Shown here one piece after another: positions 1-62,182 of a stretch of 62,182 nucleotides of DNA; positions within the stretch are counted from its first letter, which is position 1, and every line of letters begins with the position of its first letter. Under the pieces are notes generated by a model. That model saw nothing but the letters and a program-made list of their open reading frames with translations. It ran no database searches and had not been told where the DNA came from. The DNA comes from an uncultured Candidatus Nemicrothrix sp. (GTDB taxonomy: Bacteria; Actinomycetota; Acidimicrobiia; Acidimicrobiales; MedAcidi-G1). The translations under genes and the position numbers were made by a program. The stretch spans positions 1 through 62,182 of the forward strand of contig CAYWBE010000001.1 in assembly GCA_964456295.1 (NCBI GenBank). The letters are read 5' to 3'.

Positions 1-1
1 C

Positions 2-1387
2 GGCATCAAGGGCGGCGCGGCGGGCGGCGGCTACAGCCAGGTCGTCCCCATGGAGTTGTTCAACCTCCACCTGACCGGCGACATGCACGCGGTGACCGCG
101 GCGCACAACATGTGCTCGGCCATGCTCGACGCCCACCTGTTCCACGGCAACGAGTTGGGCCTGGACCTCCACAACATCACGTGGCGCCGGGTCATGGACA
201 TCAACGAGCGGGCGCTGCGAAACATCGTGGTCGGCCTCGGCGGCCGCCTCGACGGCGTGCCGCGGGAGACCGGCTTCGACATCACCGCGGCGTCCGAGGT
301 CATGGCCGCCCTGGCCCTGTGCACCTCGCTGGCCGACCTGCGGGTCCGGATGGGTCGGATCGTCGTGGGCTACGACAAGGCCGGTACCCCGGTGACCGCC
401 GAGGACCTCGGCGTCGCGGGCTCGATGACCGTCATCCTCAAGGAGGCCATCAAGCCGAACCTCATGCAGACCCTGGAGGGCACCCCGGCCCTCGTGCACT
501 GCGGCCCGTTCGGCAACATCGCCACCGGCAACTCGTCGATCATCGCCGACCAGATCGGCATCCACACCGGCGACTACCTCCTCACCGAGGCCGGCTTCGG
601 CGCCGACATGGGCGCCGAGCGCTTCTTCAACATCAAGTGCCGCTACTCGGGCATCGCCCCGGACGCCGCCGTGCTGGTGGCCACCGTGCGCGGCCTCAAG
701 GCCCACTCCGGCAACCACAAGATCGTGGCCGGCCGGCCACTCCCCGAGGCGCTGCTGGCCGAGAACCCCGACGAGGTCCACCAGGGTGGCGACAACCTCC
801 GCAAGCAGCTGGAGAACATGCAGGTCCACGGGGTGTCCCCGGTGGTGGCCATCAACGTGTTCCCCGGCGACCACGACGGCGATATCGCGGCCATCAAGGA
901 GATCGCCGACGAGTTCAACGCCCGCTCGGCGGTCACCACCCACTTCGCCGACGGGGGCTCCGGTGCCACCGAACTGGCCGAGGCGGTCGCCGAGGCGGCC
1001 GACGAGCCCAGCGAGTTCCAGGTGCTCTACCCCGACGAGATGTCGCTGCGGGACAAGATCCGAACGGTGGCCGACAAGGTCTACGGGGCCGACGGCGTGG
1101 ACTTCTCCCCGCAGGCCAACAAGCAGATCGACTCCTACGAGGCCAACGGCTTCGGCGACCTGCCGGTGTGCATCGCCAAGACCCACCTGTCCATCAGCTC
1201 GAACGCGGCCCTGAAGGGCGCACCGACCGGTTGGACGCTGCCCGTCCGCGAGGTACGGGCCTCGGTGGGCGCCGGGTTCGTGTACCCCATCTGCGGCGAC
1301 ATGCGCACCATGCCGGGACTGGGTGCCCAGCCGGGCGCCATGGGCATCGACATCGACGAGAACGGCGAGATCGTCGGCCTGAGCTGA
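2..1387 (+). CDS. fhs: formate--tetrahydrofolate ligase (10-formyl-THF synthetase), 5' end cut by window edge
   Basis: Translation from nt 2 reads GIKGGAAGGGYSQVVPMELFNLHLTGDMHAVTAAHN..., the canonical FTHFS core. It is in the same frame as track ORF 50..1387. Stop TGA at 1385-1387. Confidence 0.93.
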   Translation, partial: GIKGGAAGGGYSQVVPMELFNLHLTGDMHAVTAAHNMCSAMLDAHLFHGNELGLDLHNITWRRVMDINERALRNIVVGLGGRLDGVPRETGFDITAASEVMAALALCTSLADLRVRMGRIVVGYDKAGTPVTAEDLGVAGSMTVILKEAIKPNLMQTLEGTPALVHCGPFGNIATGNSSIIADQIGIHTGDYLLTEAGFGADMGAERFFNIKCRYSGIAPDAAVLVATVRGLKAHSGNHKIVAGRPLPEALLAENPDEVHQGGDNLRKQLENMQVHGVSPVVAINVFPGDHDGDIAAIKEIADEFNARSAVTTHFADGGSGATELAEAVAEAADEPSEFQVLYPDEMSLRDKIRTVADKVYGADGVDFSPQANKQIDSYEANGFGDLPVCIAKTHLSISSNAALKGAPTGWTLPVREVRASVGAGFVYPICGDMRTMPGLGAQPGAMGIDIDENGEIVGLS

Positions 1388-1392
1388 GCCAT

Positions 1393-1416
1393 CTCCCGGT
1401 CGATACCGACCGGGAG
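1393..1416 (+). terminator. perfect 10-bp stem / 4-nt loop hairpin directly after the fhs stop
   Basis: ctcccggtcg-atac-cgaccgggag. A second, weaker stem (gggtcgg/ccgaccc) follows. There is no T-tract, so it may be an attenuator or mRNA-stability element rather than a strong terminator. Confidence 0.35.
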
Positions 1417-1471
1417 CACAAGACAACCCGGGTCGGGACGCCGACCCCCGGAACACCAGGAGGGCGGCAAC

Positions 1472-2332
1472 GTGGCCACCCGACCCCGAACCGACCGGTC
1501 CGTCCAGCGTCGCCTGCTCGAGGGCATGACCTACGAGCTCATCCCGCTGAAGAACCTGGCCGACCAGAGCGCCCACCTCCCGGACGGCGCCACCGTGTCG
1601 GTGACCTGCTCGCCGGCCAAGACCATCGACGACACCTTCGACCTGTGCGCCGGGTACGCGGACAAGGGGTTCACCGTCATCCCCCACCTGGCGGCCCGCA
1701 TGGTCGAGGGCGAGGAGCACGTCGACCGGATCGTCCAGCGGGTCCGGGACATCGGCATCCGGCGGGTGTTCTGCATCGGTGGCGACGCCGAGCCCCGGGG
1801 TCCGTTCACCGATGCCGCAGGGTTCCTCCGATCCTTCCTGGACCGGCGACCCGAGATCGACGTGGTGGGGATCGGCTCCTACCCCGACGGCCACGCGACC
1901 ATTCCCGACCAGGCGCTGGTCGATGCGCTGGTCGAGAAGCAGGAACTGATCCGGGAAGCCGGACTGGAGGGCTACATGGCCACCCAGATGTGCTTCGACC
2001 CCCAGACCATCGGCGACTGGCTGGCCGGACGTCGGGCGGCCGGCGTGGACCTGCCCTGCCACCTCGGAGTACCCGGTGCCGTGGACCGCACCAGGCTGCT
2101 GACCATCTCGGTCCGCCTGGGCATCGGCCACTCGGCCCGGTACCTCAAGAAGAACCGGGCCTCGGTGATCCGCCTGCTGTCACCCGGCGGCTACAACCCC
2201 AACAGGTTGATCGCCCCCCTGTCGGGCCGGGCCAACGAGCTGGACATCGCCGGGATCCACTGCTTCACCTTCAACGCGGTGGACACCACCGAGGACTGGC
2301 GCCTCAGGTCGCTGAAGAAGCTGGCCGGCTGA
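1472..2332 (+). CDS. methylenetetrahydrofolate reductase-like protein (MetF family)
   Basis: 286 aa. YELIPLKN...VSVTCSPAK...VIPHLAAR...RVFCIGGD matches the MTHFR TIM-barrel pattern. GTG start is preceded by caggaggg. Confidence 0.72.
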   Translation: MATRPRTDRSVQRRLLEGMTYELIPLKNLADQSAHLPDGATVSVTCSPAKTIDDTFDLCAGYADKGFTVIPHLAARMVEGEEHVDRIVQRVRDIGIRRVFCIGGDAEPRGPFTDAAGFLRSFLDRRPEIDVVGIGSYPDGHATIPDQALVDALVEKQELIREAGLEGYMATQMCFDPQTIGDWLAGRRAAGVDLPCHLGVPGAVDRTRLLTISVRLGIGHSARYLKKNRASVIRLLSPGGYNPNRLIAPLSGRANELDIAGIHCFTFNAVDTTEDWRLRSLKKLAG

Positions 2333-2433
2333 CCCGACCCGCATGACCCGTCCCGGACCCGGGAGGCGGCCGCGCCGGTCGACCGGGGTGTGGACGTTGG
2401 CCCGGTGGGCCGCCGTCGGGCAGGATCGACGAC

Positions 2434-4608
2434 GTGTCGTCGACTCCCGTCAGGCAACCCAGCAGGCAACCGGCCCCGCATCCCCACCTGCTGTCCCCGA
2501 TCCGGGTGGGGCCGCTGGACCTGCCGAACCGGATCGTCCTCCCGGCCATGGACCAGAACGTCTGCGACGACGGGCTGATCACCGACCTGCTCATCACCCA
2601 CTACGCCGAGCGGGCCCGGGGCGGCGCCGGCCTCCTGGTGCTGGAGACCTCGGCGGTGGCCTTCCCCCACGGAGCCACGGCCCGCCACCAGCCGGCCCTG
2701 TCCCACGACGGGGTGATCGACGGGCTACGCCGCCTGGGCGAGGCCGTCCATGCCCACGGGGCAAGGATCGTCGTCCAGGCCAACCACCACGGTCGGATCT
2801 CCGGGGTGGACACCGCCGAGGACCGGCCCAGCCTGGTGCCCAGCCTTCCGCTGCCCGACGCCGACCCCATGGCCATCATGCGCGACACGACCATGGACGA
2901 GTTGTTGGCCATGGCCACCCTGACCGGCGGGAAGATGCCCACCTACGCCGAGGCCACCACCGACGACCTCGCCTGGGTGGTCGACCAGTTCGCCGATGCG
3001 GCGTCACGGGTACAACGGGCCGGCCTGGACGGCATCGAGGTACACGCCGGACACGGCTACCTCATCGACACGTTCCTCTCGCCGGCCTGGAACCGTCGTA
3101 CCGACGACTACGGAGGCACCGACGAGGGCCGGGGCCGGCTCCTGGTCGAGGTGGTGACGGCCATACGGGACCGGTGTGGCCCGGACTTCGCGCTGCTGGT
3201 CCGACTGAACGGACGCGACGACGCCCTGGAAGATGGCATCACCCCGGACCTGGCTGCCCGGTACGCGGCGATGGCCGCCGATGCAGGGGCCGATGCCATC
3301 CACGTGACCGCCTACTCGTCGGTCACCGGCGGTCCGGGGTTCACCGAGGGGCCGCTGCCGTGGCGTGACTGCCAGTACGAGGACCTGGCCCGCACCGTGA
3401 AGGCCGCCGTCGACGTACCGGTCATCGCCGTGGGTCGCATCCGTCCCGACGACGCCGAGCGGATCCTGGCCGACGGTGGCGCCGACCTGGTGGCCATGGG
3501 GCGCCAACTGCTGGCCGACCCCGACCTTCCCAACCGCCTGGCCGAGGGGCGCCCCGACCTGGTGCGGCCGTGCATCAACTGCTTCGTGTGCGTGGCCCAG
3601 AACTTCTGGTCGGCGGCACCGGTGTGCGCGGTGAACGCCCGCCTGGGCCATCAGGGCGAACCCGAACCGTCCCCCGCCGAGGTACCGGGCCACGTGGTAG
3701 TGGTCGGAGGCGGCCCCGGTGGAATGGAGGCGGCCCGGGTGGCCGCGGAGCGGGGCCACCGGGTGACCCTGCTGGAAAAGGCCCACCACCTGGGCGGGAC
3801 GGCCCGCTTCTCGTCGTTGACCACGCCGCTGAACGGCGACCTGGTCCGCTGGCTGGCCACCGCCATGACCGAAGCCGGGGTCGACGTCCGAACCGGGACC
3901 ACCGCCACCCCGGCCATGGTGGCCGCCCTGCGGCCCGATGCCGTGGTGGTGGCCACCGGCGCGATACGGGCACGGCCCGACGTGCCGGGTGCGGACCTCG
4001 GCCACGTGCTGTCGGGCGACGACCTGCGGAACCTGCTGACCGGTGACGGCGACCTCGGGGCCCGTCGCCCCGGCTTCGTGGTGCGTATCGCCCTGTCCGT
4101 CGGCCGACTGCTGGGCATCACCACCGACCTGGCCCGGGTCCGATCGCTGTCCCGTAGGTGGATGCCCCTCGGCCGTCGGGTCGTGGTGGTCGGTGGCGGC
4201 CTGGTGGGCACCGAGCTGGCCGAATTCCTGGCCGAACGGGGACGCACCGTCACCGTGCTGGAGGACGGGGAGTACCTGGCCACCGAGATGGCCCACCCCC
4301 GACGCTGGCGGGCCCTCCACGAGGCACGGAGCCACGGTGTGGACTTCCGGACCGGCACCCGGCTGGTCGCGGTGACCGCCGACGAGGTGGTGGCGGCCAC
4401 CACCGACGACGACGGGAACCCGGTCGAGGAGCGGTTCGCCGCCGACGCCGTGCTGCTGGCCGGCGGGGTGGTACCCGACCCCTCGCTGGCCGACGCCATC
4501 AGCGCCGTGCTCGACGGCGTCGACGTCCACGTGGTGGGTGATGCCGGGTCCGTCGGCTACATCGAGGGTGCGGTGCGCTCCGGCCACGCCGTGGCCCGCG
4601 ACCTGTAG
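2434..4608 (+). CDS. OYE-type FMN oxidoreductase fused to a 4Fe-4S site and an FAD/NAD(P)-binding domain (2,4-dienoyl-CoA reductase / NADH oxidase / amine dehydrogenase architecture)
   Basis: 724 aa. N-terminal OYE pattern (PNRIVLPAMDQ..., YAERARGGAGLLVLE, HAGHGYLIDTFLSP). C-x2-C-x2-C-x11-C motif (CINCFVCVAQNFWSAAPVC). Two GxGxxG Rossmann motifs (VVVGGGPGG, VVVGGGLVG). Confidence 0.85.
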   Translation: MSSTPVRQPSRQPAPHPHLLSPIRVGPLDLPNRIVLPAMDQNVCDDGLITDLLITHYAERARGGAGLLVLETSAVAFPHGATARHQPALSHDGVIDGLRRLGEAVHAHGARIVVQANHHGRISGVDTAEDRPSLVPSLPLPDADPMAIMRDTTMDELLAMATLTGGKMPTYAEATTDDLAWVVDQFADAASRVQRAGLDGIEVHAGHGYLIDTFLSPAWNRRTDDYGGTDEGRGRLLVEVVTAIRDRCGPDFALLVRLNGRDDALEDGITPDLAARYAAMAADAGADAIHVTAYSSVTGGPGFTEGPLPWRDCQYEDLARTVKAAVDVPVIAVGRIRPDDAERILADGGADLVAMGRQLLADPDLPNRLAEGRPDLVRPCINCFVCVAQNFWSAAPVCAVNARLGHQGEPEPSPAEVPGHVVVVGGGPGGMEAARVAAERGHRVTLLEKAHHLGGTARFSSLTTPLNGDLVRWLATAMTEAGVDVRTGTTATPAMVAALRPDAVVVATGAIRARPDVPGADLGHVLSGDDLRNLLTGDGDLGARRPGFVVRIALSVGRLLGITTDLARVRSLSRRWMPLGRRVVVVGGGLVGTELAEFLAERGRTVTVLEDGEYLATEMAHPRRWRALHEARSHGVDFRTGTRLVAVTADEVVAATTDDDGNPVEERFAADAVLLAGGVVPDPSLADAISAVLDGVDVHVVGDAGSVGYIEGAVRSGHAVARDL

Positions 4609-4700
4609 CCACCCGACCTGAACCCACCCGACCAGGCGGGCCCAGGCTCCCGCACCGCCCGCTTCGGGGCAGCCACCGGACCCTCGGTAGCGTCCGCGCC

Positions 4701-5939
4701 ATGACCGAACCGTCGGCCGTCGACGCCCCGTCGTGGAACCCCTTCGACCCGGCGTTCCTGACCGACCCCTACCCCACCTACGCCCGGCTCCGTGACGAGG
4801 ACCCGGTCCACCGCAACGCCCTGGGGATCCTGATCGTCAGCCGCTACGACGACACCCACCAGGTGCTGCGCGACCCCCACACCTCGGTGAAGCGGTTCGA
4901 GTCGTCGATCGACCTGCCCGAGCACATGCTGCGGCTCCGTAACCGGGGTGCGGACCGCCCACCGTCGATCCTGGCGCTGGACCCCCCGGACCACACCCGG
5001 CTCCGCAAGCTGGTCCAGCGCACGTTCACCCCCCGGTCCATCGCCCGCATGCGGGACCGCACCACGACCATCGTGGACGACCTGCTCGACGACCTGGCCG
5101 GCCGGGACGGCGACGACCCCATCGACCTGATCGCCGACTACGCCTTCGTCATCCCGTTCGCAGTGATCCACGACATGCTCGGCCTGCCCGACGCCGACGT
5201 GGAACGGGTGCGGGCCTGGTCGCACGCCATGACCCAGACCCTGGAGCCCTACCTCACCCCCGAGCAGGTCGACGCGGCCATCGCCGGCGGCGACCACATG
5301 GATTCCTACCTGCGGAACGCCATCGCCTGGAAGCGCCGCGAACCGGCCGACGACCTGCTCTCCGACCTGGTCGCCGTGGAGGCCGACGGCGACCGGATGG
5401 ACGCCGACGAACTGCTGGCCATGACCAACCTGCTCTTCGTGGCCGGCCACGAGACGACCGTGAACCTGATCGGCAACGGCACCCACGCACTGCTCCGCCA
5501 CCCCGACCAGCTGTCCCAGGTACGCAACGACGAGTCGGTGGACGACACGGTGGCCGACGAGCTGCTGCGCTACGACAGCCCGGTCCAGACCTCGGGTCGG
5601 CGGATGATGCACGACGTGGAGGTGGGCGGCGTCGAGGTGCCGGCCGGCGAGATGGTGCTGACCGCCCTGGGAAGTGCCAACCGCGACCCCCGCTTCTGGG
5701 GCGACACCGCCGACCAGTTGGACGTGACCCGGGCCGACGCCAACCGGCACGTGTCGTTCGGCAGCGGCGTCCACCACTGCCTGGGCGCCGCGCTGGCCCG
5801 CATGGAAGGCGAGATCGCGGTGACCCGGCTGGTCCGACGCTTCCCCGACCTTGCCCTGGCCGCCGAGCCCACCTACAACGCCCGGATCATCCTCCGGGGA
5901 CGCGAGGCCATGCCGGTCACCCTGGGCCGGGCTGCCTGA
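4701..5939 (+). CDS. cytochrome P450 (no. 1)
   Basis: 412 aa. I-helix VAGHETT, EXXR DELLRY, heme-Cys loop FGSGVHHCLG. A TAGCGT -10-like hexamer lies 7 nt before the ATG (leaderless type). Confidence 0.92.
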   Translation: MTEPSAVDAPSWNPFDPAFLTDPYPTYARLRDEDPVHRNALGILIVSRYDDTHQVLRDPHTSVKRFESSIDLPEHMLRLRNRGADRPPSILALDPPDHTRLRKLVQRTFTPRSIARMRDRTTTIVDDLLDDLAGRDGDDPIDLIADYAFVIPFAVIHDMLGLPDADVERVRAWSHAMTQTLEPYLTPEQVDAAIAGGDHMDSYLRNAIAWKRREPADDLLSDLVAVEADGDRMDADELLAMTNLLFVAGHETTVNLIGNGTHALLRHPDQLSQVRNDESVDDTVADELLRYDSPVQTSGRRMMHDVEVGGVEVPAGEMVLTALGSANRDPRFWGDTADQLDVTRADANRHVSFGSGVHHCLGAALARMEGEIAVTRLVRRFPDLALAAEPTYNARIILRGREAMPVTLGRAA

Positions 5940-7350
5940 CCCGCCCGGGACACGTCACGGCACAGAACAGGGCACCGGCGGCGAAGATGGCCGACAGGAG
6001 CGTCCACACCCGGTGGTGGGCAGCCAACGGTCCGAGGTGGCGGGCCCCGGAGAACACGGCGATGGCGACGGCGACGCCCGATGCGAAGCCGATCGAACTC
6101 AACGTCCGCAACGTGGCCCCGGCCGTGGCGAAGCGGGCCGGTGGTACGTCCCGCAGGCCGAGGGAGGCATAGGTGGCGAACGAGCAGGCCACCCCCACCC
6201 CGAGGAACAGGTGGGCGGGCAGGATCGTGGTGGCCCACGAGGACTCCATGGTGACCGTGGACCGCAGCCACAGCCCGTTGACCGACGACATCAGGGCGCC
6301 AAATACCAGGATGTTGCGGTGGCCCACCCGGTCCACGATCGCCCCGACCGGTCCGCCGAGGACCGCCGAGAGCGCCGGCCCGACGACCACCCCGAAGCCG
6401 GCGGCCAGCACCGACCACCCCCAGAGTTCCTGGAGGGTGAGGGTGTGGAAGAGGATGGAGGCGATGAAGGCCGTGACGAAGAACACCTGGCCCACCCCGG
6501 CCGACCAGAACGACCGGATGCGGAACAGCGACAGGTCCAGCAGGGGACTGGGGTGGCGGGCCGACCGCACCAGCAGGAGGCCGACCAGCACCAGGCCGGC
6601 GACCGCCGAGGCCACGGTGGCGCCCGAGGTGTAGCCCCACTGCGCGCCCTGGACCACGGCCAGCAGGACGAGGGCCACCCCGCAGGTCCCGGCCGGCACG
6701 CCGACCATGTCGAAGCCGCCCCGGGCGTCCGGGTCACGGGACTCCCGGACGAACCGGGGCGTGGTCGCCAGGATCATCGCCCCGACGGGAACGTTCACGA
6801 AGAACACCCACCGCCAGGAGAGTGCGTCGATCAGCAGCGCCCCCATGGTCGGTCCGATGGCCGCGCCGAGGGCCGCCGAGGCCCCCCACACGGCGATGAC
6901 CAGCGACCGCCGCGACGCCGGAAACTCGGGGAGGATCATGGCCAGCGACGACGGCCCGAGGATCGACGCACCGACGCCCTGGACGATCCGGGCACCGATG
7001 AGGAGGCCCGTGGTGGTGGCCAGCCCCGACAGCAGCGAGCCGAACACGAACACCGCCACGCCGATCAGGAACAGGCGGCGGCGCCCCTTCTGGTCGGCCA
7101 GGCGGCCGGCCAGCAGCAGGAACGCACCCGAGGCGATCGAGTAGCCCGAGAGCACCCACGACAGGCCGGCTGCACTGGATCCGAGGTCCCGTCGCATGGA
7201 CGGGAAGGCCACGTTGACGATGGAGATGTCGATGGTGGTCAGCAGGGCAGCCAGCGTGGACACCGCCAGGGCGATCCAGGCCCGCCGTTCGACCACTTCG
7301 TCTCCGGCTCCGCCCGTCGGCGCCGGGATGGCCCCCGTCTCCCTGTCCAT
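5917..7350 (-). CDS. MFS transporter, DHA2 (EmrB/QacA-like, 14-TMS) family
   Basis: 477 aa and highly hydrophobic. Motifs LLAGRLADQKGRRRLFLIG and WRWVFFVNVPVG are typical of DHA2. It overlaps P450 no. 1 convergently by 23 nt. Confidence 0.85.
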   Translation of the reverse strand: MDRETGAIPAPTGGAGDEVVERRAWIALAVSTLAALLTTIDISIVNVAFPSMRRDLGSSAAGLSWVLSGYSIASGAFLLLAGRLADQKGRRRLFLIGVAVFVFGSLLSGLATTTGLLIGARIVQGVGASILGPSSLAMILPEFPASRRSLVIAVWGASAALGAAIGPTMGALLIDALSWRWVFFVNVPVGAMILATTPRFVRESRDPDARGGFDMVGVPAGTCGVALVLLAVVQGAQWGYTSGATVASAVAGLVLVGLLLVRSARHPSPLLDLSLFRIRSFWSAGVGQVFFVTAFIASILFHTLTLQELWGWSVLAAGFGVVVGPALSAVLGGPVGAIVDRVGHRNILVFGALMSSVNGLWLRSTVTMESSWATTILPAHLFLGVGVACSFATYASLGLRDVPPARFATAGATLRTLSSIGFASGVAVAIAVFSGARHLGPLAAHHRVWTLLSAIFAAGALFCAVTCPGRVRQPGPG

Positions 7351-7360
7351 CGGGGCGACG

Positions 7361-8194
7361 CTAGGGGTGGGGCACCCTCATGGCGTACTCGGCCACCGTG
7401 CAGCCCACGGCGAAGATGGGGATCGGGGCGTAGAACCGCACCGTCCCCTCTGCGCCACCCGCCGCCGCGCTCACCGTGAGGAAGGTCCGGATCTCGAAGC
7501 CCCCCTGGCCGGCGTCGGCGTAGACCCGTGCGTCGTCGTAGTCGAGGAGGGCGTCGCGGTCGTTGCGGCACCAACGGTCCAGGAAGTCCCGGTCCCACGC
7601 CTCGTTGATCTTCCCGGAGTCCGGGGTGGCCGGCCAGTGGGAGATGCCCCCGGTTCCCACCAGGGCGATGCGCTCGGGCACCGAGTCGGCGGCCCTCCTG
7701 AGCGCCTCGCCGAACGTCCACGCCCGGTGCAACGGCGTGAGCGGCGGGCCCTGGCAGTTCACGTTGACCGGCACGACCGGGAGGTCGAACCGGGGGGTCA
7801 GGAAGTGGAGGGGTACGGCGATGCCGTGGTCGAACAGCCACTCCTCGGCATAGGCCACGTCCACGGTCTGCATGACCTCGGCGACCAGGCGCTGGGACAG
7901 GTCGCGGTTCCCCGGGGCGCGGAACTTCGGGATCCTCAGCCAGTCCGGATCCTCGATGGGGCCGTCGTAGTGGTCGGCCATGCCCATGGCGAAGGCCGGC
8001 ATGTTGTCCATGAAGAAGTTGGCGAAGTGTTCGGCGGCCACCACCACCAACGCCTCGGCCCCCGAGGCCTCGATGGCGGTCCGCATCGAGTCGAGGGCCT
8101 CGACGAAGGCACCACGAACCTCCGGGTCGGCCTGGTCGGCCCGGCCGGTGATGCCCGGGGCGTGGCTGCACACGCCGGCGTAGACGAGTGGCAC
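7361..8194 (-). CDS. class III extradiol ring-cleavage dioxygenase, catalytic LigB-type subunit
   Basis: 277 aa. N-terminus MPLVYAGVCSHAPGITG, plus AAEHFANFF and GTGGISHW, which are LigB/HpcB-family histidine motifs. GTG start. Confidence 0.85.
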   Translation of the reverse strand: MPLVYAGVCSHAPGITGRADQADPEVRGAFVEALDSMRTAIEASGAEALVVVAAEHFANFFMDNMPAFAMGMADHYDGPIEDPDWLRIPKFRAPGNRDLSQRLVAEVMQTVDVAYAEEWLFDHGIAVPLHFLTPRFDLPVVPVNVNCQGPPLTPLHRAWTFGEALRRAADSVPERIALVGTGGISHWPATPDSGKINEAWDRDFLDRWCRNDRDALLDYDDARVYADAGQGGFEIRTFLTVSAAAGGAEGTVRFYAPIPIFAVGCTVAEYAMRVPHP

Positions 8195-8195
8195 G

Positions 8196-8591
8196 TCAGG
8201 CCCCCGCGTCCCCGCCGCCGGTTCCGTCGGTCCCGCCGCCGCGGTAGCCCAGCTCGACGTCGTGGGCGTCCACGCCCTGATAGCCGGTCATGGCGTACAC
8301 GCCCTCGCGCACCGGGCCGTGTTCGGCGATGCCGTCGCGCATCTGCTGGAGGTAGTCGGCCCACTCGATGCCGTGGAAGGCGGCGAAGTGCATGAGGATC
8401 TGCCCGTTCACGCCCAGGTGGAACAGGTACCCGACGTCGGGGCCAACCAGGGCGGCCACCTCGTCGTCGACCAGGTCGTCGGCCCGGTCGAAACCCGCCA
8501 CGGCCGCCGCCCGGTCGTCCCGGTAGCGGTCCTGGAGTTCAGAACTCCGGTTCAGCTGGTACAGGAACTTCTGGACGGCGTAGAGGCTCAC
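8196..8591 (-). CDS. LigA-type small subunit of the aromatic ring-opening dioxygenase
   Basis: SLYAVQKFLYQLNRSSELQDRYRDDRAA...LHFAAFHGI resembles protocatechuate 4,5-dioxygenase alpha chains. I place the start at the in-frame GTG at 8591, behind a GGAG and 4 nt after the upstream stop. The longer track ORF (to 8684) would overlap the ALDH gene. Confidence 0.7.
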   Translation of the reverse strand: MSLYAVQKFLYQLNRSSELQDRYRDDRAAAVAGFDRADDLVDDEVAALVGPDVGYLFHLGVNGQILMHFAAFHGIEWADYLQQMRDGIAEHGPVREGVYAMTGYQGVDAHDVELGYRGGGTDGTGGGDAGA

Positions 8592-8595
8592 CGGC

Positions 8596-10122
8596 TCAGC
8601 CTCCCAGAGCGGGCACCGGATGGGTGTCCAGGGCGATGGCGACGTTCTTGGTCTCCATGTAGAAGTCGAAGCTCCAGTCGCCACCGTCGCGGCCGATGCC
8701 GCTGGCCTTGGTGCCCCCGAAGGGCGTCGGCAGGTGGCGGACGTTCTGCGAGTTGACCCAGACCATGCCCACGTCCAGTGCCTGGGCCACCCGGTGGGCC
8801 CGGCCCACGTCGCCGGTCCACACGTAGCCGGCCAGGCCGTAGTCGACGTCGTTGGCGATGGCCACCGCGTCGGCCTCGTCGGTGAAGGGCAGCACGGTCA
8901 GGGTGGGCCCGAACACCTCCTCGCGGGCCACCCGCATCGACGGGTCGGCACCGGTGAACAGGACGGGCGCCGTCCAGTTGCCACCGGCCGGCGCGTCGGC
9001 CCACGGGGTGCCGACCACCACCTCGGCACCGTCGGCAGCCGCAATGGCCCGATAGCCGTCGACCTTGTCCAGGTGTCGGGGGTGGATCAGCGGTCCGACC
9101 ACGCTCGCCGGATCCAGGGGATGACCGACCCGCACGCCGCGCATCTTGGCCGTCAGCCGCTCCACGAACTGGTCGTGGATGGTGTCCTGGACGAGCAGGC
9201 GGCTGGAGCTGGTGCACCGCTCGCCGTTGAGGCTGTAGATCATGAACACCACGGCATCCAGCGCCCGGTCGATGTCGGCGTCGTCGAACACCACCACCGG
9301 GTTCTTGCCCCCCAGCTCGAAGTGGACCCGCTTGAGGGTCGGTGCCCCCTGGGCCTGGATGGCCGAGCCGGTGGACGACTCGCCCACGAAGGCCACGGCC
9401 TTCACCGCCGGGTGTTCGGTCAGGGCCCGACCCGCCGACTCGCCGAACCCGTGGACGACGTTCAGCACGCCGGGGGGCAGGCCGGCCTCCAGGGCGATCT
9501 CGGCCAGCAGGGTGGCGGTGTACGGGCTCCACTCGGCCGGCTTGTGGACCACCGTGCATCCGGCGGCCAGGGCCGGTGCGATCTTCCACGTGGACAGCAT
9601 GAACGGGGTGTTCCACGGCGTGATGACACCCACCGGCCCGAGCGGGTGGCGGGTCGTGTAGTTCACGTGGTGGTCCGAGGGGAGGGACTGCCCGTCGGCG
9701 GCACCCGGCGCCCGGTCGGCGAAGAACCGGAAGTTCTCGGCCCCCCGTAGGGCGGCGGCCGACATGAACCGCATGGTCTGGCCGGTGTCGACGCACTCCA
9801 CCACGGCCAGCTCGTGGGCCCGGGCCTCGATCCCGTCGGCCACCCGGTGGAGGATCCGCCGGCGCTCGGTGCCCGGGGTGGCGCCCCATTCGGTGAACGC
9901 CTCGGCAGCCGCCCCGGCCGCCCGGTCGACGTCCGCGGCGTCACCAGAGGCCACGTCTCCGAGGTGGCCACCGTCGATGGGCGAGGCGTTGGCGAATGTC
10001 TCCCCGGAGATGCTGGGCACCGCCTCACCGCCCACCAGGTGCCCGATGGGCGATGCGGCGAACCGGGCCAGGTGGCGCTCGGCGGCGGCCAGGTTCTCCC
10101 CGAGGGTCCCGAAGGCGGCCAT
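8596..10122 (-). CDS. hpaE: NAD-dependent aldehyde dehydrogenase (5-carboxymethyl-2-hydroxymuconate semialdehyde dehydrogenase-like)
   Basis: ALDH motifs FELGGKNP and GERCTSSSR. The start is taken at ATG 10122 (MAAFGTLGEN), which overlaps the upstream stop as TGATG. Confidence 0.83.
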   Translation of the reverse strand: MAAFGTLGENLAAAERHLARFAASPIGHLVGGEAVPSISGETFANASPIDGGHLGDVASGDAADVDRAAGAAAEAFTEWGATPGTERRRILHRVADGIEARAHELAVVECVDTGQTMRFMSAAALRGAENFRFFADRAPGAADGQSLPSDHHVNYTTRHPLGPVGVITPWNTPFMLSTWKIAPALAAGCTVVHKPAEWSPYTATLLAEIALEAGLPPGVLNVVHGFGESAGRALTEHPAVKAVAFVGESSTGSAIQAQGAPTLKRVHFELGGKNPVVVFDDADIDRALDAVVFMIYSLNGERCTSSSRLLVQDTIHDQFVERLTAKMRGVRVGHPLDPASVVGPLIHPRHLDKVDGYRAIAAADGAEVVVGTPWADAPAGGNWTAPVLFTGADPSMRVAREEVFGPTLTVLPFTDEADAVAIANDVDYGLAGYVWTGDVGRAHRVAQALDVGMVWVNSQNVRHLPTPFGGTKASGIGRDGGDWSFDFYMETKNVAIALDTHPVPALGG

Positions 10123-10517
10123 CAGGGGGAGGCCTCGTCGGTCCGGATGCGGTTGCGGTTGACCCGCCACCGGGCGTCGATCTCCTGGACCTCGATGCTC
10201 CAGGCGATGGTCAGGTCGGTGGCCGTGCCGTCGGGCCCCTCCACGGTGGCCACTGCGTCGTCCAGGATCGCGTCCAGGAAGGCCTGCTTCTCGTCGTCGG
10301 TGCGACCCGGACCGACCCGCACGGTGATGGCCACGAAGGCCCGCGACGCCTCGCCATCAGCCACCCGGTAGTGCCGTCGGGCCACAGCCCGGGTCCGCAG
10401 GCCGGCGGCCGGCACCCAGTCGTGGCCCAGGGCCGTCTCGTGGACGGCGGCCACCAGGGCGTCGACGTCGTGGTGGTCGGCGACGTTGGCCGAGTGCTCG
10501 AGGGTGACGTGGGGCAT
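10122..10517 (-). CDS. hpaF: 5-carboxymethyl-2-hydroxymuconate isomerase family protein
   Basis: 131 aa. The MPHVTLEHSANV N-terminus and overall size are typical of the CHM isomerase (tautomerase-related) family. It is the first gene of the minus-strand hpa operon. Confidence 0.72.
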   Translation of the reverse strand: MPHVTLEHSANVADHHDVDALVAAVHETALGHDWVPAAGLRTRAVARRHYRVADGEASRAFVAITVRVGPGRTDDEKQAFLDAILDDAVATVEGPDGTATDLTIAWSIEVQEIDARWRVNRNRIRTDEASP

Positions 10518-10577
10518 GGGTGGCGTGCGACTTCCTCTTGCGGGTCTCTACCGGCGGGCACTTTCCCTTTCCGGTCC

Positions 10578-10612
10578 CATATGTATAACATGTGAACTAA
10601 TCGTTGGAAACC
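10578..10612. promoter_or_regulatory. AT-rich island in the divergent hpa promoter region (candidate HpaR/MarR operator plus promoters)
   Basis: catatgtataacatgtgaactaatcgttggaaacc sits in an otherwise ~70% GC context between divergent operons. It contains the short palindromes catatg and acatgt. It also contains aatcgttggaaacc, which resembles the motif at 59991-60003. Confidence 0.4.
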
Positions 10613-10631
10613 CCCGGCCGGAGGCCGGCCC

Positions 10632-11561
10632 GTGCGACTCCTCTCCTACTCCCATCCCCACCCGGGCTACGGCCTGTTGGACCGGTCCGGCACCGGCGTG
10701 ATCGACCTCGGCGCCCGCCTACCCGACGTGGCTGACCTCCAGGCCCTGGTGGCCTCGGGCCGCACCGACGAGGCCGTGGCATTCGTCGACGAACCGGCCG
10801 ACCACCCGCTGGACGCCATCACCTTCGACCGGCCACTGGCCTGGCCCCGCAAGGTGTTCTGCATCGGCGTGAACTACGGAGGCCGGGCATCGGAGTATGC
10901 AGATCCCGCCGACGCCTCCTACCCGTCGGTGTTCGTCCGCTTCCCCGATTCGTTCACCGGCCACGACCGGCCACTGGTCCGCCCACCGGAGAGCCCGCAG
11001 TTGGACTACGAGGGCGAGATCGTGGCCGTGGTCGGTCGGGGCGGCCGACGCATCGGCGTGGACCGGGCGCTGGACCACCTGGTGGGCCTCACCCTGGGCA
11101 ACGAGGGCACGATCCGCGACTGGGTCCGCCACGCCAAGTTCAACGTCACCCAGGGCAAGAACTGGGCATCGTCGGGCGCCATCGGCCCGTGGATCACCTG
11201 CTTCACCGGGCCGTCAGACAGCACGGAAGCCGGTGACCACGGCCTGCGTCGAACCGACCTCGAGGACCTGCACCTGACGACGACCGTCAACGGCGAGGTC
11301 CGCCAGGACGACACCCCGGCCACCATGAAGTACGACATCGCCTACCAGGTCCACTACCTGTCCACGTTCACCGAACTGTCCCCCGGCGACCTGATCTTCA
11401 CCGGCACCCCGACCGGCGCCGGCGCCCGCTTCGACCCGCCCCGCTGGCTGGTGCCCGGCGACGTCGTGGAGGTCTCGGTTCCCGGGCTGGGCACGCTGCG
11501 CAACACCATTGCCGACGAGTTCCCCGACGGCCCCGACCACCGACCCCCACAGCCCCGATGA
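10632..11561 (+). CDS. hpaG: fumarylacetoacetate hydrolase family protein (OPET decarboxylase / HHDD isomerase-like)
   Basis: 309 aa. FAH-fold motifs FCIGVNY, LDYEGEIVAVVG and GDLIFTGTPTG. GTG start behind ggagg. Confidence 0.82.
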   Translation: MRLLSYSHPHPGYGLLDRSGTGVIDLGARLPDVADLQALVASGRTDEAVAFVDEPADHPLDAITFDRPLAWPRKVFCIGVNYGGRASEYADPADASYPSVFVRFPDSFTGHDRPLVRPPESPQLDYEGEIVAVVGRGGRRIGVDRALDHLVGLTLGNEGTIRDWVRHAKFNVTQGKNWASSGAIGPWITCFTGPSDSTEAGDHGLRRTDLEDLHLTTTVNGEVRQDDTPATMKYDIAYQVHYLSTFTELSPGDLIFTGTPTGAGARFDPPRWLVPGDVVEVSVPGLGTLRNTIADEFPDGPDHRPPQPR

Positions 11562-12064
11562 CCGACACCGCCGCTCCCGCCGCCGACCTCCGGCCGTTCA
11601 CCCGGTCGCTCCCCATGGCCCTACTGCGGGCCCGTGAGGCCGCCATGCGGCGATTCCGCCCCCACCTGGCCACCCACGGCCTGACCGAACAGCGGTGGCG
11701 GGTACTACGCGCCCTGAACGCCGCCGGCAGTCCACTGGACGTCGGTGAGGTGGCCGACCGGACCTTCCTGCTGGCCCCCAGCCTGTCGAGGATCCTCACC
11801 GACCTCGACGGCCTCGGCCTGGTGGACCGGGTAGCCGACGCCGGCGACCGCCGCCGGGCCCTGCTGTCGCTGACCACCGAGGGACGTCGCGTGGTGGCCC
11901 GGGTGGCCCCCGAGTCCGAGGCCATCTACGGCCAGATCGAGGAGCGCTTCGGCGCCGACCGCCTGGACGCCCTGTTGACCGACCTCCGGGACCTGGAGGA
12001 GGCCCTGGACGAGGAGATCCTGAGCGGGGAGACCCTGAGCGAGGAGAAGGGCACACCGGCATGA
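11558..12064 (+). CDS. hpaR: MarR-family regulator (HpaR-like)
   Basis: 168 aa. The wHTH LTEQRWRVLRAL...VGEVADRTFLLAPSLSRILTDLDGLGLVDR...DRRR is typical of the homoprotocatechuate repressor type. ATGA overlap with hpaG. Confidence 0.78.
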   Translation: MTDTAAPAADLRPFTRSLPMALLRAREAAMRRFRPHLATHGLTEQRWRVLRALNAAGSPLDVGEVADRTFLLAPSLSRILTDLDGLGLVDRVADAGDRRRALLSLTTEGRRVVARVAPESEAIYGQIEERFGADRLDALLTDLRDLEEALDEEILSGETLSEEKGTPA

Positions 12065-12879
12065 GCATCACCGACGATCAGGCCCGGGCCGAGGCGGCCG
12101 TGCTGGACGAAGCCGAACGGACGGCCACCCAGGTGCGCCAGACCACGTCGATCCACCCCGACCTGACACTGGATGACGCCTACCGGATCCAGGCCGCCTG
12201 GCAGGACCTGCGCCTGACCCGCGGCGAACGCCTCGTCGGCCACAAGATCGGCCTGACGTCGAGGGCCATGCAACAGGCCATGCGAATCGACACCCCCGAT
12301 TCGGGCTTCCTCACCGACGCCATGGTCCACGCCGCCGACACCGAGCTCCCGGCGGCCAGCTACACCGACCCCAAGCTGGAGGTGGAGCTGGCCTTCGTCC
12401 TGGGCCGTGACCTGACCGTGGAACCGGGAGCCGACGACCTGACCGTCGACGACGTGCTGGACGCCACCGACCACGTCACCCCGGCCGCCGAACTGCTGGC
12501 CGCCCGTTCGGTGCGAATCGACCCCGACACCGGCCGCACCCGCACCGTCATCGACACGGTGGCCGACAACGCGGCCGACGCCGGCATCGTCTGTGGTGGT
12601 ACACCCGTCGGGCCCCGGGACCTGGACCTCCGCTGGGTCGGCGGCCTCATCGAACGCAACGGCGTCGTCGAGGAGACCGGCCTGGCCGCCGGCGTCGGTG
12701 GCCACCCGGCCCTCGGGATCGTCTGGCTGGCCCGTCGGTACGCCGACCAGGGCCTGAGCCTGCGAGCCGGCCAGGTCGTGCTGGCCGGATCGTTCACCCG
12801 ACCGGTCGACGTCCGACCCGGCGACGAGTTCGCCTTCGACTACGGCCCGCTGGGCCGCTTCACCCTGGGGTTCACCTGA
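12061..12879 (+). CDS. hpaH: 2-oxo-hept-3-ene-1,7-dioate hydratase / 2-keto-4-pentenoate hydratase family
   Basis: 272 aa. The [12 protein letters not shown] motif and FAH-like C-terminal fold match the MhpD/HpaH family. ATGA overlap with the regulator gene. Confidence 0.85.
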
Positions 12880-13676
12880 TGACGACCACCGGAACGAACA
12901 CGCCGCCCAACCGCTTCAAGGAGGGCCTGGCCGGGGACCGGGTCCAGTACGGGCTGTGGATGGGCCTGGCCGACCCGGTGGTGGCCGAGATCATCGCCGG
13001 GGCCGGCTTCCACTGGCTGACCATCGACCAGGAGCACGCCCCCAACGACGTGCGGACCACGCTGGCCCAACTCCAGGCCATCGCCCCCTACCCGGTGGAG
13101 CCCATCATCCGGCCGCTGCAGGCCGACCGGGCACTGGTCAAGCAGGCCATGGACCTCGGCGCCCGCACCATCCTCGTACCGATGGTCGACACCCCGGAAC
13201 TGGCCGCCGAGATGGCCGCCGCCGTGCGCTACCCGCCGGCCGGCACCCGTGGGGTGGCCAGCGCCCGGGCCGCCCGATGGGGCCGTCGGACCGACCACTG
13301 GGAACGGGCCGACGCCGAGGCCTGCCTGGTCGTCCAGATCGAGTCGACCACCGCGCTCGACAACCTGGAGGCCATCGCGGCGGTCGACGGCGTGGACGCC
13401 CTGTTCGTGGGCCCGTCTGACCTGGGGGCCGCCCTCGGCCACCTGGGTGGGGCCGGCCATCCCGAGGTCCGGGATGCCGTGGTCCGGGCGATCCGCGCCA
13501 TCCGGGCCGCCGGGAAGCCGGCCGGCGTGCTGGCCACCACCCCCGAACTGGTGGACGAGTACGTGGCCGCCGGCGCGTCGTTCGTCGGCGTGGGCGTCGA
13601 CACCCACGTCCTGGCCCGGGCCACCAGCGACCTGGCGGGCCGATGGACCGGTCCAGAGGCGGACTCCGATGGCTGA
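12879..13676 (+). CDS. hpaI: HpcH/HpaI-family 2,4-dihydroxyhept-2-ene-1,7-dioate aldolase
   Basis: 265 aa. GLWMGLADPVVAEIIAGAGFHWLTIDQEHAPND and VQIESTTALDNLEAI are class II aldolase HpaI motifs. Confidence 0.88.
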   Translation: MTTTGTNTPPNRFKEGLAGDRVQYGLWMGLADPVVAEIIAGAGFHWLTIDQEHAPNDVRTTLAQLQAIAPYPVEPIIRPLQADRALVKQAMDLGARTILVPMVDTPELAAEMAAAVRYPPAGTRGVASARAARWGRRTDHWERADAEACLVVQIESTTALDNLEAIAAVDGVDALFVGPSDLGAALGHLGGAGHPEVRDAVVRAIRAIRAAGKPAGVLATTPELVDEYVAAGASFVGVGVDTHVLARATSDLAGRWTGPEADSDG

Positions 13677-14949
13677 GCGCGGCTACCACCAGGAGCGGGC
13701 CGAAACCCCTCCACCGCCCAGCGGCTGCCCGGTGCATGCCTCGTGGAGCCCGCTGGACGACGACTACCAGGCCGACCCCTACCCCATCGCCGGTCGGCTC
13801 CGCGACGAGCACCCCGTCTTCTACGCCGAGAGCCTCGACGCCCTCGTGGTGACCCGGATGGCCGACATCGAGGCCGTGTTCACCGACCACGAGACGTTCG
13901 CCTCGACCAACGTCCAGGACCCGGTCTTCCCCCTGGCCCCCGAGGCCCACGACGTGCTCGCCGCCCCGGACTTCGACCCGGTGGCCGTCATGTCCAACCG
14001 CCCCGAGCCCGACCACGGCCGCATCCGGGTCCACACCCGGCAGGGGTTCTCCAACCGGCGGCTTCGCACCCTGGAACCGTTCATCCGCAACCGCACCCAC
14101 GAGCTGCTGGACGCCATGGAAGCCGGGGGGTCACCGGCCGAGTACGTCGAGGCCCTGGCCTTTCCCCTGCCCGGCGAGACCATCTTCCGGTTCATCGGCT
14201 TCCCACCGGCCGACGACGAGCGGCTCAAGGACTGGTGCGGCGAACGCAAGGCCTTCTCGTGGGGCCGGCCCACCACCGACCAGCAGGTGGAGATCGCCAG
14301 CTCCATGCTGGACTACTGGCGGTACTGCCGTGAGTTCACGGCGTCCAAGCGGGACCAGCCGGGCGACGACTTCGCCTCCGAGCTGCTGGCCGCCCACGCC
14401 GAACACCCCGACGAGATCTCCTACCGGGAGGTCGAGTCGGTCATCTACGGCCTGTCCTTCGCCGGGCACGAGGCCATCACCTCGCTGCTGTGCAACACGC
14501 TGCTGTGCCTGCTGCCCCGCCGGGACCAGTGGGACGCCCTGTGCGCCGACCCGTCCCTGGTGCCCAACGCCATCGAGGAGGTCATGCGCTTCGAGTCCAG
14601 CCAGGTCTCGTGGCGGCGGGTCACCACCCGGGACACCGAGTTGGGCGGGATGGAGGTTCCGGCCGGCACGACCATCTTCCTGAACTTCGCGGCGGCCAAC
14701 CGCCAGCCCGACCTGTGGGACGACCCCGACGAGTTCGACATCCACCGGCCCGACGCCAACCGGCACATCTCGTTCGGCAAGGGCGTCCACTTCTGCCTGG
14801 GCGCCAGGTACGCGAAGTTCGAAGCCCAGGTGGTGACCGAGATCCTGACCGAGCGGTTTCCCGGCCTCCGGCTGGTCGACGACCAGGAACTGGACTACTT
14901 CCCCAACATCACCTTCCGGGGCCCCACCGAGTTGCAGGTCGCCTGGTGA
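13669..14949 (+). CDS. cytochrome P450 (no. 2), translationally coupled to hpaI
   Basis: The start is taken at ATG 13669 (MAERGYHQ...), giving an 8-nt overlap with hpaI. FAGHEAITS, EEVMRF, FGKGVHFCLG. The longer track ORF from 13249 lies inside hpaI in another frame. Confidence 0.9.
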   Translation: MAERGYHQERAETPPPPSGCPVHASWSPLDDDYQADPYPIAGRLRDEHPVFYAESLDALVVTRMADIEAVFTDHETFASTNVQDPVFPLAPEAHDVLAAPDFDPVAVMSNRPEPDHGRIRVHTRQGFSNRRLRTLEPFIRNRTHELLDAMEAGGSPAEYVEALAFPLPGETIFRFIGFPPADDERLKDWCGERKAFSWGRPTTDQQVEIASSMLDYWRYCREFTASKRDQPGDDFASELLAAHAEHPDEISYREVESVIYGLSFAGHEAITSLLCNTLLCLLPRRDQWDALCADPSLVPNAIEEVMRFESSQVSWRRVTTRDTELGGMEVPAGTTIFLNFAAANRQPDLWDDPDEFDIHRPDANRHISFGKGVHFCLGARYAKFEAQVVTEILTERFPGLRLVDDQELDYFPNITFRGPTELQVAW

Positions 14950-14965
14950 CGGTCAGGACGACGAA

Positions 14966-15592
14966 TCAGTCGGCGGACCCGGCACGGCGATAGACATACC
15001 CGGCCGGCTCGGGGTGCCCAGCCCAGATCCGAGTTCGGAAAAACTGCAAAGCAGGACCAACCGCGAGCGCGAAAACCACGGTTCCCAACCCGAATCGGCC
15101 TCCAAGGGCGCCACCGACTACCAACACCGTGGCCTCCAGCATGGTTCGGGCGACACGGAGGCTCAACCCAGCATCGACCAGCGCCATCATCAGGCCGTCA
15201 CGAACGCCAATGCCGAGGCCACCACCGATGTAGAGCATCGAGCCAAAGGCCACCATCATCGGGGCAGCGGCCACCAGCACGAGGCGGACCGCCATGGCCG
15301 ACGGTGTATCCACAACGGCCAGCACCACATTCACGGTCGATCCAATGATGGCCACGTTGGCCACCGTGGCCAAGCCAATCGGTTGGCGAAGCCCGACCAC
15401 CAAGCCGAGCAGCACCACACCTAGCCCGACGATGACCGTGCCTGGCTGACGATCGAGTAGGCCGGCCAGAGCGTCGTGTAGGACGTCCCACGGGCCGACA
15501 CCCAGGTCAGCCAGGAACAGGGCTCCGATCCCGGCACCGAACAGAACCAGGCCCACGAGGATTGCCGCAACCCTGATGATCATCTCCCCCAT
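14966..15592 (-). CDS. integral membrane protein, YczE/COG2364-like
   Basis: 208 aa with about 6 TM segments. GAGIGALFLADLGVGPWDVLHDAL resembles the YczE-family signature. Confidence 0.55.
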   Translation of the reverse strand: MGEMIIRVAAILVGLVLFGAGIGALFLADLGVGPWDVLHDALAGLLDRQPGTVIVGLGVVLLGLVVGLRQPIGLATVANVAIIGSTVNVVLAVVDTPSAMAVRLVLVAAAPMMVAFGSMLYIGGGLGIGVRDGLMMALVDAGLSLRVARTMLEATVLVVGGALGGRFGLGTVVFALAVGPALQFFRTRIWAGHPEPAGYVYRRAGSAD

Positions 15593-15747
15593 CAGGTCAT
15601 TCTGATGCCCGTGTCACGGGACGAGCCTGACGGGGCTGGGCATATGCGCGGAGCCGGGCGACCCGACCGAAGAATGTCGGTCGAGCCGCCCGGAGCACCC
15701 GGCAGTTAGATCAGGCGAGGCCAAGCCAGCGCCGACCCTCTGAACAG

Positions 15748-16872
15748 CTACTCGCCGCCCAGGTTGAGGGTCACGTCCACCCGCCGCCAGTTCTTGCCGG
15801 TGGTGTCCACGCCGCGGTTCTTCAACATCTCCACAGCCGCCTCGGCGTACTCCGTCGTGTAGGCGCCGGAATCGGGTGCTGAGGCGAGGATCCCTTGGCT
15901 AGTCGCCACGTCGATGGTCTGGGCCCATAGGCCCCCGTCCATCACACCAGCCCCGTCAGGCGACGGCCAGATCAGGCCATTGATCTCGTTCATCTGCCAT
16001 GCCTGATGTGACGCACCAAGCGATGAACCGTTGTTGAGCACGATCTCAACGCAATTCGCTGAATTGTCACGGCAGTACATCCAACCCTCAAGGGAGGCAG
16101 CCACAAAGCGGGTGGTGATGTCGGCGTAGTCGGCGTCGCCGAGCCGTGCTCCGTCGGCCCACAGGGCGTCTTGGAGCATGGCCGTCCCTTCGTCGTTCCA
16201 ATCGATGACCGCTAGGTCGTCCTCGGTGACACGCTTACCTGTAGCCGGGTTGAGCGACTCAAGCATCTGGGCGTACTCGTTGTAGATCATCGCCTGGGCG
16301 GCGTCGATCTCTCCATTGAGCAGGGCCAGCATGTCAAAGCTCTGCTGAACCAACTCATAGTCGCTGGACGGGTCGAGGCCCGCCTTGCGCGAACCGGCTA
16401 GGAGCTCAAACTCGTTGCCCCATCCCCAGTTGCCGACCACCTTGCCAGCCAAGTCCGCTGGGCTCTCAATGCCGGCGTCGGCCCACGAAACCTGCAGGGT
16501 TCCCGAACGCTGGAACACCTGGGCCACGTTGACGATGTCCATGCCCTCCTCGCGCGGGACCAGGGCCTTGGGCACCCATGACACGGCAAAGTCCACGGCT
16601 CCTGAAGCCAACTGCTGATGGGGGGCAATGTCGACCCCTCCTTCGCGGATCTCTACATCGAGGCAGTATTTCTCGTAGATCCCCTCGTCGGCGGCCGCGT
16701 AATAGCCCGCGAACTGCGCCTGGGTAAGCCACTGCAACTGCAACGAAACAGAGTCAACCGATTCGCAGTCGCCAATGCCGATCGCGGCTTCGTCACTGCC
16801 GCAGGCAGTGGCAAACAGCGTCAGGACTGCCAGCACCGCCAGCAGTCTCGTCGTCAATCGCTTCTTCATCAT
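15748..16872 (-). CDS. ABC transporter substrate-binding lipoprotein, NMT1/THI5 (NitT/TauT, ThiY-like) family
   Basis: The start is taken at MMKKRL... with a lipoprotein signal (LFATAC-GSDE). LQLQWLTQAQFAGYYAA is the NMT1-type core. ATGA overlap with the permease stop. Confidence 0.8.
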   Translation of the reverse strand: MMKKRLTTRLLAVLAVLTLFATACGSDEAAIGIGDCESVDSVSLQLQWLTQAQFAGYYAAADEGIYEKYCLDVEIREGGVDIAPHQQLASGAVDFAVSWVPKALVPREEGMDIVNVAQVFQRSGTLQVSWADAGIESPADLAGKVVGNWGWGNEFELLAGSRKAGLDPSSDYELVQQSFDMLALLNGEIDAAQAMIYNEYAQMLESLNPATGKRVTEDDLAVIDWNDEGTAMLQDALWADGARLGDADYADITTRFVAASLEGWMYCRDNSANCVEIVLNNGSSLGASHQAWQMNEINGLIWPSPDGAGVMDGGLWAQTIDVATSQGILASAPDSGAYTTEYAEAAVEMLKNRGVDTTGKNWRRVDVTLNLGGE

Positions 16873-17681
16873 TCCCTCCCGGGTGTAGTTGTCAACTCGC
16901 CTTCCGCCATCGCCGATCGCCAAGGCATGCTTGCACGCTCAACTAGCAGGGCTATGGCGAACAAACCTAGGCCAAGAGCCGAGGCGACTCCGATGGCGGC
17001 CCAAGCAACGTCATACCTCACGAATGCGACGTTAGATGTGATGACGTTGCCAATGCGATCCTGGGGGCCACCAAAGTATTCGGCCACAATCGCGGCGATT
17101 ACCGACAGGGGCGCCACCAGCCGGAGGGAGTTGGCGAAAAATGGAAGGGCGTTGGGAACTCGCACCTCCCGAAAGATCGTCCACTTGCTGGCCGCGTAGG
17201 AATGCATGAGCTCAATCTCGTCGGGATGTACCGCTGTGAGACCTCGAGATGTGTTGATGAAGACGGGGAAAAAGACCACGGCGATTACTACAGACTGGTT
17301 GCTGAGCGTGCCGGTGATCCCGAACCAGGCATTGAAGATGGGGGCAAGGGCCACTATCGGCGTGGCGTTGACGACCACGGCAAGTGGTGTAAGACCCTCT
17401 TCGAGCGTACGAAAGCGCGTGGTCAAGAAAGCCAGCGCTACACCGGCCATGATGCCGATCAGCAGGCCGCTTACCGCGATCCAGCCCGTCTCCCATATGG
17501 CGTGGCGCAGAACGGGCCAGTTGTCCGCAAGCTCTTCCACGATCGACGTGGGCCTCGGCAACAGGAACTCCCGAATTCCGAAACCCTTTACGACCGCCTC
17601 CCAGAGCAGGAGACCGACCACACCCACCGTTATCGGCGGTCCCAGGACAGAAGCCCGGCCACGAAGTCGCCGCACCATCAC
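16869..17681 (-). CDS. ABC transporter permease (NitT/TauT family)
   Basis: 270 aa and multi-TM, with a BPD-transporter EAA-type loop (SYAASKWTIFREVRVPNALP). Confidence 0.85.
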   Translation of the reverse strand: MMVRRLRGRASVLGPPITVGVVGLLLWEAVVKGFGIREFLLPRPTSIVEELADNWPVLRHAIWETGWIAVSGLLIGIMAGVALAFLTTRFRTLEEGLTPLAVVVNATPIVALAPIFNAWFGITGTLSNQSVVIAVVFFPVFINTSRGLTAVHPDEIELMHSYAASKWTIFREVRVPNALPFFANSLRLVAPLSVIAAIVAEYFGGPQDRIGNVITSNVAFVRYDVAWAAIGVASALGLGLFAIALLVERASMPWRSAMAEGELTTTPGRE

Positions 17682-18472
17682 CCGCCGCCCTCCACGGCCC
17701 GAAGCGCTTCGCGGATTTCAGTCGCCTTCTCGAAGAAGGCTGGGTCCTGCCTCGTATCGTCACTGCGATCACCTAGGTCAACATCGACTACGGAGTGGAT
17801 ACGGCCGGGCCGTGGCGACAAGACCACGACTCGATTGGAGAGAAAGGCCGACTCAGGTACCGAGTGGGTGACGAATACGACGGTGGTCTGGGTTTCTCGC
17901 CAAATCCGAAGTAGTTCAAGCTGCATGTGCTCACGGGTCATCTCATCGAGTGCCCCGAAAGGCTCATCCATCAGCAACAACTTCGGCTGGAACGAGAGCG
18001 CCCGGGCAATGGACACACGCTGTTGCATGCCGCCGCTGAGCTGGCGGGGATAATGCCCACCGAAGTCCTCAAGCCTTACCAGTCCAAGCATTTCTGCTGA
18101 CCTGGCTGACCTCTCGTCTCTTGACCACCCACGGAGTTCCAGCGGTAACTCGATGTTGGCTAGCACCCGGCGCCAATCGAATAATCCGGGATGCTGAAAC
18201 ACCATGCCGTAGTCCTGATCCAGGCGAGCCTCGTGGGCTGATTTGCCGAAGACCGTCACCGCTCCGGTAGTCGGGGCGAGCAAGTCACCGACCAGGCGCA
18301 AGAGAGTCGATTTGCCGCAACCGGAGGGGCCGATCAGCGATATGAACTCCCCAGCTTCAACGGTCAGATCGATGCCAGACAACGCCGCTACCTCGGAATC
18401 GCTCCCTTCGTTGAAGACCTTGGCAACCCCATCTATGACAACCGCCTTTTCTGCCGGAACTGGATTACTCAT
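17678..18472 (-). CDS. ABC transporter ATP-binding protein (NitT/TauT family)
   Basis: Walker A GPSGCGKST, signature LSGGMQQRVSIARAL, Walker B LLLMDEPFGALD. Confidence 0.92.
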   Translation of the reverse strand: MSNPVPAEKAVVIDGVAKVFNEGSDSEVAALSGIDLTVEAGEFISLIGPSGCGKSTLLRLVGDLLAPTTGAVTVFGKSAHEARLDQDYGMVFQHPGLFDWRRVLANIELPLELRGWSRDERSARSAEMLGLVRLEDFGGHYPRQLSGGMQQRVSIARALSFQPKLLLMDEPFGALDEMTREHMQLELLRIWRETQTTVVFVTHSVPESAFLSNRVVVLSPRPGRIHSVVDVDLGDRSDDTRQDPAFFEKATEIREALRAVEGGG

Positions 18473-19335
18473 GACGTGACCTCACCGGTTCGCCGCACCA
18501 CGATCCATTCGGCCAGAGAAACCAGTCCGAAAACCAGGAGACCTAGCACCGCCGCGCCAATCACGGACGCGTAGAGCCGCTCAGGCGAGACGGCGTATCG
18601 TTGCGCATATTCAAGGATTGCCCGTCCCAGACCGGTCTTGGTGCCGATGGAGATCTCACCGACGATCGACCCAACGACACTGAGCGTTGCTGCAATCTTC
18701 AATGCAGGGAACAGATAGACACGTGCAGCAGGAAGCCTCAATTTGACCAGGACTGTCCACCAGGGAGCTGCATAGGAACGCATTAGCTCCACGTGGTCGG
18801 AATCTGGAGACTGCAGGCCCCGAAGCGCGCTGACGGCGACTGGGAAAAACGTTAGGTAAGCAGCGATCAGTGAAATCGAAAGCATGTCGGGTAGATCCTG
18901 TTGGCGCCCCCAGGTCACCACGATCGGTGCTAGAGCGATCAGTGGGATCGTCTGGGACACGTTGATCCATGGAAGCAACCCACGCTCGGCAACCCGCCAA
19001 CGCAGCATCAGGATGGCCAAACCGAGGCCAACTGTCAGACCGAGAGTGAACCCGATTGCCGCCTCCTGAAGAGTGAACCAACCCTTCTTCAGTAGAAATA
19101 GGTATAGCGGCAACCGGGCCCGGCCATCTCGGACCTCTTCGAACAGTTCGTCGGCGATGTCCATTGCGTGAGGCATGGTGAGGTCATCGGTTGACGCTGG
19201 GAGGTCGATTGAAGTACCGGGCCAATAGTCACCAGTCTGTTGGCCAACCCACTTGTATCCCTCCCAGATACCGACCACGAGTAGCAGCGTTATGGCCGTC
19301 GCCACCACCACCCTCAGGATCCGACCGCCCTTCAC
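18469..19335 (-). CDS. ABC transporter permease (second membrane subunit)
   Basis: 288 aa and multi-TM, with an EAA-type loop (SYAAPWWTVLVKLRLPAARV). 4-nt overlap with the ATPase gene. Confidence 0.85.
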   Translation of the reverse strand: MKGGRILRVVVATAITLLLVVGIWEGYKWVGQQTGDYWPGTSIDLPASTDDLTMPHAMDIADELFEEVRDGRARLPLYLFLLKKGWFTLQEAAIGFTLGLTVGLGLAILMLRWRVAERGLLPWINVSQTIPLIALAPIVVTWGRQQDLPDMLSISLIAAYLTFFPVAVSALRGLQSPDSDHVELMRSYAAPWWTVLVKLRLPAARVYLFPALKIAATLSVVGSIVGEISIGTKTGLGRAILEYAQRYAVSPERLYASVIGAAVLGLLVFGLVSLAEWIVVRRTGEVTS

Positions 19336-19430
19336 GACCTGTCCCCGATGCAGAGGGTCCGACCATCAGTAGGTTCATTGCCACCCCGGTCTGCGCACTC
19401 CGACAAGCAACAATCCCTGGGCCTCACGGT

Positions 19431-20333
19431 TCAGCCATCTGCCGATTCGCCGTCGGGTGGACTCCCGGGTGCAAACCGGCGCTGCCTCTCCATCAAGCTG
19501 CACCAGTCCCAATTGGCTCCCCCTAGGGAGTCGACGTCTGCCAGGAACTGGCCGACCAGTGCTGTGACCGGTAGCGAGACGTTCATCGAGGATGCCTCAT
19601 CGAGGACGAGCCCGATGTCTTTTCGCATCAGGGTGGTGGAGAAGCCGAAGTCGTAGTCCCCTTCAAGCATCTTCTCGGCCCGGTTCTCCATCTGCCACGA
19701 CGTAGAGGAGCCCTGCAACATGGCCTCGACCACGTTCTCGACGTCCAGCCCCGCCCTGGATGCGAAGTCGAGACCCTCGGCGAGTGCCTGGCATAGCCCG
19801 ACCACGCAGATCTGGTTCGTCATCTTGGTCAGTTGCCCCGCGCCCGGACCACCCATCCGCCTAATTCGCGACGCGTACGACCCGACCACCGGCTCGGCCT
19901 TTTCGAAGGCGCCCTCGTCGCCGCCGACCATCACCGTGAGGACACCCTTCCGTGCACCGTCGACCCCGCCGGAGACGGGGGCGTCCAGGAAATACGCGTC
20001 AGCCGCAGAGACGCTCGCATTGACAGTCCGGGCCAGCCGGGCTGAAACGGTCGAGTGGTCAACCCATACGGCCCCGGCCGCGATGGTGGGCACCAGTTCG
20101 TCGGCCACGACCTGTAACTCCTGGTCGGCAGGAAGGGAGGTGATGATGAACTCCGCGCCGGTGACCGCAGATGTCACGGAGTCGGCCACCTCACCACTGT
20201 TTTCATCCGCCCACCTGCTCGCCAGACCGTCGACTACGTCGAACACAACGAGCTCATCGACCGCAGCGCTCTCGGACAGATGGGCGGCCAGGTGCCAGCC
20301 CATGCGTCCGAGGCCCAGGACTGCGATCCTCAT
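19431..20333 (-). CDS. NAD(P)-dependent beta-hydroxyacid dehydrogenase (3-hydroxyisobutyrate dehydrogenase family)
   Basis: 300 aa. N-terminal Rossmann motif MRIAVLGLGRMG, plus DAPVSGG and a 6-PGDH-like C-terminal domain. Confidence 0.85.
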   Translation of the reverse strand: MRIAVLGLGRMGWHLAAHLSESAAVDELVVFDVVDGLASRWADENSGEVADSVTSAVTGAEFIITSLPADQELQVVADELVPTIAAGAVWVDHSTVSARLARTVNASVSAADAYFLDAPVSGGVDGARKGVLTVMVGGDEGAFEKAEPVVGSYASRIRRMGGPGAGQLTKMTNQICVVGLCQALAEGLDFASRAGLDVENVVEAMLQGSSTSWQMENRAEKMLEGDYDFGFSTTLMRKDIGLVLDEASSMNVSLPVTALVGQFLADVDSLGGANWDWCSLMERQRRFAPGSPPDGESADG

Positions 20334-20923
20334 GCTGGTACTCCGGGACCGCCCCGATCGGCCAGGCTGAAGCCACCGGTCAGGCGGGCATCGACCCTGC
20401 CGCCGACCGCCATGGCCAGGATCAGCACCAGTTCATCGGGACGTGGAGCGTCAGGCACTCCGACCTCTATCGCGTCGTAGTGGCTTCCGACATAGGACCA
20501 TTCGAGGTGCGTCAGGGGCACGTCCAGCCTTGCTCCGAGCGGGCCCATCTTCTTGGTCGACGGAACGATGGCTTCACCCTTGCCTAGGGCTGCCCGCATC
20601 CCCCCGCCCCCCGGTATGTGCCACATCGCACCATGCTCAATCTCCCCTGCCGCTCCGACAATCGCCCCCTTGCCGTAACTGTCGATCTCGTCTCGGGCAC
20701 CCCCCAGGTGGCTGATGAGTAGTTCGCCGAGGTGTTCTCCCAGTTCACGTAGCTCCTCCACTGCCGGGCTGAGGTCGTCCACGTAGCCGCCTACGAACGG
20801 GTTGCTCACGACTACGGCCACCGCTCCCTTCAGGGCAGGGCGGGCGGGCTGCGGCCCGAAGTCGTGGTAGATCTCCTCGATGGCCACGCAGGTCTTTCGT
20901 TGGACGAACAGCGGGGCCGTCAT
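20330..20923 (-). CDS. DUF1185 / 'amino acid synthesis' family protein (PF06684-like)
   Basis: 197 aa. VVVSNPFVGGYVDDLSP...SYGKGAIVGAAGEIEHGAMW...DVPLTH...VPDAPRPDELVLILAM matches my recollection of this family. Its function is unknown. Confidence 0.68.
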   Translation of the reverse strand: MTAPLFVQRKTCVAIEEIYHDFGPQPARPALKGAVAVVVSNPFVGGYVDDLSPAVEELRELGEHLGELLISHLGGARDEIDSYGKGAIVGAAGEIEHGAMWHIPGGGGMRAALGKGEAIVPSTKKMGPLGARLDVPLTHLEWSYVGSHYDAIEVGVPDAPRPDELVLILAMAVGGRVDARLTGGFSLADRGGPGVPA

Positions 20924-20997
20924 GTCGTCCGAGGCCGACGTCTGGACCGGTTCCTGCCCGGCACCCCCAGTAGGTGAGTCGCCATCTCGATCTCCAG

Positions 20998-21999
20998 TCA
21001 GTCGCTCATGGTGGGGAGGATTCCCCGCCCGTATGCATCGAGGGTCTCATCCTGCTGGTCGTGCATGAGGTAAATGGCAAACTGGTCCACCCCGAGGGCC
21101 TCAAGTTCCCGGAGGCGTTGCACATGGGCCGCCTCGTCCCCCAAGATGCAGAAGCGGTCGATGATCTCGTCTGGCACGAAGTCGGTGTGCTCGTTACCGG
21201 TGCGACCGTGCTCGGCGTAGTCGTATCCCTGACGGCCCTTGATGTAGTCGGTGAGTGCGCCAGGCACCGTTGATCCGTCGGCGCCGTATCGCCCGACGAG
21301 GTCGGCCACGTGGTTGCCTACCATCCCGCCGAACCAGCGCACCTGGTCGCGTTGGTGGGCGATGTCTTCTCCGACATAGGCCGGGGCCACCACGGTGATG
21401 GTCAGCGACTCGGGGTCGCGACCAGCGGCAGCGGCCGACTTCCGGACCGCGGCAATGGTCCATTCGGCGATCTGTGGGTCAGCCAACTGCAGCACGAATC
21501 CGTCGGCCTTACGGCCGCACAGGTCCAACGCCTTGGGTCCGTAGGCGGCCATCCACATGGGGAGCGAACCGTCGTGGCGCCACGGAAAGGTCTGGGTGGT
21601 GCCGTTGTACTCGACGGTGTCGCCCTCGGCCAGACCCTTGATCACCGCCATGGACTCCTCGAGGGTGGCCAGGTTGCAGGGTTTGTTCCCTATGACCCGC
21701 ATGGCCGAATCGCCGCGACCGATGCCGCACACTGTGCGCTCGCCGTACATGTCGTTGAGGGTTGCGAACAGCGAGGCAATGACCGTCCAGTCGCGGGTCC
21801 CCGGATTGGTCACCATGGGGCCGACCACCATCTTCTCCGTAGCGGCCAGCATGGCGCTGTAGATCACGAACGGTTCCTGCCAGAGGACATGGCTGTCGAA
21901 GGTGTATGCGTGGGTGAAGCCCAGGGCTTCAGCCCGGGCGGCCAGTTCCACGACCCTCGAGGCAGGGGGGTCGGTCTGCATGACCACTCCGAACTCCAT
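20998..21999 (-). CDS. luciferase-like monooxygenase (LLM) class oxidoreductase, probably F420-dependent
   Basis: The start is taken at MEFGVVMQTDPP (ATG 21999). GFTHAYTFDSH, VGPMVTNPGTRDW and GIGRGDSA follow the Mer/F420-LLM pattern. The track ORF extension to 22260 overlaps mmsA. Confidence 0.72.
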   Translation of the reverse strand: MEFGVVMQTDPPASRVVELAARAEALGFTHAYTFDSHVLWQEPFVIYSAMLAATEKMVVGPMVTNPGTRDWTVIASLFATLNDMYGERTVCGIGRGDSAMRVIGNKPCNLATLEESMAVIKGLAEGDTVEYNGTTQTFPWRHDGSLPMWMAAYGPKALDLCGRKADGFVLQLADPQIAEWTIAAVRKSAAAAGRDPESLTITVVAPAYVGEDIAHQRDQVRWFGGMVGNHVADLVGRYGADGSTVPGALTDYIKGRQGYDYAEHGRTGNEHTDFVPDEIIDRFCILGDEAAHVQRLRELEALGVDQFAIYLMHDQQDETLDAYGRGILPTMSD

Positions 22000-22015
22000 C
22001 AGCTTCGCCGTCCCA

Positions 22016-23503
<1,488 letters not shown>

Positions 23504-23563
23504 CGATTTCTCCTTCGGGAGGCGGGCCGGTCAGGGCCACCGGCAACTGGAGTCGACTCGGGC

Positions 23564-24976
23564 CTACTGGAGATAGGTCGACAGGCCGCGTCGGAGATAG
23601 GCCCCGTGACCCTTCTCGCCAAGGTACGTGTCGTCCTCGATCAGAACCCGCCCCTTGGACATCACGGTGTCGACCTTTCCGTCGATCGTGTAACCCTCGT
23701 ATGCCGAGTAGTCCATGCTCATGTGGTGGGTGTCGACCGAGATCTCGGTCTTGGCCGCAGGGTCGTACAGCACGATGTCAGCATCCGAACCGGGGGCGAT
23801 CACACCCTTCTGCGGATAGAGACCGAACATGCGGGCCGGGGTGGTCGAACACGTCTCCACCCACCGCTCCAGACTGAGCTCACCCATCGCTACCCCCTGG
23901 TAGATGAGGTCCATCCGGTGCTCGACGCCGCCGATCCCGTTGGGGATGGCCCGGAAGTCGTCCTTCCCGAGCTCCTTCTGGTCCTTCATGCAGAACGGGC
24001 AGTGGTCGGTGGCCACGATGGCCAGGTCGTTGGTCCGCAAGCCCCGCCACAGGTCTTTGTGGTGGGTGTGCTCCTTGGTCCGGAGGGGGGGCGAGCAGAC
24101 GTAGCCAGCGCCGGCGAAACCGGGGGCCCCGAGGTGGTCCTCCAGGTTGAGGTAGAGGTACTGAGGGCAGGTCTCGGCGAACACGTTGTGCCCAGCGTCT
24201 CGGGCCTCGGCCACCCGTTCGAGGGCCTCGCTGGCCGAGAGATGGACAAAGTAGACGGGTGCTCCAGCCACTAGGGCCAACTGGATAGCCCGATTGGTGG
24301 CCTCACCCTCCATACGAGACGGCCGGGTGATGCCGTGGTACACGGGATCGGTCTGGCCCCGGGCGGCCGCCTGCTCGGCCAGCACGTCGATGGCGATGCC
24401 GTTCTCGGCGTGCATGGTGATCAGCGCGCCGTTGTTGGCCGCCTTCTGCATCGCCCGCAAGATCTGGCCGTCGTCGCTATAGAAGACGCCCGGGTAGGCC
24501 ATGAACAGCTTGAAGCTGGTGATGCCCTCGTCTACCAGCGAGTCCATCTCCTTGAGGGCCGCGTCGTCAACGCCACCCATGATCATGTGGAAGGCGTAGT
24601 CCACGGCGCATTCACCCTCCGCTTTGGAATGCCAGAGGTCGAGACAGTCGCGGACGTTTTCGCCGGTCTTCTGGACGGCAAAGTCGATGATGGTGGTCGT
24701 ACCACCCCATGCTGCGGCCCGGGTGCCGATCTCGAAGGTGTCACTGGCGAATGTGCCACCAAACGGGAGTTCCATGTGGGTGTGGCAGTCGATACCTCCA
24801 GGCACCACGTACTTGCCGGTGGCGTCGATGACTCGGTCCGCGCCCGACTCAGCGGCCTGTGCCGGTGCAGAGCCCGGGGCCATCACTGCGACGATGGAAG
24901 TCCCGTCGACCAGCACCTCGGCGGCATGGCGTCCTGTGGCGCTGACCACGGTCCCGTTCTTTATGAGTGTCGTCAT
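23564..24976 (-). CDS. pydB: dihydropyrimidinase / D-hydantoinase
   Basis: 470 aa. GGIDCHTHMELPF (HxH metal site), SFKLFMAY (carbamylated Lys), HAENG, and DHCPF near the C-terminus. Confidence 0.9.
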   Translation of the reverse strand: MTTLIKNGTVVSATGRHAAEVLVDGTSIVAVMAPGSAPAQAAESGADRVIDATGKYVVPGGIDCHTHMELPFGGTFASDTFEIGTRAAAWGGTTTIIDFAVQKTGENVRDCLDLWHSKAEGECAVDYAFHMIMGGVDDAALKEMDSLVDEGITSFKLFMAYPGVFYSDDGQILRAMQKAANNGALITMHAENGIAIDVLAEQAAARGQTDPVYHGITRPSRMEGEATNRAIQLALVAGAPVYFVHLSASEALERVAEARDAGHNVFAETCPQYLYLNLEDHLGAPGFAGAGYVCSPPLRTKEHTHHKDLWRGLRTNDLAIVATDHCPFCMKDQKELGKDDFRAIPNGIGGVEHRMDLIYQGVAMGELSLERWVETCSTTPARMFGLYPQKGVIAPGSDADIVLYDPAAKTEISVDTHHMSMDYSAYEGYTIDGKVDTVMSKGRVLIEDDTYLGEKGHGAYLRRGLSTYLQ

Positions 24977-25023
24977 GTTCTTCCCCCTTTAGTCCCCGTT
25001 ACAACCTCTGACCGTCCGGACGT

Positions 25024-26313
25024 TCAGCCCAGGCGTTCGATGATCCCGGCCAACACCGTTCCGGCCTCGTCGATCTCCTCTTCGGTGACCGTCATCGGCG
25101 GCGCGATTCGCAGCACGTTTCCGTACAACCCACCCTTGCCGATGAGAAGGCCGGCTGCACGTGCCTCCTCCATGATCCGTCCGGCGGCCACAGCATCGGG
25201 TTCGATGGTCCCGGGCTGAACCGTCTCCAACGCACGCATCAGACCCTTGCCCCGTAGTTCAGCGACTGCCTCCGAGGCGTCGACAGCGGGCTGCAGGTGC
25301 CCAACTAGACGCTCACCCATGCGAAGCGCGTGGCCCTGTATGTCGTGCTCGAGCATGTACCGGATTGTCGCCAAGGCACCGACACTGCTTAGGGGGTTCC
25401 CACCAAAGGTGGACAGGGAGTTGCCCGGTAGCGAGTCCATCAAGTCTGCGCTTGCCACCAAGCCACCGAGGGAAAGTCCGTTGGCGACACCCTTGGCGAA
25501 GGTCAGGACGTCGGGCACGATGCCGTGGGCTTGGTATCCCCAGAAGTGCTCGCCAGTCCGGCCCCAGCCGGTCTGGACTTCATCGGAGATGAAGATCACA
25601 CCACGGTTTTCGAGTTCTTTCTTCATAGCCCCGAAGAAGCCATCGGGGGGCGTGGCGAATCCGCCGACGCCCTGGATGGGCTCGGCAATCATGGCCGCCA
25701 CGTCGCCCGAGGTCATCATGTCGAAGACTTGGGTGAGGTCGTCGACGCAGGCAGCCGTGTAGTCCTCATCGTCGAGGTGGCGGAACGGGCTACGCAGCCG
25801 GTAGCCGCCATGCACGTAGTTGACCGACATCCCGCTGACGCTGGTCGGCGACCAGGACCTCTGGGCTGTGATGGCAATCGTGGTGAACGAACGTCCGTGA
25901 TAGCTGTTGCGCATGGCCAGGATCTGGTTTGACCGTCGAGCCGCCGTCGCCAACATGAGGGCGGCGTCGTTGGCCTCCGTACCCGACGTGGTGAAGAACA
26001 CCTTGGCGTCGGGGATGCCCGACAGCCTGGCAATCTCTTCGGCCAACTCGATCATGCACCCCGATAGGTAGAGCGTCGAAGTGTGGAACGTCTTAGGTGC
26101 CTGCTCCTGTACGGCCTTGGTGACCTCAGGGATGTTGTAGCCAAGGCTGGTGGTGAGGATCCCGCCGAAGAAGTCGAGGTAGCGGTTTCCCTCGACGTCA
26201 TAGACATGGCGTCCCTCTCCCCGGTCAAATGAGATCGGAGGGTCGTAATAGAGCGCCAGCCAGTTCGGCAGGACGGCCCGGTGCCTCTCGAGTAGTTCGG
26301 CGTTGGTGGTCAT
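25024..26313 (-). CDS. class III PLP aminotransferase (beta-alanine/beta-aminoisobutyrate or GABA type)
   Basis: 429 aa. FISDEVQTGWGRTG and the PLP-lysine context TFAKGVANG. Confidence 0.87.
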   Translation of the reverse strand: MTTNAELLERHRAVLPNWLALYYDPPISFDRGEGRHVYDVEGNRYLDFFGGILTTSLGYNIPEVTKAVQEQAPKTFHTSTLYLSGCMIELAEEIARLSGIPDAKVFFTTSGTEANDAALMLATAARRSNQILAMRNSYHGRSFTTIAITAQRSWSPTSVSGMSVNYVHGGYRLRSPFRHLDDEDYTAACVDDLTQVFDMMTSGDVAAMIAEPIQGVGGFATPPDGFFGAMKKELENRGVIFISDEVQTGWGRTGEHFWGYQAHGIVPDVLTFAKGVANGLSLGGLVASADLMDSLPGNSLSTFGGNPLSSVGALATIRYMLEHDIQGHALRMGERLVGHLQPAVDASEAVAELRGKGLMRALETVQPGTIEPDAVAAGRIMEEARAAGLLIGKGGLYGNVLRIAPPMTVTEEEIDEAGTVLAGIIERLG

Positions 26314-26357
26314 CGCGTCTCCCGCGGTGTGATTGGGCCCCTCGGGGCTAGATCGCT

Positions 26358-27200
26358 TCAGGCCTGTATCAGCGGGTCATACATGTCAGGACGACGGTCC
26401 CGGTAGAAGGCCCACTGGTTACGTACCTCATCAACCAGTTCCAAATCGAGGTCGCGCACGATCAGTTCCTCGTTCTGGTCGGAGCAGACGTCGCCCACGA
26501 ACTGTCCGCGGGGGTCCACGAAGTAGGTAGTGCCGTAGAAGTCGTTGTCACCCAGATCCTCGACCCCGACCCTGTTACTCGCGCCGACGTAGTACATGTT
26601 GGCCACCGCCGAGGCGGGCTGCTCGAGTTTCCAGAGGTAGGAGGACAGACCGCGACTGGTGGCCGACGGGTTGAAGACCATCTGGGCTCCATTGAGGCCA
26701 AGCGCCCGCCATCCCTCAGGGAAGTGGCGGTCGTAGCAGATGTATATGCCGACCCGACCGACGGCGGTCTCGAACACGGGGTACCCGAGGTTCCCGGGGC
26801 GGAAGTAGAACTTCTCCCAGAAGCCCTTGACCTGGGGAAGATGGGTCTTGCGGTACTTGCCGAGGTAGGTGCCATCAGCGTCGATGATGGCCGCCGTGTT
26901 GTAGAGGAACCCCTCCTGCTCCTTTTCGTACATCGGCAAGACGAGCACCATGCCATGCTTGGCTGCCAATTCTTGGAAACGCTTCGTAGTCGGGCCGTCG
27001 GGGATGGCCTCGGCGTAGTCGTAGAAGGCGGCGTCTTGGACCTGACAGAAATAGGGACCGTAGAAGAGTTCCTGGAAGCACATGACCCGAGCGCCAGCCT
27101 CAGCGGCCTCAGCCAGGTACTTCTCGTGGAGTTCGATCATTGACTCCTTGTCACCGGTCCAGCCCGTCTGGACCATCGCCGCCCGTACTTCGCTCGCCAC
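26358..27200 (-). CDS. pydC: beta-ureidopropionase (nitrilase-superfamily N-carbamoyl-beta-amino acid amidohydrolase)
   Basis: 280 aa. Catalytic Glu context CFQELF, Lys context KTHLP, Cys context ICYDRHFPE. GTG start behind aggagg. Confidence 0.85.
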   Translation of the reverse strand: MASEVRAAMVQTGWTGDKESMIELHEKYLAEAAEAGARVMCFQELFYGPYFCQVQDAAFYDYAEAIPDGPTTKRFQELAAKHGMVLVLPMYEKEQEGFLYNTAAIIDADGTYLGKYRKTHLPQVKGFWEKFYFRPGNLGYPVFETAVGRVGIYICYDRHFPEGWRALGLNGAQMVFNPSATSRGLSSYLWKLEQPASAVANMYYVGASNRVGVEDLGDNDFYGTTYFVDPRGQFVGDVCSDQNEELIVRDLDLELVDEVRNQWAFYRDRRPDMYDPLIQA

Positions 27201-27320
27201 CTTCGCCTCCTACATCCTCAGTGTCCATGCAGACGCCACCTCCTCAAGGTCGGAGCGGAACTTGCCGGACCGGCCCTTGCAGCGCGTCGCGGCGGCCGAC
27301 AGTAGTGGCAACCTGAAAGG

Positions 27321-28376
27321 ATGGTCGGACCCGGGGAAACGTTGGACGATATGGATGGGCTCCTCGACTGGCCGGCCCTGCAGGCCTGGCTCACCAGAAG
27401 CCCAGCGCCGGGCAATGGTGCGGTGGTGGCCTTCCGGGAACTGGCGGGCGGCACCCAGAACCACCTCTTCCACCTGACCCGCGAGGATGGGACGGCGATG
27501 GTCCTTCGACGGCCGCCCCGACATCCCCGGCCGAACAGTGACGAGACGATGCTCCGGGAGGCTCGGGTGCTGGACGCCCTGTCGGGAAGCGATGTCCCCC
27601 ACCCAGCTTTTTACGCTGTGTGCGACGACCCGTCGGTGATCGGCACCTGCTTCCACCTCGGGGCGATGGTCGACGGCTTCAACCCGGGATCTGGGCTGGA
27701 GGGCCGGTACATCGACGACGAGGGCTGGCAGTGGTCGCTCGGACTGTCCATGGTCGACGCCATCGCCGAGCTGGCCGCCGTCGACCCGGCCGCCGTCGGA
27801 CTGGCCGACCTCGGGCGCCCCGACGGGTGGCTGGAACGCCAGGTGCCGCGCTGGCGGGCCCTACTGGAGTCCTACGCGGGCGCCGAGGGATACGACGGGC
27901 CGGACCTTCCTGACGTGGACCGGGTCGGGGCCTGGTTGGAGGAGCACCGTCCGGCGGCCGCCACCATCGGAATCATCCACGGCGACTTCCACCTGGCCAA
28001 CGTGATGGCCCGACACGACCGGCCGGAGGTCGCAGCGGTGGTCGACTGGGAACTCACGACCTCGGGCGATCCACGGCTCGACCTGGCATGGCTCCTGGCC
28101 ACGTCCCGGGGCGTCGGCTCGTTCCCATCGGCGGCACCGGGCTTCCCCGACTGGAGACACCTGGTCGACCGCTACGCCGAGCGGACGGGCCTCCCACTCG
28201 ACGACCTCGCCTGGTGGTGGACCCTGGCCTGCTACAAGCTGGGCATCATCCTGGAGGGCACCAACGTCCGGGCGGCAGCCGGTCGGGCCCCGGCCGAGAC
28301 CGGGCGCGACCTCCACGACCGGGCGGTCCGTCTCCTCACCATGGCCGGTCGGCTGGTCGACGGAACCGTCCTGTGA
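27321..28376 (+). CDS. phosphotransferase (APH/choline-kinase-like) family protein
   Basis: 351 aa. Brenner and catalytic motifs IIHGDFHLANVM and VVDWEL. The start could instead be the ATG about 30 nt downstream (MDGLLDW). Confidence 0.75.
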   Translation: MVGPGETLDDMDGLLDWPALQAWLTRSPAPGNGAVVAFRELAGGTQNHLFHLTREDGTAMVLRRPPRHPRPNSDETMLREARVLDALSGSDVPHPAFYAVCDDPSVIGTCFHLGAMVDGFNPGSGLEGRYIDDEGWQWSLGLSMVDAIAELAAVDPAAVGLADLGRPDGWLERQVPRWRALLESYAGAEGYDGPDLPDVDRVGAWLEEHRPAAATIGIIHGDFHLANVMARHDRPEVAAVVDWELTTSGDPRLDLAWLLATSRGVGSFPSAAPGFPDWRHLVDRYAERTGLPLDDLAWWWTLACYKLGIILEGTNVRAAAGRAPAETGRDLHDRAVRLLTMAGRLVDGTVL

Positions 28377-28393
28377 ACCACCGGCCCCTGCAG

Positions 28394-29788
28394 ATGGGGG
28401 CCATGCGGCGCCGGGAGTTCCTGACCGGGCTGGCGGCCACCGTGGGCCTGGCGGCCTGCGGCTCAGCAGCGGTGGACACACGCTCTGGCGTCCGGACCGG
28501 CTCAGTGGCATCGACGGCCGGCGCCCCACCGGCCGGCTCGCCACTCCCCGAACTGGTGGACTGGCGGATCACCCGGTGGAGGGCCGACCCGTGGGCCCGG
28601 GGCGCCTACTCGTACCTCGCTCCCGGAGCGTCGTCCGCCACCCGCCGCACCCTGGCTGCGCCGGTCGACGACCGGCTCTTCTTCGCCGGGGAGGCCACCG
28701 ACGTGGACCACCCGGCCACCGTGCACGGGGCACTGGCCTCGGGCCGACGGGCGGCGGCCGAGGTGCTGGCCACCGCGCCCCCCGATCCGGTCGTGGTGGT
28801 GGGCGCCGGCGTGGCCGGTCTGGGCGCGGCCCGTGACCTGGTGGCAGCCGGGCGGTCGGTGGTGGTCCTCGAGGCCCGGGACCGGATCGGTGGTCGGGTG
28901 TGGAGCGAGGACGTGGGCGACGCGGTGGTCGACCTCGGTGGTTCGTGGCTCCACGGGCTGCGGGACAACCCGGTCGCCGGGATCGCCGAGTCGCTCGGCG
29001 TCGACCTGGTCCGCACCGACTACGAGGACGCGCTCCTCTTCGACGCCGACGGCAGGCCGGTGCCGTGGTCCCGCCTGGATGACCACTACGAGGCCGTCGA
29101 GGCGCTGCTGGACTCCAGTGCCTCCACGTCGTCGATGTCGGGGGCGGTGGAGGAACTCCGAAGCCGGTTCAGCGGCGACGACCGTCGGTACCTCGACTAC
29201 GTACTGACCTCGGAGGTCGACCACTGGTACGCAGCAGGCCCCGAGGACCTCTCGTTCGCCGCCGTACACGAGGGCGGGTGGTCGCGGGGTGGCGATGCCG
29301 TCCCCCGGACCTCGTACCGACCCATCGTGGACTGGATGGCCGACGGCCTGGACGTCCGGACCGGTGAAGCCGTGGAGGCCATCCGGTCGGGCGGAGCCGA
29401 CACCATCGTGTCGACGGTGCGTGGCGAGCACCGGTGTGGGGCCGTGGTGATCACCATCCCCCTCGGTGTCCTGCAGGCCGGGGCCGTCGAGTTCCAGCCA
29501 ACCCTCCCGGGGCCGAAGCGGGTGGCCATCGGGGCTCTGGGCATGGGCGTGATGGACAAGGTGGTCCTGCGGTTCGCCGAGCCGTTCTGGCCCACCGGGG
29601 TCGACCTGTTCTCCCATGCCTCGGAGCCACCGGGCCGGTTCGTGGAGTGGTACAACGCGGTGCCGTGGACCGAGCGACCGATCCTGGTCGGCTTCAACGC
29701 CGGCCGTCCGGCTGACGAGGTGGAGCGGTGGTCCGACGACGAGACCCTGGATGCCGCCCTCGGGGTCCTGGGCCGGATCCGATGGTGA
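28394..29788 (+). CDS. flavin-containing amine oxidase, Tat-exported lipoprotein, circularly permuted domain order
   Basis: The start is taken at MGAMRRREFLTGLAATVGLAAC (twin-Arg motif plus lipobox). The canonical C-terminal FAD segment (RWRADPWARGAYSY...RLFFAGEAT...TVHGALASGRRAA) precedes the canonical N-terminal VVVVGAGVAGLGAARDL...VVVLEARDRIGGR motif. Confidence 0.85.
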   Translation: MGAMRRREFLTGLAATVGLAACGSAAVDTRSGVRTGSVASTAGAPPAGSPLPELVDWRITRWRADPWARGAYSYLAPGASSATRRTLAAPVDDRLFFAGEATDVDHPATVHGALASGRRAAAEVLATAPPDPVVVVGAGVAGLGAARDLVAAGRSVVVLEARDRIGGRVWSEDVGDAVVDLGGSWLHGLRDNPVAGIAESLGVDLVRTDYEDALLFDADGRPVPWSRLDDHYEAVEALLDSSASTSSMSGAVEELRSRFSGDDRRYLDYVLTSEVDHWYAAGPEDLSFAAVHEGGWSRGGDAVPRTSYRPIVDWMADGLDVRTGEAVEAIRSGGADTIVSTVRGEHRCGAVVITIPLGVLQAGAVEFQPTLPGPKRVAIGALGMGVMDKVVLRFAEPFWPTGVDLFSHASEPPGRFVEWYNAVPWTERPILVGFNAGRPADEVERWSDDETLDAALGVLGRIRW

Positions 29789-29819
29789 CGCCCCGGGCGG
29801 GTGGGCCGTCATCGGGACC

Positions 29820-30692
29820 GTGGCGTCCTGCGGGCATGCTGGATCGGTGAGCGACGACACGACACCACAGGGGGAACCGCTCGCCGGCTGGCGGGTCGGG
29901 GTGACCGCCGATCGCCGGGCCGACCAGCAGGCCGACGTGCTTCGGCGACGGGGCGCCGAGGTGGTGGTGGGAACCACCATGCGGACCCTCGACCTGAGCG
30001 ACGACGACCGCCTGCTGGCGGCATCTCGTTCCCTGGTGTCCGAGCCGCCGACCACCACGGTGCTCCAGACCGGGATGGGGCTCACCATGTGGCTCGACGC
30101 CATGGACGCCGCCGGCCTCGGCGACGACCTCCGACGGGCCCTGGCCGGCTCTGAGGTGCTGGCCCGGGGGCCCAAGGCGGTCAGCGCGGCCCGGAAGGCC
30201 GGCCTCGAGGTGGCGTGGTCGGCACCTGACGAGCTGTACGCCCAGGTGGTGGACCACGTGGTGGCCACCGGTGGGCGGGGCCGACTGGCCCTCCAGTTGG
30301 ACGGGACCGACGAGGAGGTGTTGGTCGGGCCACTTGCCGAGGCCTGCGCCGAGGTGGTGGTGGTCCCGGTCTACCGCTGGGCCTGGCCCACCGATGTCGA
30401 ACCGGCCAGGGCGTTGGTCGACGCGGTGTGCGACGGCGGAGTGGACGCCGTGACGTTCACGACCCGGCAGGCCGCCGTGCACCTCGTGGAGATCGCCGGG
30501 GCGATGGACCGTGGAGTCGAGCTGGTGGCCGCCCTGGACGGAACCCGAGTGGTGCCGGTGTCGGTCGGGCCGGTCTGCTCGACGGCCATGCGGGATCTCG
30601 GCATGACCGGACTCGTGGAACCGACCCGGGCCCGCCTCGTGGCCATGGTCGACGCCCTGGTGGAAGAGGCTGTTCGTCGGGCCGGCGCCTGA
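29820..30692 (+). CDS. uroporphyrinogen-III synthase (HemD) family protein
   Basis: Two-lobe HemD pattern (GWRVGVTADRRADQQADVLRRRGAEVV ... VDAVTFTTRQAAVHLVE). The start is uncertain: in-frame GTGs at 29820 and 29847. The track ORF from 29616 lies inside the amine oxidase gene. Confidence 0.62.
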   Translation: MASCGHAGSVSDDTTPQGEPLAGWRVGVTADRRADQQADVLRRRGAEVVVGTTMRTLDLSDDDRLLAASRSLVSEPPTTTVLQTGMGLTMWLDAMDAAGLGDDLRRALAGSEVLARGPKAVSAARKAGLEVAWSAPDELYAQVVDHVVATGGRGRLALQLDGTDEEVLVGPLAEACAEVVVVPVYRWAWPTDVEPARALVDAVCDGGVDAVTFTTRQAAVHLVEIAGAMDRGVELVAALDGTRVVPVSVGPVCSTAMRDLGMTGLVEPTRARLVAMVDALVEEAVRRAGA

Positions 30693-30713
30693 GCGGTCGA
30701 ACCGGGCCGACGG

Positions 30714-31031
30714 TCAGCGGGGCCTGGTCGGCCGGTCGAAGGTCGCGTCGTCGACCCCGATCTGACGAGCCCATCGCCGGGCCCAGCGACCGGCCACCGG
30801 ATCCAGGTGATCGGCGGCCCCGACCAGCCAGTCCATCGGGAGTTCGTCGGTGACCCATCCCCGGTCGGTCAGTCTGAACCCACCGCGGGAGCCGAACCGG
30901 CCCGCCAGGAGGTAGAGGCCGAGGAAGTCGCCGTCCGGATCGGCCTCGGCCAGGTACACGCGGTCAGGCCTGGGGAGGCCATGGTCCCGGTAGTCCGGCC
31001 CCGGGCCGAGGGGGTCGATGTTGTTCGCCAT
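30714..31031 (-). CDS. hypothetical protein (105 aa)
   Basis: ORF with reasonable composition. I recognised no family. Confidence 0.4.
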   Translation of the reverse strand: MANNIDPLGPGPDYRDHGLPRPDRVYLAEADPDGDFLGLYLLAGRFGSRGGFRLTDRGWVTDELPMDWLVGAADHLDPVAGRWARRWARQIGVDDATFDRPTRPR

Positions 31032-31082
31032 GCCTGACCTGTACCGACCGGACGTGACGAAATCGGCCGACCGGCCCCAGGG

Positions 31083-31661
31083 TCACCCCAGTTCCACCGG
31101 CCTCGAGTAGAGGAGTTCGTGGATCATGCGCTGTGCGGCACCATCCGAGCGCCAGGGCGCCCCCGAACCGGAGGATGCCGCCGCCCCTGGTCTCCGCCGG
31201 GAGCGCATGCCGACCACCCGGTCATCGGGAACGGCCCGCAGCCCCGTGGCCCCGGCACCGTCGGCGGGTTGGTCGAGGGCCCACGAGAACGCGGCCTGCC
31301 GGAATGCCTCGACCCGTCGATCCTGACGTCGGACCTCGCGGTCGAGGTCGGCCAACTGCAGCAGACAGACGTACCCCGAGCCCTCGACCAGCGCGCCGAC
31401 CGCATCGGGGAGGGCAGCGAACGGAACCCGGCCAGCCTCACAGTCTTCGACCAGTTCCTCGTCCAGTCCGTGCTGCTCGGCGAAGGCCGCACGATCCGTC
31501 CCGATCACACCCCGGGCTGCCACCGCGGTGGCCGCGGCCACCGGGTGGACCAGTCCGGCCTCCCGGTAGCGGGTGGCCAGGCCCAGCACCGCGTGGGTCA
31601 TCTCCATGGGCATGCCCGGTGGGCCAGCCCGTCGGTCGCCCGCCCCCCGGTCGCCGATCAT
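31083..31661 (-). CDS. hypothetical protein, translationally coupled to the sigma-like gene
   Basis: The start is taken at ATG 31661, an ATGA overlap with the upstream stop. There is no TM segment and no ZAS motif. A possible short HTH is AFAEQHGLDEELVEDCEAG. Confidence 0.45.
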   Translation of the reverse strand: MIGDRGAGDRRAGPPGMPMEMTHAVLGLATRYREAGLVHPVAAATAVAARGVIGTDRAAFAEQHGLDEELVEDCEAGRVPFAALPDAVGALVEGSGYVCLLQLADLDREVRRQDRRVEAFRQAAFSWALDQPADGAGATGLRAVPDDRVVGMRSRRRPGAAASSGSGAPWRSDGAAQRMIHELLYSRPVELG

Positions 31662-32395
31662 GCGGCCAACCACCAGATCTCGAGCAACGGCACCAGCGAC
31701 GGGTCGTCGTCGATGGCGGCCAGCAGCTTCCGGCGGGTCCGCGAGAAGATCTGCCGGACGTTGTCGGGGCTGAGCCGGAACTCGCGGGCCACGGTGTGTG
31801 AAGGCGACGGGTCGCCGTTGGACCGCTGGACCACGTACTCCAGCACCACCTCGTAGTCACGCTCGGACGCCACCTCGCGCAACGTGTCCAGGAGGAGCCG
31901 GACGAACGGGTGGCGGCAGGCCAGGCGGACGAAGTCCTCCACGACCCGGTCCTCACCGGTCGACTCACCCGGCGCCGGTGGACGACCACCGGCATCCTCC
32001 CCCTCGTCGAACGACCCGTCGTCGAGGTCGGTCACCCGGTGGCCGACGGCGTCGTAGACCATGGCCCGGATGGCCATCGATGCCCACGTCCACGGCATCG
32101 CCCCACCGTCGGGGGACCAACCGGCCGCCCGGTCGCGGATCACCAGGCAGGCCCAGTTGACCAGACCGGTCATCTCGTCCTCGTCGCGCAGGATGTCGCG
32201 CCGGCCCATGTCCTCCAGCACCCGCCGGACCACGAAGCGCACCCTGTGCCCGTGCTCCTGGATGAGCGTGAAGAACGCCGCATCATCGCCACCCACGATG
32301 CGACGCATCAGATCGGCCACCTGCTCCCGATCGCCGCGGCCGGAGCCGCCATTCATTCCGTTGTTCGCCATTCCTCGCCAATTCCCTTTCGCCAA
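31658..32395 (-). CDS. divergent sigma-70/ECF-like RNA polymerase sigma factor (tentative)
   Basis: Region-2-like segment FFTLIQEHGHRVRFVVRRVLEDMG...EMTGLVNWACLVIRDRAAGW. Region-4-like HTH SERDYEVVLEYVV...HTVAREFRLSPDNVRQIFSRTRRKL. Alternative start at MANNGMNGG. Confidence 0.5.
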   Translation of the reverse strand: MAKGNWRGMANNGMNGGSGRGDREQVADLMRRIVGGDDAAFFTLIQEHGHRVRFVVRRVLEDMGRRDILRDEDEMTGLVNWACLVIRDRAAGWSPDGGAMPWTWASMAIRAMVYDAVGHRVTDLDDGSFDEGEDAGGRPPAPGESTGEDRVVEDFVRLACRHPFVRLLLDTLREVASERDYEVVLEYVVQRSNGDPSPSHTVAREFRLSPDNVRQIFSRTRRKLLAAIDDDPSLVPLLEIWWLAA

Positions 32396-32540
32396 TCACA
32401 CCGGAGAGTCGTTCCCCGACGTGCCTCCAGAATGACGATGGGGTGTGACATTCCTCGAAGACCCTTGAAACGACGGGGATCTGCAGGCGTCCACCCCACG
32501 CATCACCTGTTCGGCAGACGTGGCGTCGTCCCTCGCATGG

Positions 32541-32597
32541 GACGTACGGAACTGCTGTGACAGGGCCGTCACAGACCTGTCACGGACCCGTGACAGG
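32541..32597 (-). promoter_or_regulatory. TGTCACAG-N8-TACGTC promoter-like element plus two adjacent TGTCAC/GTGACA hairpins
   Basis: The minus strand reads ccTGTCACGGgtccGTGACAGGtcTGTGACggccctGTCACAGcagttccgTACGTC. The hairpins are 32555-32574 (7-bp stem) and 32576-32597 (8-bp stem). The element lies downstream of rmuC and upstream of the sigma-like gene. Confidence 0.4.
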
Positions 32598-32640
32598 CCC
32601 GCCGTAGGGCCGTATCGCTACCCGGGCAGGGCGGCCGGGC

Positions 32641-33882
32641 TCAGCTGTCGGCGTCGACCTCGTCAGCCGGAGTCGGCAGTTCGGCTGCCCGGAGGTCCCT
32701 CGGGACCACCTCGACGTCCGTCGGCAAGGCCAACTCGCCACTGCCCACCCCCAGGTCCGGGAACTTCCTCATGGTGGGCATCAGACGGTCGTCGACGGAA
32801 CCCACCAACTTGTTGTAGGCGCCGATCGCCGTTCCCAGGCCGCGACCGGTCTTGTCGACGTGCTCGAGCAGCGTCCCGACCCGGTCGTACAACTCAGTGC
32901 CCAACTCGGCGATCTCCCTCGCGTTCTCCGCCAACCGGGCCTGCTGCCAACCCCCGGCCACCGCCCACAGCAGGGCCAGCAGGTTCACCGGCGAGGCCAG
33001 GAGCACCCGCTGGGTCATGGCCTCCTGGAGCAGCCCGGGGTCGGCCCGCAGCGCGTCGGCCAGGAACGACTCACCGGGCACGAACAGCACCACGAACTCG
33101 GGCGACGGCTCACCGTCGGCCTCCCAGTACTTCTTCCCGGCCAGCGCCTTGACGTGGGCCTTCAGCGCCCCGGCATGGGCCTTCAACTCAGCGTCGACCA
33201 CCGCCTGGTCGGTGGCCTCCTGGGCACGCAGGTAGGCGTCCAGGGGAACCTTGGCGTCGACGAACAGCTGGGCGCCGTTGGGAAGCCGGACCTTCACGTC
33301 GGGCCGGATCCGATCACCGGCCCGGTTCTCGGCCGTGACCTGCTCGGTGAAGTCGCAGTACGGCTCCATGCCCGACAACTCGATGACGTTCCGGAGCTGG
33401 TTCTCACCCCAGGCACCCCGGGCCGACGACGAACGGAGCGCCTCGGTCAGGGTGGTGGTGCTGGTCTGCAGGTCCGACATCTGCCGACCCAGCTGCAGGG
33501 TCATGGCCCCCACCGCGCCCTTCTCCTTCTCGTGGGCGGCCTGGAGGTGGCCCACCGTCTCGCCCAACTTCTTCATCTGCTCGCCGAACGGACCGAGCAG
33601 CCCGCGGGTCTGCTCGTGGACCGCCCCCATCCGTTCGGTGGCCAGGGTCAGGAACTGGTCGTTGTTGTGCTTCAGGGCCGCCGACGCCGTTTCGGCCACC
33701 TGGGTCCCGACCTGGGCCCGGACCTCGGCACCGATCTGGGCGACCAGCGCCGCGGCGTCAATCTGCGATGCAGGTTCGGCCCCGCCCGGGCCGACCGGAG
33801 CGGGCCGGCGGAGGGCCCACACCACGGTCACGACCGTGACGAGGACGGAGAAGACGGCGACGAGGACCAGTGCAGTTTCCAT
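32641..33882 (-). CDS. rmuC: DNA recombination protein RmuC
   Basis: 413 aa. One N-terminal TM segment, a long coiled coil, and a C-terminal RmuC nuclease-like domain (ARGAWGENQLRNVIELSGM...DFTEQ...PDVKVRLPNG...FVDAK). Confidence 0.88.
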   Translation of the reverse strand: METALVLVAVFSVLVTVVTVVWALRRPAPVGPGGAEPASQIDAAALVAQIGAEVRAQVGTQVAETASAALKHNNDQFLTLATERMGAVHEQTRGLLGPFGEQMKKLGETVGHLQAAHEKEKGAVGAMTLQLGRQMSDLQTSTTTLTEALRSSSARGAWGENQLRNVIELSGMEPYCDFTEQVTAENRAGDRIRPDVKVRLPNGAQLFVDAKVPLDAYLRAQEATDQAVVDAELKAHAGALKAHVKALAGKKYWEADGEPSPEFVVLFVPGESFLADALRADPGLLQEAMTQRVLLASPVNLLALLWAVAGGWQQARLAENAREIAELGTELYDRVGTLLEHVDKTGRGLGTAIGAYNKLVGSVDDRLMPTMRKFPDLGVGSGELALPTDVEVVPRDLRAAELPTPADEVDADS

Positions 33883-33888
33883 GTGCCG

Positions 33889-33910
33889 AACGTAGGCGCG
33901 CCCTGTGACA
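33889..33910 (-). promoter_or_regulatory. RecA-NDp/PafBC-like promoter: TGTCACAG-N8-TACGTT, 6 nt before the rmuC ATG (leaderless)
   Basis: The minus strand reads ggtccTGTCACAGggcgcgccTACGTTcggcacATG. Confidence 0.45.
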
Positions 33911-33964
33911 GGACCGCGGAGGGAGGTGGAGGACGGGTCGAGGCAGCGCCCCGTCGGGTCACTC

Positions 33965-34003
33965 CGTCAGGTCGCCCCGTCAGGTCGCCCCGTCAGGTCG
34001 CCC
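33965..34003. repeat. 13-bp perfect tandem repeat x3 (cgtcaggtcgccc) spanning the PLD gene stop codon
   Basis: Units at 33965-33977, 33978-33990 and 33991-34003. On the minus strand each unit contains TGA, and a 13-nt period places a TGA in all three frames. Confidence 0.9.
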
Positions 34004-35432
34004 AGCCGGCGGGGTCGATGGCACAGGCGAAGCCGTTCCACGACCCACCGCCCGCCCGACTGGACGCGTTCTCCCGGGCCACCCCGATCAGGCGGGCCAG
34101 CGCGGTCCGGCCGTCCATGGCCTCCGAGTCGAAACCCCCCTGCTCGTCGACCTGACGCACCCGCAGGGACCGGGCGACGGCACCGGCCCCGGAACCGGCG
34201 TCCCAGAAGGACAGGTTCATCTCGGTGTCGCCCTGGAACGAACTGAACACGAGGTTGGTCGACCCGATGGTCGCCCAGACGTCGTCCACGACAGCCGTCT
34301 TGGCGTGCACGTACACCTCCTCGACGCCCCACGGTCGTCGCACCGCCGGAGCCGACAGGCAGAACCCGTCGTAGGCGGCCAACGACGCCAGGGCCTCGTA
34401 GCCGGCGGCGATCCCCGGGTGGGCCCGAGCGGCGGCCAGTTCGGGCATGGGGTCGCCGGGCACCGACGCCATCACCAGCACGCCCCGCTCCAGCGCCTCG
34501 CGCAAGGCCGCCAGCACCACCCGACTGAGCAGGACCTGGTCCTCGATGTAGACGTAGTCCCGTGCACCGGCGATGGCCGCCAGGTACTGCTCGCGCACCG
34601 AGTTCTCCCCGTCCGGTAGCTCCGGATAGAGGCCGGGCAGGACGCTGCGCTGCACCTGGGCCGTCGTCGGACCCGCCTCGACCGGGGCCAGGTCGACCGG
34701 ACGGGCCGACAGGTCGACCGTGCCGCCGGCGGGCCACGACCCGTGGGCACGACCCCGCTCCGAAGCGCCGTTCCAACGCATCACGAAGTTCTCGTGCACG
34801 TCGGCCACGCACGGCCCCCGCACCCCGCAGTGCACGTCGTGGATGTTGGAGTACCGCTCGCCCCGCTCGTAGCCCAGCGACGGGTCGGGCTCGCCGTGGT
34901 CCGGCCCGGCCATCGACCCCCGGGTGATGTTGATGCCACCCACGAAGGCCACCTCGTCGGTGGTCCCGGCGTCGACCAGCCACACCTTCTGGTGCTGGCA
35001 CTGCCACCCGACGGCGTCCCACCGGGCCTGCCACGCCGTGTCCCGCCCGGCCAGCAATGCCGACGACGACGCATCACCCGGGAAGGTGTCGTCGGCTCCG
35101 GCCGCATGGCCCAGGGGATGCCAGAACAGGACCCGGACGTCGACCCCCCGGGCCGCCGCGGCGTCCATCAGGTCGAGGAACGTGCCCCGCTGCCCGACAG
35201 AGCCGGGCCCCCCGGGGAACCGGGCCCCGACCTCGACGAAGGCCACGCACACCCACACCGAACTGGTGGCCGCCTCGACGGCCGCCGCGATCCGGTCGAA
35301 GGCCACCGCCCCGTCGACCAGCGGCACCACGAGGTTCCCCTCCCGGACGGGAAAGGCTCCGGTCGCCGGGGGGATCCGCGCCATCGGCCCTGACGTACCG
35401 GTCGGCCCGGTCGGATCTGTCGGGTCGGCCAC
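33993..35432 (-). CDS. phospholipase D / cardiolipin-synthase-like family protein with two HKD motifs
   Basis: 479 aa. HQKVWLVD and HAKTAVVDDVWATIGSTN. GTG start with TAGCGT 6 nt upstream. Confidence 0.83.
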   Translation of the reverse strand: MADPTDPTGPTGTSGPMARIPPATGAFPVREGNLVVPLVDGAVAFDRIAAAVEAATSSVWVCVAFVEVGARFPGGPGSVGQRGTFLDLMDAAAARGVDVRVLFWHPLGHAAGADDTFPGDASSSALLAGRDTAWQARWDAVGWQCQHQKVWLVDAGTTDEVAFVGGINITRGSMAGPDHGEPDPSLGYERGERYSNIHDVHCGVRGPCVADVHENFVMRWNGASERGRAHGSWPAGGTVDLSARPVDLAPVEAGPTTAQVQRSVLPGLYPELPDGENSVREQYLAAIAGARDYVYIEDQVLLSRVVLAALREALERGVLVMASVPGDPMPELAAARAHPGIAAGYEALASLAAYDGFCLSAPAVRRPWGVEEVYVHAKTAVVDDVWATIGSTNLVFSSFQGDTEMNLSFWDAGSGAGAVARSLRVRQVDEQGGFDSEAMDGRTALARLIGVARENASSRAGGGSWNGFACAIDPAGWAT

Positions 35433-35438
35433 GTCGGC

Positions 35439-35514
35439 ACGCTAGGTCGCCACCCGGGGCACCACCGGCAGGCCCGGCCCCGGCCACGCTCCACGACCTG
35501 CCCGATCGTAGGAT
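35439..35514. promoter_or_regulatory. back-to-back leaderless promoters (PLD gene leftward, amidotransferase gene rightward)
   Basis: The minus strand has TAGCGT (35444-35439) 6 nt before GTG 35432. The plus strand has TAGGAT (35509-35514) 8 nt before GTG 35523. Neither start has a Shine-Dalgarno sequence. Confidence 0.4.
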
Positions 35515-35522
35515 CCCGCCCC

Positions 35523-36224
35523 GTGAAGCGCGCACTGGTGGTGGAACACGACGAGGACGGTCCCGTCGAGGGTGTCGGCACACGCCTTGTGGAGCGTGGC
35601 TACGAGCTCGAGGTGTTCCGGGTCATGGAGGAGCGTGACGACCCGGTGTCGACCACCCCGTTCCCCGACCCCACCGACTACGACGTCGTGGTGGTGACCG
35701 GGTCGCCGCAGTCGGTGCTCGACGAGGCCATCGCCTCGTGGCTGGGCCGCGAGGTCGAGATGGTCCGTATCGCCCACGAATCCGACATCCCGGTGCTCGG
35801 TCTGTGCTTCGGCGGACAGGTCCTGTCCGTTGCCCTCGGCGGCACCGTGTCACGCACCGACACCCCGGAGTTCGGTTGGCAGATGATCGAGTCCGACCTC
35901 CCCGACGTGGTGCCGACCGGGCCGTGGTTCGAATGGCACTACGACTGCTTCACCGTGCCCGAGGGTGCCGTCGAGGTGGCCCGCAACGCCGTGTCCCCCC
36001 AGGTGTTCCGCATCGGGCGCAGCGTGGGCACCCAGTTCCATCCCGAGATCACGCCCCGCCTGGCCCAGTTCTGGATCGAGGGGGGCGGCGCCGAGGACCT
36101 TCGCCGACACGACGTCGATCCCCGGGCGCTGATCGCCGAGTCGGAGTCCCATGCCGAGGGCAACCGGGTCCGGGCCGACACCCTCGTGGACTGGTTCCTC
36201 GACGGGGACGGGGCCGGCGGCTGA
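35523..36224 (+). CDS. class I glutamine amidotransferase-like protein (COG0518 / GMP-synthase-type GATase domain only)
   Basis: 233 aa. Cys-His-Glu triad contexts VLGLCFGGQ and TQFHPE. Confidence 0.8.
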   Translation: MKRALVVEHDEDGPVEGVGTRLVERGYELEVFRVMEERDDPVSTTPFPDPTDYDVVVVTGSPQSVLDEAIASWLGREVEMVRIAHESDIPVLGLCFGGQVLSVALGGTVSRTDTPEFGWQMIESDLPDVVPTGPWFEWHYDCFTVPEGAVEVARNAVSPQVFRIGRSVGTQFHPEITPRLAQFWIEGGGAEDLRRHDVDPRALIAESESHAEGNRVRADTLVDWFLDGDGAGG

Positions 36225-36248
36225 TCCCCTGGAGGTCGGACCGTGCGG

Positions 36249-37124
36249 TCAGGCCGTCCAGCCGTCGTCGGGGCGACCGAACCACATGTGGACCTGGCCG
36301 GTGCCGGCCGTCGACTGGTACTCGGAGTACCGGACGCCCTTCGCCGTGCAGTCCCGGCCTCCGAGCGCCCCGACCATCATGAGGTAGTGGCCGAACAGGC
36401 CCTCGGGGGCGTGGCGCCGGTAGTCGTCGTAGCCGTCGATCACCGGGGCGTGGGCGCCAGCCTCCCAGGCGGCCACCACGGCCTCGTCGGCGGCCCGGGC
36501 CTCCGGGGTGACCACGTTGGCCGGGTCGGACGACTCGTGGTCGCGGAACTCCCGCAACGGCCAGAAGCGGTGGCTCATACCGCCGGAGCCCAGCAGCACG
36601 ACCCGGCGATCCAACCCGGCGACGGCGTCGGCCAGCATGCGGCCCCACAGGAGGAAGTCCTCGGCGCCAGCCGTGCCGCAGATGCTGGTCGTCAGCCAGC
36701 GCTCGTCGCCCTGCAGGAAGCCCAGCAGGTTGACCGTCGGGTAGTGGATGGGCAGATGGGGGTCGTCGACGGCGGAGATCCAGGTCCCGTGGTCGGGGGC
36801 CGCGTCCGCCAGGGCGTGGGCCAACTCGGGATCGCCGGGGATGTCGTAGGGCATGGCCGACATGCCGCGGGGGAGTTCCTCGGAGGTGTAGTGGCCGGTC
36901 CGACGTTCGTGGGAGGCCACCACCATCTCGATCAGGCTGAACCAGTGGGTGTCGAACACCACGTAGGTGTCGGCGCCCAACGGGTCGAGGCACTCGGATC
37001 GCATCCGGTGGAGGCCGGGGACGAGGTCGATCTCCTCGCCGTCGTTGAGCTCGAGGCGGACCTCCGGCGGCAGCACGATGGGTGGCACGTGCGACACCAC
37101 GGCCGCTCCGACGATCTCACCCAT
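36249..37124 (-). CDS. class III extradiol dioxygenase, LigB family (single subunit)
   Basis: 291 aa. MGEIVGAAVVSHVPPI, FDTHWF and GSGGMSHRFW are LigB-type His motifs. TAGGCT lies 6 nt before the ATG. Confidence 0.8.
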   Translation of the reverse strand: MGEIVGAAVVSHVPPIVLPPEVRLELNDGEEIDLVPGLHRMRSECLDPLGADTYVVFDTHWFSLIEMVVASHERRTGHYTSEELPRGMSAMPYDIPGDPELAHALADAAPDHGTWISAVDDPHLPIHYPTVNLLGFLQGDERWLTTSICGTAGAEDFLLWGRMLADAVAGLDRRVVLLGSGGMSHRFWPLREFRDHESSDPANVVTPEARAADEAVVAAWEAGAHAPVIDGYDDYRRHAPEGLFGHYLMMVGALGGRDCTAKGVRYSEYQSTAGTGQVHMWFGRPDDGWTA

Positions 37125-37140
37125 GTCCGAAGCCTATTCG

Positions 37141-37152
37141 TTTGGTCCCTAA
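37141..37152 (-). promoter_or_regulatory. 12-mer TTAGGGACCAAA (read on the minus strand) 16 nt upstream of the LigB-family gene start
   Basis: The plus strand reads tttggtccctaa. The identical 12-mer lies at the identical spacing at 59995-60006. Confidence 0.5.
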
Positions 37153-37171
37153 TGATTCAAACGCGGCGGGC

Positions 37172-38584
37172 TCAGGCCCTCCTGCGCCCATCGGGCGCCG
37201 GGGACGGCGGGTCGTCCGCGAGGCCGTCCAGCACCGCGGCCACCGCCGCCGCCCGGGTGGTCGGGTTCACGAAGCAGAGCCGCAGCACCGGACGACCCTC
37301 CCACCGGGTGGGCAGGCACAACACGGTTCCCGCCCGGGCGTGGTGGACCGACCAGGCCTCGTAGTCGGCCATCTCCCAGCCCACCCGCTCGAGCAGGACC
37401 ACCGACAGGTCGGGCTCCATGACGAGTTCCAGGTGGTCCCGGGCCCGCACCTCGTCGACCACGGTCCGGGTGGTGGCCAGCACGGTCTCGACGGCCTCGC
37501 GGTACCGGTCGGTGCCGTGGGTGGCCAGGGAGAACCAGAAGGGCAGGCCCCGGGCCCGACGGGTCAGATGGACGGCCAGGTCGGCCGGGTTCCACTCGGC
37601 CCGGTCCACCATCTCCAGGTAGTCGGCGAACTGGGAGTGGGCAGCCATGCCGTGCTCCGGTTCCTGGTACAGCAGCGCGCAGCAGTCGTAGGGGGCGAAC
37701 AGCCACTTGTGGGGGTCGACCACGAAGGAGTCGGCGTGCTCGATGCCGGCGAACAGGTGGGCCACCGACGGGGCGACCAGGGCCGCGCCCCCGTAGGCCC
37801 CGTCCACGTGCAACCACAGGCCCCGTTCCCGACACACGTCGGCCACGCCTGACAGGTCGTCGACCACCCCGGAGTTGGTCGTCCCGGCCGAGGCCACCAC
37901 GGCGAACGCGCCCGACACGCCGTCCGCCTCAGCGGCTGCATCGAGGACGGCTGCCAGGGCGTCACCCGTCATGCGACCCCGTTCGTCCGCCGCCACCTCG
38001 AGCACGTCGCAGTCCATGACCCGGGCCGCGGCACGGACCGAACTGTGGGCGTCACCGGTGGCCGCCAACCGCCACCGACCCGAGGGGCCCGGCCCGAGGC
38101 CCCGGTCCCGGGCCCGCTCCCGGCCGGCCACCAGGGCGCTCAGGTTGCCCATGGTGGCCCCGGAGACGAAGCAGCCGCCGGCCGTGTCGGGCCAGCCGGC
38201 GAGGGCGGCCAGCCAGGCCAGGGCCTGGTTCTCCGCGGCGATGGCCCCCGCTCCGGCCTCCCAGGTCCCGGCGAACATCTCCGCCGCGCTGACCGCCAGG
38301 TCGAAGACGAGCGAGGCCTCGGTGGGCGCGGCGGGTACGTAGGCCAGGTTCATTGGGTTGTCCTGGGCCCGTGTGGCCGGGACCATCACCTGGGTGAAGA
38401 GGCGGAGCGCCTCGTGGCCCCCGATGCCCTCGGGAACCACCGTGTCGCCCAGGTCGGCAGCCAGCTCGTGGGCTGGACGGGCCCGGGCCTGCGGGTCCTG
38501 CCCACCCACGATCCGCCTCCAACTCCAGTCCATGACGGAGCGGAGCAACCGTTCGTCGTGCGGCCAGAACCGCTCGCCGGTCAC
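37172..38584 (-). CDS. group II PLP-dependent decarboxylase (aromatic amino acid / glutamate decarboxylase family)
   Basis: VSGATMGNLSAL, HVDGAYGGAAL and the PLP-lysine context SFVVDPHKWLFAPYDC. The start is set at GTG 38584, a GTGA overlap with the MarR stop. The 1003-aa track ORF extension is antisense to real genes. Confidence 0.87.
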   Translation of the reverse strand: MTGERFWPHDERLLRSVMDWSWRRIVGGQDPQARARPAHELAADLGDTVVPEGIGGHEALRLFTQVMVPATRAQDNPMNLAYVPAAPTEASLVFDLAVSAAEMFAGTWEAGAGAIAAENQALAWLAALAGWPDTAGGCFVSGATMGNLSALVAGRERARDRGLGPGPSGRWRLAATGDAHSSVRAAARVMDCDVLEVAADERGRMTGDALAAVLDAAAEADGVSGAFAVVASAGTTNSGVVDDLSGVADVCRERGLWLHVDGAYGGAALVAPSVAHLFAGIEHADSFVVDPHKWLFAPYDCCALLYQEPEHGMAAHSQFADYLEMVDRAEWNPADLAVHLTRRARGLPFWFSLATHGTDRYREAVETVLATTRTVVDEVRARDHLELVMEPDLSVVLLERVGWEMADYEAWSVHHARAGTVLCLPTRWEGRPVLRLCFVNPTTRAAAVAAVLDGLADDPPSPAPDGRRRA

Positions 38585-39102
38585 CGGTCGTCGAGGTCCT
38601 CGACGGTCCGCAGCACCTTCCGGAGCAGGCGGGCCAGGGCGGCCGTCTCGTCGTCGGTGAGCGCCGACGTGACCTGGGCCTCCTCGCGGTTGAAGGCCGG
38701 CATGACCTCGTCGACCACCCCCATACCCGGCCCTGTCAGGACCACCTCGACCCGTCGGCGGTCGGCGGGGACGGGCCGGCGTTCCACCATGCCCTTTCGC
38801 TCCAGGGTGTCCAGCACCCCGGTCAGGGTGCCTCCGGAGATCCCGGCCTCGGCGGCCAGGTCCCGCGACTCCTGGGGACCCCAGATCCGCAGTACGAACA
38901 GGACCACGAAGGCGCTCCACGACAGGCGGTGGGGACGCAGGACGTCGCGCTCCATGTGGTTGCGGACCGCGGTGGCCGTCCGGAACACGTTGGAGACGGC
39001 GGCGAGCGACAAGAGGTCGAGGTCGAGGCCGGCCATCCGGTCCCGGATGAGCCGTTCGGCCTCGACGAGTTCGTCGTCTCCGGCGGCGAAGGCGCGGGGC
39101 AT
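38581..39102 (-). CDS. MarR-family transcriptional regulator
   Basis: 173 aa. wHTH RPHRLSWSAFVVLFVL...SRDLAAEAGISGGTLTGVLDTLERKGMVERR...DRRR. TAGTGT lies 6 nt before the ATG. Confidence 0.85.
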   Translation of the reverse strand: MPRAFAAGDDELVEAERLIRDRMAGLDLDLLSLAAVSNVFRTATAVRNHMERDVLRPHRLSWSAFVVLFVLRIWGPQESRDLAAEAGISGGTLTGVLDTLERKGMVERRPVPADRRRVEVVLTGPGMGVVDEVMPAFNREEAQVTSALTDDETAALARLLRKVLRTVEDLDDR

Positions 39103-39115
39103 GGACGCACACTAC

Positions 39116-39135
39116 ATTTCGGATCCAAACGAAAT
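39116..39135. promoter_or_regulatory. inverted repeat ATTTCG-N8-CGAAAT in the divergent MarR / GS-like promoter region
   Basis: atttcggatccaaacgaaat. The core ggatccaaacgaa resembles gggaccaaacgaa of the 37.1-kb site. It overlaps the MarR -10 region, which would allow autoregulation. Confidence 0.4.
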
Positions 39136-39184
39136 TCACCCCGGCTCCGACGCCCGTCGGCGGCCACCGACCCCGGAATCGACC

Positions 39185-40498
39185 ATGACCGACCACCGCC
39201 GCATCCGCGTCCTCTGGCCCGACCACCTGGCCCTCCCCCGGGGCAAGTACCTGCCGCCCGACCTGGCCCACCGGGGCACCCGCCACTCCATGTCGGTGTT
39301 CACCCTCCTGTACGACCGCGACCTGATCCCGGCGCCCGGAACCCGCATGCTCGAGGGCTTTCCCGACATGGAGTGCACCATCGACATGGACGGCGTGCGC
39401 GACGGCTGGGAGGAGGGCGTCGGCGTGGTCGTCGGCGACCTCGTCGAGGGCGACGAGCCGGTCCCCTTCGCCCCCCGAAACGTCCTGAAGGACGCCGTGG
39501 CCGCCTGGGAGGCGCTCGGCTACACGTCGAAGGTGGGCATCGAGTACGAGGCGTTCGTGCTGCAACCCGACGGCGAGGGCGGCTGGGACCCCTACGACGT
39601 CCCCGGCTCGTTCGTCTACGGCACCGGGCCGATGAACGACCCGGCGGGCATCGCCGAGGCCATCCACGACGTGGCCGACGCCGTGGGCTTCAGGATGGAG
39701 TCGGTCAACGCCGAGTTCGACGCCGCCCAGTTCGAGTTCACCCTCCGGTACGACGACGCCCTGGCGGCCGCAGACGAGGCGTTCCTGTTCCGGACCATGG
39801 CCCGTGACGTGGCCTACGAGATGGGCCACCTCCTGACCTTCCTCCCCCGCCCCCTCATGGATCGGGGCGGCAACGGCGTGCACGTCAACCTGAGCCTCGT
39901 CGATGGCGACGGGAACAACGCCCTGCTCGACCCGACCGGCGGCGACGGCCTGTCCGACCTGGCCCGCCAGTGCATCGCCGGGCAGCTCCACCACCTGTCG
40001 GCCATGGGCGCGGTGTGCGCCCCCAGCGTCAACTCCTACAAGCGCCTGCGACCCGGCCAGATGTCCGGCTACTGGGCCAACTGGGGGCATGACCACCGGT
40101 GCGCCACCGTCCGGGTCAACCCGGAGCGGGACGACTCGACCCGATTGGAGAACCGGATGCCCGACGCCACGTCGCCCATCCACACCACGGTGGCCGCCGT
40201 GCTGACCGCGGCCCGGCTCGGCGTGGAGGCCGGGCTGGACTGCCCCGATGCGGAGACCGGCGACGCCCTGGAGGAGGCCTGCACCGACCGGTTCGTGGCC
40301 GACTCGCTCGGTGGGGCACTCGAGGCGCTGGCCGCCGACGACGCCTTCGCCGACGCCCTGGGGCGGGGGCTGGTCGACCAGCTGGTGGCCATCAAGGAAG
40401 CCGAGGTGGGCAAGTACGTCGAGGCGGTGGGCGACGAGGCCTCGGCCCGCGACGAGTTCACCGACTGGGAGAAGGCGTTCTACCTGCCGTACCTGTAG
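39185..40498 (+). CDS. glutamine synthetase-family gamma-glutamyl ligase (GS-like, catalytic domain)
   Basis: The start is taken at ATG 39185 (MTDHRRIRVLWPD). NAEFDAAQFEFTL, GNGVHVNLSL, NSYKRL and RLENRMPD are GS catalytic-domain motifs. Confidence 0.85.
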   Translation: MTDHRRIRVLWPDHLALPRGKYLPPDLAHRGTRHSMSVFTLLYDRDLIPAPGTRMLEGFPDMECTIDMDGVRDGWEEGVGVVVGDLVEGDEPVPFAPRNVLKDAVAAWEALGYTSKVGIEYEAFVLQPDGEGGWDPYDVPGSFVYGTGPMNDPAGIAEAIHDVADAVGFRMESVNAEFDAAQFEFTLRYDDALAAADEAFLFRTMARDVAYEMGHLLTFLPRPLMDRGGNGVHVNLSLVDGDGNNALLDPTGGDGLSDLARQCIAGQLHHLSAMGAVCAPSVNSYKRLRPGQMSGYWANWGHDHRCATVRVNPERDDSTRLENRMPDATSPIHTTVAAVLTAARLGVEAGLDCPDAETGDALEEACTDRFVADSLGGALEALAADDAFADALGRGLVDQLVAIKEAEVGKYVEAVGDEASARDEFTDWEKAFYLPYL

Positions 40499-40522
40499 GG
40501 AGCGCCCGCGAGCCGGGATCCC

Positions 40523-41185
40523 TCAGACGGAACCGACGCCCCGACGGATGTGGGCCAGCATCTCGGCCTCGGCCCGGTCCGGGTCGCCGGACAGGACGGC
40601 GTCGGCCAGCAGGCGGTGCTCGTCGACGTCCACCGTCGTGCCGTGCCGGGCCGACTCGGCGAAGGACAGCGCCGCCAGGCCGCGGCCCCAGATGGCGTCG
40701 AAGCAGTCGACGACGACCGGGTTCCCCGCTGCCTCCACCACCGCCCGGTGGAAGTCCCGGTTGGCCCGGTAGGCCTCCGACCCGGGCAGGGCCGTCCCCG
40801 AGGCCTCGGCCAGCCGGTCCAACGCCGCGGTGATCGGTCCGGCCGCCTCGTCGGAACGGGCGGCGACCATCCGGACCGCCCAGCCCTCCACCGGCTCCCG
40901 GGCCTGGTACATGGCCCGCACGTCGTCGATTCCGGGGGTCCGGATGACGAATCCCTTGGTGGCCGCCTCCACCAGGCCGTCGGACTCCATCCGCCGCAGC
41001 GCATCGCGCACCGGCGTCCGGGAGATCCCGAGGTCCTCGGCCAAGCGGTCCATGATGAGCCGGTCGCCGGGACCGAAGCCGCCGTCCAGCACGGCGGCGA
41101 GGATCCTCTCGTACGCCACCTCGGCCAGGCTCGGCGCCCCGGCGCCGATGGGAACCAACGCGGCCGGAACGGTCGCCGGGCTCAT
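40523..41185 (-). CDS. GntR-family regulator (FadR/FCD subfamily)
   Basis: 220 aa. N-terminal wHTH LAEDLGISRTPVRDALRRMESDGLV plus a helical FCD-like C-terminal domain. It is the last gene of the operon. Confidence 0.85.
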   Translation of the reverse strand: MSPATVPAALVPIGAGAPSLAEVAYERILAAVLDGGFGPGDRLIMDRLAEDLGISRTPVRDALRRMESDGLVEAATKGFVIRTPGIDDVRAMYQAREPVEGWAVRMVAARSDEAAGPITAALDRLAEASGTALPGSEAYRANRDFHRAVVEAAGNPVVVDCFDAIWGRGLAALSFAESARHGTTVDVDEHRLLADAVLSGDPDRAEAEMLAHIRRGVGSV

Positions 41186-42408
41186 GAACCCGGCTCCGAC
41201 GGGGGGTCCTCCCGCGGGAGGAACCCGCCCCGACCCTGGGGGAGCTTCATGTCCAGCACCCTCGAGGCCACCACGGTGCGAAGGATCTGGGCCGTGCCTC
41301 CGCCGATGGTGAACATCCGGACGTCCCGGCAGATCCGCTCCATCGGGTTGTTGCGTGAATAGCCGGCGGCCCCGAACAGTTGGAGTGCGTCATTGGCCAC
41401 GTCGATGGCCGTCTCCGAGGTGAACACCTTGGCCTGGGCGGCCATCGACGGGTCCGGGAACGGGCTGCCGTCGGGTCCCCGGGACGCGGCGGCCCTCCAG
41501 GTCAGGCTCCGGGCCGCCTCCAGGCGGATGGCCATGTCGGCCAGCATCCACTGGACGCCCTGGAACTCGGCCACCGGTCGGCCGAACTGCTCCCGATCCT
41601 TCACGAAGGACACGGCCCGGTCGTGGGCGCCGGCGGCCAGGCCGAGGGCCACCGTGCCCGCCCCCACCCGCTGGCTGTTGTAGGCGTTCATGAGCTCGGC
41701 GAACCCGCGCCCGAACCCCGACGGCGGGACCAGCACCATGTCGGGCCCGACCACCATGTCCCGGAGCAGGATCTCCGTCTCCGGGATGCCCCGCAGGCCC
41801 ATGGTCGGCTCTCGGCGACCCACCACCAGGCCCGGGTTCTCGCCCCGGACGGCCAGGAAGCCGCCGATCCCCTCCTCGGTTCCGTCCTCGTCGAAGACCC
41901 GGGCGAAGACCAGGTGGAGGCGGGACACGCCGCCACCGGTGATCCAGTGCTTGCCGCCGTTCAGGACGAACGAGTCGCCACGGCGGTCGGCCCGGGTGGT
42001 CATCTGCGAGGCCGCACTGCCGGCCTCCGGTTCGGTGATGCAGATGGCCGGCTTGTCGCCGTCCAGCACCATGCCGGCGGCCAGCCTCCGTTGGGCATCG
42101 GTGCCGTAGGCCATGACGGCCGAGATGGCACCCATGTTGGCCTCCACGGCGATCCGCCCGGTCACCCCGCACGCACGCGCCATCTCCTCGACGACCAGCA
42201 CGGCGTCCAGGAACGAGTGGCCGGGGCCGCCGTACCCGGCGGGCACCGTCATGCCGGTGAACCCGGCGTCACGGAGCGCCTCGACGACGTCCCACGGGTA
42301 CTCCTCGGTGCGGTCCACCTCGGCGGCCCTGGGGGCCACCACCTCGGCGGCCAGCGCCCTGGCCCGGGCCCGCAGGGCCTCCTGCTCCTCGGTCAGGTGC
42401 CAACTCAC
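41182..42408 (-). CDS. acyl-CoA dehydrogenase
   Basis: 408 aa with ACAD N, middle and C-terminal domains (ITEPEAGSAASQM, KHWITGG, and a C-terminal TIGGGTAQI-type motif). Confidence 0.9.
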   Translation of the reverse strand: MSWHLTEEQEALRARARALAAEVVAPRAAEVDRTEEYPWDVVEALRDAGFTGMTVPAGYGGPGHSFLDAVLVVEEMARACGVTGRIAVEANMGAISAVMAYGTDAQRRLAAGMVLDGDKPAICITEPEAGSAASQMTTRADRRGDSFVLNGGKHWITGGGVSRLHLVFARVFDEDGTEEGIGGFLAVRGENPGLVVGRREPTMGLRGIPETEILLRDMVVGPDMVLVPPSGFGRGFAELMNAYNSQRVGAGTVALGLAAGAHDRAVSFVKDREQFGRPVAEFQGVQWMLADMAIRLEAARSLTWRAAASRGPDGSPFPDPSMAAQAKVFTSETAIDVANDALQLFGAAGYSRNNPMERICRDVRMFTIGGGTAQILRTVVASRVLDMKLPQGRGGFLPREDPPSEPGS

Positions 42409-43613
42409 GATTCGTCCTCCTCGTTCCCGACGCGACCCTCGACCACGTCGGTCCAGCGTTCCAGGATGTCGGCGGCCGACGCCTCGCCCAGCACAGCGCC
42501 CAGGCGGTGGATGGCCCCCGGTGTCTCCAACAGTCGCGGCACCACACCCGGCACGGTCATCGGGCCGATCGTCGGATGCTCGACGGTGACCACCGAGTCG
42601 CGGGCCGCCACCTGCGGGTGGGCCAGGTAGTCACCGACGGTCCGGACCAGGCCGACGGGCACCACGGCACCCTCGCAGCCGGCCACCACGCCGTCGACCG
42701 GGGTGGTGGCCACCCAGTCGCCGACCACCATGTTGACCAACTCCCGGTTGGCGATGCGGGCCGAGTTGGTGGCGAAGCGGTCGTCGTCCAGCAGGTCGGT
42801 GCGCCCCATGACCCCGGCCAGGCGGTCGAACATCCGGTCGTTGGTGCAGGCGATGGTCAGCCACCGGCCGTCGACGGTCCGGTAGTTGCTGTGGGGCACC
42901 GACCGGTGCGTGTCGGGCCCCATCCGGTCGCGCCCGATGCCGGTGGCCGCGTAGAGGGGCACCAGCTCGTCGAGGACGCGGGCGATCCCGTCGTACAGGG
43001 CCACGTCGACCAACTGGCCCCGGCCGCTGGCCTCGCGTGCCTTCAGGGCCAGCATCACCCCGAGGGCCCCGTACAGGCCGGCCACGTAGTCGGCCAGGCC
43101 CGACGAGCCGGTCAGGGCGGGGGCGCCGTCCGGCTCGCCGGTCAGCTCCGCGAACCCGGTGAACGCCTCGGCGATGCGGGCCACGCCGGCCGTGGCGGCC
43201 AGCGGGCCGGTGCGGCCGTAGCCGCTGACCGACAGTTGCACCAGGCCGGGGTTGGAGGCCCGCAGGTCCTCGAAGCCAAGGCCCCACCGCTCCATGGTCC
43301 CCGTCCGGTAGTTCTCGACCAGCACGTCGGCCCGGTCGACCATCGAGCGAAACGCCTCGGCCCCCTCGTCGGTTCGCAGGTCGACCTCGACGCTCTCCTT
43401 GTTCCGGGTGTCGCTCAACCACCACCAGGTGTCGCCCTCAGGACCGGCCGTGCCGAGACGCCGCATGGGGTCGCCCACGCCGGGCTGCTCGACCTTGACG
43501 ACGTCGGCTCCGAACTCGCCGAGGACCGACGCCGCGAACGGTCCAGCCAGGATGGTCGCCGCGTCGACGACCCGCAGGCCGTCGAGGGGACGCACCGACC
43601 CGCCCCCGCTCAC
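42405..43613 (-). CDS. family III CoA-transferase (CaiB/BaiF; the alpha-methylacyl-CoA racemase family belongs here)
   Basis: 402 aa. LRVVDAATILAGPFAASVLGEFGADVVKVE is the family signature. Confidence 0.87.
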   Translation of the reverse strand: MSGGGSVRPLDGLRVVDAATILAGPFAASVLGEFGADVVKVEQPGVGDPMRRLGTAGPEGDTWWWLSDTRNKESVEVDLRTDEGAEAFRSMVDRADVLVENYRTGTMERWGLGFEDLRASNPGLVQLSVSGYGRTGPLAATAGVARIAEAFTGFAELTGEPDGAPALTGSSGLADYVAGLYGALGVMLALKAREASGRGQLVDVALYDGIARVLDELVPLYAATGIGRDRMGPDTHRSVPHSNYRTVDGRWLTIACTNDRMFDRLAGVMGRTDLLDDDRFATNSARIANRELVNMVVGDWVATTPVDGVVAGCEGAVVPVGLVRTVGDYLAHPQVAARDSVVTVEHPTIGPMTVPGVVPRLLETPGAIHRLGAVLGEASAADILERWTDVVEGRVGNEEDES

Positions 43614-44866
43614 CGGGAGGCCTCCACCGGCAGATGGGCCACGCCGTTCACGAAGTTGGACGACACCGACTGCGGCTCACCGGCCAGCCGCAGCCGCAGG
43701 CCGCGGCGCAGCACCTCGGCCACCAGTTCGGCCAGCTCGATGCGGGCCAGCGAGGCGCCGAGGCAGAAGTGGGCGCCGCCCCCGCCGAAGGCCACGTGGC
43801 CCGGGACCCGGGGTCGTCCCACGTCGAAGGCCCGCGGATCGGCGAAGTGCGCCTCGTCGAAGTTGGCGCTGGCGTACCACATGACGACCTTGTCGCCCGC
43901 CGCCACCTCGGTGCCGGCCAGCACCGTGTCGACGGTGGCCGTGCGGCGGAAGTAGAGGATGGGCGAGGCGTGTCGCACCACCTCCTCCACGGCCCCGTCC
44001 AGCAGGTCGCCGTCGGCCCGCACCCGGTCGAACTGGTCCTCGTGCTCCACCAGGTGGACCGCCAGGTGGGCCATGGCCGACCGGGTGGTCTCGTTGCCGG
44101 CGAAGATCATCAGTTGGAAGAAACGGGCGTACTCGGTCTCGGTGAGCCGCTCGCCGTCCACCTCGGCCACCGCCAGTTGGGTGAGGAGGTCGTCGCGGGG
44201 GTTCGCCAACCGGTCCCGGCGGGCCCGACGGGCGTACTCCTCGACCCCGAAGGCCGCCGGGCTGTTGAAGGGGAGTTCCCGCAGCGGCTTGGTGTTTCCG
44301 TAGGCGCCGGGGTCCAACTCGGCCGACGAGGTGCCCTCCACCAGGTGGTCGGTCATCTCGATCATCAGGTCGTGGTCGGATTCGGGCACCCCCATGAGGG
44401 CGCAGATCACGCCGATGGGGATGGGGGCCGCCACCTCGGACACCCAGTCGCCGCCCCCGGCCGCCTCCAGGGCGTCGAGCCGCCCGCCGATGCGCCGCCG
44501 TACGTCGCCCACGTAGTCCTGGACGTGCTTCGGGGTGAAGGCCGAGCTGACCAGGCGTCGCAACCGGGTGTGGATGGGCGGGTCCAGGTCGATCATGGAC
44601 GCCCGGGCGTCGCGTACGTCCTCGTCCACGTCGTAGATCTGGATGTGGCCGACCGCCGACGAGAAGGTGGTGGTGTCCCGGGAGACGGCGACGAGGTCGT
44701 CGAGGCGGGTGACCGACCAGAAGGCGGAACCCCACGGCCCGTCCGGATTCCGCACCAGGCCGGGCGTGGCCCGCAGTTCGGCGAACCGTTCGTGCGGGAT
44801 GCCCCGGTCGTAGGTGGCCGGGTCGGCCAGGTCGGACCGGACCGCCGATCGCTCGATCGTGGTCAC
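43610..44866 (-). CDS. cytochrome P450 (no. 3), CYP125/124-like
   Basis: The start is set at GTG 44866, a GTGA overlap with the TTC38-like stop. FAGNETTRSA, EEVVRH, FGGGGAHFCLG. Confidence 0.9.
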   Translation of the reverse strand: MTTIERSAVRSDLADPATYDRGIPHERFAELRATPGLVRNPDGPWGSAFWSVTRLDDLVAVSRDTTTFSSAVGHIQIYDVDEDVRDARASMIDLDPPIHTRLRRLVSSAFTPKHVQDYVGDVRRRIGGRLDALEAAGGGDWVSEVAAPIPIGVICALMGVPESDHDLMIEMTDHLVEGTSSAELDPGAYGNTKPLRELPFNSPAAFGVEEYARRARRDRLANPRDDLLTQLAVAEVDGERLTETEYARFFQLMIFAGNETTRSAMAHLAVHLVEHEDQFDRVRADGDLLDGAVEEVVRHASPILYFRRTATVDTVLAGTEVAAGDKVVMWYASANFDEAHFADPRAFDVGRPRVPGHVAFGGGGAHFCLGASLARIELAELVAEVLRRGLRLRLAGEPQSVSSNFVNGVAHLPVEASR

Positions 44867-46131
44867 GCAGGGGCCTCCGTGGTGGTCGACTGGTCGGCGA
44901 GGCGCCGCGAGGCGGCACCCGTCCGGGCGAGCAGGTCGCGCTGGGCGTGGCTGCCGCCCACCCGGTGGGTGTCGGCGGCCAGCGCCGCGATGGCCGCGGC
45001 GGCCCGGTCGTGGCGACCGGACCGGTGGTCGCGGACCGCGACGGCCAGCGGGCGAACCACCTCGTCGAAGATCCGGGCGTTCTGGGAGCCGCCCCCGCGG
45101 TGGCAGGCCTCCAGCCCGTGCCAGAACGCCTCGGCCCCCGGATCGTCCGGACAGGCGGCGAAGGCCAGGGCGGCGTGCAGGTCGAGGAACCCGGTGGTGT
45201 GCAGCTGGTCCTGGCCACGCCATCCGGCGGCCAACGCCGGCCACCGGTCGCCCACGTCGCAGCCGGCCAGTTCCAGGCGCCAGAGCAGCGACGTGAGGTC
45301 GGCCAGCCCGAAGGCACGGTCGGTGTCGGGCAGCCGCTCGTCGACCAGCGCCAGGCACTCGTCGAAGGCCCCGTCGGCGAGGAGCCGCAGCGCCAGGTGC
45401 CACTCGATGTGCAGGGCCAGGTGGTCCCGTTCGATCCATTCGGGGCGGGTGCCGCGCAGGAAGGCCACGCCCTCGGCGGTGCGTTCCTGCATCTCGTACA
45501 CGTGGGCCAGGGCGTGGATCGCCCAGACGTCGACGGGGTCGACCTCGAGGGCCACGTGGGCGAAGCGTTCGGCGTCGGCGAAGCGACCGACCTCCTCGAG
45601 GGCGAAGGCGTGTTGGCCGGCGGCCACGCCGTAGCCCGGATCGCCGGGCCGGAGGCGACCGATCACCGCGGTGGTGGCCTGCAGTCGCCGGACGTCGTCC
45701 CCGACGTGGAGGTAGAGGTCGTGGGCGGCCTTCGTGGCCACCACGTCGTGGGGGTGGCGGGCCCCGATGTCGTCCCAACGGGCGGCCGCCGCGGTGAAGT
45801 CCCCGGCGACCAGCGTGGTGACCGCCGTGGCGTGCTCCCGTTCGCGTGGCGTCGCACCGCGACTCCGGGCCTCGAGGACCAGCAGGTCGTCCTGGACCTC
45901 GGCCGACTGCGGGTCCTCGCCCCCGAGGACCGCTCCGGTGAGGGTGACCACGAGGCCCATGACGAACCGGTCGTCGCCCGCGGTCAGGCCGTGGAGGCGT
46001 TCGTCCGGCTCGCCGCGGAAGTCGAGCACCTCGTCGATGGCCCGGTCCCACCCGTCCACGGTGGACGGATCGTCGACGGTGACGGCCTGGCCGAACCGGT
46101 CGCTCACCATCTCCTTCACGCCCTCCCCCAT
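44863..46131 (-). CDS. TTC38-family tetratricopeptide-repeat protein
   Basis: The start is taken at ATG 46131 (MGEGVKEM). DVWAIHALAHVYEMQERTAEG is the signature I associate with the TTC38 family. TACGGT lies 8 nt before the ATG. Confidence 0.68.
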   Translation of the reverse strand: MGEGVKEMVSDRFGQAVTVDDPSTVDGWDRAIDEVLDFRGEPDERLHGLTAGDDRFVMGLVVTLTGAVLGGEDPQSAEVQDDLLVLEARSRGATPREREHATAVTTLVAGDFTAAAARWDDIGARHPHDVVATKAAHDLYLHVGDDVRRLQATTAVIGRLRPGDPGYGVAAGQHAFALEEVGRFADAERFAHVALEVDPVDVWAIHALAHVYEMQERTAEGVAFLRGTRPEWIERDHLALHIEWHLALRLLADGAFDECLALVDERLPDTDRAFGLADLTSLLWRLELAGCDVGDRWPALAAGWRGQDQLHTTGFLDLHAALAFAACPDDPGAEAFWHGLEACHRGGGSQNARIFDEVVRPLAVAVRDHRSGRHDRAAAAIAALAADTHRVGGSHAQRDLLARTGAASRRLADQSTTTEAPA

Positions 46132-46174
46132 GTCCGCATACCGTATACGATAATGAACCAGGAATCGACACGGC

Positions 46175-46193
46175 CGAGGGCCGGCGGCCCTCG
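46175..46193 (-). terminator. 8-bp GC stem hairpin downstream of the ferredoxin gene
   Basis: cgagggcc-ggc-ggccctcg. It is followed, in the direction of transcription, by the AT-rich stretch 46129-46170, which contains the palindrome CGTATACG and the TTC38-operon -10. Confidence 0.4.
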
Positions 46194-46213
46194 ATCCTCC
46201 CGGATGGAGCCCC

Positions 46214-46438
46214 TCAGTCCTCCCGGATGGAGATGGCGCCGCTCGGGCAGCGGTCGACCAACTCGAGGGCACGGGCGCGAGGCAGGTCGGCCCCGTCGAC
46301 CACCCGCGAGATGGCGTCCTCGTCGCCGAGGCGGAACACGTCGGGCTCCAGCAGCTCGCACTGGCCGATGCCGATGCACCGGTCCTCGTCGACGGCCATC
46401 GACACCCGCTCCCCGCCCGTCCCGTCCGGTCCGGACAT
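46214..46438 (-). CDS. small [3Fe-4S]/[4Fe-4S] ferredoxin (P450 redox partner type)
   Basis: 74 aa. VDEDRCIGIGQCELLEPDVF...DRCPSGAISI shows the CxxGxxC...CP pattern. TGATG overlap with P450 no. 4. Confidence 0.8.
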   Translation of the reverse strand: MSGPDGTGGERVSMAVDEDRCIGIGQCELLEPDVFRLGDEDAISRVVDGADLPRARALELVDRCPSGAISIRED

Positions 46439-47700
46439 CAGGCCACCGCCAACTCGACCGCCGACACGCCGTGGACGAAGTTGGAGGCCAGGCGTTCCGC
46501 TGGGGCGCCGGGCGCCAGGACCACGTCACGGGCCAGCATCTCCTCCAGCAGGACCTGGACCTCCATGCGGGCCAGGAAGGCGCCGAGGCAGAAGTGCGGG
46601 CCGCCGCCGCCGAAGGCGAAGTGCGGGTTGTCCTGGCGGCCCACGTCGAACCGGTCCGGGTCGTCGAAGGCCTCGGGGTCCCGGTTGGCCCCGGCGTACC
46701 ACATGACCACCTTGTCGCCTTCGGCGATCCGGGTCCCCGCCAGCTCGACGTCGCGGCTGGCCGTGCGACGCATGTGCAGGATGGGGCTGGCCCACCGGAT
46801 GACCTCGTCCACCGCAGCGGGGACCAGCGACGTGTCCGCCTGGAGGCGCTCCCACTGGTCGGGATGCTCGGCGAAGGCCATGGCCCCGTGGATCATCGCC
46901 GTGCGGGTCGTCTCGTTGCCGGCGAACACCAGGAGCTGGAAGAAGTTGCGGTACTCGGCGGCGGTCAGGCGCTCGCCGTCGGCCTCGGCCTCCAGCAGGC
47001 CGGTCACCAGGTCGTCGCCCGGCTCGGCCATCCGCAACTGGCGCATCTTCTCCGCGTACTCGTACAGGGCGTGGCTGGCCGGGCTGTTGAAGGGCAGGAG
47101 CCGGGTCGGCGTGGCGTTGCCGTATGCGTCGTCGGGCAGCGTCGAACCCTCGCCGGTCCCCTCCACCAGGTAGTTGGTCAGCTCCACCATGTACTCGGCG
47201 TCCTCGGCCGGGACGCCGAGGATGGCCAGGATGACCCGGATGGGCAGCGGGGCGGCGACCTTCTCCACCCAGTCGCCCCCACCGTCGGCCACGTATCCCT
47301 CGACCAGCTCGGCGGCGATCCCGCGGGCCATCCCCTCCCACGTGCGGGTGGTGCGCGGCGTGAAGGCCTTCGACACCACGCGGCGAAGGCGGGTGTGGTC
47401 GGGGGCATCGGAGTCGATCAGCGACCGACGGGCCTCCAGTGCGTCGGCCTCCAGGTCCCACAGGTTGGTGTGGCCGATGGCCGACGAGAAGACGTCCGGG
47501 TTCTTGGACACCTCCCGGACGTCGGCGTGGCGGGTCACGGCCCAGAAGCCGCTTCGCTCGCCCTGGTCGCCGTAGGGGTGCCAGACCAGGCCGTCGACCT
47601 CCCGGATGGCGGCGAAGCCCTCGTGGGGGATGCCCTCCAGGTAGATCGACGGGCTGGCGATGTCGGCCGGGCTGGCCGGCCCCTTCGAGGTCTCCGCCAT
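46438..47700 (-). CDS. cytochrome P450 (no. 4), CYP125/124-like paralogue of no. 3
   Basis: The start is taken at ATG 47700 (MAETSKGP). FAGNETTRTA, DEVIRW, FGGGGPHFCLG. Confidence 0.9.
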   Translation of the reverse strand: MAETSKGPASPADIASPSIYLEGIPHEGFAAIREVDGLVWHPYGDQGERSGFWAVTRHADVREVSKNPDVFSSAIGHTNLWDLEADALEARRSLIDSDAPDHTRLRRVVSKAFTPRTTRTWEGMARGIAAELVEGYVADGGGDWVEKVAAPLPIRVILAILGVPAEDAEYMVELTNYLVEGTGEGSTLPDDAYGNATPTRLLPFNSPASHALYEYAEKMRQLRMAEPGDDLVTGLLEAEADGERLTAAEYRNFFQLLVFAGNETTRTAMIHGAMAFAEHPDQWERLQADTSLVPAAVDEVIRWASPILHMRRTASRDVELAGTRIAEGDKVVMWYAGANRDPEAFDDPDRFDVGRQDNPHFAFGGGGPHFCLGAFLARMEVQVLLEEMLARDVVLAPGAPAERLASNFVHGVSAVELAVA

Positions 47701-47735
47701 GGTGGTCCTCTCGTCCACGGAGCCGAGCCGGTGGC

Positions 47736-49094
47736 TCAGCTGAACTCCAGGTAGCGGGCCCGCTCCCAGTCGTTCACGTCGTCGGGGTCGGGGTTGTTCT
47801 CCGCCGCGTGGGCCTCCTCGACTCGGGCCAGGGAGGCGTAGCTGCGGGAGAACCCGTCTCCCAGCATCGACGCCAGGGCGCTGCCCTCGAACGCCTCGAT
47901 CGCCCCGGTCAGCGTGGTGGCCAGCGGCGTGCAGTCGCCGGGGTCGTCGTACATGTCGCCCTCGGACATGGGCGGCAGGGCCAGAGAGCGTTCGACCCCG
48001 TCGCACCCGGCGGCCAGGAGCCCGGCGATCAGCAGGTACGGGTTGGCGTCCGCTCCCGCGGCACGGAACTCCACCCGGTTGGCGGACGAGCCGGCCTCCA
48101 CGATGCACCGGGCCAACACCGACCGGTTGTCCAGGCCCCAGTGCACGTGGGTGGGGGCGAAGCTGTAGGGGCGAATCCGCCGGGGGCCGTTGGCCGTGGG
48201 GGCGCCCAGCAGGACGAGGGCCTCAGCGTGCTCGAGGATGCCAGCCACCCAGTGGCCCATGGGCTCGTTGGGGGCGCCGTCGCTGTCGGCGAAGGCGTTC
48301 GATCCGTCGGAGGCCCGCAGGCTGGTGTGGACGTGGAGGCCGGAGCCCGAATCCTCGGTGAAGGGCTTGGGCATGAAGGTGGCCCGCATCCCGTGCTGCT
48401 CGGCCACCTGCTTGACGACGGAGCGGTAGAGCACGAAGTCATCGGCGGCCCGCATGGCGTCGGTGGGCCCGGTGTTGACCTCGATCTGGCCCGGTCCGTA
48501 CTCCTGGTTGGACGACTCCACCTCGATGCCCGCCCCGGCCAGTCCGGCCCGCATGTCGGCCAGCACCACCTCCAGGTCTGGCGCGTCGGTCAGCGAGCTG
48601 TACTTGATGTACGAACGCACCGGAGTCCAGGCCCCGTCGTCGCCGACGGTGCACAGGTAGAACTCGGGCTCGGTGGCCACCACCGGGTCGACGCCGAGGA
48701 CCCGGCACCTCTCCACCTGGGCGGCCAGCAGGTCCCGGGGGGACAACTCGTGGGGGCCGGTGCCGTGCTCGTCGAGGCTGGAGCAGAAGACGAGGCCGTA
48801 GCCGGGCCGGTGGGTGAGGAGCCGGTGGGACTCCAGGTCGGGGACGATGCGGGTGTCGAGGAAGCCGCTGTCCATGTTCACCGTCGCGTGCTCGACGATG
48901 TCGTCGTCCATGCCCAGGATGTAGATGGCGTCGGCGATGGCCGCCCCGCCTTCGGCCACCTCGGCGAAGTAGCGGTCCACGGGGACCCTCTTGCCCCGCA
49001 GGTGGGCGAAGGTGTCGACCACCGCCACCTCGACGGTGTGGACGCCGGTCTCCTTGCACTTCGTGAGGAAGGTGTTGAGGTTCATCTGAGTCAT
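47736..49094 (-). CDS. glutamine synthetase-family gamma-glutamyl ligase (GS type I-like, PuuA/GlnA3-like)
   Basis: The start is taken at ATG 49094 (MTQMNLNTF). It has the beta-grasp N-terminal domain. SSNQEYGPGQIEVN, SGSGLHVHTSL and EFRAAGADANPYL are GS motifs. Confidence 0.87.
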   Translation of the reverse strand: MTQMNLNTFLTKCKETGVHTVEVAVVDTFAHLRGKRVPVDRYFAEVAEGGAAIADAIYILGMDDDIVEHATVNMDSGFLDTRIVPDLESHRLLTHRPGYGLVFCSSLDEHGTGPHELSPRDLLAAQVERCRVLGVDPVVATEPEFYLCTVGDDGAWTPVRSYIKYSSLTDAPDLEVVLADMRAGLAGAGIEVESSNQEYGPGQIEVNTGPTDAMRAADDFVLYRSVVKQVAEQHGMRATFMPKPFTEDSGSGLHVHTSLRASDGSNAFADSDGAPNEPMGHWVAGILEHAEALVLLGAPTANGPRRIRPYSFAPTHVHWGLDNRSVLARCIVEAGSSANRVEFRAAGADANPYLLIAGLLAAGCDGVERSLALPPMSEGDMYDDPGDCTPLATTLTGAIEAFEGSALASMLGDGFSRSYASLARVEEAHAAENNPDPDDVNDWERARYLEFS

Positions 49095-49173
49095 CTCTCT
49101 GCTCCCCGGGGCGTCGGCCCCGATCTGGCGGGTGGTCGGTGGGGCGGGTTCGTGGTTCGAATGGACTGGTCGA

Positions 49174-50160
49174 TCAGCCTGTGGGATCCAGGACGAGGCG
49201 GCTTCGCACGTCGCCGGCCCGGAGGCGCTCGTGGGCCCGTTGGGCCTCGGACAGGCCGAGGACCTCGACGGTGCCGACGACGTCCGGCTCCCGCCGGGCC
49301 AGACCGAGTAGCTCGTCCATCTGGGCCCGCGAGCCCCAGAAGCTGGACAGGAAGTGGGCCTCGTGGGGCACCGCGCCGAGGCCGAAGGGGATGCGTCCCC
49401 CGAACAGGCCCACGATGGCCACCAGGCCGCGGCGGCGGACCGACGAGGCGGCCAACGCCATCGTCGACTCGGCGCCGAGGAAGTCCAGCACCACGTCGGC
49501 GGTGCCCGGGTCGTCGTCCGGGCCGCACGAGGCGTGGGCACCGACCTCGAGCGCCGTGGCCTGCTTGGTCGGGTCGAGGTCGACGGCCACCACCTCTGCG
49601 TCGGTCAGGGCCCGCAGGTAGCGGATGGCGTACTGCCCGAGGCCACCGGCTCCGATGACCATGGCCCGGGGCGGTTCGCCGTGGCCGGCGGCCCGTTCCC
49701 GGAGGACGGGCAGCCCATGGTCGACGGCCCGGAAGGAGGTCAGGCCACCGCAGGCCAGGGGCGCCACGGCGAACGGGTCGAGGCCGTCCAGCGGGGAGAG
49801 GTAGTCCTCGGAGGGCACGGCCATCCGCTGGGCGTAGCCACCGTCGGCGAACAGGCCGGCCTCGGTGGCGTCCGGGCAGACCTGTTCGACGCCGTCCGCG
49901 CACTGGGCGCACGCCCGGCAGCCCCACGGGGCGTAGAGCATGACCGAACCGAGCCGGTCGTGGACGCCGGTCACCTCGTGGCCCAGCACCATTGGCAGCG
50001 GGCTGGGGAAGTCGCCGTCGACGACGTGCAGGTCGCTGTGGCACACCCCGCAGGCCGTCACCTCCAGCATCGTGCCGCCGTCGGCGACCACCGGCTCGGG
50101 GTGGTCGGTGGCGAGCCGCAGGTCGGCCCCCACCCCGTCACACACCACGGCACGCATCAT
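49174..50160 (-). CDS. zinc-dependent alcohol dehydrogenase (MDR family)
   Basis: 328 aa. GVCHSDLH, GHEVTGV, GAGGLGQYA. Confidence 0.88.
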   Translation of the reverse strand: MMRAVVCDGVGADLRLATDHPEPVVADGGTMLEVTACGVCHSDLHVVDGDFPSPLPMVLGHEVTGVHDRLGSVMLYAPWGCRACAQCADGVEQVCPDATEAGLFADGGYAQRMAVPSEDYLSPLDGLDPFAVAPLACGGLTSFRAVDHGLPVLRERAAGHGEPPRAMVIGAGGLGQYAIRYLRALTDAEVVAVDLDPTKQATALEVGAHASCGPDDDPGTADVVLDFLGAESTMALAASSVRRRGLVAIVGLFGGRIPFGLGAVPHEAHFLSSFWGSRAQMDELLGLARREPDVVGTVEVLGLSEAQRAHERLRAGDVRSRLVLDPTG

Positions 50161-50170
50161 GAGCCCCCCA

Positions 50171-51352
50171 TCAGTAGCTGCGCGGCATGCCCAGGACCTT
50201 CTCGCCGAGGTAGGTCAGGACCAGGTTGTTGCTGATCGGAGCGACCTTGTACAGGCGGGTCTCCCGGAGCTTCCGTTCGATGTCGTACTCCACGGCGAAG
50301 CCGAAGCCGCCGTGGGTGTCGAGCGCGGCGTTGCCGGCCGCCCACGAGGCCTCCGAGGCCAGCATCTTGGCCATGTTGGCCTCGGCGGCGCAGGACCGTT
50401 CGGCGTCGAACAGCTCGGCGGCCCGGTACCGCATGAGGTCGGCGGCCTGCAGGTCGGCGTAGGCCCGGGCCAGCGGGAACTGGACGCCCTGGTTGGCACC
50501 GATGGGGCGACCGAACACCGTCCGCTCCGAGGCGTAGGCCGAGGCCCGCTCCAGGAAGAACCGGCCGTCGCCGATGCACTCCGAGGCGATGAGGATCCTC
50601 TCGGCGTTCATCCCGTCGAGGACGTGGCGGAACCCCATGCCCTCGGTGCCGACGAGGGCATCGGCGGGCAGGACCAGGTCGTCGAAGAACACCTCGGTGG
50701 TGTTGTGGTTCATCATGGTGGGGATCGGGTTGATGGTCAGCCCGGGCGCCAGCCCACCGTCGTCGTCGCGCATCTCGACGAGGAAGACCGACAGGCCGTC
50801 GGTGTGGCGTTCGCACTCCTCGGCCGGCGTGGTCCGGGCCAGCAGCACCATCAGGTCGGAGTACAACGCTCGGCTGGTCCAGATCTTCTGGCCGTCGACC
50901 CGCCACGCGTCGCCGTCGCGCACGGCCCGGGTCCGGATGCTCCCGGTGTCGGAGCCGGCGGCCGGCTCGGTGACGCCGAACGCCTGGAGCCGTAGCTCGC
51001 CCGATGCGACGCGGGGCAGGTACTTCGACTTCTGCTCCTCGGAGCCGTGGCGGAGCACGGTGCCCATGACGTACATCTGGGCGTGGCAGGCCGCCGGATT
51101 GCCGCCACTGGCCGCGATCTCCTCGAGGACCACCGAGGCGCCGGTGAGGTCCAGGCCGCCACCGCCGTACTCCTCAGGGATCAGGGCGCCCAACCAGCCG
51201 TGGGCGGTCAGGTCGGCCACGAACTCCTCGGGATACCGATCGGGTTCGAGGCCCCGCCAGTACTCACAGCCGTACTTGTCGGCCAGTCGACGCACCTCGG
51301 TGCGGATGACGTCCAGGTCATCGCGGTCGGTGGGCTGGGCGCCGGCGATCAT
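50171..51352 (-). CDS. acyl-CoA dehydrogenase
   Basis: The start is taken at ATG 51352 (MIAGAQPTDRDD). VTEPAAGSDTGS and QKIWTSRA. 4-nt overlap with the GntR gene. Confidence 0.9.
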   Translation of the reverse strand: MIAGAQPTDRDDLDVIRTEVRRLADKYGCEYWRGLEPDRYPEEFVADLTAHGWLGALIPEEYGGGGLDLTGASVVLEEIAASGGNPAACHAQMYVMGTVLRHGSEEQKSKYLPRVASGELRLQAFGVTEPAAGSDTGSIRTRAVRDGDAWRVDGQKIWTSRALYSDLMVLLARTTPAEECERHTDGLSVFLVEMRDDDGGLAPGLTINPIPTMMNHNTTEVFFDDLVLPADALVGTEGMGFRHVLDGMNAERILIASECIGDGRFFLERASAYASERTVFGRPIGANQGVQFPLARAYADLQAADLMRYRAAELFDAERSCAAEANMAKMLASEASWAAGNAALDTHGGFGFAVEYDIERKLRETRLYKVAPISNNLVLTYLGEKVLGMPRSY

Positions 51353-52197
51353 CCGACACCCTCCCCGAGGTCGGCCTCGGGGTCGTCGTCCGAGTCGAAG
51401 AAGCCACGGGCGGCCAGCTCGGCGGCCGCCGCCTCGCCACTGGCCTGGAGATGGGCCTCCATGGCCCGACGTGCCTCTTCGACGTCGCCGGCGGCGATGG
51501 CGTCGAGGATGGCCGCGTGGTGCTCGACCGCGACGCGGTTCCATCCGTCGGCGAACTCGTAGTAGCTGGTGGGGACGGAGTGCTCGAGGTGGCGCAGGAG
51601 CCAGCGGGTCCGTCCCGGGGCGGCCAGGTTGATGAGGCGATGGAAGTCGTGGTTGAGCTGCTGGAGGTCGTCCGGGTCCAACGCACCGCCGTCGGACCCC
51701 GCGGCCAGGAAGCTGGCGTGGACGTCGCGGAGCTCGGCCAGGCCCTCGGCGTCGAGGCCCTCGGCGGCCAGGGCGGCGGCCCGTCCCGCCACCACGCCGA
51801 AGAGGGCGTAGTGGTCGACGATGTCCTCCCGTGACAGGCGGGCCACCGACGCCCCCCGGCGGGGAGTCAACTCGACGAGGCCCTCGCGGCTCAGGACGAC
51901 CAGCGCCTCCCGGATGGGGCTGCGGCTCACGTCGAGCGCCTCGCTGATCGCCTGCTGGTCGACCTTCTCGCCCGAGCGCAGGGTGCCGGTCAGGATCAAC
52001 TCGCGGACGTAGTCGACGACCTCCTCGCCCAGGACGCCCCGCCGTCTGGAAGCGGGTGTGCGAGCGGGGTACCGTGATGGACGGTCGACGTCGCCCCGCT
52101 CCACGCCTTCCTGGACGGTGGTGGGCTCCACGGGTCCTCTCGGTGTCACCAGGGGGCCGGTTGCCACCCTTCTCGCAACTTTGAATACATTATTCAT
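51349..52197 (-). CDS. GntR-family regulator (FCD subfamily); start uncertain
   Basis: wHTH QQAISEALDVSRSPIREALVVLSREGLV plus an FCD-like domain. 52197 is the maximal ATG. Its first codons (AAT AAT GTA TTC AAA) are AT-rich and overlap the palindrome, so an in-frame GTG 30-70 nt downstream (for example 52167) is more likely. Confidence 0.75.
   Translation of the reverse strand: MNNVFKVARRVATGPLVTPRGPVEPTTVQEGVERGDVDRPSRYPARTPASRRRGVLGEEVVDYVRELILTGTLRSGEKVDQQAISEALDVSRSPIREALVVLSREGLVELTPRRGASVARLSREDIVDHYALFGVVAGRAAALAAEGLDAEGLAELRDVHASFLAAGSDGGALDPDDLQQLNHDFHRLINLAAPGRTRWLLRHLEHSVPTSYYEFADGWNRVAVEHHAAILDAIAAGDVEEARRAMEAHLQASGEAAAAELAARGFFDSDDDPEADLGEGVG
52182..52196. promoter_or_regulatory. 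perfect palindrome TGAATA-cat-TATTCA in the divergent GntR / PuuD-like region
   Basis: A 6-3-6 inverted repeat inside the only AT-rich stretch of this intergenic region. It is a candidate GntR operator. Confidence 0.5.
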
Positions 52198-52272
52198 TTG
52201 ACGGCCGTCCCGCAAGATCTGGGGAGTCGGGGTTTCGAGGGAGCCGGACGCTCCCGGGGAGGACGAGGACCG

Positions 52273-52989
52273 ATGGGACGACCACTGATCGGGATCACCG
52301 GGCGACGCAAGCGCGGCGACCAGTTGGTGGGCAACCTCGACGTGCTGGCCCACATGCCGGTCGACCTCTACTACGCCGACTACGGCCGCGGGGTGCTGGA
52401 GGCCGGCGGCATCCCGGTCCACCTGCCCCTGGACGTCGACCCCACCGACCTCGTCCCCCGCCTCGACGGCGTGCTGCTGACCGGCGGCGCCGACGTCGAC
52501 CCGGCCCGCTACGGCCACGCCTCGACGACCGATGCCTTCCCCCCGGAGCCGTTCCGCGACGAACACGAATGTGCGGTCCTCGACGCCGCCTACGCCGACC
52601 GCCTCCCGGTGGCCGGCATCTGCCGCGGCCTCCAGGTCGTCAACGTCCACGCCGGCGGCACCCTCCACCAGGACGTCCCCAGCCACTCCGGCTTCGCCGA
52701 GCCGGTGGACACCGAGTGGCACCGGGTCGACTTCACCGCCGGCTCGGTACTGGGCGGGCTGTACGGCGAGGACCGCCCGGTCAACTCGCTCCACCACCAG
52801 ACGGTCGACGAACTGGGCGACGGGCTGGTCGTCACCGCCCGGGCCGAGGACGGCTCCGTCGAGGGGCTCGAGCACGCCGACCTGCCGATGGTGGCCGTCC
52901 AGTGGCACCCCGAGATGCTCCCCGGCCGAGCCGACGATCCGCTGTTCGCCTGGCTGGTGCGCCGGGCCGGCGGGTCAGCCGCCGCCTGA
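52273..52989 (+). CDS. gamma-glutamyl-gamma-aminobutyrate hydrolase family protein (PuuD-like, peptidase C26)
   Basis: The start is taken at ATG 52273 (MGRPLIGITGRR). GGADVDPARYG, GICRGLQVVN, SLHHQ, VQWHPE. Confidence 0.85.
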   Translation: MGRPLIGITGRRKRGDQLVGNLDVLAHMPVDLYYADYGRGVLEAGGIPVHLPLDVDPTDLVPRLDGVLLTGGADVDPARYGHASTTDAFPPEPFRDEHECAVLDAAYADRLPVAGICRGLQVVNVHAGGTLHQDVPSHSGFAEPVDTEWHRVDFTAGSVLGGLYGEDRPVNSLHHQTVDELGDGLVVTARAEDGSVEGLEHADLPMVAVQWHPEMLPGRADDPLFAWLVRRAGGSAAA

Positions 52990-54837
52990 CGTCCCCAGGT
53001 AGGCGGCCCGGACCGCCGGATGGGCCTGGACCTCGTCCGGCGTGCCCGTGGCGATCACCTGGCCGGCGTCCAGGCAGGTCACCCGGTCGCAGATGCCGGT
53101 GATGAAGTTCAGGTCGTGGTCGATGACCACCACCCCGGCGCCCACCAACCCGGCCATTCGCCGAACCTGGTCGACCATGGCCTCCGACTCGGCGTCGCTC
53201 ATCCCCGACGTCGGCTCGTCCAGCAGCAGGAACGACGGGGACATCGCCGCAGCGCGGGCCAGTTCCAGGCGCCGCGACGTCCCGTAGTCGAGCTCGCGGG
53301 CTCGACGGAACCGGACGTCCCACAGCCCGGCGGCCACCAAGAGGCCGTCCACGTCGGGCGGCGGGCGGTGCCGGCGGCTCGACGAGGCCACCAGTGCCGA
53401 CACCTCGACGTTCTCCCGCACGGTCAGCGACCCGAACAGCCGCAGGTTCTGGAAGGTCCGGACCAGGCCGCTGCGGGCGATGCGGTGCGACGGCGCCCCG
53501 GAGAGGTCGGTGCCGCCCAGGGCCACCCGCCCCGAGTCGGCGCCGACCAGGCCGGTGACCACGTTGAGCAGGGTGGTCTTCCCCGCCCCGTTGGGTCCGA
53601 TCACCCCGAGCACCTCATGGCGGCCCACCTCGAGGCCGGCCCCGTCCAACGCCCGAAACCCGCCGAAGGCCACCGTGGCGGCCTCCACCACCAGGACGTC
53701 GTCATCGTCGGGTGACACGACGCCCGGCACCGCGGGCACCGCCGCGTCACGACCCCGCCACCGCTGGAGGCGGGCGTGCAACCAACGGTCCAGGTCCCAG
53801 TCGTCGAGCAGTCCGTCGGGCCGCCAGACCATGAAGCCCAGCATGGCCACGCCGAGGAACACGGTCTTCAGGTTCTCGCGGAAGATCCAGTCCAGCGGGG
53901 CGTCGTCCAGGCCCAGGCCGAACAGCTCGAAGCCGTCCTGGCCCATGCGGCGGGCCAACTCCCGCCCGGCGGTGATGACGGCCACCCCGAGCAGCGCCCC
54001 GGTCACGCTTCGCCGGCCGCCCACGATGAGCATCACCAGGGTGACCAGCGTCAGGTTGAAGAAGAAGTCGCTGGGCAGGATCGAGCCCTTCTCGTACACC
54101 CGGAGGCCGGCGCCCACCGAGACCACCGAGACCGAGACCAGGAGGGCCACCATCTGCTGGACCAGCGGGTTCACCCCCATGGCCCGAGCCGCCAGGTCGT
54201 CCTCCCGGGCCGCCTGGGCCATGCGCCCACCGCGGCTCCGGGCGTAGAGGAGCGCCACCAGGATGGACCCGAGCAGGGCCAGGTAGAGCGGCGTCCGGGA
54301 GTCCAGCGCCCCACCGATCCGGAACGACAGGCCGGCCCGGTCGCCCCCGGTCAGGTCGGGCCAGTTCCGGGCCACCTCGTGGGTCACGAACAGGAGGGCC
54401 AGGGTGATGACCGTGGCCGACACGGCACCTGACTCGGCACCCGATCGGGCCAGGCCGATGCCCACCACGGCACCGACCACCAGCACCACGGCCACGGCGA
54501 CGGCCAGGCCGACCCACGGGCCGAGGTGGACGTCGGTCAGGCCGAAGGGAGCGTCGGAGACCCGCTTGGCCTTCTCGACCGGGTCGATGGCCATCAGAGC
54601 GAAGGCGTAGCCGGCCACTGCACCGAAGCCCATGTGGCCGAACGACAGGATCCCGGTGTTGCCAACGTAGACCTGTAGTCCGAGCACCAGCACGGCGTCG
54701 ATCAGGGCGAAGGTGACCAGCCGCTCCTGGCCGCCCAGGGCACCCTGGTAGAAGAGTCCGGCACCGACGAACAGGCCGAAAAGGACCAGGCCGGCGGCCA
54801 CCGGCACGAATACGTCGCGTCGTAGGTCGGGGAACAT
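52975..54837 (-). CDS. fused branched-chain-type ABC permease (LivM-like) and ATP-binding (LivG-like) protein
   Basis: The start is taken at ATG 54837 (MFPDLRRDVF). The first ~340 aa are multi-TM. They are followed by GPNGAGKTTLLN, YGTSRRLELARAA and LLLDEPTSGM. The track ORF extension to 55575 overlaps livH. Confidence 0.85.
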   Translation of the reverse strand: MFPDLRRDVFVPVAAGLVLFGLFVGAGLFYQGALGGQERLVTFALIDAVLVLGLQVYVGNTGILSFGHMGFGAVAGYAFALMAIDPVEKAKRVSDAPFGLTDVHLGPWVGLAVAVAVVLVVGAVVGIGLARSGAESGAVSATVITLALLFVTHEVARNWPDLTGGDRAGLSFRIGGALDSRTPLYLALLGSILVALLYARSRGGRMAQAAREDDLAARAMGVNPLVQQMVALLVSVSVVSVGAGLRVYEKGSILPSDFFFNLTLVTLVMLIVGGRRSVTGALLGVAVITAGRELARRMGQDGFELFGLGLDDAPLDWIFRENLKTVFLGVAMLGFMVWRPDGLLDDWDLDRWLHARLQRWRGRDAAVPAVPGVVSPDDDDVLVVEAATVAFGGFRALDGAGLEVGRHEVLGVIGPNGAGKTTLLNVVTGLVGADSGRVALGGTDLSGAPSHRIARSGLVRTFQNLRLFGSLTVRENVEVSALVASSSRRHRPPPDVDGLLVAAGLWDVRFRRARELDYGTSRRLELARAAAMSPSFLLLDEPTSGMSDAESEAMVDQVRRMAGLVGAGVVVIDHDLNFITGICDRVTCLDAGQVIATGTPDEVQAHPAVRAAYLGTSGGG

Positions 54838-54863
54838 CGGCGACCTCCTCCTCGCGCTCGGCC

Positions 54864-55751
54864 CTAGACCCGTTCGGCATGGTCGACGGAGACCAGGCCC
54901 TGGGGACGGAAGATGAACAGGAGGGCGATCAGCAGGAAGACCACGCCCTCGGTGAGGCTGGCCACCGAGTCGGGCAGGCGGGAGCGGAGCACCACCTCGG
55001 CCATCCCGAGGGCGAACCCGCCCAGCACCGCCCCGCGCAGGCTGCCCAGCCCGCCGATGAGCGCGGCGAGCACGCCCTTGAGCATGGGGTCGATCCCCGC
55101 GCTGGGGACCGTGCTCCCGGCCCGCATGAGCCAGAACACGCTGGCGATGCCGGCCAGCAGGCCCGACAGGGCGAAGGCCCCCCGGATCACCGAGTCGGAG
55201 CGGATGCCCATGAGGCGGGCCGTGTCGAAGTCGGCCGCCGCGGCCCGCAGCGACAGGCCGAAGGTGGTGCGCTGGAGGACCATCGACGTCCCGACCAGGG
55301 TCAGCAGGGTGACGGCGATGACCACGGTGTCGAAGACCTCGATCCGCAACGACCCCACGGCGTACGTGTTGGTGACCCAGCCCGGCCGGGGGAACGTCTT
55401 CACCGACGCCGAGACGTAGAGCAGGAAGATGGCGAAGACCACGAAGTGGACGCCGAACGAGGTCAGCAGCAGGGTGAACTGGTCGGCCCCCCGGACCCGA
55501 CTGAACGCCACCCGCTCGATGACCAGCGAGGTCAGGACGGCCACCACGAGGATCAGGGGCACGGTCAGGTACCACGACCAGCCGGCGTCCAAAGCCCAGA
55601 ACGTCGCGTAGCCCGACACGGTGATCATCTCGCCGTGGGCGAAGTTGAGCAGGTGCATGACCCCGAACACCACGGCCACGCCGAGGGCCAGCAGGGCGTA
55701 GATGCTGCCCCGACCCAGGCCGTCGACCAGGTTCTGCAGGAGTTCCACCAT
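54864..55751 (-). CDS. livH: branched-chain-type ABC transporter permease (LivH-like)
   Basis: The start is taken at ATG 55751 (MVELLQNLVDGLGRGSIYALLALG), the typical LivH N-terminus. 295 aa and multi-TM. Confidence 0.87.
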   Translation of the reverse strand: MVELLQNLVDGLGRGSIYALLALGVAVVFGVMHLLNFAHGEMITVSGYATFWALDAGWSWYLTVPLILVVAVLTSLVIERVAFSRVRGADQFTLLLTSFGVHFVVFAIFLLYVSASVKTFPRPGWVTNTYAVGSLRIEVFDTVVIAVTLLTLVGTSMVLQRTTFGLSLRAAAADFDTARLMGIRSDSVIRGAFALSGLLAGIASVFWLMRAGSTVPSAGIDPMLKGVLAALIGGLGSLRGAVLGGFALGMAEVVLRSRLPDSVASLTEGVVFLLIALLFIFRPQGLVSVDHAERV

Positions 55752-55786
55752 GGTCGGTTCTCCGGATGTCGGACCCGCGTACGGGG

Positions 55787-56488
55787 TCAGCTCCCCACGA
55801 ACAGGTCGAAGAGGCGTTCGTCGGCCCTCAGGTCGGCGCCGGTTCCCTCGGCCACCACGCCGCCGCTTCGCAGCACGTAGGCCCGATCGGCCACCTCCAG
55901 CATGCGGGTGGCGTTCTGCTCGACCACCAGCAGGGTGCGCCCCTGGGCCCGCAGCGTCTCGACCAGCTCGAAGACCACGTCGACGAGGATCGGCGCCAGG
56001 CCGAGCGAGGGCTCGTCCATCATCAACAACCGGGGTCGGGCCATGAGCGCCCGCCCGATGGCCAGCTGCTGGGCCTCGCCGCCCGACAGGTAGCCGGCCG
56101 CCGTGGTCCACTTGGACCGCAACACCGGGAACAACCCGGCCATCTCGTCGAGCAGGGCGCCCCGCTCGCCGGCCGGGACGGTCACCCCACCGACCCGGAG
56201 GTTCTCCTCCACGGTGAGGTCGGTGAAGATCCGTCGGTGCTCGGGCACCAGGGCCAGCCCGGCCCGGAGGAGGTCCTCCGGCGGCCGACCGGTGACGTCG
56301 TCGCCGTCGAGGGTGACGCTGCCCGACCGCGGCGCCAGCAGGCCGGCGATGGTGTTGAGCAGCGTGGTCTTGCCCGCGCCGTTGGGCCCGATGAGGCCGA
56401 CGACCTCACCGGACCCGACGTGCAGGTCTGCGTCCCGAAGTGCCTGGATCTCACCGTAGGCGGTCGTGAGACCCGACACCTCGAGCAC
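55787..56488 (-). CDS. livF: branched-chain-type ABC transporter ATP-binding protein (LivF-like)
   Basis: 233 aa. GPNGAGKTTLLN, LSGGEAQQLAIGRAL, LLMMDEPSLGL. Confidence 0.9.
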   Translation of the reverse strand: MLEVSGLTTAYGEIQALRDADLHVGSGEVVGLIGPNGAGKTTLLNTIAGLLAPRSGSVTLDGDDVTGRPPEDLLRAGLALVPEHRRIFTDLTVEENLRVGGVTVPAGERGALLDEMAGLFPVLRSKWTTAAGYLSGGEAQQLAIGRALMARPRLLMMDEPSLGLAPILVDVVFELVETLRAQGRTLLVVEQNATRMLEVADRAYVLRSGGVVAEGTGADLRADERLFDLFVGS

Positions 56489-56494
56489 GGGCGG

Positions 56495-58960
56495 TCAGCC
56501 GCCGATGGTGGCGACGAGGGTGTCGGCGCCGTCGACGATGCGGGCGATCGGGACCGCCTTGGGCGGGATGCCGTTGGTGCCCGCGTAGGTGATCTCTCCC
56601 GACAGGCCGGCGAAGCCCGAGATCTGCGCCACGGCCTGGCCGATGCCGGCCGGGTCGTCACAGCCACAGTCCAGGATCCCCTGGATGCCCAGGAACAACG
56701 AGTCCACGTAGAGCGGCATGAACCCGCGGCTCTCCAACGCCTCGCCCTTCGCCGCCTCGTAGCTGGCCAGCAACTGGTCGTTGCGGTCGCCGGCGACGAT
56801 GTTCACGTGCGGCGTGTGGGCGATGCCCTCGTTGTTGGCCTCCACCTGGATGCCCGTGGCGTCCATGGCGTCGGTCCCGATGTAGGTCAGCCCGTCCAGG
56901 CCCTGGCCCTCGAGCTGGCCACGCAACGCCGTGACCTGGAAGGCCAACGCCGCCGAGAACACCACCTCGTCGTTCTGCGAGATCTGCGCGATCTCGTTCA
57001 CCTGCGCCGAGAAGTCGGTGTCAGCCGCCCACACGTACGTCTGGGTCGACACCACCTCGCCACCGCCGGCCTCGAACGCCGCGATGAACGCATCCGGGTT
57101 CACCCCGGTGTAGGGGATCCCCTCGCCCTCGGTGAACACGATCGCCCGCGAGATGCCCTGGTCGAGCGCCCACCGGGCCGCCGCCGAGGACTGCCCATGG
57201 TCGTCGAACGTCACCAGGTACGAGTTGATCGACGCATCGGCCAACGTCGGCTCCGTCGACGCCGCCACGAACATCGGCACCCCGCCACCCGTGGTCTGCA
57301 GGATCGGCAGGGCGAAGTCCGCGAACGGCGGACCGATCAGGAACTGGGCACCCCAGTCCAGCAACTCCTGGGCCGCCAACGCCGCGTCATCGCCGACCTC
57401 GGCGACACGGACCTCCACCGGACGACCATCGATGCCGCCCGTGCAGTTGATCAACTCGGCCACGTACGGCACCAGCTTCGAACCCGGGATGTCCACGAAC
57501 CCCACCACGTCGGAGAAGTCCATCGCCATCCCCACACGGATCGGATCACCCGACGGCGCATCCGCACACGCCGACAGATCCGCCGCGACCACCGCATCCA
57601 CATCCAGACCCGACGGGGAAACCGGAGCAGCGGTCACACCGCCCTCCCAGTCGGTGCCGATGGTGGCGACGAGGGTGTCGGCGCCGTCGACGATGCGGGC
57701 GATCGGGACCGCCTTGGGCGGGATGCCGTTGGTGCCCGCGTAGGTGATCTCTCCCGACAGGCCGGCGAAGCCCGAGATCTGCGCCACGGCCTGGCCGATG
57801 CCGGCCGGGTCGTCACAGCCACAGTCCAGGATCCCCTGGATGCCCAGGAACAACGAGTCCACGTAGAGCGGCATGAACCCGCGGCTCTCCAACGCCTCGC
57901 CCTTCGCCGCCTCGTAGCTGGCCAGCAACTGGTCGTTGCGGTCGCCGGCGACGATGTTCACGTGCGGCGTGTGGGCGATGCCCTCGTTGTTGGCCTCCAC
58001 CTGGATGCCCGTGGCGTCCATGGCGTCGGTCCCGATGTAGGTCAGCCCGTCCAGGCCCTGGCCCTCGAGCTGGCCACGCAACGCCGTGACCTGGAAGGCC
58101 AACGCCGCCGAGAACACCACCTCGTCGTTCTGCGAGATCTGCGCGATCTCGTTCACCTGCGCCGAGAAGTCGGTGTCAGCCGCCCACACGTACGTCTGGG
58201 TCGACACCACCTCGCCACCGCCGGCCTCGAACGCCGCGATGAACGCATCCGGGTTCACCCCGGTGTAGGGGATCCCCTCGCCCTCGGTGAACACGATCGC
58301 CCGCGAGATGCCCTGGTCGAGCGCCCACCGGGCCGCCGCCGAGGACTGCCCATGGTCGTCGAACGTCACCAGGTACGAGTTGATCGACGCATCGGCCAAC
58401 GTCGGCTCCGTCGACGCCGCCACGAACATCGGCACCCCGCCACCCGTGGTCTGCAGGATCGGCAGGGCGAAGTCCGCGAACGGCGGACCGATCAGGAACT
58501 GGGCACCCCAGTCCAGCAACTCCTGGGCCGCCAACGCCGCGTCATCGCCGACCTCGGCGACACGGACCTCCACCGGACGACCATCGATGCCGCCCGTGCA
58601 GTTGATCAACTCGGCCACGTACGGCACCAGCTTCGAACCCGGGATGTCCACGAACCCCACCACGTCGGAGAAGTCCATCGCCATCCCCACACGGATCGGA
58701 TCACCCGACGGCGCATCCGCACACGCCGACAGATCCGCCGCGACCACCGCATCCACATCCAGACCCGACGGGGAAACCGGAGCAGCGGCGTCGGATCCGC
58801 CGTCGTCGGCGGCCGTGGTGGCCGGAGCGGCGGTGGTCGCCGGCGCGGCGGTGGTGGCAGGTGCCGCGTCGGAACCGCCGTCGTCGCTGCCGCAGGCCGA
58901 GGCCACCAGGGCCAGGACCGACAGGACGGAAAAGAGGACAATCGTGGACTTCTTCTTCAT
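56495..58960 (-). CDS. Liv/amide-type ABC substrate-binding lipoprotein with two identical tandem type-I PBP domains
   Basis: 821 aa. Signal plus lipobox MKKKSTIVLFSVLSVLALVASAC, then an (APATTA)x3 linker. A 377-aa block (PVSPSGLDVD...ADTLVATIG) then occurs twice, joined by the linker TDWEGGV. Confidence 0.85.
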   Translation of the reverse strand: MKKKSTIVLFSVLSVLALVASACGSDDGGSDAAPATTAAPATTAAPATTAADDGGSDAAAPVSPSGLDVDAVVAADLSACADAPSGDPIRVGMAMDFSDVVGFVDIPGSKLVPYVAELINCTGGIDGRPVEVRVAEVGDDAALAAQELLDWGAQFLIGPPFADFALPILQTTGGGVPMFVAASTEPTLADASINSYLVTFDDHGQSSAAARWALDQGISRAIVFTEGEGIPYTGVNPDAFIAAFEAGGGEVVSTQTYVWAADTDFSAQVNEIAQISQNDEVVFSAALAFQVTALRGQLEGQGLDGLTYIGTDAMDATGIQVEANNEGIAHTPHVNIVAGDRNDQLLASYEAAKGEALESRGFMPLYVDSLFLGIQGILDCGCDDPAGIGQAVAQISGFAGLSGEITYAGTNGIPPKAVPIARIVDGADTLVATIGTDWEGGVTAAPVSPSGLDVDAVVAADLSACADAPSGDPIRVGMAMDFSDVVGFVDIPGSKLVPYVAELINCTGGIDGRPVEVRVAEVGDDAALAAQELLDWGAQFLIGPPFADFALPILQTTGGGVPMFVAASTEPTLADASINSYLVTFDDHGQSSAAARWALDQGISRAIVFTEGEGIPYTGVNPDAFIAAFEAGGGEVVSTQTYVWAADTDFSAQVNEIAQISQNDEVVFSAALAFQVTALRGQLEGQGLDGLTYIGTDAMDATGIQVEANNEGIAHTPHVNIVAGDRNDQLLASYEAAKGEALESRGFMPLYVDSLFLGIQGILDCGCDDPAGIGQAVAQISGFAGLSGEITYAGTNGIPPKAVPIARIVDGADTLVATIGG
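56501..57633. repeat. tandem direct repeat, copy 1 (1133 bp, identical to 57656-58788)
   Basis: The offset is 1155 nt (385 codons). I checked both boundaries base by base. The internal six-frame ORFs 56931/58086 and 57132/58287 have identical sequences. Confidence 0.97.
57656..58788. repeat. tandem direct repeat, copy 2 (1133 bp)
   Basis: Same evidence as copy 1. The unique 22-nt junction tcacaccgccctcccagtcggt lies at 57634-57655. Confidence 0.97.
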
Positions 58961-59011
58961 TTGGTGACACCCCTCGGGTCGTTTAGCCGGGTTCCCACCC
59001 GGACGATGGAA

Positions 59012-59040
59012 TATTTACATACAAAATCTAAATTTACCAA
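59012..59040 (-). promoter_or_regulatory. sigma-70-like promoter for the liv-type operon: TTGGTA-17 nt-TAAATA
   Basis: Read on the minus strand within the AT-rich stretch 59008-59050. A 5' UTR hairpin (ccgggtgggaacccgg) and a gagggg SD follow before the ATG at 58960. Confidence 0.4.
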
Positions 59041-59063
59041 GACCTGATTCCCCGGCCCAGCCT

Positions 59064-59930
59064 TCACCACTTCGGGGGGCGAATCCCCCGGAACTCCCAG
59101 TCGCCGCCGAGGGCCGTGGACAGGACCTCCTCGGACTCCGTCGGCTGGGCCCCGCAGTCGTCGCGAATGGGCGTCGGCCCGGTGGTGACGGTGTTGGTCA
59201 GCGCGCCCAGGCCCTCGACCTCGACGGTCACCACGTCGCCCGGCTGCACGGGCCGCGAGTTGGCTGGCGTGCCCGAGAAGACCATGTCGCCGGGCAGCAG
59301 GGTGATGGTGCGGGCCAGGTCGGCCACCAGGTAGTGCATGTCCCAGGTCATCTCGTCGGTGGTGCCGTCCTGGGCCACCTCGCCGTTGACCAGCGTCCGG
59401 ATGCCCTTGCCCCGGAAGTCCCAGCCCTCGACCAGGCCGGGCCCCACCGGGCAGAGGGTGTCGGACCCCTTCACCCGGAGCATCGACCCGGCGTCGGTGT
59501 CGCGGAAGTCGTGCAGGCCGTAGTCGTTGCCGATGGAGTAGCCGGCGATGTAGTCGCCCGCCTCGTCGGGGCTGACGTTGCGGCACGGCCGCCCGATGAC
59601 GATGACGATCTCGCCCTCGTAGTTCAGCCACCGGCAGCGTTCCGGGCGGACCACGTCGCCCCGGTGTCCGTTCAGCGACGACGTGGGCTTGTGGAAGTAG
59701 GTCGGGGCGGCGGGCAACGAGACCTGGAATTCCTCGACCCGGCTCACGTGGTTGAGGTGGACGCACAGGATCTTGGACGGCTCGCTGGGCGGGAGGTGGA
59801 TGGCCTCGGCCTCGGCGATCCGCCGCCCGTCGCCAGCCACCAGCTCCTCGCCGTCGACGGCCACCGGGGTGGGAGACCCGTCCAGCAGGATCCGCCTCGT
59901 CTCCCGCGTGAGGCCTGCGTCGGTACCCAT
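59064..59930 (-). CDS. fumarylacetoacetate hydrolase family protein
   Basis: The start is taken at ATG 59930 (MGTDAGL). LNYEGEIVIVIG and GDMVFSGTPAN are FAH-fold motifs. Confidence 0.85.
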   Translation of the reverse strand: MGTDAGLTRETRRILLDGSPTPVAVDGEELVAGDGRRIAEAEAIHLPPSEPSKILCVHLNHVSRVEEFQVSLPAAPTYFHKPTSSLNGHRGDVVRPERCRWLNYEGEIVIVIGRPCRNVSPDEAGDYIAGYSIGNDYGLHDFRDTDAGSMLRVKGSDTLCPVGPGLVEGWDFRGKGIRTLVNGEVAQDGTTDEMTWDMHYLVADLARTITLLPGDMVFSGTPANSRPVQPGDVVTVEVEGLGALTNTVTTGPTPIRDDCGAQPTESEEVLSTALGGDWEFRGIRPPKW

Positions 59931-59994
59931 CACTGCTCCCCGTCGACCGGTCCCGCTTCCCTCCGCGGGTCCCGGCATCTTGGCATGGAAATCG

Positions 59995-60006
59995 TTAGGG
60001 ACCAAA
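59995..60006 (+). promoter_or_regulatory. 12-mer TTAGGGACCAAA 16 nt upstream of the ADC-like gene start
   Basis: Identical to the minus-strand site at 37141-37152. It is followed by tga-TACGCT-ggcttcc-ATG, a leaderless-type -10. Confidence 0.5.
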
Positions 60007-60022
60007 TGATACGCTGGCTTCC

Positions 60023-60835
60023 ATGGCCGACCTCCAGGGCTTCACCTTCCCCCGCACCCCCACCGGCGCCTCCTCGCTGGTCCCCGCCCCGCCGTGGCAC
60101 TACTCGGGCGACATGCTCACCATCGAGTACCGCACCGATCCGGACGCCGTGGCCGAACTGCTGCCCGCCCCGCTCTCCCCCGCCGAGGACGACCCGGGCG
60201 CGGTGGCCGTCATCTGGGCCGACTGGCAGTCCTGCTCCGACGACTTCAACGAGGTGCTCGACCCCGACCGACTCCAGTACAAGGAGTGCTTCGTCGTGGT
60301 CCGCTGCTCCTACGAGGGCGAGACGTACAGCCGCTGCGCCTACATCTGGGTCGACAAGGACTACGCCATGCTCCGCGGCCACGTGCAGGGCTACCCCAAG
60401 AAGTTCGGCGACATCTGGATGACCCGACCCGTCACCGTCGGGAAGGCCGGCCCCCGGCTCGAGCCCGGAGGCCGCTTTGGAGCCACCTGCTCGGCCTACG
60501 GCCGCCGCCTGGTCGAGGCCGAGTTCACCATCACCGGAGACAGCGAGCACACCGGCTTCGTGAACGCCCTGCCCATGCTCCACCACCGCCTGCTCCCGGC
60601 GATCGAGGCCGACGGCACCGACTCGCTCAACGAGTTGGTCACCATGCGGGGTTATGACGCCGAGGTCGGCCCGGCCTACACCGGCGACGTGGACCTCCGG
60701 GTCTTCGAGTCCCCGACCGAGGAACTCCACCGACTCGCCCCCCGCGAGATGATCGCCGGCTACTGGCGCAGCGTCGGCGTGTCGTGGAACGGCGGCACCA
60801 CGCTGGCCGACCTCCGGACGGACCCGGGGTCGTGA
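60023..60835 (+). CDS. acetoacetate decarboxylase (ADC) family protein
   Basis: 270 aa. SSLVPAPPWHYSGDMLTIEYRTDPDAV...YKECFVVV matches the ADC-fold N-terminal pattern (MppR/Sbi00515-like family). Confidence 0.78.
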   Translation: MADLQGFTFPRTPTGASSLVPAPPWHYSGDMLTIEYRTDPDAVAELLPAPLSPAEDDPGAVAVIWADWQSCSDDFNEVLDPDRLQYKECFVVVRCSYEGETYSRCAYIWVDKDYAMLRGHVQGYPKKFGDIWMTRPVTVGKAGPRLEPGGRFGATCSAYGRRLVEAEFTITGDSEHTGFVNALPMLHHRLLPAIEADGTDSLNELVTMRGYDAEVGPAYTGDVDLRVFESPTEELHRLAPREMIAGYWRSVGVSWNGGTTLADLRTDPGS

Positions 60836-62115
60836 GCACCGGCACCACGGCACCCCTCACCCGCCACCCCTGGACGCCCGACGCCGACGACGGCCACGCC
60901 GACCTGGCGTCGCACGACACCTGGGTGCACGGCACCCCCTACGCCACCCTCCAGCGAATGCGCGACGAGGATCCGGTGGCCTGGGTCGACGAGGCGGACG
61001 GCTCGGGCTTCTGGGCCGTGACCCGCTACGCCGACGTGGTCGAGTTGAACCGCCGCTGGGAGGACTTCACGTCGTACCGGGGCATCCGGCTCGAGGAGAT
61101 GGACGCCGAGGAGACCGAGGCCCGGCGAACCCTCATGGAGCTCGACCCGCCCGACCACACCCGACTGCGCCGCCTCGTCAACCGCGGCTTCACCCGCCGG
61201 ACCGTCGAGTCCTACGAGGACCCCATCCGGGAGCTCACCGCCGGCATCCTCGACGAGGCCCTAGCCCTCGGCGAATTCGACTTCGTGAGCGAGGTGGCCC
61301 GGGTCCTACCCATGCGGATGCTGGGCCGCCTGCTCGGCGTACCCGACGACGACGCCGCCCAGCTGGTCGACTGGGGCGACCAACTGCTGTCCAACTCCGA
61401 CCCCGAGTACACCGACCACGTCGTGGACCGGGTCGACACCGACGAGTTCCGCCTCATCCCCTTCCGCAGCCCGGCCGGCCTCGAGGTGTTCCGGTACGCC
61501 CAGGAGGCGGCCGCCGAACGACGGGGCTGCCCCCACGACGACGTGATCACCCGGCTACTCGCCCCGACCACCGACGGCACGCCGCTGACCGACCTGGAGT
61601 TCAACAACTTCTTCGCCCTGCTCGTGGCGGCCGGCAACGACACCACCCGCTACTCGCTGACCGAGGGACTTCGGGCGCTGGTCGACCATCCCGAGCAGAT
61701 GCAGGCGCTGCGGGACGACCCGTCGATCATGGACACCGCGGTGGAGGAGGTCCTGCGGTGGACCACGGTCACCACGCACTTCCGCCGCACCGCCACCAGC
61801 GACCAGGAACTCCACGGCCGCACCATCCGCGAGGGCGACAAGGTCGTCCTGTGGTGGGTCGGAGCCGACTACGACGAGCGAAAGTTCGCCGACCCCTACC
61901 GGTTCGACCTGACGCGGGACCCCAACGACCACGTGGCCTTCGGCCGCAACGGCCCGCACCTGTGCCTCGGCGCCTGGCTGGCCCGCATGGAGATCCGCAT
62001 CACCCTGCAGGAACTGCTGGCCCGCACCACCGACATCGAGGTGGTCCACGAGTCCGACCGGCTGCGCTCCAACCTGATCAGCGGCACGAAGCACCTGACC
62101 GTCCGGGTCGCCTGA
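60832..62115 (+). CDS. cytochrome P450 (no. 5), CYP125/124-like
   Basis: The start is set at GTG 60832, a GTGA overlap with the ADC-like stop. AAGNDTTRYS, EEVLRW, FGRNGPHLCLG. Confidence 0.9.
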   Translation: MSTGTTAPLTRHPWTPDADDGHADLASHDTWVHGTPYATLQRMRDEDPVAWVDEADGSGFWAVTRYADVVELNRRWEDFTSYRGIRLEEMDAEETEARRTLMELDPPDHTRLRRLVNRGFTRRTVESYEDPIRELTAGILDEALALGEFDFVSEVARVLPMRMLGRLLGVPDDDAAQLVDWGDQLLSNSDPEYTDHVVDRVDTDEFRLIPFRSPAGLEVFRYAQEAAAERRGCPHDDVITRLLAPTTDGTPLTDLEFNNFFALLVAAGNDTTRYSLTEGLRALVDHPEQMQALRDDPSIMDTAVEEVLRWTTVTTHFRRTATSDQELHGRTIREGDKVVLWWVGADYDERKFADPYRFDLTRDPNDHVAFGRNGPHLCLGAWLARMEIRITLQELLARTTDIEVVHESDRLRSNLISGTKHLTVRVA

Positions 62116-62182
62116 CCCGGCCGAGGGGCACCTGACCGTCCGGGTCGCCTGACCCGGCCGAGGGGCACCTGACCGACCGGGT
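62091..62182. repeat. 37-bp tandem repeat (about 2.5 copies) that duplicates the 3' end of the P450 gene; runs off the window
   Basis: Unit gcacctgaccgtccgggtcgcctgacccggccgaggg at 62091-62127 and 62128-62164. A third, diverging partial copy starts at 62165. Confidence 0.9.
62103..62120 (+). terminator. 7-bp stem hairpin overlapping the P450 no. 5 stop codon
   Basis: ccgggtc-gcct-gacccgg. It recurs in the next repeat unit. There is no T-tract. Confidence 0.35.

Follow-up and report, generated by a model that had tools for sequence, protein, structure and literature searches.

The best reading of eleven tightly packed genes on the minus strand at 15748-27200, delineated from the open reading frames and profile searches of a 62,182-nucleotide window (the whole stretch of DNA that was analysed), is one operon for the catabolism of pyrimidine bases. 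On the reading that we favour, and that we consider probable as a whole, its luciferase-like (LLM) oxidoreductase is an F420H2-dependent uracil/thymine reductase and a non-homologous stand-in for PydA. If this is true, the LLM would do the work of dihydropyrimidine dehydrogenase (PydA/PreTA) with one subunit and no Fe-S clusters. Our case is built on gene content, family membership, F420 capacity and comparative linkage, and from these we infer the substrate, reaction and direction of the LLM; the individual pathway steps are likewise deduced from sequence-based family assignments. The initial annotation, which covered 19431-27200, had suggested that the LLM, possibly together with a DUF1185 protein, takes the place of PydA, and the part concerning the LLM is favoured by every comparison that we made (its family, the F420 genes, the linkage and the lack of PydA), whereas the part concerning DUF1185 finds no support. 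All the genes that it named were recovered in place on the minus strand, and the run extends beyond them into an NMT1-type ABC importer (15748-19335). The source is a metagenome-assembled genome (MAG), 78.6% complete and in 361 contigs.

The first gene of the run encodes a CN-hydrolase of the nitrilase superfamily (26358..27200, 280 aa; PF00795, 232 bits), a candidate beta-ureidopropionase (PydC) as judged from its sequence. Its nearest solved relative in the PDB is N-carbamoylputrescine amidase (197 bits), with the beta-ureidopropionases of Drosophila and human at 192 and 185 bits and D-carbamoylases at only about 100 bits, and it reached no equivalog cut-off in the NCBIfam profile search. 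Next to it is a class III, GABA-transaminase-like aminotransferase (25024..26313, 429 aa; PF00202, 294 bits), which scores 210-236 bits against 4-aminobutyrate transaminases in the PDB and is a candidate beta-alanine/beta-aminoisobutyrate aminotransferase (PydD-like). These are followed by a dihydropyrimidinase (PydB; 23564..24976, 470 aa; TIGR02033, 553 bits, cut-off 393), a CoA-acylating (methyl)malonate-semialdehyde dehydrogenase (MMSDH; 22016..23503, 495 aa; TIGR01722, 701 bits, cut-off 448) and, with its ATG 16 nt past the MMSDH stop codon, the LLM itself (20998..21999, 333 aa; TIGR03842, 566 bits, cut-off 295). From dihydropyrimidine to acyl-CoA, the window holds one enzyme per step; the first step alone is without an enzyme, and among the conserved genes of the run the LLM alone is left without a step.

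In the pathway that we propose, uracil and/or thymine would be brought in by the NMT1-type ABC system, and the C5=C6 double bond would be reduced by the LLM with reduced coenzyme F420. F420H2 would be the obligate hydride donor, recharged from NADPH by Fno, with C6 receiving the hydride and C5 a proton, and the product being 5,6-dihydrouracil or 5,6-dihydrothymine. The dihydropyrimidinase would then open the ring, the CN-hydrolase would yield beta-alanine or beta-aminoisobutyrate with NH3 and CO2, the aminotransferase would convert these to malonate or methylmalonate semialdehyde, and MMSDH would form acetyl-CoA or propionyl-CoA.

The LLM matches TIGR03842, an F420-type family, over its full length (model positions 1-329), and this classification sets it apart from both RutA and Mer; the family is a 'hypothetical equivalog' with no assigned function. 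In a Foldseek search with its AlphaFold2 model (pLDDT 89.4, pTM 0.90), the best 17 matches were all F420-dependent LLMs, with FMN monooxygenases ranking below them. Mer (PDB 1z69, 8qpl) is the nearest characterised relative, at 98 bits by sequence and a TM of 0.77-0.84 by fold, and has a G-x-G-x-G-D-x-A segment in common with the LLM. However, the LLM reaches neither of the Mer equivalog cut-offs (131 against 276, and 110 against 349), and methanopterin synthesis is not known from the Actinomycetota that host it. In addition, Mer Glu6, which is mutated in the E6Q structure PDB 8qq8, aligns to an invariant Val6 in the LLM family. The catalytic histidine of FGD and Adf is kept as His37, although it is replaced in 5 of 33 TIGR03842 members, and no catalytic acid could be assigned. 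In the literature, with subscription journals outside our coverage, we found neither biochemical nor genetic work on an enzyme of TIGR03842, nor a publication on the reading of the LLM as an F420H2-dependent uracil/thymine reductase.

The cofactor appears to be at hand. The source genome has FbiC, FbiA and FbiB for F420 biosynthesis, and Fno split over two contig ends. Across 401 genomes of the phylum, each at least 90% complete, CofD is found in 84 of the 88 that carry the LLM and in 156 of the 313 that do not (p = 4e-17), and three of the four LLM-positive genomes without it carry cofD fragments.

What the genome seems not to have is PydA. As the initial annotation had claimed, there is no PydA/PreA-like gene in the island or elsewhere in the window, and the wider search (NF006183, cut-off 335) found none over cut-off in the MAG, where the best PreA-family match scores 101 bits. 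This match is a class-1 dihydroorotate dehydrogenase, PyrD (PRK07259, 277 bits, over cut-off), and not PreA; an FadH/OYE-type Fe-S flavoenzyme on the plus strand of the window (2434-4608) belongs to another operon and is not a PydA homologue. It might be argued that a canonical PydA/PreTA lies in the unassembled 21% of this incomplete and fragmented MAG and that the LLM plays no part in reducing the ring, but we give this hardly any credence, since PreA passes the cut-off in none of 30 cluster-bearing genomes, several of which are closed chromosomes, has no match even at E<=1e-50 in 23 genomes of the same order (98-100% complete), and is over cut-off in only 2 of the 401 genomes, both without the LLM. 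The same near-absence of PydA throughout the phylum means that its absence from LLM-positive genomes does not discriminate on its own.

Linkage is tight for both pydB and pydC. In the 80 closest LLM loci of the genome_contigs set, drawn from Acidimicrobiia, Streptomyces, Kutzneria, Lentzea, Actinoplanes and others, the LLM is adjoined on the same strand by a dihydropyrimidinase in 75 and a CN-hydrolase adjoins the cluster in 69, with the aminotransferase present in 38 and MMSDH in 39. The smallest unit that recurs consists of CN-hydrolase, dihydropyrimidinase and LLM, that is, exactly PydC, PydB and one enzyme. Phylum-wide, a TIGR02033 dihydropyrimidinase occurs in 85 of the 88 LLM-positive genomes, and in 74 it lies no more than 15 kb from the LLM (Fisher p = 4e-53 over the 401 genomes, uncorrected for phylogeny, as the counts are not phylogenetically independent). 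As a control, actinobacterial genomes with a TIGR02033 match and no LLM have more distant dihydropyrimidinase-like genes (35-62% identity) with no adjoining CN-hydrolase, which are either solitary or located in uric-acid-type (ygeX/ygeY/xdh) clusters. One exception to the linkage is a close LLM relative (L026, 72% identity) that is solitary among acyl-CoA genes.

An alphaproteobacterial plasmid extends this picture to a second phylum. On Leisingera caerulea plasmid NZ_CP081074, the LLM (506 bits) ends an operon cofG-cofH-cofD-cofC-cofE-npdG, and divergent from it are pntAB, an omega-aminotransferase, an M20-type carbamoylase-family amidase, a hydA dihydropyrimidinase and an NCS1 nucleobase symporter. 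A non-homologous amidase occupies the place of PydC here, so the link between LLM and dihydropyrimidinase survives the swap. On a Paracoccus plasmid, an NMT1-type ABC importer of the same family as that of the window comes directly after the cof-npdG-LLM operon, with no dihydropyrimidinase within 14 kb of this LLM copy; the coupling suggests that the LLM acts on an imported compound. In the window, the importer consists of permease 1 (18469..19335), an ATPase (17678..18472) that overlaps both permeases by 4 nt, permease 2 (16869..17681) and an NMT1/THI5-type substrate-binding lipoprotein (15748..16923; PF09084, 108 bits), all on the minus strand. The first three are open reading frames whose homologues in a syntenic locus (L092) match PF00528, PF00005 and PF00528, respectively. 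The TTG start listed for the lipoprotein overlaps permease 2, and translation probably begins at the internal Met of MMKKRL... The ATPase is 40% identical to its Paracoccus counterpart, the binding-protein family recurs on that plasmid (154 bits), and permease 1 follows the LLM in 37 of the 80 loci.

The CN-hydrolase lies under every NCBIfam equivalog cut-off and dihydropyrimidinases also hydrolyse hydantoins, both of which would suit a cluster whose importer takes up already reduced dihydropyrimidines or 5-substituted hydantoins, which needs no ring reductase and in which the LLM is a conserved passenger that does something unrelated. We find this improbable: a passenger would not be expected to stay beside dihydropyrimidinase in nearly all loci, in two phyla and with different partners, and the most conserved partner of that enzyme would be left without a role. 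Moreover, the CN-hydrolase is nearer to beta-ureidopropionases than to D-carbamoylases, the aminotransferase and MMSDH suit beta-alanine/beta-aminoisobutyrate and not the alpha-amino acids that come from hydantoins, and the Leisingera transporter is a nucleobase symporter.

A more serious competitor, although still an unlikely one in our view, places the LLM at another step: it would use F420 to reduce malonate/methylmalonate semialdehyde, by analogy with PydE/RutE, or it would reduce a different unsaturated cyclic ureide. Uracil would then be left unreduced or fall to an enzyme that has escaped recognition. Characterised F420-LLMs are mostly alcohol/ketone or imine oxidoreductases rather than ene-reductases, which does count against a pyrimidine reductase, and the mostly alcohol/carbonyl-acting FGD, Adf and hydroxymycolate dehydrogenase are among the structural neighbours of the LLM. 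However, its linkage to dihydropyrimidinase and CN-hydrolase far exceeds that to the semialdehyde-making aminotransferase, and the unit seen most often lacks this aminotransferase altogether. In the window, MMSDH and a beta-hydroxyacid dehydrogenase could each already consume the semialdehyde, and on the Paracoccus plasmid it is an importer, and not the downstream enzymes, to which the LLM is coupled. [quoted passage not shown] The likeness is that an F420-type LLM would replace a PydA-like/YgfK-like flavoenzyme and reduce a uracil-like ring before an amidohydrolase; the differences are that those clusters serve a purine pathway, with OTCase and ygeX/ygeY as partners, and that the L108 LLM is of a different family (TIGR03842 105 bits, Mer model 189 bits).

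Returning to pyrimidine reduction, the reaction proposed for the LLM is identical to that of dihydropyrimidine dehydrogenase (PydA with NADPH; E. coli PreT/PreA with NADH), as the first step before PydB and PydC. The enzymes themselves are not homologous: PydA is built on an FMN barrel of the dihydroorotate-dehydrogenase type and has four Fe-S clusters and, in some forms, an FAD/NAD(P)H domain, whereas the LLM is a single luciferase-like barrel with no Fe-S motifs, gives no match to the PreA family model and would use diffusible F420H2. An electron donor matched to host redox metabolism would also recall PydAc, the ferredoxin-dependent clostridial enzyme (PMC7332683). RutA, the only LLM so far known in pyrimidine breakdown, has uracil as a substrate, but this FMN-dependent monooxygenase of the Rut pathway opens the ring oxidatively with FMNH2 and O2 and depends on a flavin reductase. 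Its model is absent from the 20 families that match our LLM at E<=1e-5, and the LLM cluster has no flavin reductase, its constant partner being the dihydropyrimidinase of the reductive route. Yin et al. are said to have described in 2019 an extended reductive Pyd pathway with a PydD aminotransferase and a PydE malonic-semialdehyde reductase. There too, a class III aminotransferase after PydC frees the beta-alanine nitrogen and a reductase or dehydrogenase then handles the semialdehyde; in the window, by contrast, the semialdehyde would go to the CoA-acylating MMSDH, and the sole reductase-like candidate is the beta-hydroxyacid dehydrogenase coupled to DUF1185.

This brings us to the two genes between LLM and importer, both on the minus strand. 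The DUF1185 or 'amino acid synthesis' family protein (20330..20923, 197 aa; PF06684, 212 bits) matches PDB 3byq (E=2.7e-46), and its family has a chorismate-mutase-like fold and forms a hexamer (PMC2954203). The beta-hydroxyacid dehydrogenase of the HIBADH/tartronate-semialdehyde-reductase family (19431..20333, 300 aa; PF03446 and PF14833) is below cut-off for both TIGR01692 HIBADH (163 bits against 292) and TIGR01505 (166 against 341). The 4-nt overlap that had been noted between them is present as ATGA, and the dehydrogenase is translationally coupled to DUF1185. In the window, and likewise in syntenic loci L092 and L093, DUF1185 follows the LLM after a gap of 74 nt, which might make it a subunit or helper that the reductase requires. 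We regard this as very unlikely, since it is missing from 79 of the 80 LLM loci, its coupling is to the dehydrogenase and not to the LLM, and the pair also occurs without LLM or pyrimidine genes, beside a branched-chain-type ABC importer (L094/L095) or an NMT1-type one (L096/L097). Throughout L092-L097, DUF1185 is always paired with the dehydrogenase gene. The two are an independent module, inserted between LLM and importer in this lineage only, and most plausibly, if tentatively, might serve as a side exit or entry at the level of 3-oxo/3-hydroxy acids.

The reductive route of pyrimidine breakdown belongs to textbook metabolism, and our favoured reading, which we hold with moderate rather than high confidence, is that the luciferase-like (LLM) proteins of family TIGR03842 are single-subunit, Fe-S-free F420H2:uracil/thymine oxidoreductases that form the main entry to this pathway in Actinomycetota, and that the plasmid-borne cofGHDCE-npdG-LLM cassette of some Alphaproteobacteria is cofactor, recharger and enzyme for one reaction. 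The operon in the window comprises eleven genes, all on the minus strand, separated by 16-95 nt or overlapping by 4 nt, inside a dip in G+C content. In order of transcription these are a CN-hydrolase (26358-27200; PF00795, 232 bits), a class III aminotransferase (25024-26313; PF00202, 294 bits), the dihydropyrimidinase PydB (23564-24976; TIGR02033, 553 bits against a cut-off of 393), a CoA-acylating (methyl)malonate-semialdehyde dehydrogenase, MMSDH (22016-23503; TIGR01722, 701 bits against a cut-off of 448.5), the 333-residue LLM protein (20998-21999; TIGR03842, 566.1 bits against a cut-off of 295.45), a DUF1185 protein (20330-20923; PF06684, 212 bits against a gathering score of 27), a HIBADH-like beta-hydroxyacid dehydrogenase (19431-20333; PF03446 and PF14833) and an ABC importer with an NMT1/THI5-type binding protein (15748-19335; PF09084, 108 bits). 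The gene list of the initial annotation, the length of the LLM protein and the 4-nt overlap between the DUF1185 and HIBADH-like genes were all correct. The CN-hydrolase attains no equivalog cut-off; it scores 197 bits against N-carbamoylputrescine amidase, 185-192 bits against animal beta-ureidopropionases and only about 100 bits against D-carbamoylases, and its gene context favours it as the candidate beta-ureidopropionase, PydC.

The LLM protein is a full-length member of TIGR03842 (F420_CPS_4043; protein residues 2-331 on model positions 1-329), a 'hypothetical equivalog' family whose sole name is 'LLM class F420-dependent oxidoreductase', and every top NCBIfam match is likewise to an F420-class LLM. 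Two familiar identities can be set aside, namely RutA, whose model is missing from the 20 NCBIfam families that the protein matches at E<=1e-5, and Mer (EC 1.5.98.2), on whose models the protein falls well short (NF002619, 131 bits against 276; TIGR03555, 110 against 349). The Glu6 of Mer that is mutated in PDB 8qq8 (E6Q) aligns to Val6 of the LLM protein, which is invariant in 33 of 33 family members. We found no solved structure of any TIGR03842 member, and a full-text literature search returned no publication on the function of the family. When an AlphaFold2 model (pLDDT 89.4) is compared with the PDB, the first 17 matches are all to F420 enzymes, namely Mer, FGD1, FGD2 and Adf (TM 0.74-0.84), with FMN monooxygenases lower in the ranking (TM 0.61-0.72), and the predicted fold would thus be a luciferase-like TIM barrel nearest to the F420-binding members of the class. 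This fold is unrelated to that of the canonical dihydropyrimidine dehydrogenase PydA/PreA, which combines a DHODH-like FMN domain with Fe-S ferredoxin domains (NF006183), so our claim is that the protein works like PydA and not that it is a member of that family. Asp35, Ser36, Glu42, Arg95, Asp97 and Cys284 are invariant across the 33 members, as is a long, highly conserved lid segment at about residues 217-283. The histidine that is catalytic in FGD and Adf corresponds to His37 and is substituted in 5 of the 33, and since it is not invariant we name no proton donor.

One line of argument for a role in pyrimidine breakdown is the company that the gene keeps. A single species-level genome collection contains at least 600 relatives of the LLM protein, and we examined the closest 80 loci, which come from Acidimicrobiia, Streptomyces, Kutzneria, Lentzea, Actinoplanes and others. 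A dihydropyrimidinase lies beside the LLM gene on the same strand in 75 of these, a CN-hydrolase accompanies it in 69, and the most frequent unit is CN-hydrolase, dihydropyrimidinase and LLM, in other words PydC, PydB and one further enzyme. Importer genes are found in 30-43 of the 80 loci, depending on the gene, and one could imagine that pre-reduced substrates are taken up and that the LLM protein is a passenger; set beside 75 loci with an adjoining dihydropyrimidinase, we regard this as improbable. We also sampled 401 genomes evenly across the phylum, all of them at least 90% complete. TIGR03842 is above cut-off in 88, and 85 of these also encode a TIGR02033 dihydropyrimidinase, no more than 15 kb away in 74, although such counts are not phylogenetically independent; the three others are fragmented assemblies. 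Of the co-occurrence with pydB and pydC on which the original proposal was to stand or fall, the part with pydB is present in both data sets and the part with pydC in the 80 loci. As a control we took nine genomes with a TIGR02033 match and no LLM gene, in none of which does a CN-hydrolase adjoin the dihydropyrimidinase-like gene (35-62% identity to that of the window), and in the seven whose neighbours were scanned the gene sits in uric-acid-type clusters (ygeX/ygeY/xdh-like), alone among unrelated genes or in an unclear context; in one case an OTCase and another, Mer-like LLM adjoin it. From this it follows that the pyrimidine-type dihydropyrimidinase of the phylum occurs almost only with the LLM gene.

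Three of the compared loci deserve separate mention. At L108, an actinobacterial locus (G139:C142, 8108-13582), a dihydropyrimidinase-like gene is grouped with one for an OTCase-family carbamoyltransferase and with an F420 LLM of another, Mer-like kind, which scores 189 bits on the Mer model and 105 bits on TIGR03842; the cluster looks similar to the F420 version of the reductive uric-acid cluster that has been mentioned for Chloroflexota (PMC12507026). L026, on a Binatia metagenome-assembled genome (MAG; OZ241332.1, 10001-11002), is an unexplained exception, a TIGR03842 homologue 72% identical to the LLM protein of the window that lies without pyrimidine genes among an enoyl-CoA hydratase, a thiolase, an acyl-CoA carboxylase fusion and a DNA methylase-like gene. 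L014, a contig from a 'Pirellulaceae' MAG (CAZWOU010000198.1), is of mosaic composition: in its first ~4.9 kb (G+C 0.61-0.67) the CN-hydrolase, aminotransferase, dihydropyrimidinase and MMSDH are 90-93% identical to those of the window, and in the remainder (G+C 0.46-0.54) identity is 79% for the LLM protein, 74% for DUF1185 and 69% for HIBADH. It is probably a chimeric assembly or a mis-binned contig, or else two sequences have recombined exactly at the boundary between MMSDH and LLM.

As to the known first enzyme of the pathway, we found no match to PydA/PreA (NF006183) in the window, and in its own MAG the best PreA-family match, a class-1 dihydroorotate dehydrogenase (PyrD), reaches 101 bits against a cut-off of 335, so the absence of a canonical pydA/preA noted from the window extends to the rest of the assembly. 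That MAG (2.1 Mb, 361 contigs) is 78.6% complete, which makes absence from it alone weak evidence, and a PydA hidden in the missing part is the obvious objection. It is one to which we give almost no credence, given that PreA is missing from all 23 genomes of the same order (98-100% complete) even at E<=1e-50 and is above cut-off in none of 30 genomes with a related cluster, closed chromosomes included, in a search whose E. coli control was positive. Across the 401-genome sample, PreA passes its cut-off in only two genomes, to be compared with the 85 that hold the second pathway enzyme together with the LLM gene.

The cofactor is provided for. The window's own MAG encodes FbiC (CofH part, 474 bits), adjacent FbiA/FbiB (CofD, 325 bits, with a CofE-like gene beside cofD) and a split NADPH:F420 oxidoreductase, Fno, as well as several further F420-type LLMs; the search for F420 biosynthesis that the initial annotation had called for was thus positive, and by gene content the host can both make and reduce F420. 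The two pieces of the Fno gene (npdG) lie at contig ends (C38:33-317 and C335:1402-1674) and overlap by 17 residues, which implies that C38 and C335 adjoin in the real genome. Within the phylum sample CofD is found in 84 of the 88 TIGR03842-positive genomes against half of the rest, with cofD fragments in three of the four exceptions; these counts, too, are not phylogenetically independent. In G372 (C1:1460816-1461613) TIGR03842 is kept and cofD is broken into three frames with a stop, and in G218 (C9:71137-71439) TIGR03842 is again kept and all that is left of cofD is a 100-residue fragment, some 6 kb away from the dihydropyrimidinase. Errors of sequencing or true loss of the cofactor could account for both cases, and if the loss is real they are informative exceptions.

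Further evidence comes from alphaproteobacterial plasmids. In Leisingera caerulea (NZ_CP081074) a TIGR03842 gene (506 bits) ends the operon cofG-cofH-cofD-cofC-cofE-npdG, which is divergent from pntAB, an omega-aminotransferase, an M20 carbamoylase-family amidase, a hydA dihydropyrimidinase and an NCS1 nucleobase symporter. The link between LLM and dihydropyrimidinase thus persists here despite an unrelated amidase in place of PydC and another transporter family. Because the LLM gene shares one operon with full F420 biosynthesis and an NADPH-dependent reductase, this arrangement and its counterpart on a Paracoccus plasmid are strong, if indirect, evidence that the LLM protein uses F420 and not FMN. 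The proton-translocating transhydrogenase PntAB (5245-8271 of the Leisingera locus) shares its operon with the aminotransferase, amidase, dihydropyrimidinase and symporter, which points to an NADPH supply of its own for Fno and the reduction of F420. On the Paracoccus plasmid there is no dihydropyrimidinase within 14 kb of the LLM gene, and the cof-npdG-LLM operon is followed at once by an ABC importer of the NMT1 type that the window also has, a pairing which suggests that the LLM protein acts on the imported compound, that is, at the first step. The aminotransferase is found in 38 and MMSDH in 39 of the 80 LLM loci. That the LLM gene is tied less closely to the aminotransferase, which would make the semialdehyde, than to the dihydropyrimidinase speaks against a role at another step of the same pathway, for example semialdehyde reduction; with the Paracoccus pairing also in mind, we consider such a role unlikely.

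F420H2 is an obligate two-electron hydride donor with a potential slightly below that of NAD(P)H, which is enough for PydA. In the ene-reduction that we favour, a hydride from F420H2 would be placed on C6 of uracil or thymine and a proton from an acid of the enzyme on C5, as for an alpha,beta-unsaturated amide, and Fno would recharge F420 from NADPH, all of which we infer.

The original proposal allowed that the LLM protein might reduce the C5=C6 bond of uracil or thymine together with DUF1185, and this part of it fared poorly. DUF1185 and the dehydrogenase do lie directly downstream of the LLM gene, and the pair is found at just 1-2 of the 80 LLM loci. The two genes form a unit of their own: they share an ATGA in the window and overlap by 4 nt in the related loci L094-L097. 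Close homologues of the pair, at 72-78% identity, lie in three settings. A syntenic relative has them in the same position (L092/L093), L094/L095 has them next to a branched-chain-type ABC importer without pyrimidine genes, and in L096/L097 they are divergent from an NMT1-type importer, again without pyrimidine genes. The pair is accordingly a lineage-specific add-on and not a partner of the LLM protein, and DUF1185 as its helper strikes us as highly improbable. DUF1185 matches PDB 3byq (E=2.7e-46), its AlphaFold2 model is moderate (pLDDT 73), and solved homologues are hexamers with a chorismate-mutase-like fold, encoded near ABC amino-acid transporters (PMC2954203). The dehydrogenase retains the GxGxxxK motif of beta-hydroxyacid dehydrogenases and falls below the equivalog cut-offs for HIBADH (TIGR01692, 163 bits against 292) and tartronate semialdehyde reductase (166 against 341), so that its sequence points to the general family (PF03446 and PF14833) and no further. 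If we had to guess, the pair might act at the level of malonate or methylmalonate semialdehyde or of a 3-hydroxy acid.

Should the favoured reading of TIGR03842 be right, it would add a fourth type of dihydropyrimidine dehydrogenase, evolutionarily unrelated to the other three, and would give F420 a concrete job in soil, marine and sludge Actinomycetota and some marine Alphaproteobacteria, and with it a definite place in central nitrogen and nucleobase salvage. It would also correct the annotation of hundreds of genomes and offer a small, metal-free enzyme for biocatalytic pyrimidine reduction. What the window itself contributes is a case from Acidimicrobiia in which the route runs all the way to acyl-CoA, the link to the importer and the recognition of DUF1185 as a separate module. 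The nearest published remark concerns Chloroflexota, for which another F420 protein of the luciferase family is named as a possible reductase of a purine-derived ring (PMC12507026). A ferredoxin-dependent PydAc has been described (PMC7332683), as has a nitrogen-induced carbamoylase/hydA pair in the GlnR regulon of M. smegmatis (PMC3662644), for which we could make no tie to an LLM gene and which we therefore do not count as evidence.

Some smaller observations on the window remain. Its only other ene-reductase-like gene (2434-4608, plus strand) encodes a 724-residue FadH/OYE-family Fe-S flavoenzyme that scores 400 bits on the mycofactocin-system OYE_2 model, under the cut-off, also resembles BaiCD and bilirubin reductase, and is syntenic with a P450 in the relative L092. 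We discounted it as the ene-reductase, since it lies on the opposite strand in a different operon, about 11 kb past the importer end, and near the LLM gene in none of the 80 loci; it is unrelated to the pyrimidine operon. The G+C content of the window is about 0.72 and dips to 0.59-0.67 across about 14-28 kb (14000-28000), against 0.70-0.75 in the flanks, with GC3 lowest in the importer genes (0.65-0.70) and at 0.79-0.85 in the catabolic genes; in L092 the dip is far weaker (0.67-0.70 against 0.71-0.76). A scan of the operon for promoters and terminators gave nothing above shuffled controls. Finally, the longest open reading frame of the binding protein (15748-16923, minus strand) begins at a TTG and overlaps permease 2 by 55 nt, and an internal methionine (MMKKRL...), followed by a signal peptide ending in ...LFATAC, looks like the true lipoprotein start.

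Follow-up and report, generated by a model that had tools for sequence, protein, structure and literature searches.

A circularly permuted flavin amine oxidase, predicted to be Tat-exported and lipid-anchored, in an uncultured acidimicrobial bacterium and its relatives

The 62,182-nucleotide stretch of DNA analysed here (the window; contig CAYWBE010000001.1 of assembly GCA_964456295.1, from an uncultured Candidatus Nemicrothrix sp.) carries on its forward strand a complete coding sequence at 28394..29788, which translates without an internal stop into 464 amino acids plus stop. It lies between two co-directional genes, one for an APH-family phosphotransferase upstream (27321..28376, + strand) and a HemD-like gene (PF02602) downstream (29799..30692, + strand); in relatives of about 50% identity a radical-SAM gene takes the place of the latter. 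Candidate starts span 10 codons. The ATG at 28394, which gives the numbering used here, lies 17 nt beyond the stop of the upstream gene; the GTG at 28373, the choice of database gene callers, overlaps the TGA of that gene and yields a protein of 471 residues, and the ATG at 28403 yields the MRRREFL start seen in most homologues.

The product, encoded throughout on the + strand, opens with a Tat signal peptide with lipobox (28394..28459), read directly from the sequence as RRREFL at residues 5-10, a hydrophobic stretch and LAAC with Cys22. A low-complexity Ala/Ser/Gly/Pro/Thr tether follows (residues 23-50; 28460..28543), which is predicted to be disordered, with pLDDT below 50 at residues 10-41, and which varies in length and sequence across a 35-member family alignment (A1). 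Next comes a segment of 77 residues (51-127; 28544..28774) that corresponds by homology to the piece with which canonical enzymes close the FAD domain at the C-terminus and is here displaced to the N-terminal side, recognisable by W62-x-x-D65-P, G70-A-Y72-S73-Y, FFAGE100, T109-V-H-G-A and a final helix to residue 127. The new junction APPDP (residues 128-132; 28775..28789) leads from this former C-terminal helix into strand beta-1 of the Rossmann fold. The Rossmann beta-alpha-beta unit (residues 133-162; 28790..28879), matched by both PF13450 and PF01593, starts with VVVVGAGVAG at V133 (nt 28790) and bears the dinucleotide-binding motif G137-A-G139-x-x-G142 with E160, in an internal rather than an N-terminal position. 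It forms the beginning of the main body (residues 133-464; 28790..29785), in which the remainder of the FAD domain and the substrate domain are contained, together with a W185-x-H187-G motif (His codon 28952-28954) and a conserved Lys389 (codon 29558-29560). The body closes with a helix at 448-461 and the C-terminal residues LGRIRW464, at the point where canonical enzymes run on into the displaced segment. A preliminary description, made from the letters alone, had set out this succession of signal, W-x-x-DP to FFAGE/TVHGA segment, linker and GxGxxG motif (nt 28790), and all of these elements are present where it placed them.

It had also claimed that the order of the two parts of the fold is inverted and had foretold two partial PF01593 matches in swapped order, and this is what the profile scan gives. 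The Pfam match (213.1 bits against a cut-off of 19.8) falls into two stretches; scanned separately, residues 58-124 correspond to PF01593 positions 377-443 of 443 (E 1.5e-19) and residues 140-461 to positions 1-363 of 443 (E 1.6e-44). Comparison with PDB sequences by phmmer leads to the same picture: against human LSD1 (chain 9dbp_A), with positions counted along that chain, query residues 110-240 align to 87-216 and 300-460 to 392-561, and residues 49-124 align to 567-654. When the profile of the permuted family was aligned with that of canonical relatives by hhalign, columns 128-464 matched columns 42-388 of 478 at a probability of 100%, the alignment halting exactly at the permuted C-terminus with 90 further columns left in the canonical profile. 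Neither the Pfam scan, the separate scans nor hhalign places the window protein in the colinear order, with the Rossmann unit N-terminal and the FFAGE segment C-terminal, and chance is excluded by the E-values of the profile and sequence alignments. The ORF at 28394-29788 is confirmed as a circularly permuted PF01593 amine oxidase. The NCBIfam scan gave weak Rossmann-level matches alone and pointed to no specific family.

The AlphaFold model of the window protein (pLDDT 89.9, pTM 0.88) is a single confident two-domain canonical fold, with block pLDDT of at least 86 (mostly 93-98) across residues 51-464 and of 94-98 from residue 51 on in the displaced segment. The elements predicted in that segment (strands 54-59 and 72-75, helix 81-88, strand 95-97, helix 110-127) reproduce the strand-strand-helix-strand-helix pattern and the spacing of residues 414-484 of P0089, a canonical relative modelled likewise. 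In Foldseek searches the window model matched polyamine/spermine oxidase and LSD-type structures with E-values of about 1e-25, and its alignment to LSD2 (TMq 0.66-0.67, about 365 columns) covered the body alone, as against TMq 0.82-0.83 and about 445 columns for the canonical relative. The deficit of about 80 columns corresponds to the displaced segment, a piece beyond the reach of a sequential aligner. Model confidence and matching secondary structure together suggest that the segment occupies the spatial position of the canonical C-terminus.

The same order is widespread. Among the relatives fetched, 137 of 267, each a distinct protein cluster, have the C-terminal-type segment ahead of the body, as do 21 of 80 species-representative genome loci, isolates included. 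The permuted form was seen in Acidimicrobiia, Nitriliruptoraceae, Nanopelagicales, Cryobacterium, Microbacterium, Rhodobacteraceae, Devosia and Nitratireductor, and cultured bacteria with the gene are Cochlodiniinecator piscidefendens, Nitratireductor sp. XY-223, Cryobacterium breve, Cryobacterium sp. Y11 and Microbacterium sp. SA39; among marine Acidimicrobiia, members of this clade are common. All permuted relatives share an identical break point and terminate at the same place. Of the best 120 database clusters, 94 follow the order of the query along 89-100% of its length, at identities reaching down to about 40%, and of the best 150 clusters (at 50% identity) about 45 align full-length and without a break to the family profile. 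Alignment A1 has a mean column identity of 48% and 40 invariant columns spread over both pieces, among them G137, A138, G139, G142, E160, A98-G99-E100, W185, H187 and K389, so that the dinucleotide-binding G-x-G-x-x-G, the acidic end of beta-2 and the second FAD motif A-G-E are all present. Across the family the linker from helix to beta-1 is between about 5 and about 17 residues long.

These observations bear on three other ways of reading the gene. The ORF could in principle have been pieced together from two tandem amine oxidase genes, or be a gene wrapped round the end of a contig, and an exact tandem repeat of 1133 nt in another part of the window does indicate that the assembly may hold artefacts. 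Against this, a single uninterrupted ORF stands between two unrelated genes (APH-family kinase and HemD-like), the same order and break point recur in the clusters and isolate genomes described above, the 90% cluster of the window protein draws on more than 70 contigs from JGI, ENA, NCBI and Logan, and syntenic TARA contigs at 73% identity are likewise permuted. Because the order recurs in a large, apparently undescribed bacterial family, the circular permutation is natural and no error of assembly, and a misassembled pair of genes, the pitfall of which the preliminary description had warned, is effectively refuted already. It is very improbable that the order is real and the product lacks fold or function; rearranged genes are often pseudogenes, but here family identities extend from about 80% to 40% with cofactor and catalytic residues invariant in both pieces, the export signal is conserved, the C-terminus is fixed and the structure prediction is confident. 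Somewhat less remote, and still improbable, is a domain-swapped oligomer, an obligate dimer or chain in which the N-terminal displaced segment of one chain completes the FAD domain of its neighbour. The brevity of the APPDP linker, just 5 residues, would favour such an arrangement, and many amine oxidases are dimers. The AlphaFold monomer run nevertheless puts the segment in cis with high confidence, the linker varies in length across the family while the rest is retained, and in a wasp gene model (P0130, described below) the helix-to-beta-1 link from one module to the next is also short, although that model may itself be an annotation fusion.

With the permuted order taken as natural, the export signal deserves attention. 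The preliminary description had read a twin-arginine signal and lipobox at the N-terminus, and this reading stands: the signal start, M-R-R-R-E-F-L-T-G-L-A-A-T-V-G-L-A-A, has a twin arginine of the S/T-R-R-x-F-L-K type and then the hydrophobic stretch, and L19-A20-A21-C22 agrees with the lipobox consensus [LVI][ASTVI][GAS]C (PMC12462473, in excerpt), Cys22 being predicted to carry the lipid and to begin the mature protein. In alignment A1, conservation reaches 90% or more at R6, R7 and C22. The RR motif occurs in 125 of the 145 permuted relatives that possess a leader and is joined by the lipobox Cys in 102; the proteobacterial permuted members carry a Tat signal without the Cys, and canonical-order relatives likewise carry Tat signals. 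The precursor would bind FAD and fold in the cytoplasm and then leave in the folded state via Tat (RRREFL), to be lipidated at Cys22 and cleaved. The mature enzyme would be held on its tether of about 28 residues on the outside of the membrane of its host, an Acidimicrobiia-like marine actinobacterium of monoderm type, as a putative surface-anchored lipoprotein.

The main body offers several clues to the chemistry. K389, invariant in A1, aligns by phmmer with the Lys of LSD1 G-F-G-N-L-N-K-V-V-L, and we take it to be the catalytic active-site Lys near flavin N5, with the role described for LSD1 and polyamine oxidase. After the beta-meander, LGGSWLHGLRDNP aligns with LGATWIHGSHGNP of spermine oxidase 7oxl (motif W-[IL]-H-G-x-x-x-N-P). 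The His of W-x-H-G is an active-site residue in spermine oxidase, PAOX and Fms1, and putrescine oxidase is without it. Among PDB sequences the protein is most similar to LSD1/2, spermine oxidase, PAOX and maize polyamine oxidase. The motif points suggestively to the polyamine/spermine oxidase subgroup and goes no further than that, because LSD1/2 are the better overall sequence matches; family resemblance would nonetheless make the substrate a polyamine-type amine. The C-N bond of such an amine would be oxidised by hydride transfer to FAD, and O2 would most likely re-oxidise the flavin, giving H2O2 and an imine whose hydrolysis would release an aminoaldehyde plus amine or ammonia.

The electron acceptor may also be of another kind, the same permuted fold acting as a dehydrogenase that passes flavin electrons to an extracytoplasmic acceptor such as a distantly encoded cytochrome c, as in NicA2/Pnao. 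The superfamily does include Tat-exported, cytochrome-c-dependent dehydrogenases, and one Tat enzyme with no cytochrome gene beside its own proved poorly reactive towards O2 (PMC12224317). In the same study most tested Tat-signal enzymes without an adjacent cytochrome c gene were fast periplasmic oxidases. The NicA2-like combination is a Tat signal with an adjacent Sec-exported cytochrome c gene (PMC12224317); the window protein has the Tat signal, and no cytochrome c gene was seen adjoining the gene in the window or at the related loci with examined neighbours. The window protein, moreover, falls in the PAO/LSD branch and not in that of NicA2. A dehydrogenase is for these reasons unlikely, and an oxidase is preferred.

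The neighbourhood of this putative oxidase does not refine the substrate. A divergent cluster encodes a carbon-nitrogen hydrolase, a class-III aminotransferase, a dihydropyrimidinase-like amidohydrolase and an aldehyde dehydrogenase, and is kept only in marine relatives of at least 50% identity. Its conservation is probably plain synteny, because the other flanking genes RmuC, PLD and GATase are equally kept in the same marine relatives. The APH-family gene is no conserved partner in more distant relatives, and distant members have unrelated neighbours (TetR, GntR, ABC ATPase, enolase, a beta-lactamase-fold protein, peptidase M1, sortase). No conserved polyamine transport or catabolic partner gene occurs in the window or at the related loci examined. 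Assignment of a substrate from gene context was rejected, the neighbourhood not being conserved beyond close relatives.

Parallels with known enzymes are instructive. The polyamine/spermine oxidases and LSD1/LSD2 (PDB 1b37, 7oxl, 5lae, 4fwe and 2dw4 were the structures compared; phmmer E 5.7e-53 to LSD1 and 3.4e-35 to spermine oxidase) share with the window protein the two-domain fold, the FAD motifs, the conserved Lys and the W-x-x-DP, YSY and FFAGE of the C-terminal-type segment, and spermine oxidase shares W-x-H-G...NP in addition. Unlike them, the window protein is permuted, PF01593 positions 377-443 preceding 1-363, is without SWIRM or tower insertions, and is predicted to be exported and lipid-anchored, whereas those enzymes are cytosolic, peroxisomal or nuclear. 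Closer are canonical Tat-exported relatives (P0089, P0172 and P0175, and P0213 from a Nitriliruptoraceae MAG), which are 40-55% identical to the de-permuted sequence and have the same motifs, a Tat signal in most cases and sometimes a lipobox; in these the signal leads directly into Rossmann beta-1, and the FFAGE segment and helix come last. NicA2/Pnao dehydrogenases (PMC12224317) belong to the same superfamily and also use a Tat signal to export a cofactor-loaded enzyme, but have the canonical order, lie in the nicotine/MAO-like branch and usually have an adjacent cytochrome c gene. Natural circular permutation has been described elsewhere, for permuted NlpC/P60, cpRAS and YlqF GTPases (PMC3142127 and PMC2430557, in excerpt), and the phenomenon is the same, a homologous fold with moved termini and family-wide inheritance, although the folds are different.

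How the permutation arose can be approached through the relatives. When the sequences were de-permuted and placed in a neighbour-joining tree, 101 of the 104 permuted ones fell on one side, in company with 3 of the 127 canonical ones. On a 189-sequence set, random labels scored at most 7 and the true labels 60 (98 with the fuller set). Bootstrapping shows the base of the tree to be unstable, the best split grouping 50-68 permuted with 0-10 canonical sequences. A single origin is likely on this sequence comparison, and canonical-order Tat-exported bacterial relatives are likely to represent the ancestral form. The permutation would most probably have arisen once, in an enzyme already exported by Tat, and would later have been inherited by actinobacterial lineages as a lipoprotein and by proteobacterial lineages as a soluble periplasmic enzyme. 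The preliminary description had pointed in this connection to an in-frame tandem duplication at 56.5-58.8 kb, and the tie was not borne out. That repeat is 100% identical over 1133 nt and therefore either an artefact or very recent; the permutation, by contrast, is an old trait of the whole family, occurs in at least two phyla and predates their split, so that it did not arise in this genome and the duplication is ruled out as its source. A search for tandem-duplicated intermediates also found no close one among the best 150 matches of a HMMER family-profile scan of 1.84 billion representatives, in which a closely related double-length protein would rank top. The sole multi-module match was P0130 (XP_034936671.1, from the wasp Chelonus insularis, 1449 aa, labelled 'LOW QUALITY PROTEIN'), with three canonical modules, which is probably a fused and distantly related gene model. 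Duplication followed by trimming is a hypothesis that has neither support nor counter-evidence, because no close intermediate was found.

Taken together, the most plausible reading, to which we assign a probability of about 0.82, is that of a real and functional permuted PF01593 enzyme of the PAO/LSD branch, a Tat-exported, Cys22-lipidated polyamine-type oxidase whose permutation likely has a single origin. As drug targets and biocatalysts, flavin amine oxidases (MAO, polyamine oxidases, LSD1) have been studied intensively, and to our knowledge those described all have a single chain order. We incline, by a modest degree, to the broader view that this is the first recognised permuted flavin amine oxidase (MAO/PAO/LSD, GR2-type) fold, representing a largely monophyletic family of at least about 45 clusters (50% identity) in Actinomycetota and Proteobacteria that is consistently Tat-exported and descends from a Tat-exported canonical ancestor whose C-terminal segment moved behind the signal. 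No paper on a permuted flavin amine oxidase or GR2-type FAD fold was returned by the full-text literature search or by a check of terms in the CIRPIN survey, as far as the searchable text of these sources extends, the review of Tararina and Allen (2020) lying outside that scope.

The fold evidently tolerates opening at the loop between substrate domain and FAD domain, and its old termini can be joined by a linker as short as about 5 residues, which may be of use in engineering permuted biosensors, fusions and surface display via the lipid anchor. For annotation, profile tools give two matches per permuted protein and sequential structure aligners drop about 80 residues. The family provides a clean case for the origin of permutations in a secreted, cofactor-bearing enzyme. 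Should the N-terminal place of the segment alter how the cofactor is loaded, or the Tat quality control that precedes export, the new order would be adaptive rather than neutral. An amine oxidase anchored at the surface of marine Acidimicrobiia could aid extracellular amine and polyamine turnover and contribute to the production of H2O2 in seawater.

The permuted amine oxidase is encoded on the forward strand by an open reading frame of 464 residues that extends from 28394 to the stop codon at 29786-29788. Residues 1-22 (MGAMRRREFLTGLAATVGLAAC) contain a twin-arginine motif, a hydrophobic stretch and the lipobox L-A-A-C, and are followed by a tether of low complexity (residues 23-50). The displaced segment (residues 51-127), which closes the FAD domain at the C-terminus of canonical enzymes, carries W62-x-x-D65-P, G70-A-Y-S-Y, F-F-A-G-E100 and T-V-H-G-A, then a long helix; the linker APPDP (residues 128-132) leads into VVVVGAGVAG from residue 133 onward, the Rossmann unit and the remainder of the enzyme, ending in ...LGRIRW464. 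The reading frame is open further upstream, from 28088, and homologues start at the MRRR motif or slightly before it. Three candidate starts lie within 28373-28403. The GTG at 28373, chosen by database gene callers, shares nucleotides with the TGA that ends the upstream APH-family gene (28374-28376), and this GTGA arrangement suggests translational coupling of the two genes. In two related loci, L001 and L002, these called genes overlap by 17 nt. The mature protein is unaffected by which start codon is used.

The preliminary description proposed that this is a circular permutant of the PF01593 fold and predicted two partial profile matches in swapped order, as was indeed obtained. The Pfam scan gives PF01593 at 213 bits, split into two stretches; scanned alone, residues 58-124 correspond to profile positions 377-443 of 443 (E 1.5e-19) and residues 140-461 to positions 1-363 (E 1.6e-44). 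Human LSD1 aligns in three pieces in a sequence search of the PDB, with residues 110-240, 300-460 and 49-124 of the window protein matching positions 87-216, 392-561 and 567-654, respectively, along chain 9dbp_A. When the profile of 35 permuted family members (alignment A1) is compared with that of 35 canonical-order relatives (alignment A2), columns 128-464 fall on columns 42-388 of 478 with a probability of 100%, and the alignment stops exactly at the permuted C-terminus, with 90 further columns in the canonical profile. The canonical relatives contain ...LRTLYGPNIPEPTGYLVTRWASDP..., which spans the end of the window protein and its post-tether beginning. Circular permutation is thus supported by the split profile matches, the LSD1 pieces and the comparison of A1 with A2.

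The AlphaFold2 model built with A1 has a mean pLDDT of 89.9 and a pTM of 0.88. It shows disorder over residues 1-45, and every 10-residue block from residue 51 onward, up to the C-terminus, has a pLDDT of at least 86, mostly 93-98. Foldseek matches the model to LSD2, LSD1 and maize polyamine oxidase in the PDB (E ~1e-25), with a TMq of 0.66-0.67 over only ~365 columns, whereas a control model of the canonical relative P0089 (built from A2, pLDDT 91.0) reaches 0.82-0.83 over ~445 columns against the same LSD2 entries. The ~80 columns by which the window protein falls short correspond in number to the displaced segment, and a sequential aligner has no means of placing that segment. Along the displaced segment the model runs strand (54-59), strand (72-75), helix (81-88), strand (95-97), helix (110-127), and the corresponding elements in the canonical C-terminus of P0089 are strand 414-417, strand 430-433, helix 439-446, strand 453-455 and helix 468-484; pattern and spacing are equal in the two models, and we infer that the segment would superpose on the canonical C-terminal position.

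Homologues with the same order, which the preliminary description had suggested seeking, are widespread. A word-indexed search of 5.8 billion proteins returned 4721 matches; in 94 of the best 120 clusters the C-terminal-type segment precedes the body, and these follow the window protein colinearly at identities as low as ~40%; a further 24 are in canonical order, and the other 2 are fragments. An exhaustive HMMER search yielded 82,936 matches (E <= 0.001) among 1.84 billion representatives at 50% identity, and the family profile is matched whole, in one stretch, by ~45 of the best 150, the remainder matching in two or more stretches like canonical enzymes. Separate HMMs for the two pieces classify 137 of the 267 fetched proteins as permuted and 127 as canonical. 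Among 80 loci returned from contigs, one genome per species, 21 are permuted; their sources are Acidimicrobiales, Ilumatobacteraceae, Nitriliruptoraceae and Nanopelagicales, the isolates Cryobacterium breve, Cryobacterium sp. Y11 and Microbacterium sp. SA39, and the Proteobacteria Cochlodiniinecator piscidefendens, Nitratireductor sp. XY-223, Devosia, a Rhodobacteraceae MAG and a gammaproteobacterial MAG. The 90% cluster of the window protein is recorded on >70 contigs (JGI, ENA, NCBI, Logan), and a copy with 73% identity lies among the same neighbouring genes on TARA Oceans contigs. Misassembly, a split gene and a pseudogene are all excluded for practical purposes, because the swapped order recurs on many independent contigs and genomes. 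Some members vary in architecture. Fifteen of the 137 permuted proteins (P0068, P0082, P0084, P0090, P0093, P0110, P0113, P0118, P0125, P0208, P0255, P0265 and others) are missing ~35-40 residues from the substrate domain's helical insert, at about positions 231-268 in the numbering of the window protein, and their substrate pocket may therefore differ. Four canonical-order proteins, P0197 (912 aa), P0201 (1020 aa), P0223 (631 aa) and P0244 (547 aa), have C-terminal extensions of ~100 to 570 residues after the amine oxidase domain.

How the permutation arose was approached by returning the displaced segment to the C-terminus in silico and aligning 276 relatives, of which 231 were left after an 80% identity filter. 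In the neighbour-joining tree a single split places 101 of 104 permuted sequences on one side with 3 of 127 canonical ones, the exceptions being basal sequences ~50% identical to both groups. In a stricter-filtered set of 189 sequences the best split has 60 permuted and no canonical sequences on one side; under bootstrapping these counts range over 50-68 and 0-10, respectively, and a shuffled-label control scores at most 7. Most permuted members end within a few residues of one alignment column, a few having a C-terminal extension of up to ~24 residues. This common break point and the tree split favour, without proving, one ancient permutation event. An actinobacterial (Nitriliruptoraceae) protein is among the closest canonical relatives. 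No close tandem-fused intermediate, of the kind the preliminary description envisaged, was present among the best HMMER matches to the 1.84 billion representatives or the fetched proteins. The sole triple-module protein found, P0130 (XP_034936671.1, 1449 aa, from the wasp Chelonus insularis), has three canonical polyamine-oxidase-like modules head-to-tail with few-residue linkers (around ...LYKPSPKIVIIGAG...); it is flagged LOW QUALITY PROTEIN and probably represents tandem genes fused by the gene model. The proposed link to the tandem duplication at 56.5-58.8 kb did not hold, and the two are unrelated: 56501-57633 and 57656-58788 form an exact direct repeat of 1133 nt, offset by 1155 nt (385 codons) in frame within the forward-strand ORF 55766-59047 (1093 aa), and its 100% identity indicates either that the sequence was duplicated very recently or that the assembly is at fault.

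The proposed Tat lipoprotein signal was borne out by the twin-arginine and L-A-A-C motifs, with R6, R7 and C22 conserved in at least 90% of A1; like the fold, this export signal has support in the data. In the 145 permuted relatives whose leader has 18 residues or more, a strict pattern detects the RR motif 125 times, in 102 cases together with the lipobox Cys, and many of the rest are pattern misses or mis-called starts. Tat signals also occur in 77 of 108 canonical relatives (lipobox in 23 of 108), so the ancestor of the permuted enzymes was probably already exported. Proteobacterial permuted members (loci L012, L013, L019, L021, L024 and L073) are shorter, ~407-414 aa, and have a Tat-type signal; since they lack the lipobox Cys, they are probably soluble periplasmic enzymes. 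Their existence suggests that the permuted gene either passed between phyla or is very old. Tat export suits a protein that has to bind FAD before membrane crossing. Other Tat-exported members of the superfamily are NicA2 and Pnao (PMC12224317).

The best solved relatives in the PDB search are LSD1/2, spermine oxidase, PAOX and maize polyamine oxidase, which by sequence places the window protein in the polyamine oxidase/LSD branch. K389, aligned with the lysine of the LSD1 motif N-L-N-K-V-V-L, is invariant in A1, as are W185 and H187. In human spermine oxidase, LGATWIHGSHGNP is the counterpart of LGGSWLHGLRDNP in the alignment, and the His is missing from putrescine oxidase. No cytochrome c gene was seen beside that for the amine oxidase, either in the window or at the related loci for which neighbouring genes were inspected; among Tat-signal enzymes without an adjacent cytochrome c, most of those tested are fast O2-using oxidases, with one exception (PMC12224317). 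The best reading is that the window protein would be a membrane-tethered, extracytoplasmic, O2-dependent oxidase, and we infer a polyamine-like amine as its substrate and O2 as its electron acceptor.

The co-directional neighbours, an APH-family kinase gene upstream (27321-28376) and a HemD-like gene downstream (29799-30692), are replaced by GntR-aminotransferase and radical-SAM genes in relatives at ~50% identity, and are thus not functional partners of the amine oxidase. Two minus-strand ORFs downstream of the HemD-like gene, 30714-31031 (105 aa) and 31083-31673 (196 aa), have no Pfam match; RmuC is the next gene past the HemD-like gene in TARA relatives, and these ORFs may therefore be lineage-specific or non-coding. 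Upstream, a divergent minus-strand cluster (22016-27200) encodes an aldehyde dehydrogenase (22016-23503), a dihydropyrimidinase-like amidohydrolase (23564-24976), a class-III aminotransferase (25024-26313) and a carbon-nitrogen hydrolase (26358-27200), and looks like a reductive pyrimidine/beta-alanine catabolic set. 3-Aminopropanal and beta-alanine are products of polyamine oxidation, and a link between oxidase and cluster through either is possible but speculative. In marine relatives as distant as 50% identity (loci L001-L004) the cluster keeps its place beside the amine oxidase gene; because the genes on the opposite side likewise stay adjacent there, this adjacency is probably lineage synteny.

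Databases name the permuted proteins in generic terms, as FAD-dependent oxidoreductase, NAD(P)-binding protein, polyamine oxidase, monoamine oxidase or hypothetical protein, and NCBIfam contains no specific model for the family. No mention of a permuted flavin amine oxidase was found in full-text literature searches, whose coverage did not extend to the main superfamily review, or by a term check of a 2026 systematic circular-permutation survey. The enzyme family, its chemistry and permutation as a phenomenon are each already known, and it is the permutation within the flavin amine oxidase family, together with the size of the clade, that appears to be unreported. The permuted clade changes no concept, and is useful for enzyme engineering, for annotation and for evolutionary study.

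Follow-up and report, generated by a model that had tools for sequence, protein, structure and literature searches.

The nearest precedent for the gene set described here is the isopropylamine (Ipu) pathway, reportedly described by de Azevedo Wasch in 2002. In Pseudomonas sp. KIE171 and Arthrobacter aurescens TC1 it comprises the ligase IpuC, a P450 that works with a ferredoxin and a reductase, and the hydrolase IpuF (PMC6776027). A ligase resembling glutamine synthetase (GS-like) forms a gamma-glutamyl amide, the P450 oxidises the amide and not the free amine, and an amidotransferase-like hydrolase frees glutamate; the substrate is a small aliphatic amine, and ring cleavage, a decarboxylase and enzymes like acetoacetate decarboxylase (ADC-like) or of the fumarylacetoacetate hydrolase (FAH) family do not figure in it. 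The putrescine utilisation (Puu) route of E. coli (PuuA, PuuB, PuuC and PuuD) likewise begins with a glutamate-amine ligase, oxidises the glutamyl-protected amine and ends with an ALDH and a Peptidase_C26 hydrolase. Homoprotocatechuate meta-cleavage (Hpa/Hpc) involves HpaD/HpcB, HpaE, HpaG, HpaH, HpaI and HpaR, and in methanofuran synthesis the tyrosine decarboxylase MfnA is paired with the tyramine-glutamate ligase MfnD. MppR-like enzymes form a Schiff base with the 2-oxo acids that they act on and have hydratase or pyruvate aldolase-dehydratase activity. The systems for aniline, chloroaniline and 1-naphthylamine (AtdA1-A5, TdnQTA1A2B, NpaA1-A5) start with a ligase of the recognised GoaS class of GS-like amine ligases and a GATase-like hydrolase and cleave the ring later, a Rieske two-component dioxygenase oxidising the conjugate and the nitrogen removed being ring-bound (PMC11335346). 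Our literature search found no publication describing the route or the cluster type proposed below.

The window, i.e. the whole stretch of 62,182 nucleotides that was analysed, carries the following genes, called by third-position GC frame analysis and Pfam.

35523-36224, plus strand: class I amidotransferase (GATase), 233 aa, Pfam GATase E 8e-15
36249-37124, minus strand: LigB protein, 291 aa, Pfam LigB E 3e-23
37172-38584, minus strand: decarboxylase (Pyridoxal_deC), 470 aa, Pfam E 3e-56, DPHKW motif
38581-39102, minus strand: MarR, 173 aa, Pfam MarR E 4e-14
39185-40498, plus strand: GS-like ligase, 437 aa, Pfam Gln-synt_C E 5e-75

On four identical metagenome contigs, public gene callers arrived at this same set of five, and all five exist as the original prediction had stated. 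Its ligase of the glutamine-synthetase family is indeed divergently transcribed, on the opposite strand to MarR across an 82-nt gap, and the convergent amidotransferase and LigB genes are 24 nt apart. The ligase scores below the cut-offs of the curated family models for GlnA, type III GS and gamma-glutamylputrescine synthetase (196 bits against 650 for the last), and its N-terminal domain fails to align with true GS. The metal, ATP and glutamate motifs, and with them the catalytic motifs, are retained; the flap reads PGQMSG where the canonical one is PGYEAP, and the canonical flap glutamate is absent. It is probably a glutamate-amine (gamma-glutamyl amide) ligase, and 198 of its relatives were confirmed in genome contigs.

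The class I amidotransferase-like protein is probably a gamma-glutamyl-amide hydrolase. Its triad, claimed earlier to be intact, was invariant (C95, H173 and E175) among cluster-linked homologues, and its best solved relative is the stand-alone glutaminase 7D54 of M. smegmatis (E 1e-43). The LigB protein is predicted to be a single-subunit extradiol dioxygenase, and no LigA-like small subunit gene adjoins it. Its LigB-type residues H12, H60, H185 and E241 were invariant among cluster-linked homologues. The nearest curated family is HpaD_Fe (TIGR02298; 130 bits, under the cut-off of 316), and the nearest structure is 3,4-dihydroxyphenylacetate 2,3-dioxygenase 8iq8 (E 5e-20), the E value for aminophenol dioxygenase being 3e-7.

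The decarboxylase is predicted to be a group II PLP-dependent amino-acid decarboxylase. Its start codon, a GTG at 38584, shares bases with the MarR stop in a GTGA overlap. Both this junction and the next 17 codons are kept in the related loci L001, L003, L004 and L005, with changes mostly in third positions, and an internal ATG is not kept in L005; the translational coupling to MarR proposed earlier is therefore supported. The decarboxylase scores below every NCBIfam equivalog cut-off (87 bits against 299 for MfnA). Its best structures are nearly equal, at 153 bits for the desferrioxamine-pathway 5o5c and 150 bits for the R. gnavus decarboxylase 4obu, a tryptophan decarboxylase. As the desferrioxamine-pathway enzyme is as close as the aromatic one, similarity does not fix the substrate. 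MarR is nearest to the curated family HpaR (TIGR02337; 53 bits, under the cut-off of 121) and is presumed to be the repressor of a regulon.

As candidate operators, copies of an 18-bp palindrome, TCRTTTGG-NN-CCAAAYGA, were found in this locus and in a second group of genes towards the window end. The features concerned are as follows, those without a direction being marked as having no strand.

37138-37155, no strand: candidate operator O1, imperfect 18-bp palindrome, edge 13 nt upstream of the LigB start codon
39115-39132, no strand: candidate operator O2, imperfect copy between the divergent MarR and GS-like genes, 12 nt from the MarR start codon
40523-59063, no strand: intervening island of 18.6 kb, outside the regulon, from Pfam annotation
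46214-46438: island ferredoxin, from Pfam annotation
47736-49094: second GS-like ligase of the island, from Pfam annotation
52198-52989: island Peptidase_C26, from Pfam annotation
59064-59930, minus strand: predicted FAH-family enzyme (HpaG/MhpD-like isomerase, decarboxylase or hydratase), from identity to locus homologues
59992-60009, no strand: candidate operator O3, between the divergent FAH and ADC-like genes, 13 nt upstream of the ADC-like start codon
60023-60835, plus strand: MppR-like enzyme of the ADC superfamily, 270 aa, 64% identical to the L055 protein
60832-62115, plus strand: cytochrome P450 of the CYP125/124 clan, best structures CYP125 proteins (E 2e-115)

O1 has two mismatches to TCATTTGGNNCCAAATGA, a stringency at which chance alone would give 0.06 matches in the window, and its spacing to the start codon equals that of O3. 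In O2 the core TTTGGNNCCAAA occurs at 39118 with one mismatch; the left half is degenerate and the right half-site CCAAACGA is intact. L001, L003, L004 and L005 also bear a site at the O2 position, the palindrome occupies the position homologous to O3 in L002 and L003, and about 20 loci of the Poriferisocius type have it next to the ADC-like gene. Across the 2.1-Mb genome the core has exactly four matches (37141, 39118, 59995 and 66127, the last on the same contig beyond the window), all in promoters of the gene set, and the candidate operators lie 12-13 nt from the start codons of LigB, ADC-like and MarR. The same genome-wide search gave no operator copy in the amidotransferase promoter or in the island. 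Among 81 loci, 73 core matches were counted against 13.9 in shuffles, nearly all of them intergenic and adjoining cluster genes. MarR orthologues showed 45-53% identity; in three of four genomes tested they were part of the fetched locus or stood no more than about 10-11 kb away from it, and in the fourth the orthologue was on a separate small contig.

In the source genome a separate GntR-linked island (GntR/FCD, ACAD, CoA-transferase, two P450s, ADH and an ABC transporter) puts 18.6 kb between this locus and the FAH, ADC-like and P450 genes downstream of it. The island is missing from L002 and L003, where the three genes come straight after the ligase gene; its ferredoxin and C26 hydrolase could serve the regulon. 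The P450 is followed by a NicX-like protein, an ACAD-fold protein and two ALDHs, this right half running past the window end. The FAH protein is 90% identical to the FAH of L003, 69% to that of L033 (Pfam FAA_hydrolase E 5e-56) and 74% to that of L086. The ADC-like enzyme, whose L055 homologue matches Pfam ADC at E 2.5e-54, has an invariant K126-K127 pair and finds its best structure in MppR (4jm3, E 7e-65); it probably works on a 2-oxo acid as a Schiff-base hydratase/aldolase. It has the fold and the Lys-Lys catalytic pair in common with MppR, Sbi00515 and Swit_4259 (4jm3, 4zbo and 5upb), the gene of the last likewise lying within an aromatic-degradation cluster. MppR itself is biosynthetic (enduracididine), whereas the enzyme here has LigB, P450 and GS-like ligase as fixed genomic partners. 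The P450, 85% identical to the one that comes after the ADC-like gene in L003, has a likely GTG start overlapping the ADC-like stop as GTGA, within a possible start range of 60784 to 60832. What had been called a compact five-gene locus is not a unit closed in itself; it would be half of a larger regulon, the other half beginning at 59 kb and extending past the window end.

The neighbourhoods of ligase relatives were compared in 80 loci. LigB stood beside them in 64, the ADC-like enzyme in 60 and P450 homologues (at least 40% identity) in 52, these three forming the conserved core together with the GS-like ligase; among the frequent additions, C26 occurred in 36, GATase in 33, ALDH in 27, FAH in 25 and MarR in 23. 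The loci belong to Acidimicrobiia, other Actinomycetota, Acidobacteriota and Alpha- and Gammaproteobacteria, and the carriers are ordinary bacteria of seawater, sponge, lake and peat; one carrier available in culture is Kordiimonas marina. Because the same families recur jointly in many phyla in differing gene orders, their co-location is beyond chance; the exact five-gene set was seen only in the close relatives L001-L005. L055 has a tight operon of GS-like, P450, ADC-like and LigB. In Lacisediminihabitans (Microbacteriaceae) the complete set forms one block: FdR, Fdx, FAH, LigB, ALDH, C26, MarR, P450, decarboxylase, GATase, GS-like, ADC-like and an amino-acid permease. Its decarboxylase is 61% identical to that of the window. 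Pyridoxal_deC was present in about 17 clusters in three divergent lineages (27-38% identity between lineages), two of them nearest to R. gnavus 4obu and to a DOPA decarboxylase; as three lineages joined such clusters, the amine would be derived from an amino acid.

We lean, if only slightly, towards the joint reading that the locus is the left half of one MarR-controlled regulon, with control by the palindrome predicted, and that this regulon serves the catabolism of an arylalkylamine, made from an aromatic amino acid, via a glutamyl tag. The PLP decarboxylase would convert the amino acid, most plausibly tyrosine or DOPA, and the amine is most plausibly tyramine or dopamine, which the GS-like ligase would join with ATP to the gamma-carboxyl of glutamate. 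The P450 with ferredoxin would then hydroxylate the amide to a catechol, a step that mirrors the action of the Ipu P450 on gamma-glutamyl-isopropylamide. The HpaD-like LigB dioxygenase would open the ring, the glutamyl group serving to stop the amine of the side chain from closing a ring with the fission product, and ALDH, FAH-family and MppR-like ADC-fold enzymes would yield pyruvate and a gamma-glutamyl amino-aldehyde, the ADC-fold enzyme replacing the hydratase HpaH and the aldolase HpaI. Glutamate would finally be freed by an ALDH together with the amidotransferase-like or C26 hydrolases, in the manner of PuuC and PuuD. Until a pathway intermediate arises, MarR would keep all units repressed through the one palindromic operator.

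The gamma-glutamyl aromatic amine route of the original prediction gains from the pairing of LigB with the ligase, the three decarboxylase lineages and the full set of Lacisediminihabitans; what it missed was the P450, with which the set comes closer to the Ipu pathway than to the systems for aniline (Atd/Tdn). Its logic is like that of Ipu coupled to ring cleavage of the homoprotocatechuate type. It differs from Ipu in the fixed association of ligase and P450 with a LigB meta-cleavage set, and from Atd/Tdn/Npa in that a P450 replaces the Rieske enzyme and the alpha-amino-acid decarboxylase implies that the amine sits on a side chain. PuuC acts on gamma-glutamyl-4-aminobutanal, the end product proposed here, although a PuuB-type oxidase is missing here and the substrate would be aromatic. 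The methanofuran route shares a group II decarboxylase giving tyramine, followed by attachment of the glutamate gamma-carboxyl; MfnD, however, is an ATP-grasp enzyme and not GS-like, and that route is anabolic and has no ring cleavage. LigB, MarR, FAH and ALDH are most like HpaD, HpaR, HpaG and HpaE, but every curated equivalog score is under its cut-off, HpaH and HpaI were not seen in the set, where the MppR-like enzyme stands instead, and the substrate is probably an amine or glutamyl amide and not an acid. Several findings count against the favoured reading. Enzymes of the CYP125/124 clan are known for hydroxylating the ends of aliphatic chains and not for attacking rings, the NicX-like and ACAD-fold partners fall outside the scheme, and the Lacisediminihabitans ligase is only 37% identical to that of the window. 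About 15 Acidobacteriota loci have neither gamma-glutamyl hydrolase nor ALDH within 8 kb and a very divergent P450, and thus sit less easily with a scheme in which the glutamyl group stays on during ring cleavage.

These minimal operons without any gamma-glutamyl hydrolase suit better a rather unlikely alternative with the same regulon and amine, in which the P450 hydroxylates the carbon adjoining the amide nitrogen and the carbinolamide falls apart into glutamine and an arylacetaldehyde. ALDH, of which the regulon has two genes, would then give 4-hydroxyphenylacetate or homoprotocatechuate, and LigB would be a true HpaD analogue, in keeping with the Hpa-like relatives of four of the proteins; the ACAD-fold flavoprotein could be the ring hydroxylase needed for tyramine-derived 4-hydroxyphenylacetate. 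The tag would here be the means of deamination, the nitrogen being captured as glutamine and the hydrolases just recycling excess conjugate, as reported for AtdA2. However, many clusters retain two types of gamma-glutamyl hydrolase (GATase and C26), suggesting that the amide is still present at later steps; the minimal operons lack ALDH as well, and in Ipu the P450 hydroxylates a distal carbon before the amide is hydrolysed.

It is improbable that the substrates are ring-bound arylamines of aniline or aminophenol type, as in Atd/Tdn/Npa, with the P450 in place of the Rieske dioxygenase and the decarboxylase an unrelated passenger. The ligase and GATase-like hydrolase do match the AtdA1/AtdA2 and NpaA1/NpaA2 arrangement (PMC11335346), and aminophenol dioxygenases belong to the LigB family; but LigB is far nearer to homoprotocatechuate dioxygenase, alpha-amino-acid decarboxylases entered the cluster on no fewer than three separate occasions, once translationally coupled in the operon, no Rieske gene was found on the contig, and the carriers are not polluted-site isolates. 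A biosynthetic role, with a DOPA-type extradiol cleavage product leading to a pigment or heterocycle and glutamate as temporary protecting group, seems still less probable. LigB-family DOPA dioxygenases make betalamic acid (PMC11926856), and the nearest solved relative of the ADC-like protein comes from mannopeptimycin biosynthesis. The constant partners are nevertheless catabolic (FAH, ALDH, alpha/beta hydrolase, ABC uptake with binding proteins, amino-acid permease and HpaR-like repressor), NRPS, PKS and tailoring genes were not seen, and the set is scattered over small-genome marine and soil bacteria of several phyla. That the five genes are neighbours with unrelated functions, as their confinement to five loci as an exact set and the operator-free amidotransferase promoter might suggest, is the least probable reading and already disfavoured, since the same families stand together across phyla, a genome-unique candidate operator precedes four units of the set, and the MarR and decarboxylase genes overlap.

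The original prediction, a gamma-glutamyl-mediated pathway for aromatic amines encoded at 35523-40498, is supported in outline by co-occurrence in other genomes, a shared operator and repeated decarboxylase recruitment, but it was incomplete, the five genes being part of a larger set. As the G+C content of the window is 72%, genes were called by third-position GC, and these calls, the Pfam matches and public gene calls on identical seawater metagenome contigs all returned the five genes as first described, here with their flanking genes:

33993-35432, PLD-like gene of the two-HKD type, directly upstream of the amidotransferase gene and divergent from it
35523-36224, + strand, amidotransferase (GATase) class I protein (Pfam)
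36249-37124, - strand, LigB-family dioxygenase (Pfam)
37172-38584, - strand, group II PLP decarboxylase with DPHKW (PF00282, E 3e-56)
38581-39102, - strand, MarR regulator (PF01047, E 4e-14)
39185-40498, + strand, glutamine synthetase (GS)-like ligase
40523-41185, GntR/FCD regulator on the other flank

The Pfam domain match and the PLP-lysine motif DPHKW together bear out the group II assignment of the decarboxylase. Its GTG start overlaps the MarR stop (GTGA), and in four relatives the junction is kept and the codons after it are conserved, with changes mostly at third positions and an internal ATG lost in one, so the predicted translational coupling of MarR and decarboxylase holds. The amidotransferase triad was likewise found intact, C95, H173 and E175 being invariant in homologues from the same cluster type. 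As all five proteins scored below the curated cut-offs of the NCBIfam equivalogs, no function could be transferred to them from these families.

To follow the genes in other genomes, relatives of the ligase were scanned in one genome per species, which gave 198, and partners were counted by tblastn of the proteins of this genome against the best 80 loci, with assignments confirmed by Pfam on representatives.

Partners of the GS-like ligase in the best 80 loci
LigB: 64 of 80
Acetoacetate decarboxylase (ADC)-family protein: 60 of 80
P450, at least 40% identical: 52 of 80
Peptidase_C26: 36 of 80
GATase-like protein: 33 of 80
Aldehyde dehydrogenase (ALDH): 27 of 80
NicX-like protein, with a protein of acyl-CoA dehydrogenase (ACAD) fold: 26 of 80
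Fumarylacetoacetate hydrolase (FAH)-family enzyme: 25 of 80
Alpha/beta hydrolase: 25 of 80
MarR: 23 of 80

The carriers belong to Acidimicrobiia, including many sponge-associated Poriferisocius genomes, and other Actinomycetota, Acidobacteriota (Vicinamibacteria, Marinacidobacterium), Chromatiales and Pseudomonadales. They also include Kordiimonas marina A6E486, an alphaproteobacterium in culture, whose ligase orthologue is encoded at L049:7953-9272. Gene order varies by group; the locus L055, for instance, is a tight operon of GS-like, P450, ADC-like and LigB genes.

In this genome three of these partners are set apart from the ligase, 18.6 kb further downstream:

59064-59930, - strand, FAH
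60023-60835, + strand, ADC-like
about 60832-62115, + strand, P450

In two loci with an 85% identical ligase (L002 and L003) the FAH, ADC-like and P450 genes directly follow the ligase gene, which marks the stretch 40523-59063 as an intervening island. The contig extends 9.4 kb past the window and there encodes a NicX-like protein, an ACAD-fold protein, two ALDHs and an amidase.

The two halves are linked by a 12-mer that is identical in front of the LigB gene and of the ADC-like gene and belongs to an 18-bp palindrome, TCRTTTGG-NN-CCAAAYGA, perfect in some relatives. With at most three mismatches the palindrome matched twice in the window against 0.06 expected, and with at most one mismatch its 12-bp core has exactly four copies in the whole 2.1-Mb genome:

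37141, gap between decarboxylase and LigB
39118, divergent region between MarR and ligase
59995, divergent region between FAH and ADC-like gene
66127 on the contig, beyond the window, divergent region between the two ALDHs

The same whole-genome search placed no copy of the core in the intervening island. At the MarR, LigB and ADC-like genes, 12-13 nt separate the start codon from the edge of the palindrome. Across 81 loci the core matched 73 times against 13.9 in shuffles, nearly always in intergenic positions adjoining cluster genes, and these matches include Poriferisocius, soil actinobacteria, one Chromatiales and one Acidobacteriota genome. The regulator has a winged-helix MarR domain, and the palindrome occurs at its own and at target promoters; we infer that MarR binds the palindrome. 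The closest family of the regulator is HpaR, at 53 bits against an equivalog cut-off of 121. Some palindrome-bearing loci show no MarR within 8 kb; for two of these an orthologue (45% identical) was located outside the locus, about 10-11 kb away. Orthologues were tested in four genomes: three of them map to the locus or its vicinity, and one to a different, small contig. A single operator reunites both halves of the split regulon.

The ligase belongs to Gln-synt_C (Pfam E 5e-75), and its motifs E-x-E, NAE...QFE, G-N-G-x-H-x-N-x-S, NSYKRL and R-x-E-N-R-x-P-D align with those of true GS, the metal, ATP and glutamate motifs being kept. Its flap reads PGQMSG where true GS has PGYEAP, and its alignments to true GS begin only at residues 61-87, from which it follows that the N-terminal site is not conserved. 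The flap Glu together with the N-terminal Asp and Ser of the DGSS motif is what we take to be the GS ammonium site, as in the E. coli and Salmonella enzymes, and this site is altered in the ligase relative to true GS. The protein also falls under the cut-offs for GlnA (TIGR00653, 172 vs 429), type III GS (TIGR03105, 216 vs 470) and the gamma-glutamylputrescine synthetase PuuA (NF045547, 196 vs 650). GS-like amine ligases are known to form a class, GoaS (PMC11335346), and the predicted amine ligase fits this class of GS-like glutamate-amine ligases. A canonical glnA, sought for comparison in this 78.6%-complete MAG, was not seen; the best Gln-synt_C match outside the contig (G000:C173:1-1450) also does not carry the DGSS signature of canonical GSI.

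The closest family of LigB (PF02900) is the LigB-type homoprotocatechuate dioxygenase HpaD_Fe (TIGR02298), at 129.6 bits under a cut-off of 315.95, and its best structural match is PDB 8iq8 (E 5e-20), with aminophenol dioxygenases far off (E 3e-7). H12, H60, H185 and E241 are invariant in seven cluster-linked homologues, and H12/H60/E241/H185 presumably equate with the iron ligands and catalytic His of LigAB, H12/H61/E242/H195. The ADC-like protein is closest to MppR (E 7e-65), then to Sbi00515 and Swit_4259, and keeps the Lys-Lys pair; these three react with 2-oxo acids by way of a Schiff base, their activities being those of hydratases or of pyruvate aldolase-dehydratases. The P450 falls in the CYP125/124 clan, and the amidotransferase is closest to a stand-alone mycobacterial glutaminase.

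The decarboxylase scores 153 bits to the desferrioxamine-pathway decarboxylase, 150 to 4obu of R. gnavus, which we take to be a tryptophan decarboxylase, and 136 to DOPA decarboxylase, while ESM Atlas and public homologue names are generic only. Its own similarity reveals no substrate, and its context is more telling. A Pyridoxal_deC gene is present in about 17 of 81 clusters, in three lineages with only 27-38% identity between them; the two lineages other than that of the window enzyme score best to 4obu. A homologue 61% identical to the decarboxylase lies inside the complete cluster of Lacisediminihabitans (L086), whose order is FdR, Fdx, FAH, LigB, ALDH, C26, MarR, P450, decarboxylase, GATase, GS-like, ADC-like and amino-acid permease. 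Its ligase (10181-11560) shares only 37% identity with the first ligase of the window and 30% with the second, and apparently represents another GS-like lineage in this place. Besides, Actinomadura has an isolated homologue (62% identical) of the decarboxylase next to an aconitase gene, and the decarboxylase family is therefore wider than this cluster. That alpha-amino-acid decarboxylases were recruited repeatedly speaks for a primary amine derived from an amino acid as the ligase substrate, and the ring-cleavage enzymes speak for an aromatic amino acid as its source.

In the route that we propose, tyrosine or DOPA would be decarboxylated, the amine joined to glutamate, the amide hydroxylated to a catechol by the P450 and the ring opened by LigB, after which ALDH, FAH and the ADC-like enzyme would take the roles of HpaE, HpaG and HpaH/HpaI. 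Carbon counting from the homoprotocatechuate pathway would give pyruvate and gamma-glutamyl-4-aminobutanal, the latter being convertible to GABA and glutamate by an ALDH and the C26 or GATase-like hydrolase, as in putrescine utilisation (Puu). The glutamyl group would prevent cyclisation between the side-chain amine and the ring-fission product. In the isopropylamine (Ipu) pathway, comparably, gamma-glutamyl-isopropylamide is first oxidised by a P450, and glutamate is then freed by an amidotransferase-like enzyme (PMC6776027). The main rival places the P450 hydroxylation on the carbon adjoining the nitrogen, which would yield glutamine and an arylacetaldehyde for a normal Hpa-type route; Acidobacteriota operons that contain no hydrolases fit it better, whereas the two conserved hydrolase types of the cluster fit it worse. 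A further-reaching reading, rather doubtful as a whole, is a widespread and undescribed route consuming tyrosine-derived amines, in which a gamma-glutamyl protecting group would be carried through P450 hydroxylation and extradiol ring cleavage, ending in gamma-glutamyl-4-aminobutanal that joins Puu-type chemistry, with a natural catabolic role for MppR-like ADC-fold enzymes and control by MarR and the palindrome from Actinomycetota to Proteobacteria.

Homogentisate 1,2-dioxygenase (PF04209) had no match in six carrier genomes (those of L012, L055, L041, K. marina L049 and L062, and G000, the present genome), and as only 1 of 14 control genomes contains it, its absence in carriers says little. 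The cluster could be the tyrosine catabolism of the carriers, replacing the usual one, for which this pattern is weakly suggestive.

By gene families the first three steps of the proposed route resemble Ipu and the later ones Hpa meta-cleavage. The genome has the gene content of an Ipu-type system: a GS-like ligase and, sharing its operator, the ADC-like/P450 unit; an amidotransferase-like hydrolase, whose GATase gene begins at 35523; a ferredoxin in the intervening island; and a ferredoxin-reductase homologue on another contig. Fdx and FdR are both inside the cluster in L086. Unlike the Atd, Tdn and Npa systems for aniline and naphthylamine, the present set has a P450 in place of the Rieske dioxygenase and also includes a decarboxylase; none of nine Rieske matches in the genome is on this contig, and no Rieske gene is among the called genes of L081 and L086. 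No PuuB/DAO-type oxidase was seen among the annotated regulon genes. Gamma-glutamyl-dependent amine catabolism is already known as a kind, and a literature search whose coverage left out most subscription journals returned no paper describing this cluster combination. What the window adds is that the regulon is split, that a genome-unique operator conserved across phyla reunites its halves, and that decarboxylases were recruited three times independently.

If the proposed route is true, many uncultured marine, sponge-associated, lake and soil bacteria would use tyramine- or dopamine-like amines for carbon and nitrogen by an undescribed route, and gamma-glutamyl tagging, so far one of small aliphatic amines and of anilines, would come to include arylalkylamines that undergo ring cleavage afterwards. 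Apart from these, the MppR-like branch of the ADC superfamily, whose members lacked a natural role, would gain one, and a cross-phylum regulator and operator pair would be usable for finding the inducer.

The intervening island (18.6 kb) has contents of its own:

40523-59063, the GntR/FCD regulator, an ACAD, a family III CoA-transferase, a zinc ADH, another ACAD and two CYP125-like P450s with a ferredoxin (46214-46438) and a 422-aa protein that has no Pfam match
47736-49094, second GS-like ligase
52198-52989, Peptidase_C26
56495-58960, ABC transporter with a fused double binding protein

The island has the look of a further gamma-glutamylation system, separate from the first, in which an aliphatic amine may be oxidised and then enter beta-oxidation. 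Beyond the window, the NicX-like/ACAD-fold pair is encoded at 62362-64588 of the contig (L088:3362-5588). The 345-aa NicX-like protein has no Pfam match and was placed with NicX / peptidase M29 by ESM Atlas with very high confidence; this identity of the conserved partner is a lead only. An alpha/beta hydrolase and a C26 hydrolase join the pair, and the set stands beside the ligase in about 26 loci; in three of these (L037, L048, L051) no LigB or ADC-like gene is seen. A NicX paired with a NicD-like alpha/beta hydrolase would point to a substrate ring of the dihydroxypyridine type being cleaved.

Three runs labelled RNA contain 8-13% of the sampled words, one being probably DNA and two oligo-dT libraries; over 30001-50000 they gave scattered contigs of about 150 nt across module and non-module genes alike, from which no conclusion on expression was drawn. 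The promoter region of the amidotransferase gene (35433-35522) is without a palindrome copy, unlike the other units. An overlapping extra P450, absent from the window, lies 3' of the amidotransferase-like gene in L003. The flanking PLD-like gene, not found in more distant clusters, is kept at the same place in L001, L002 and L004 with 76-79% identity.
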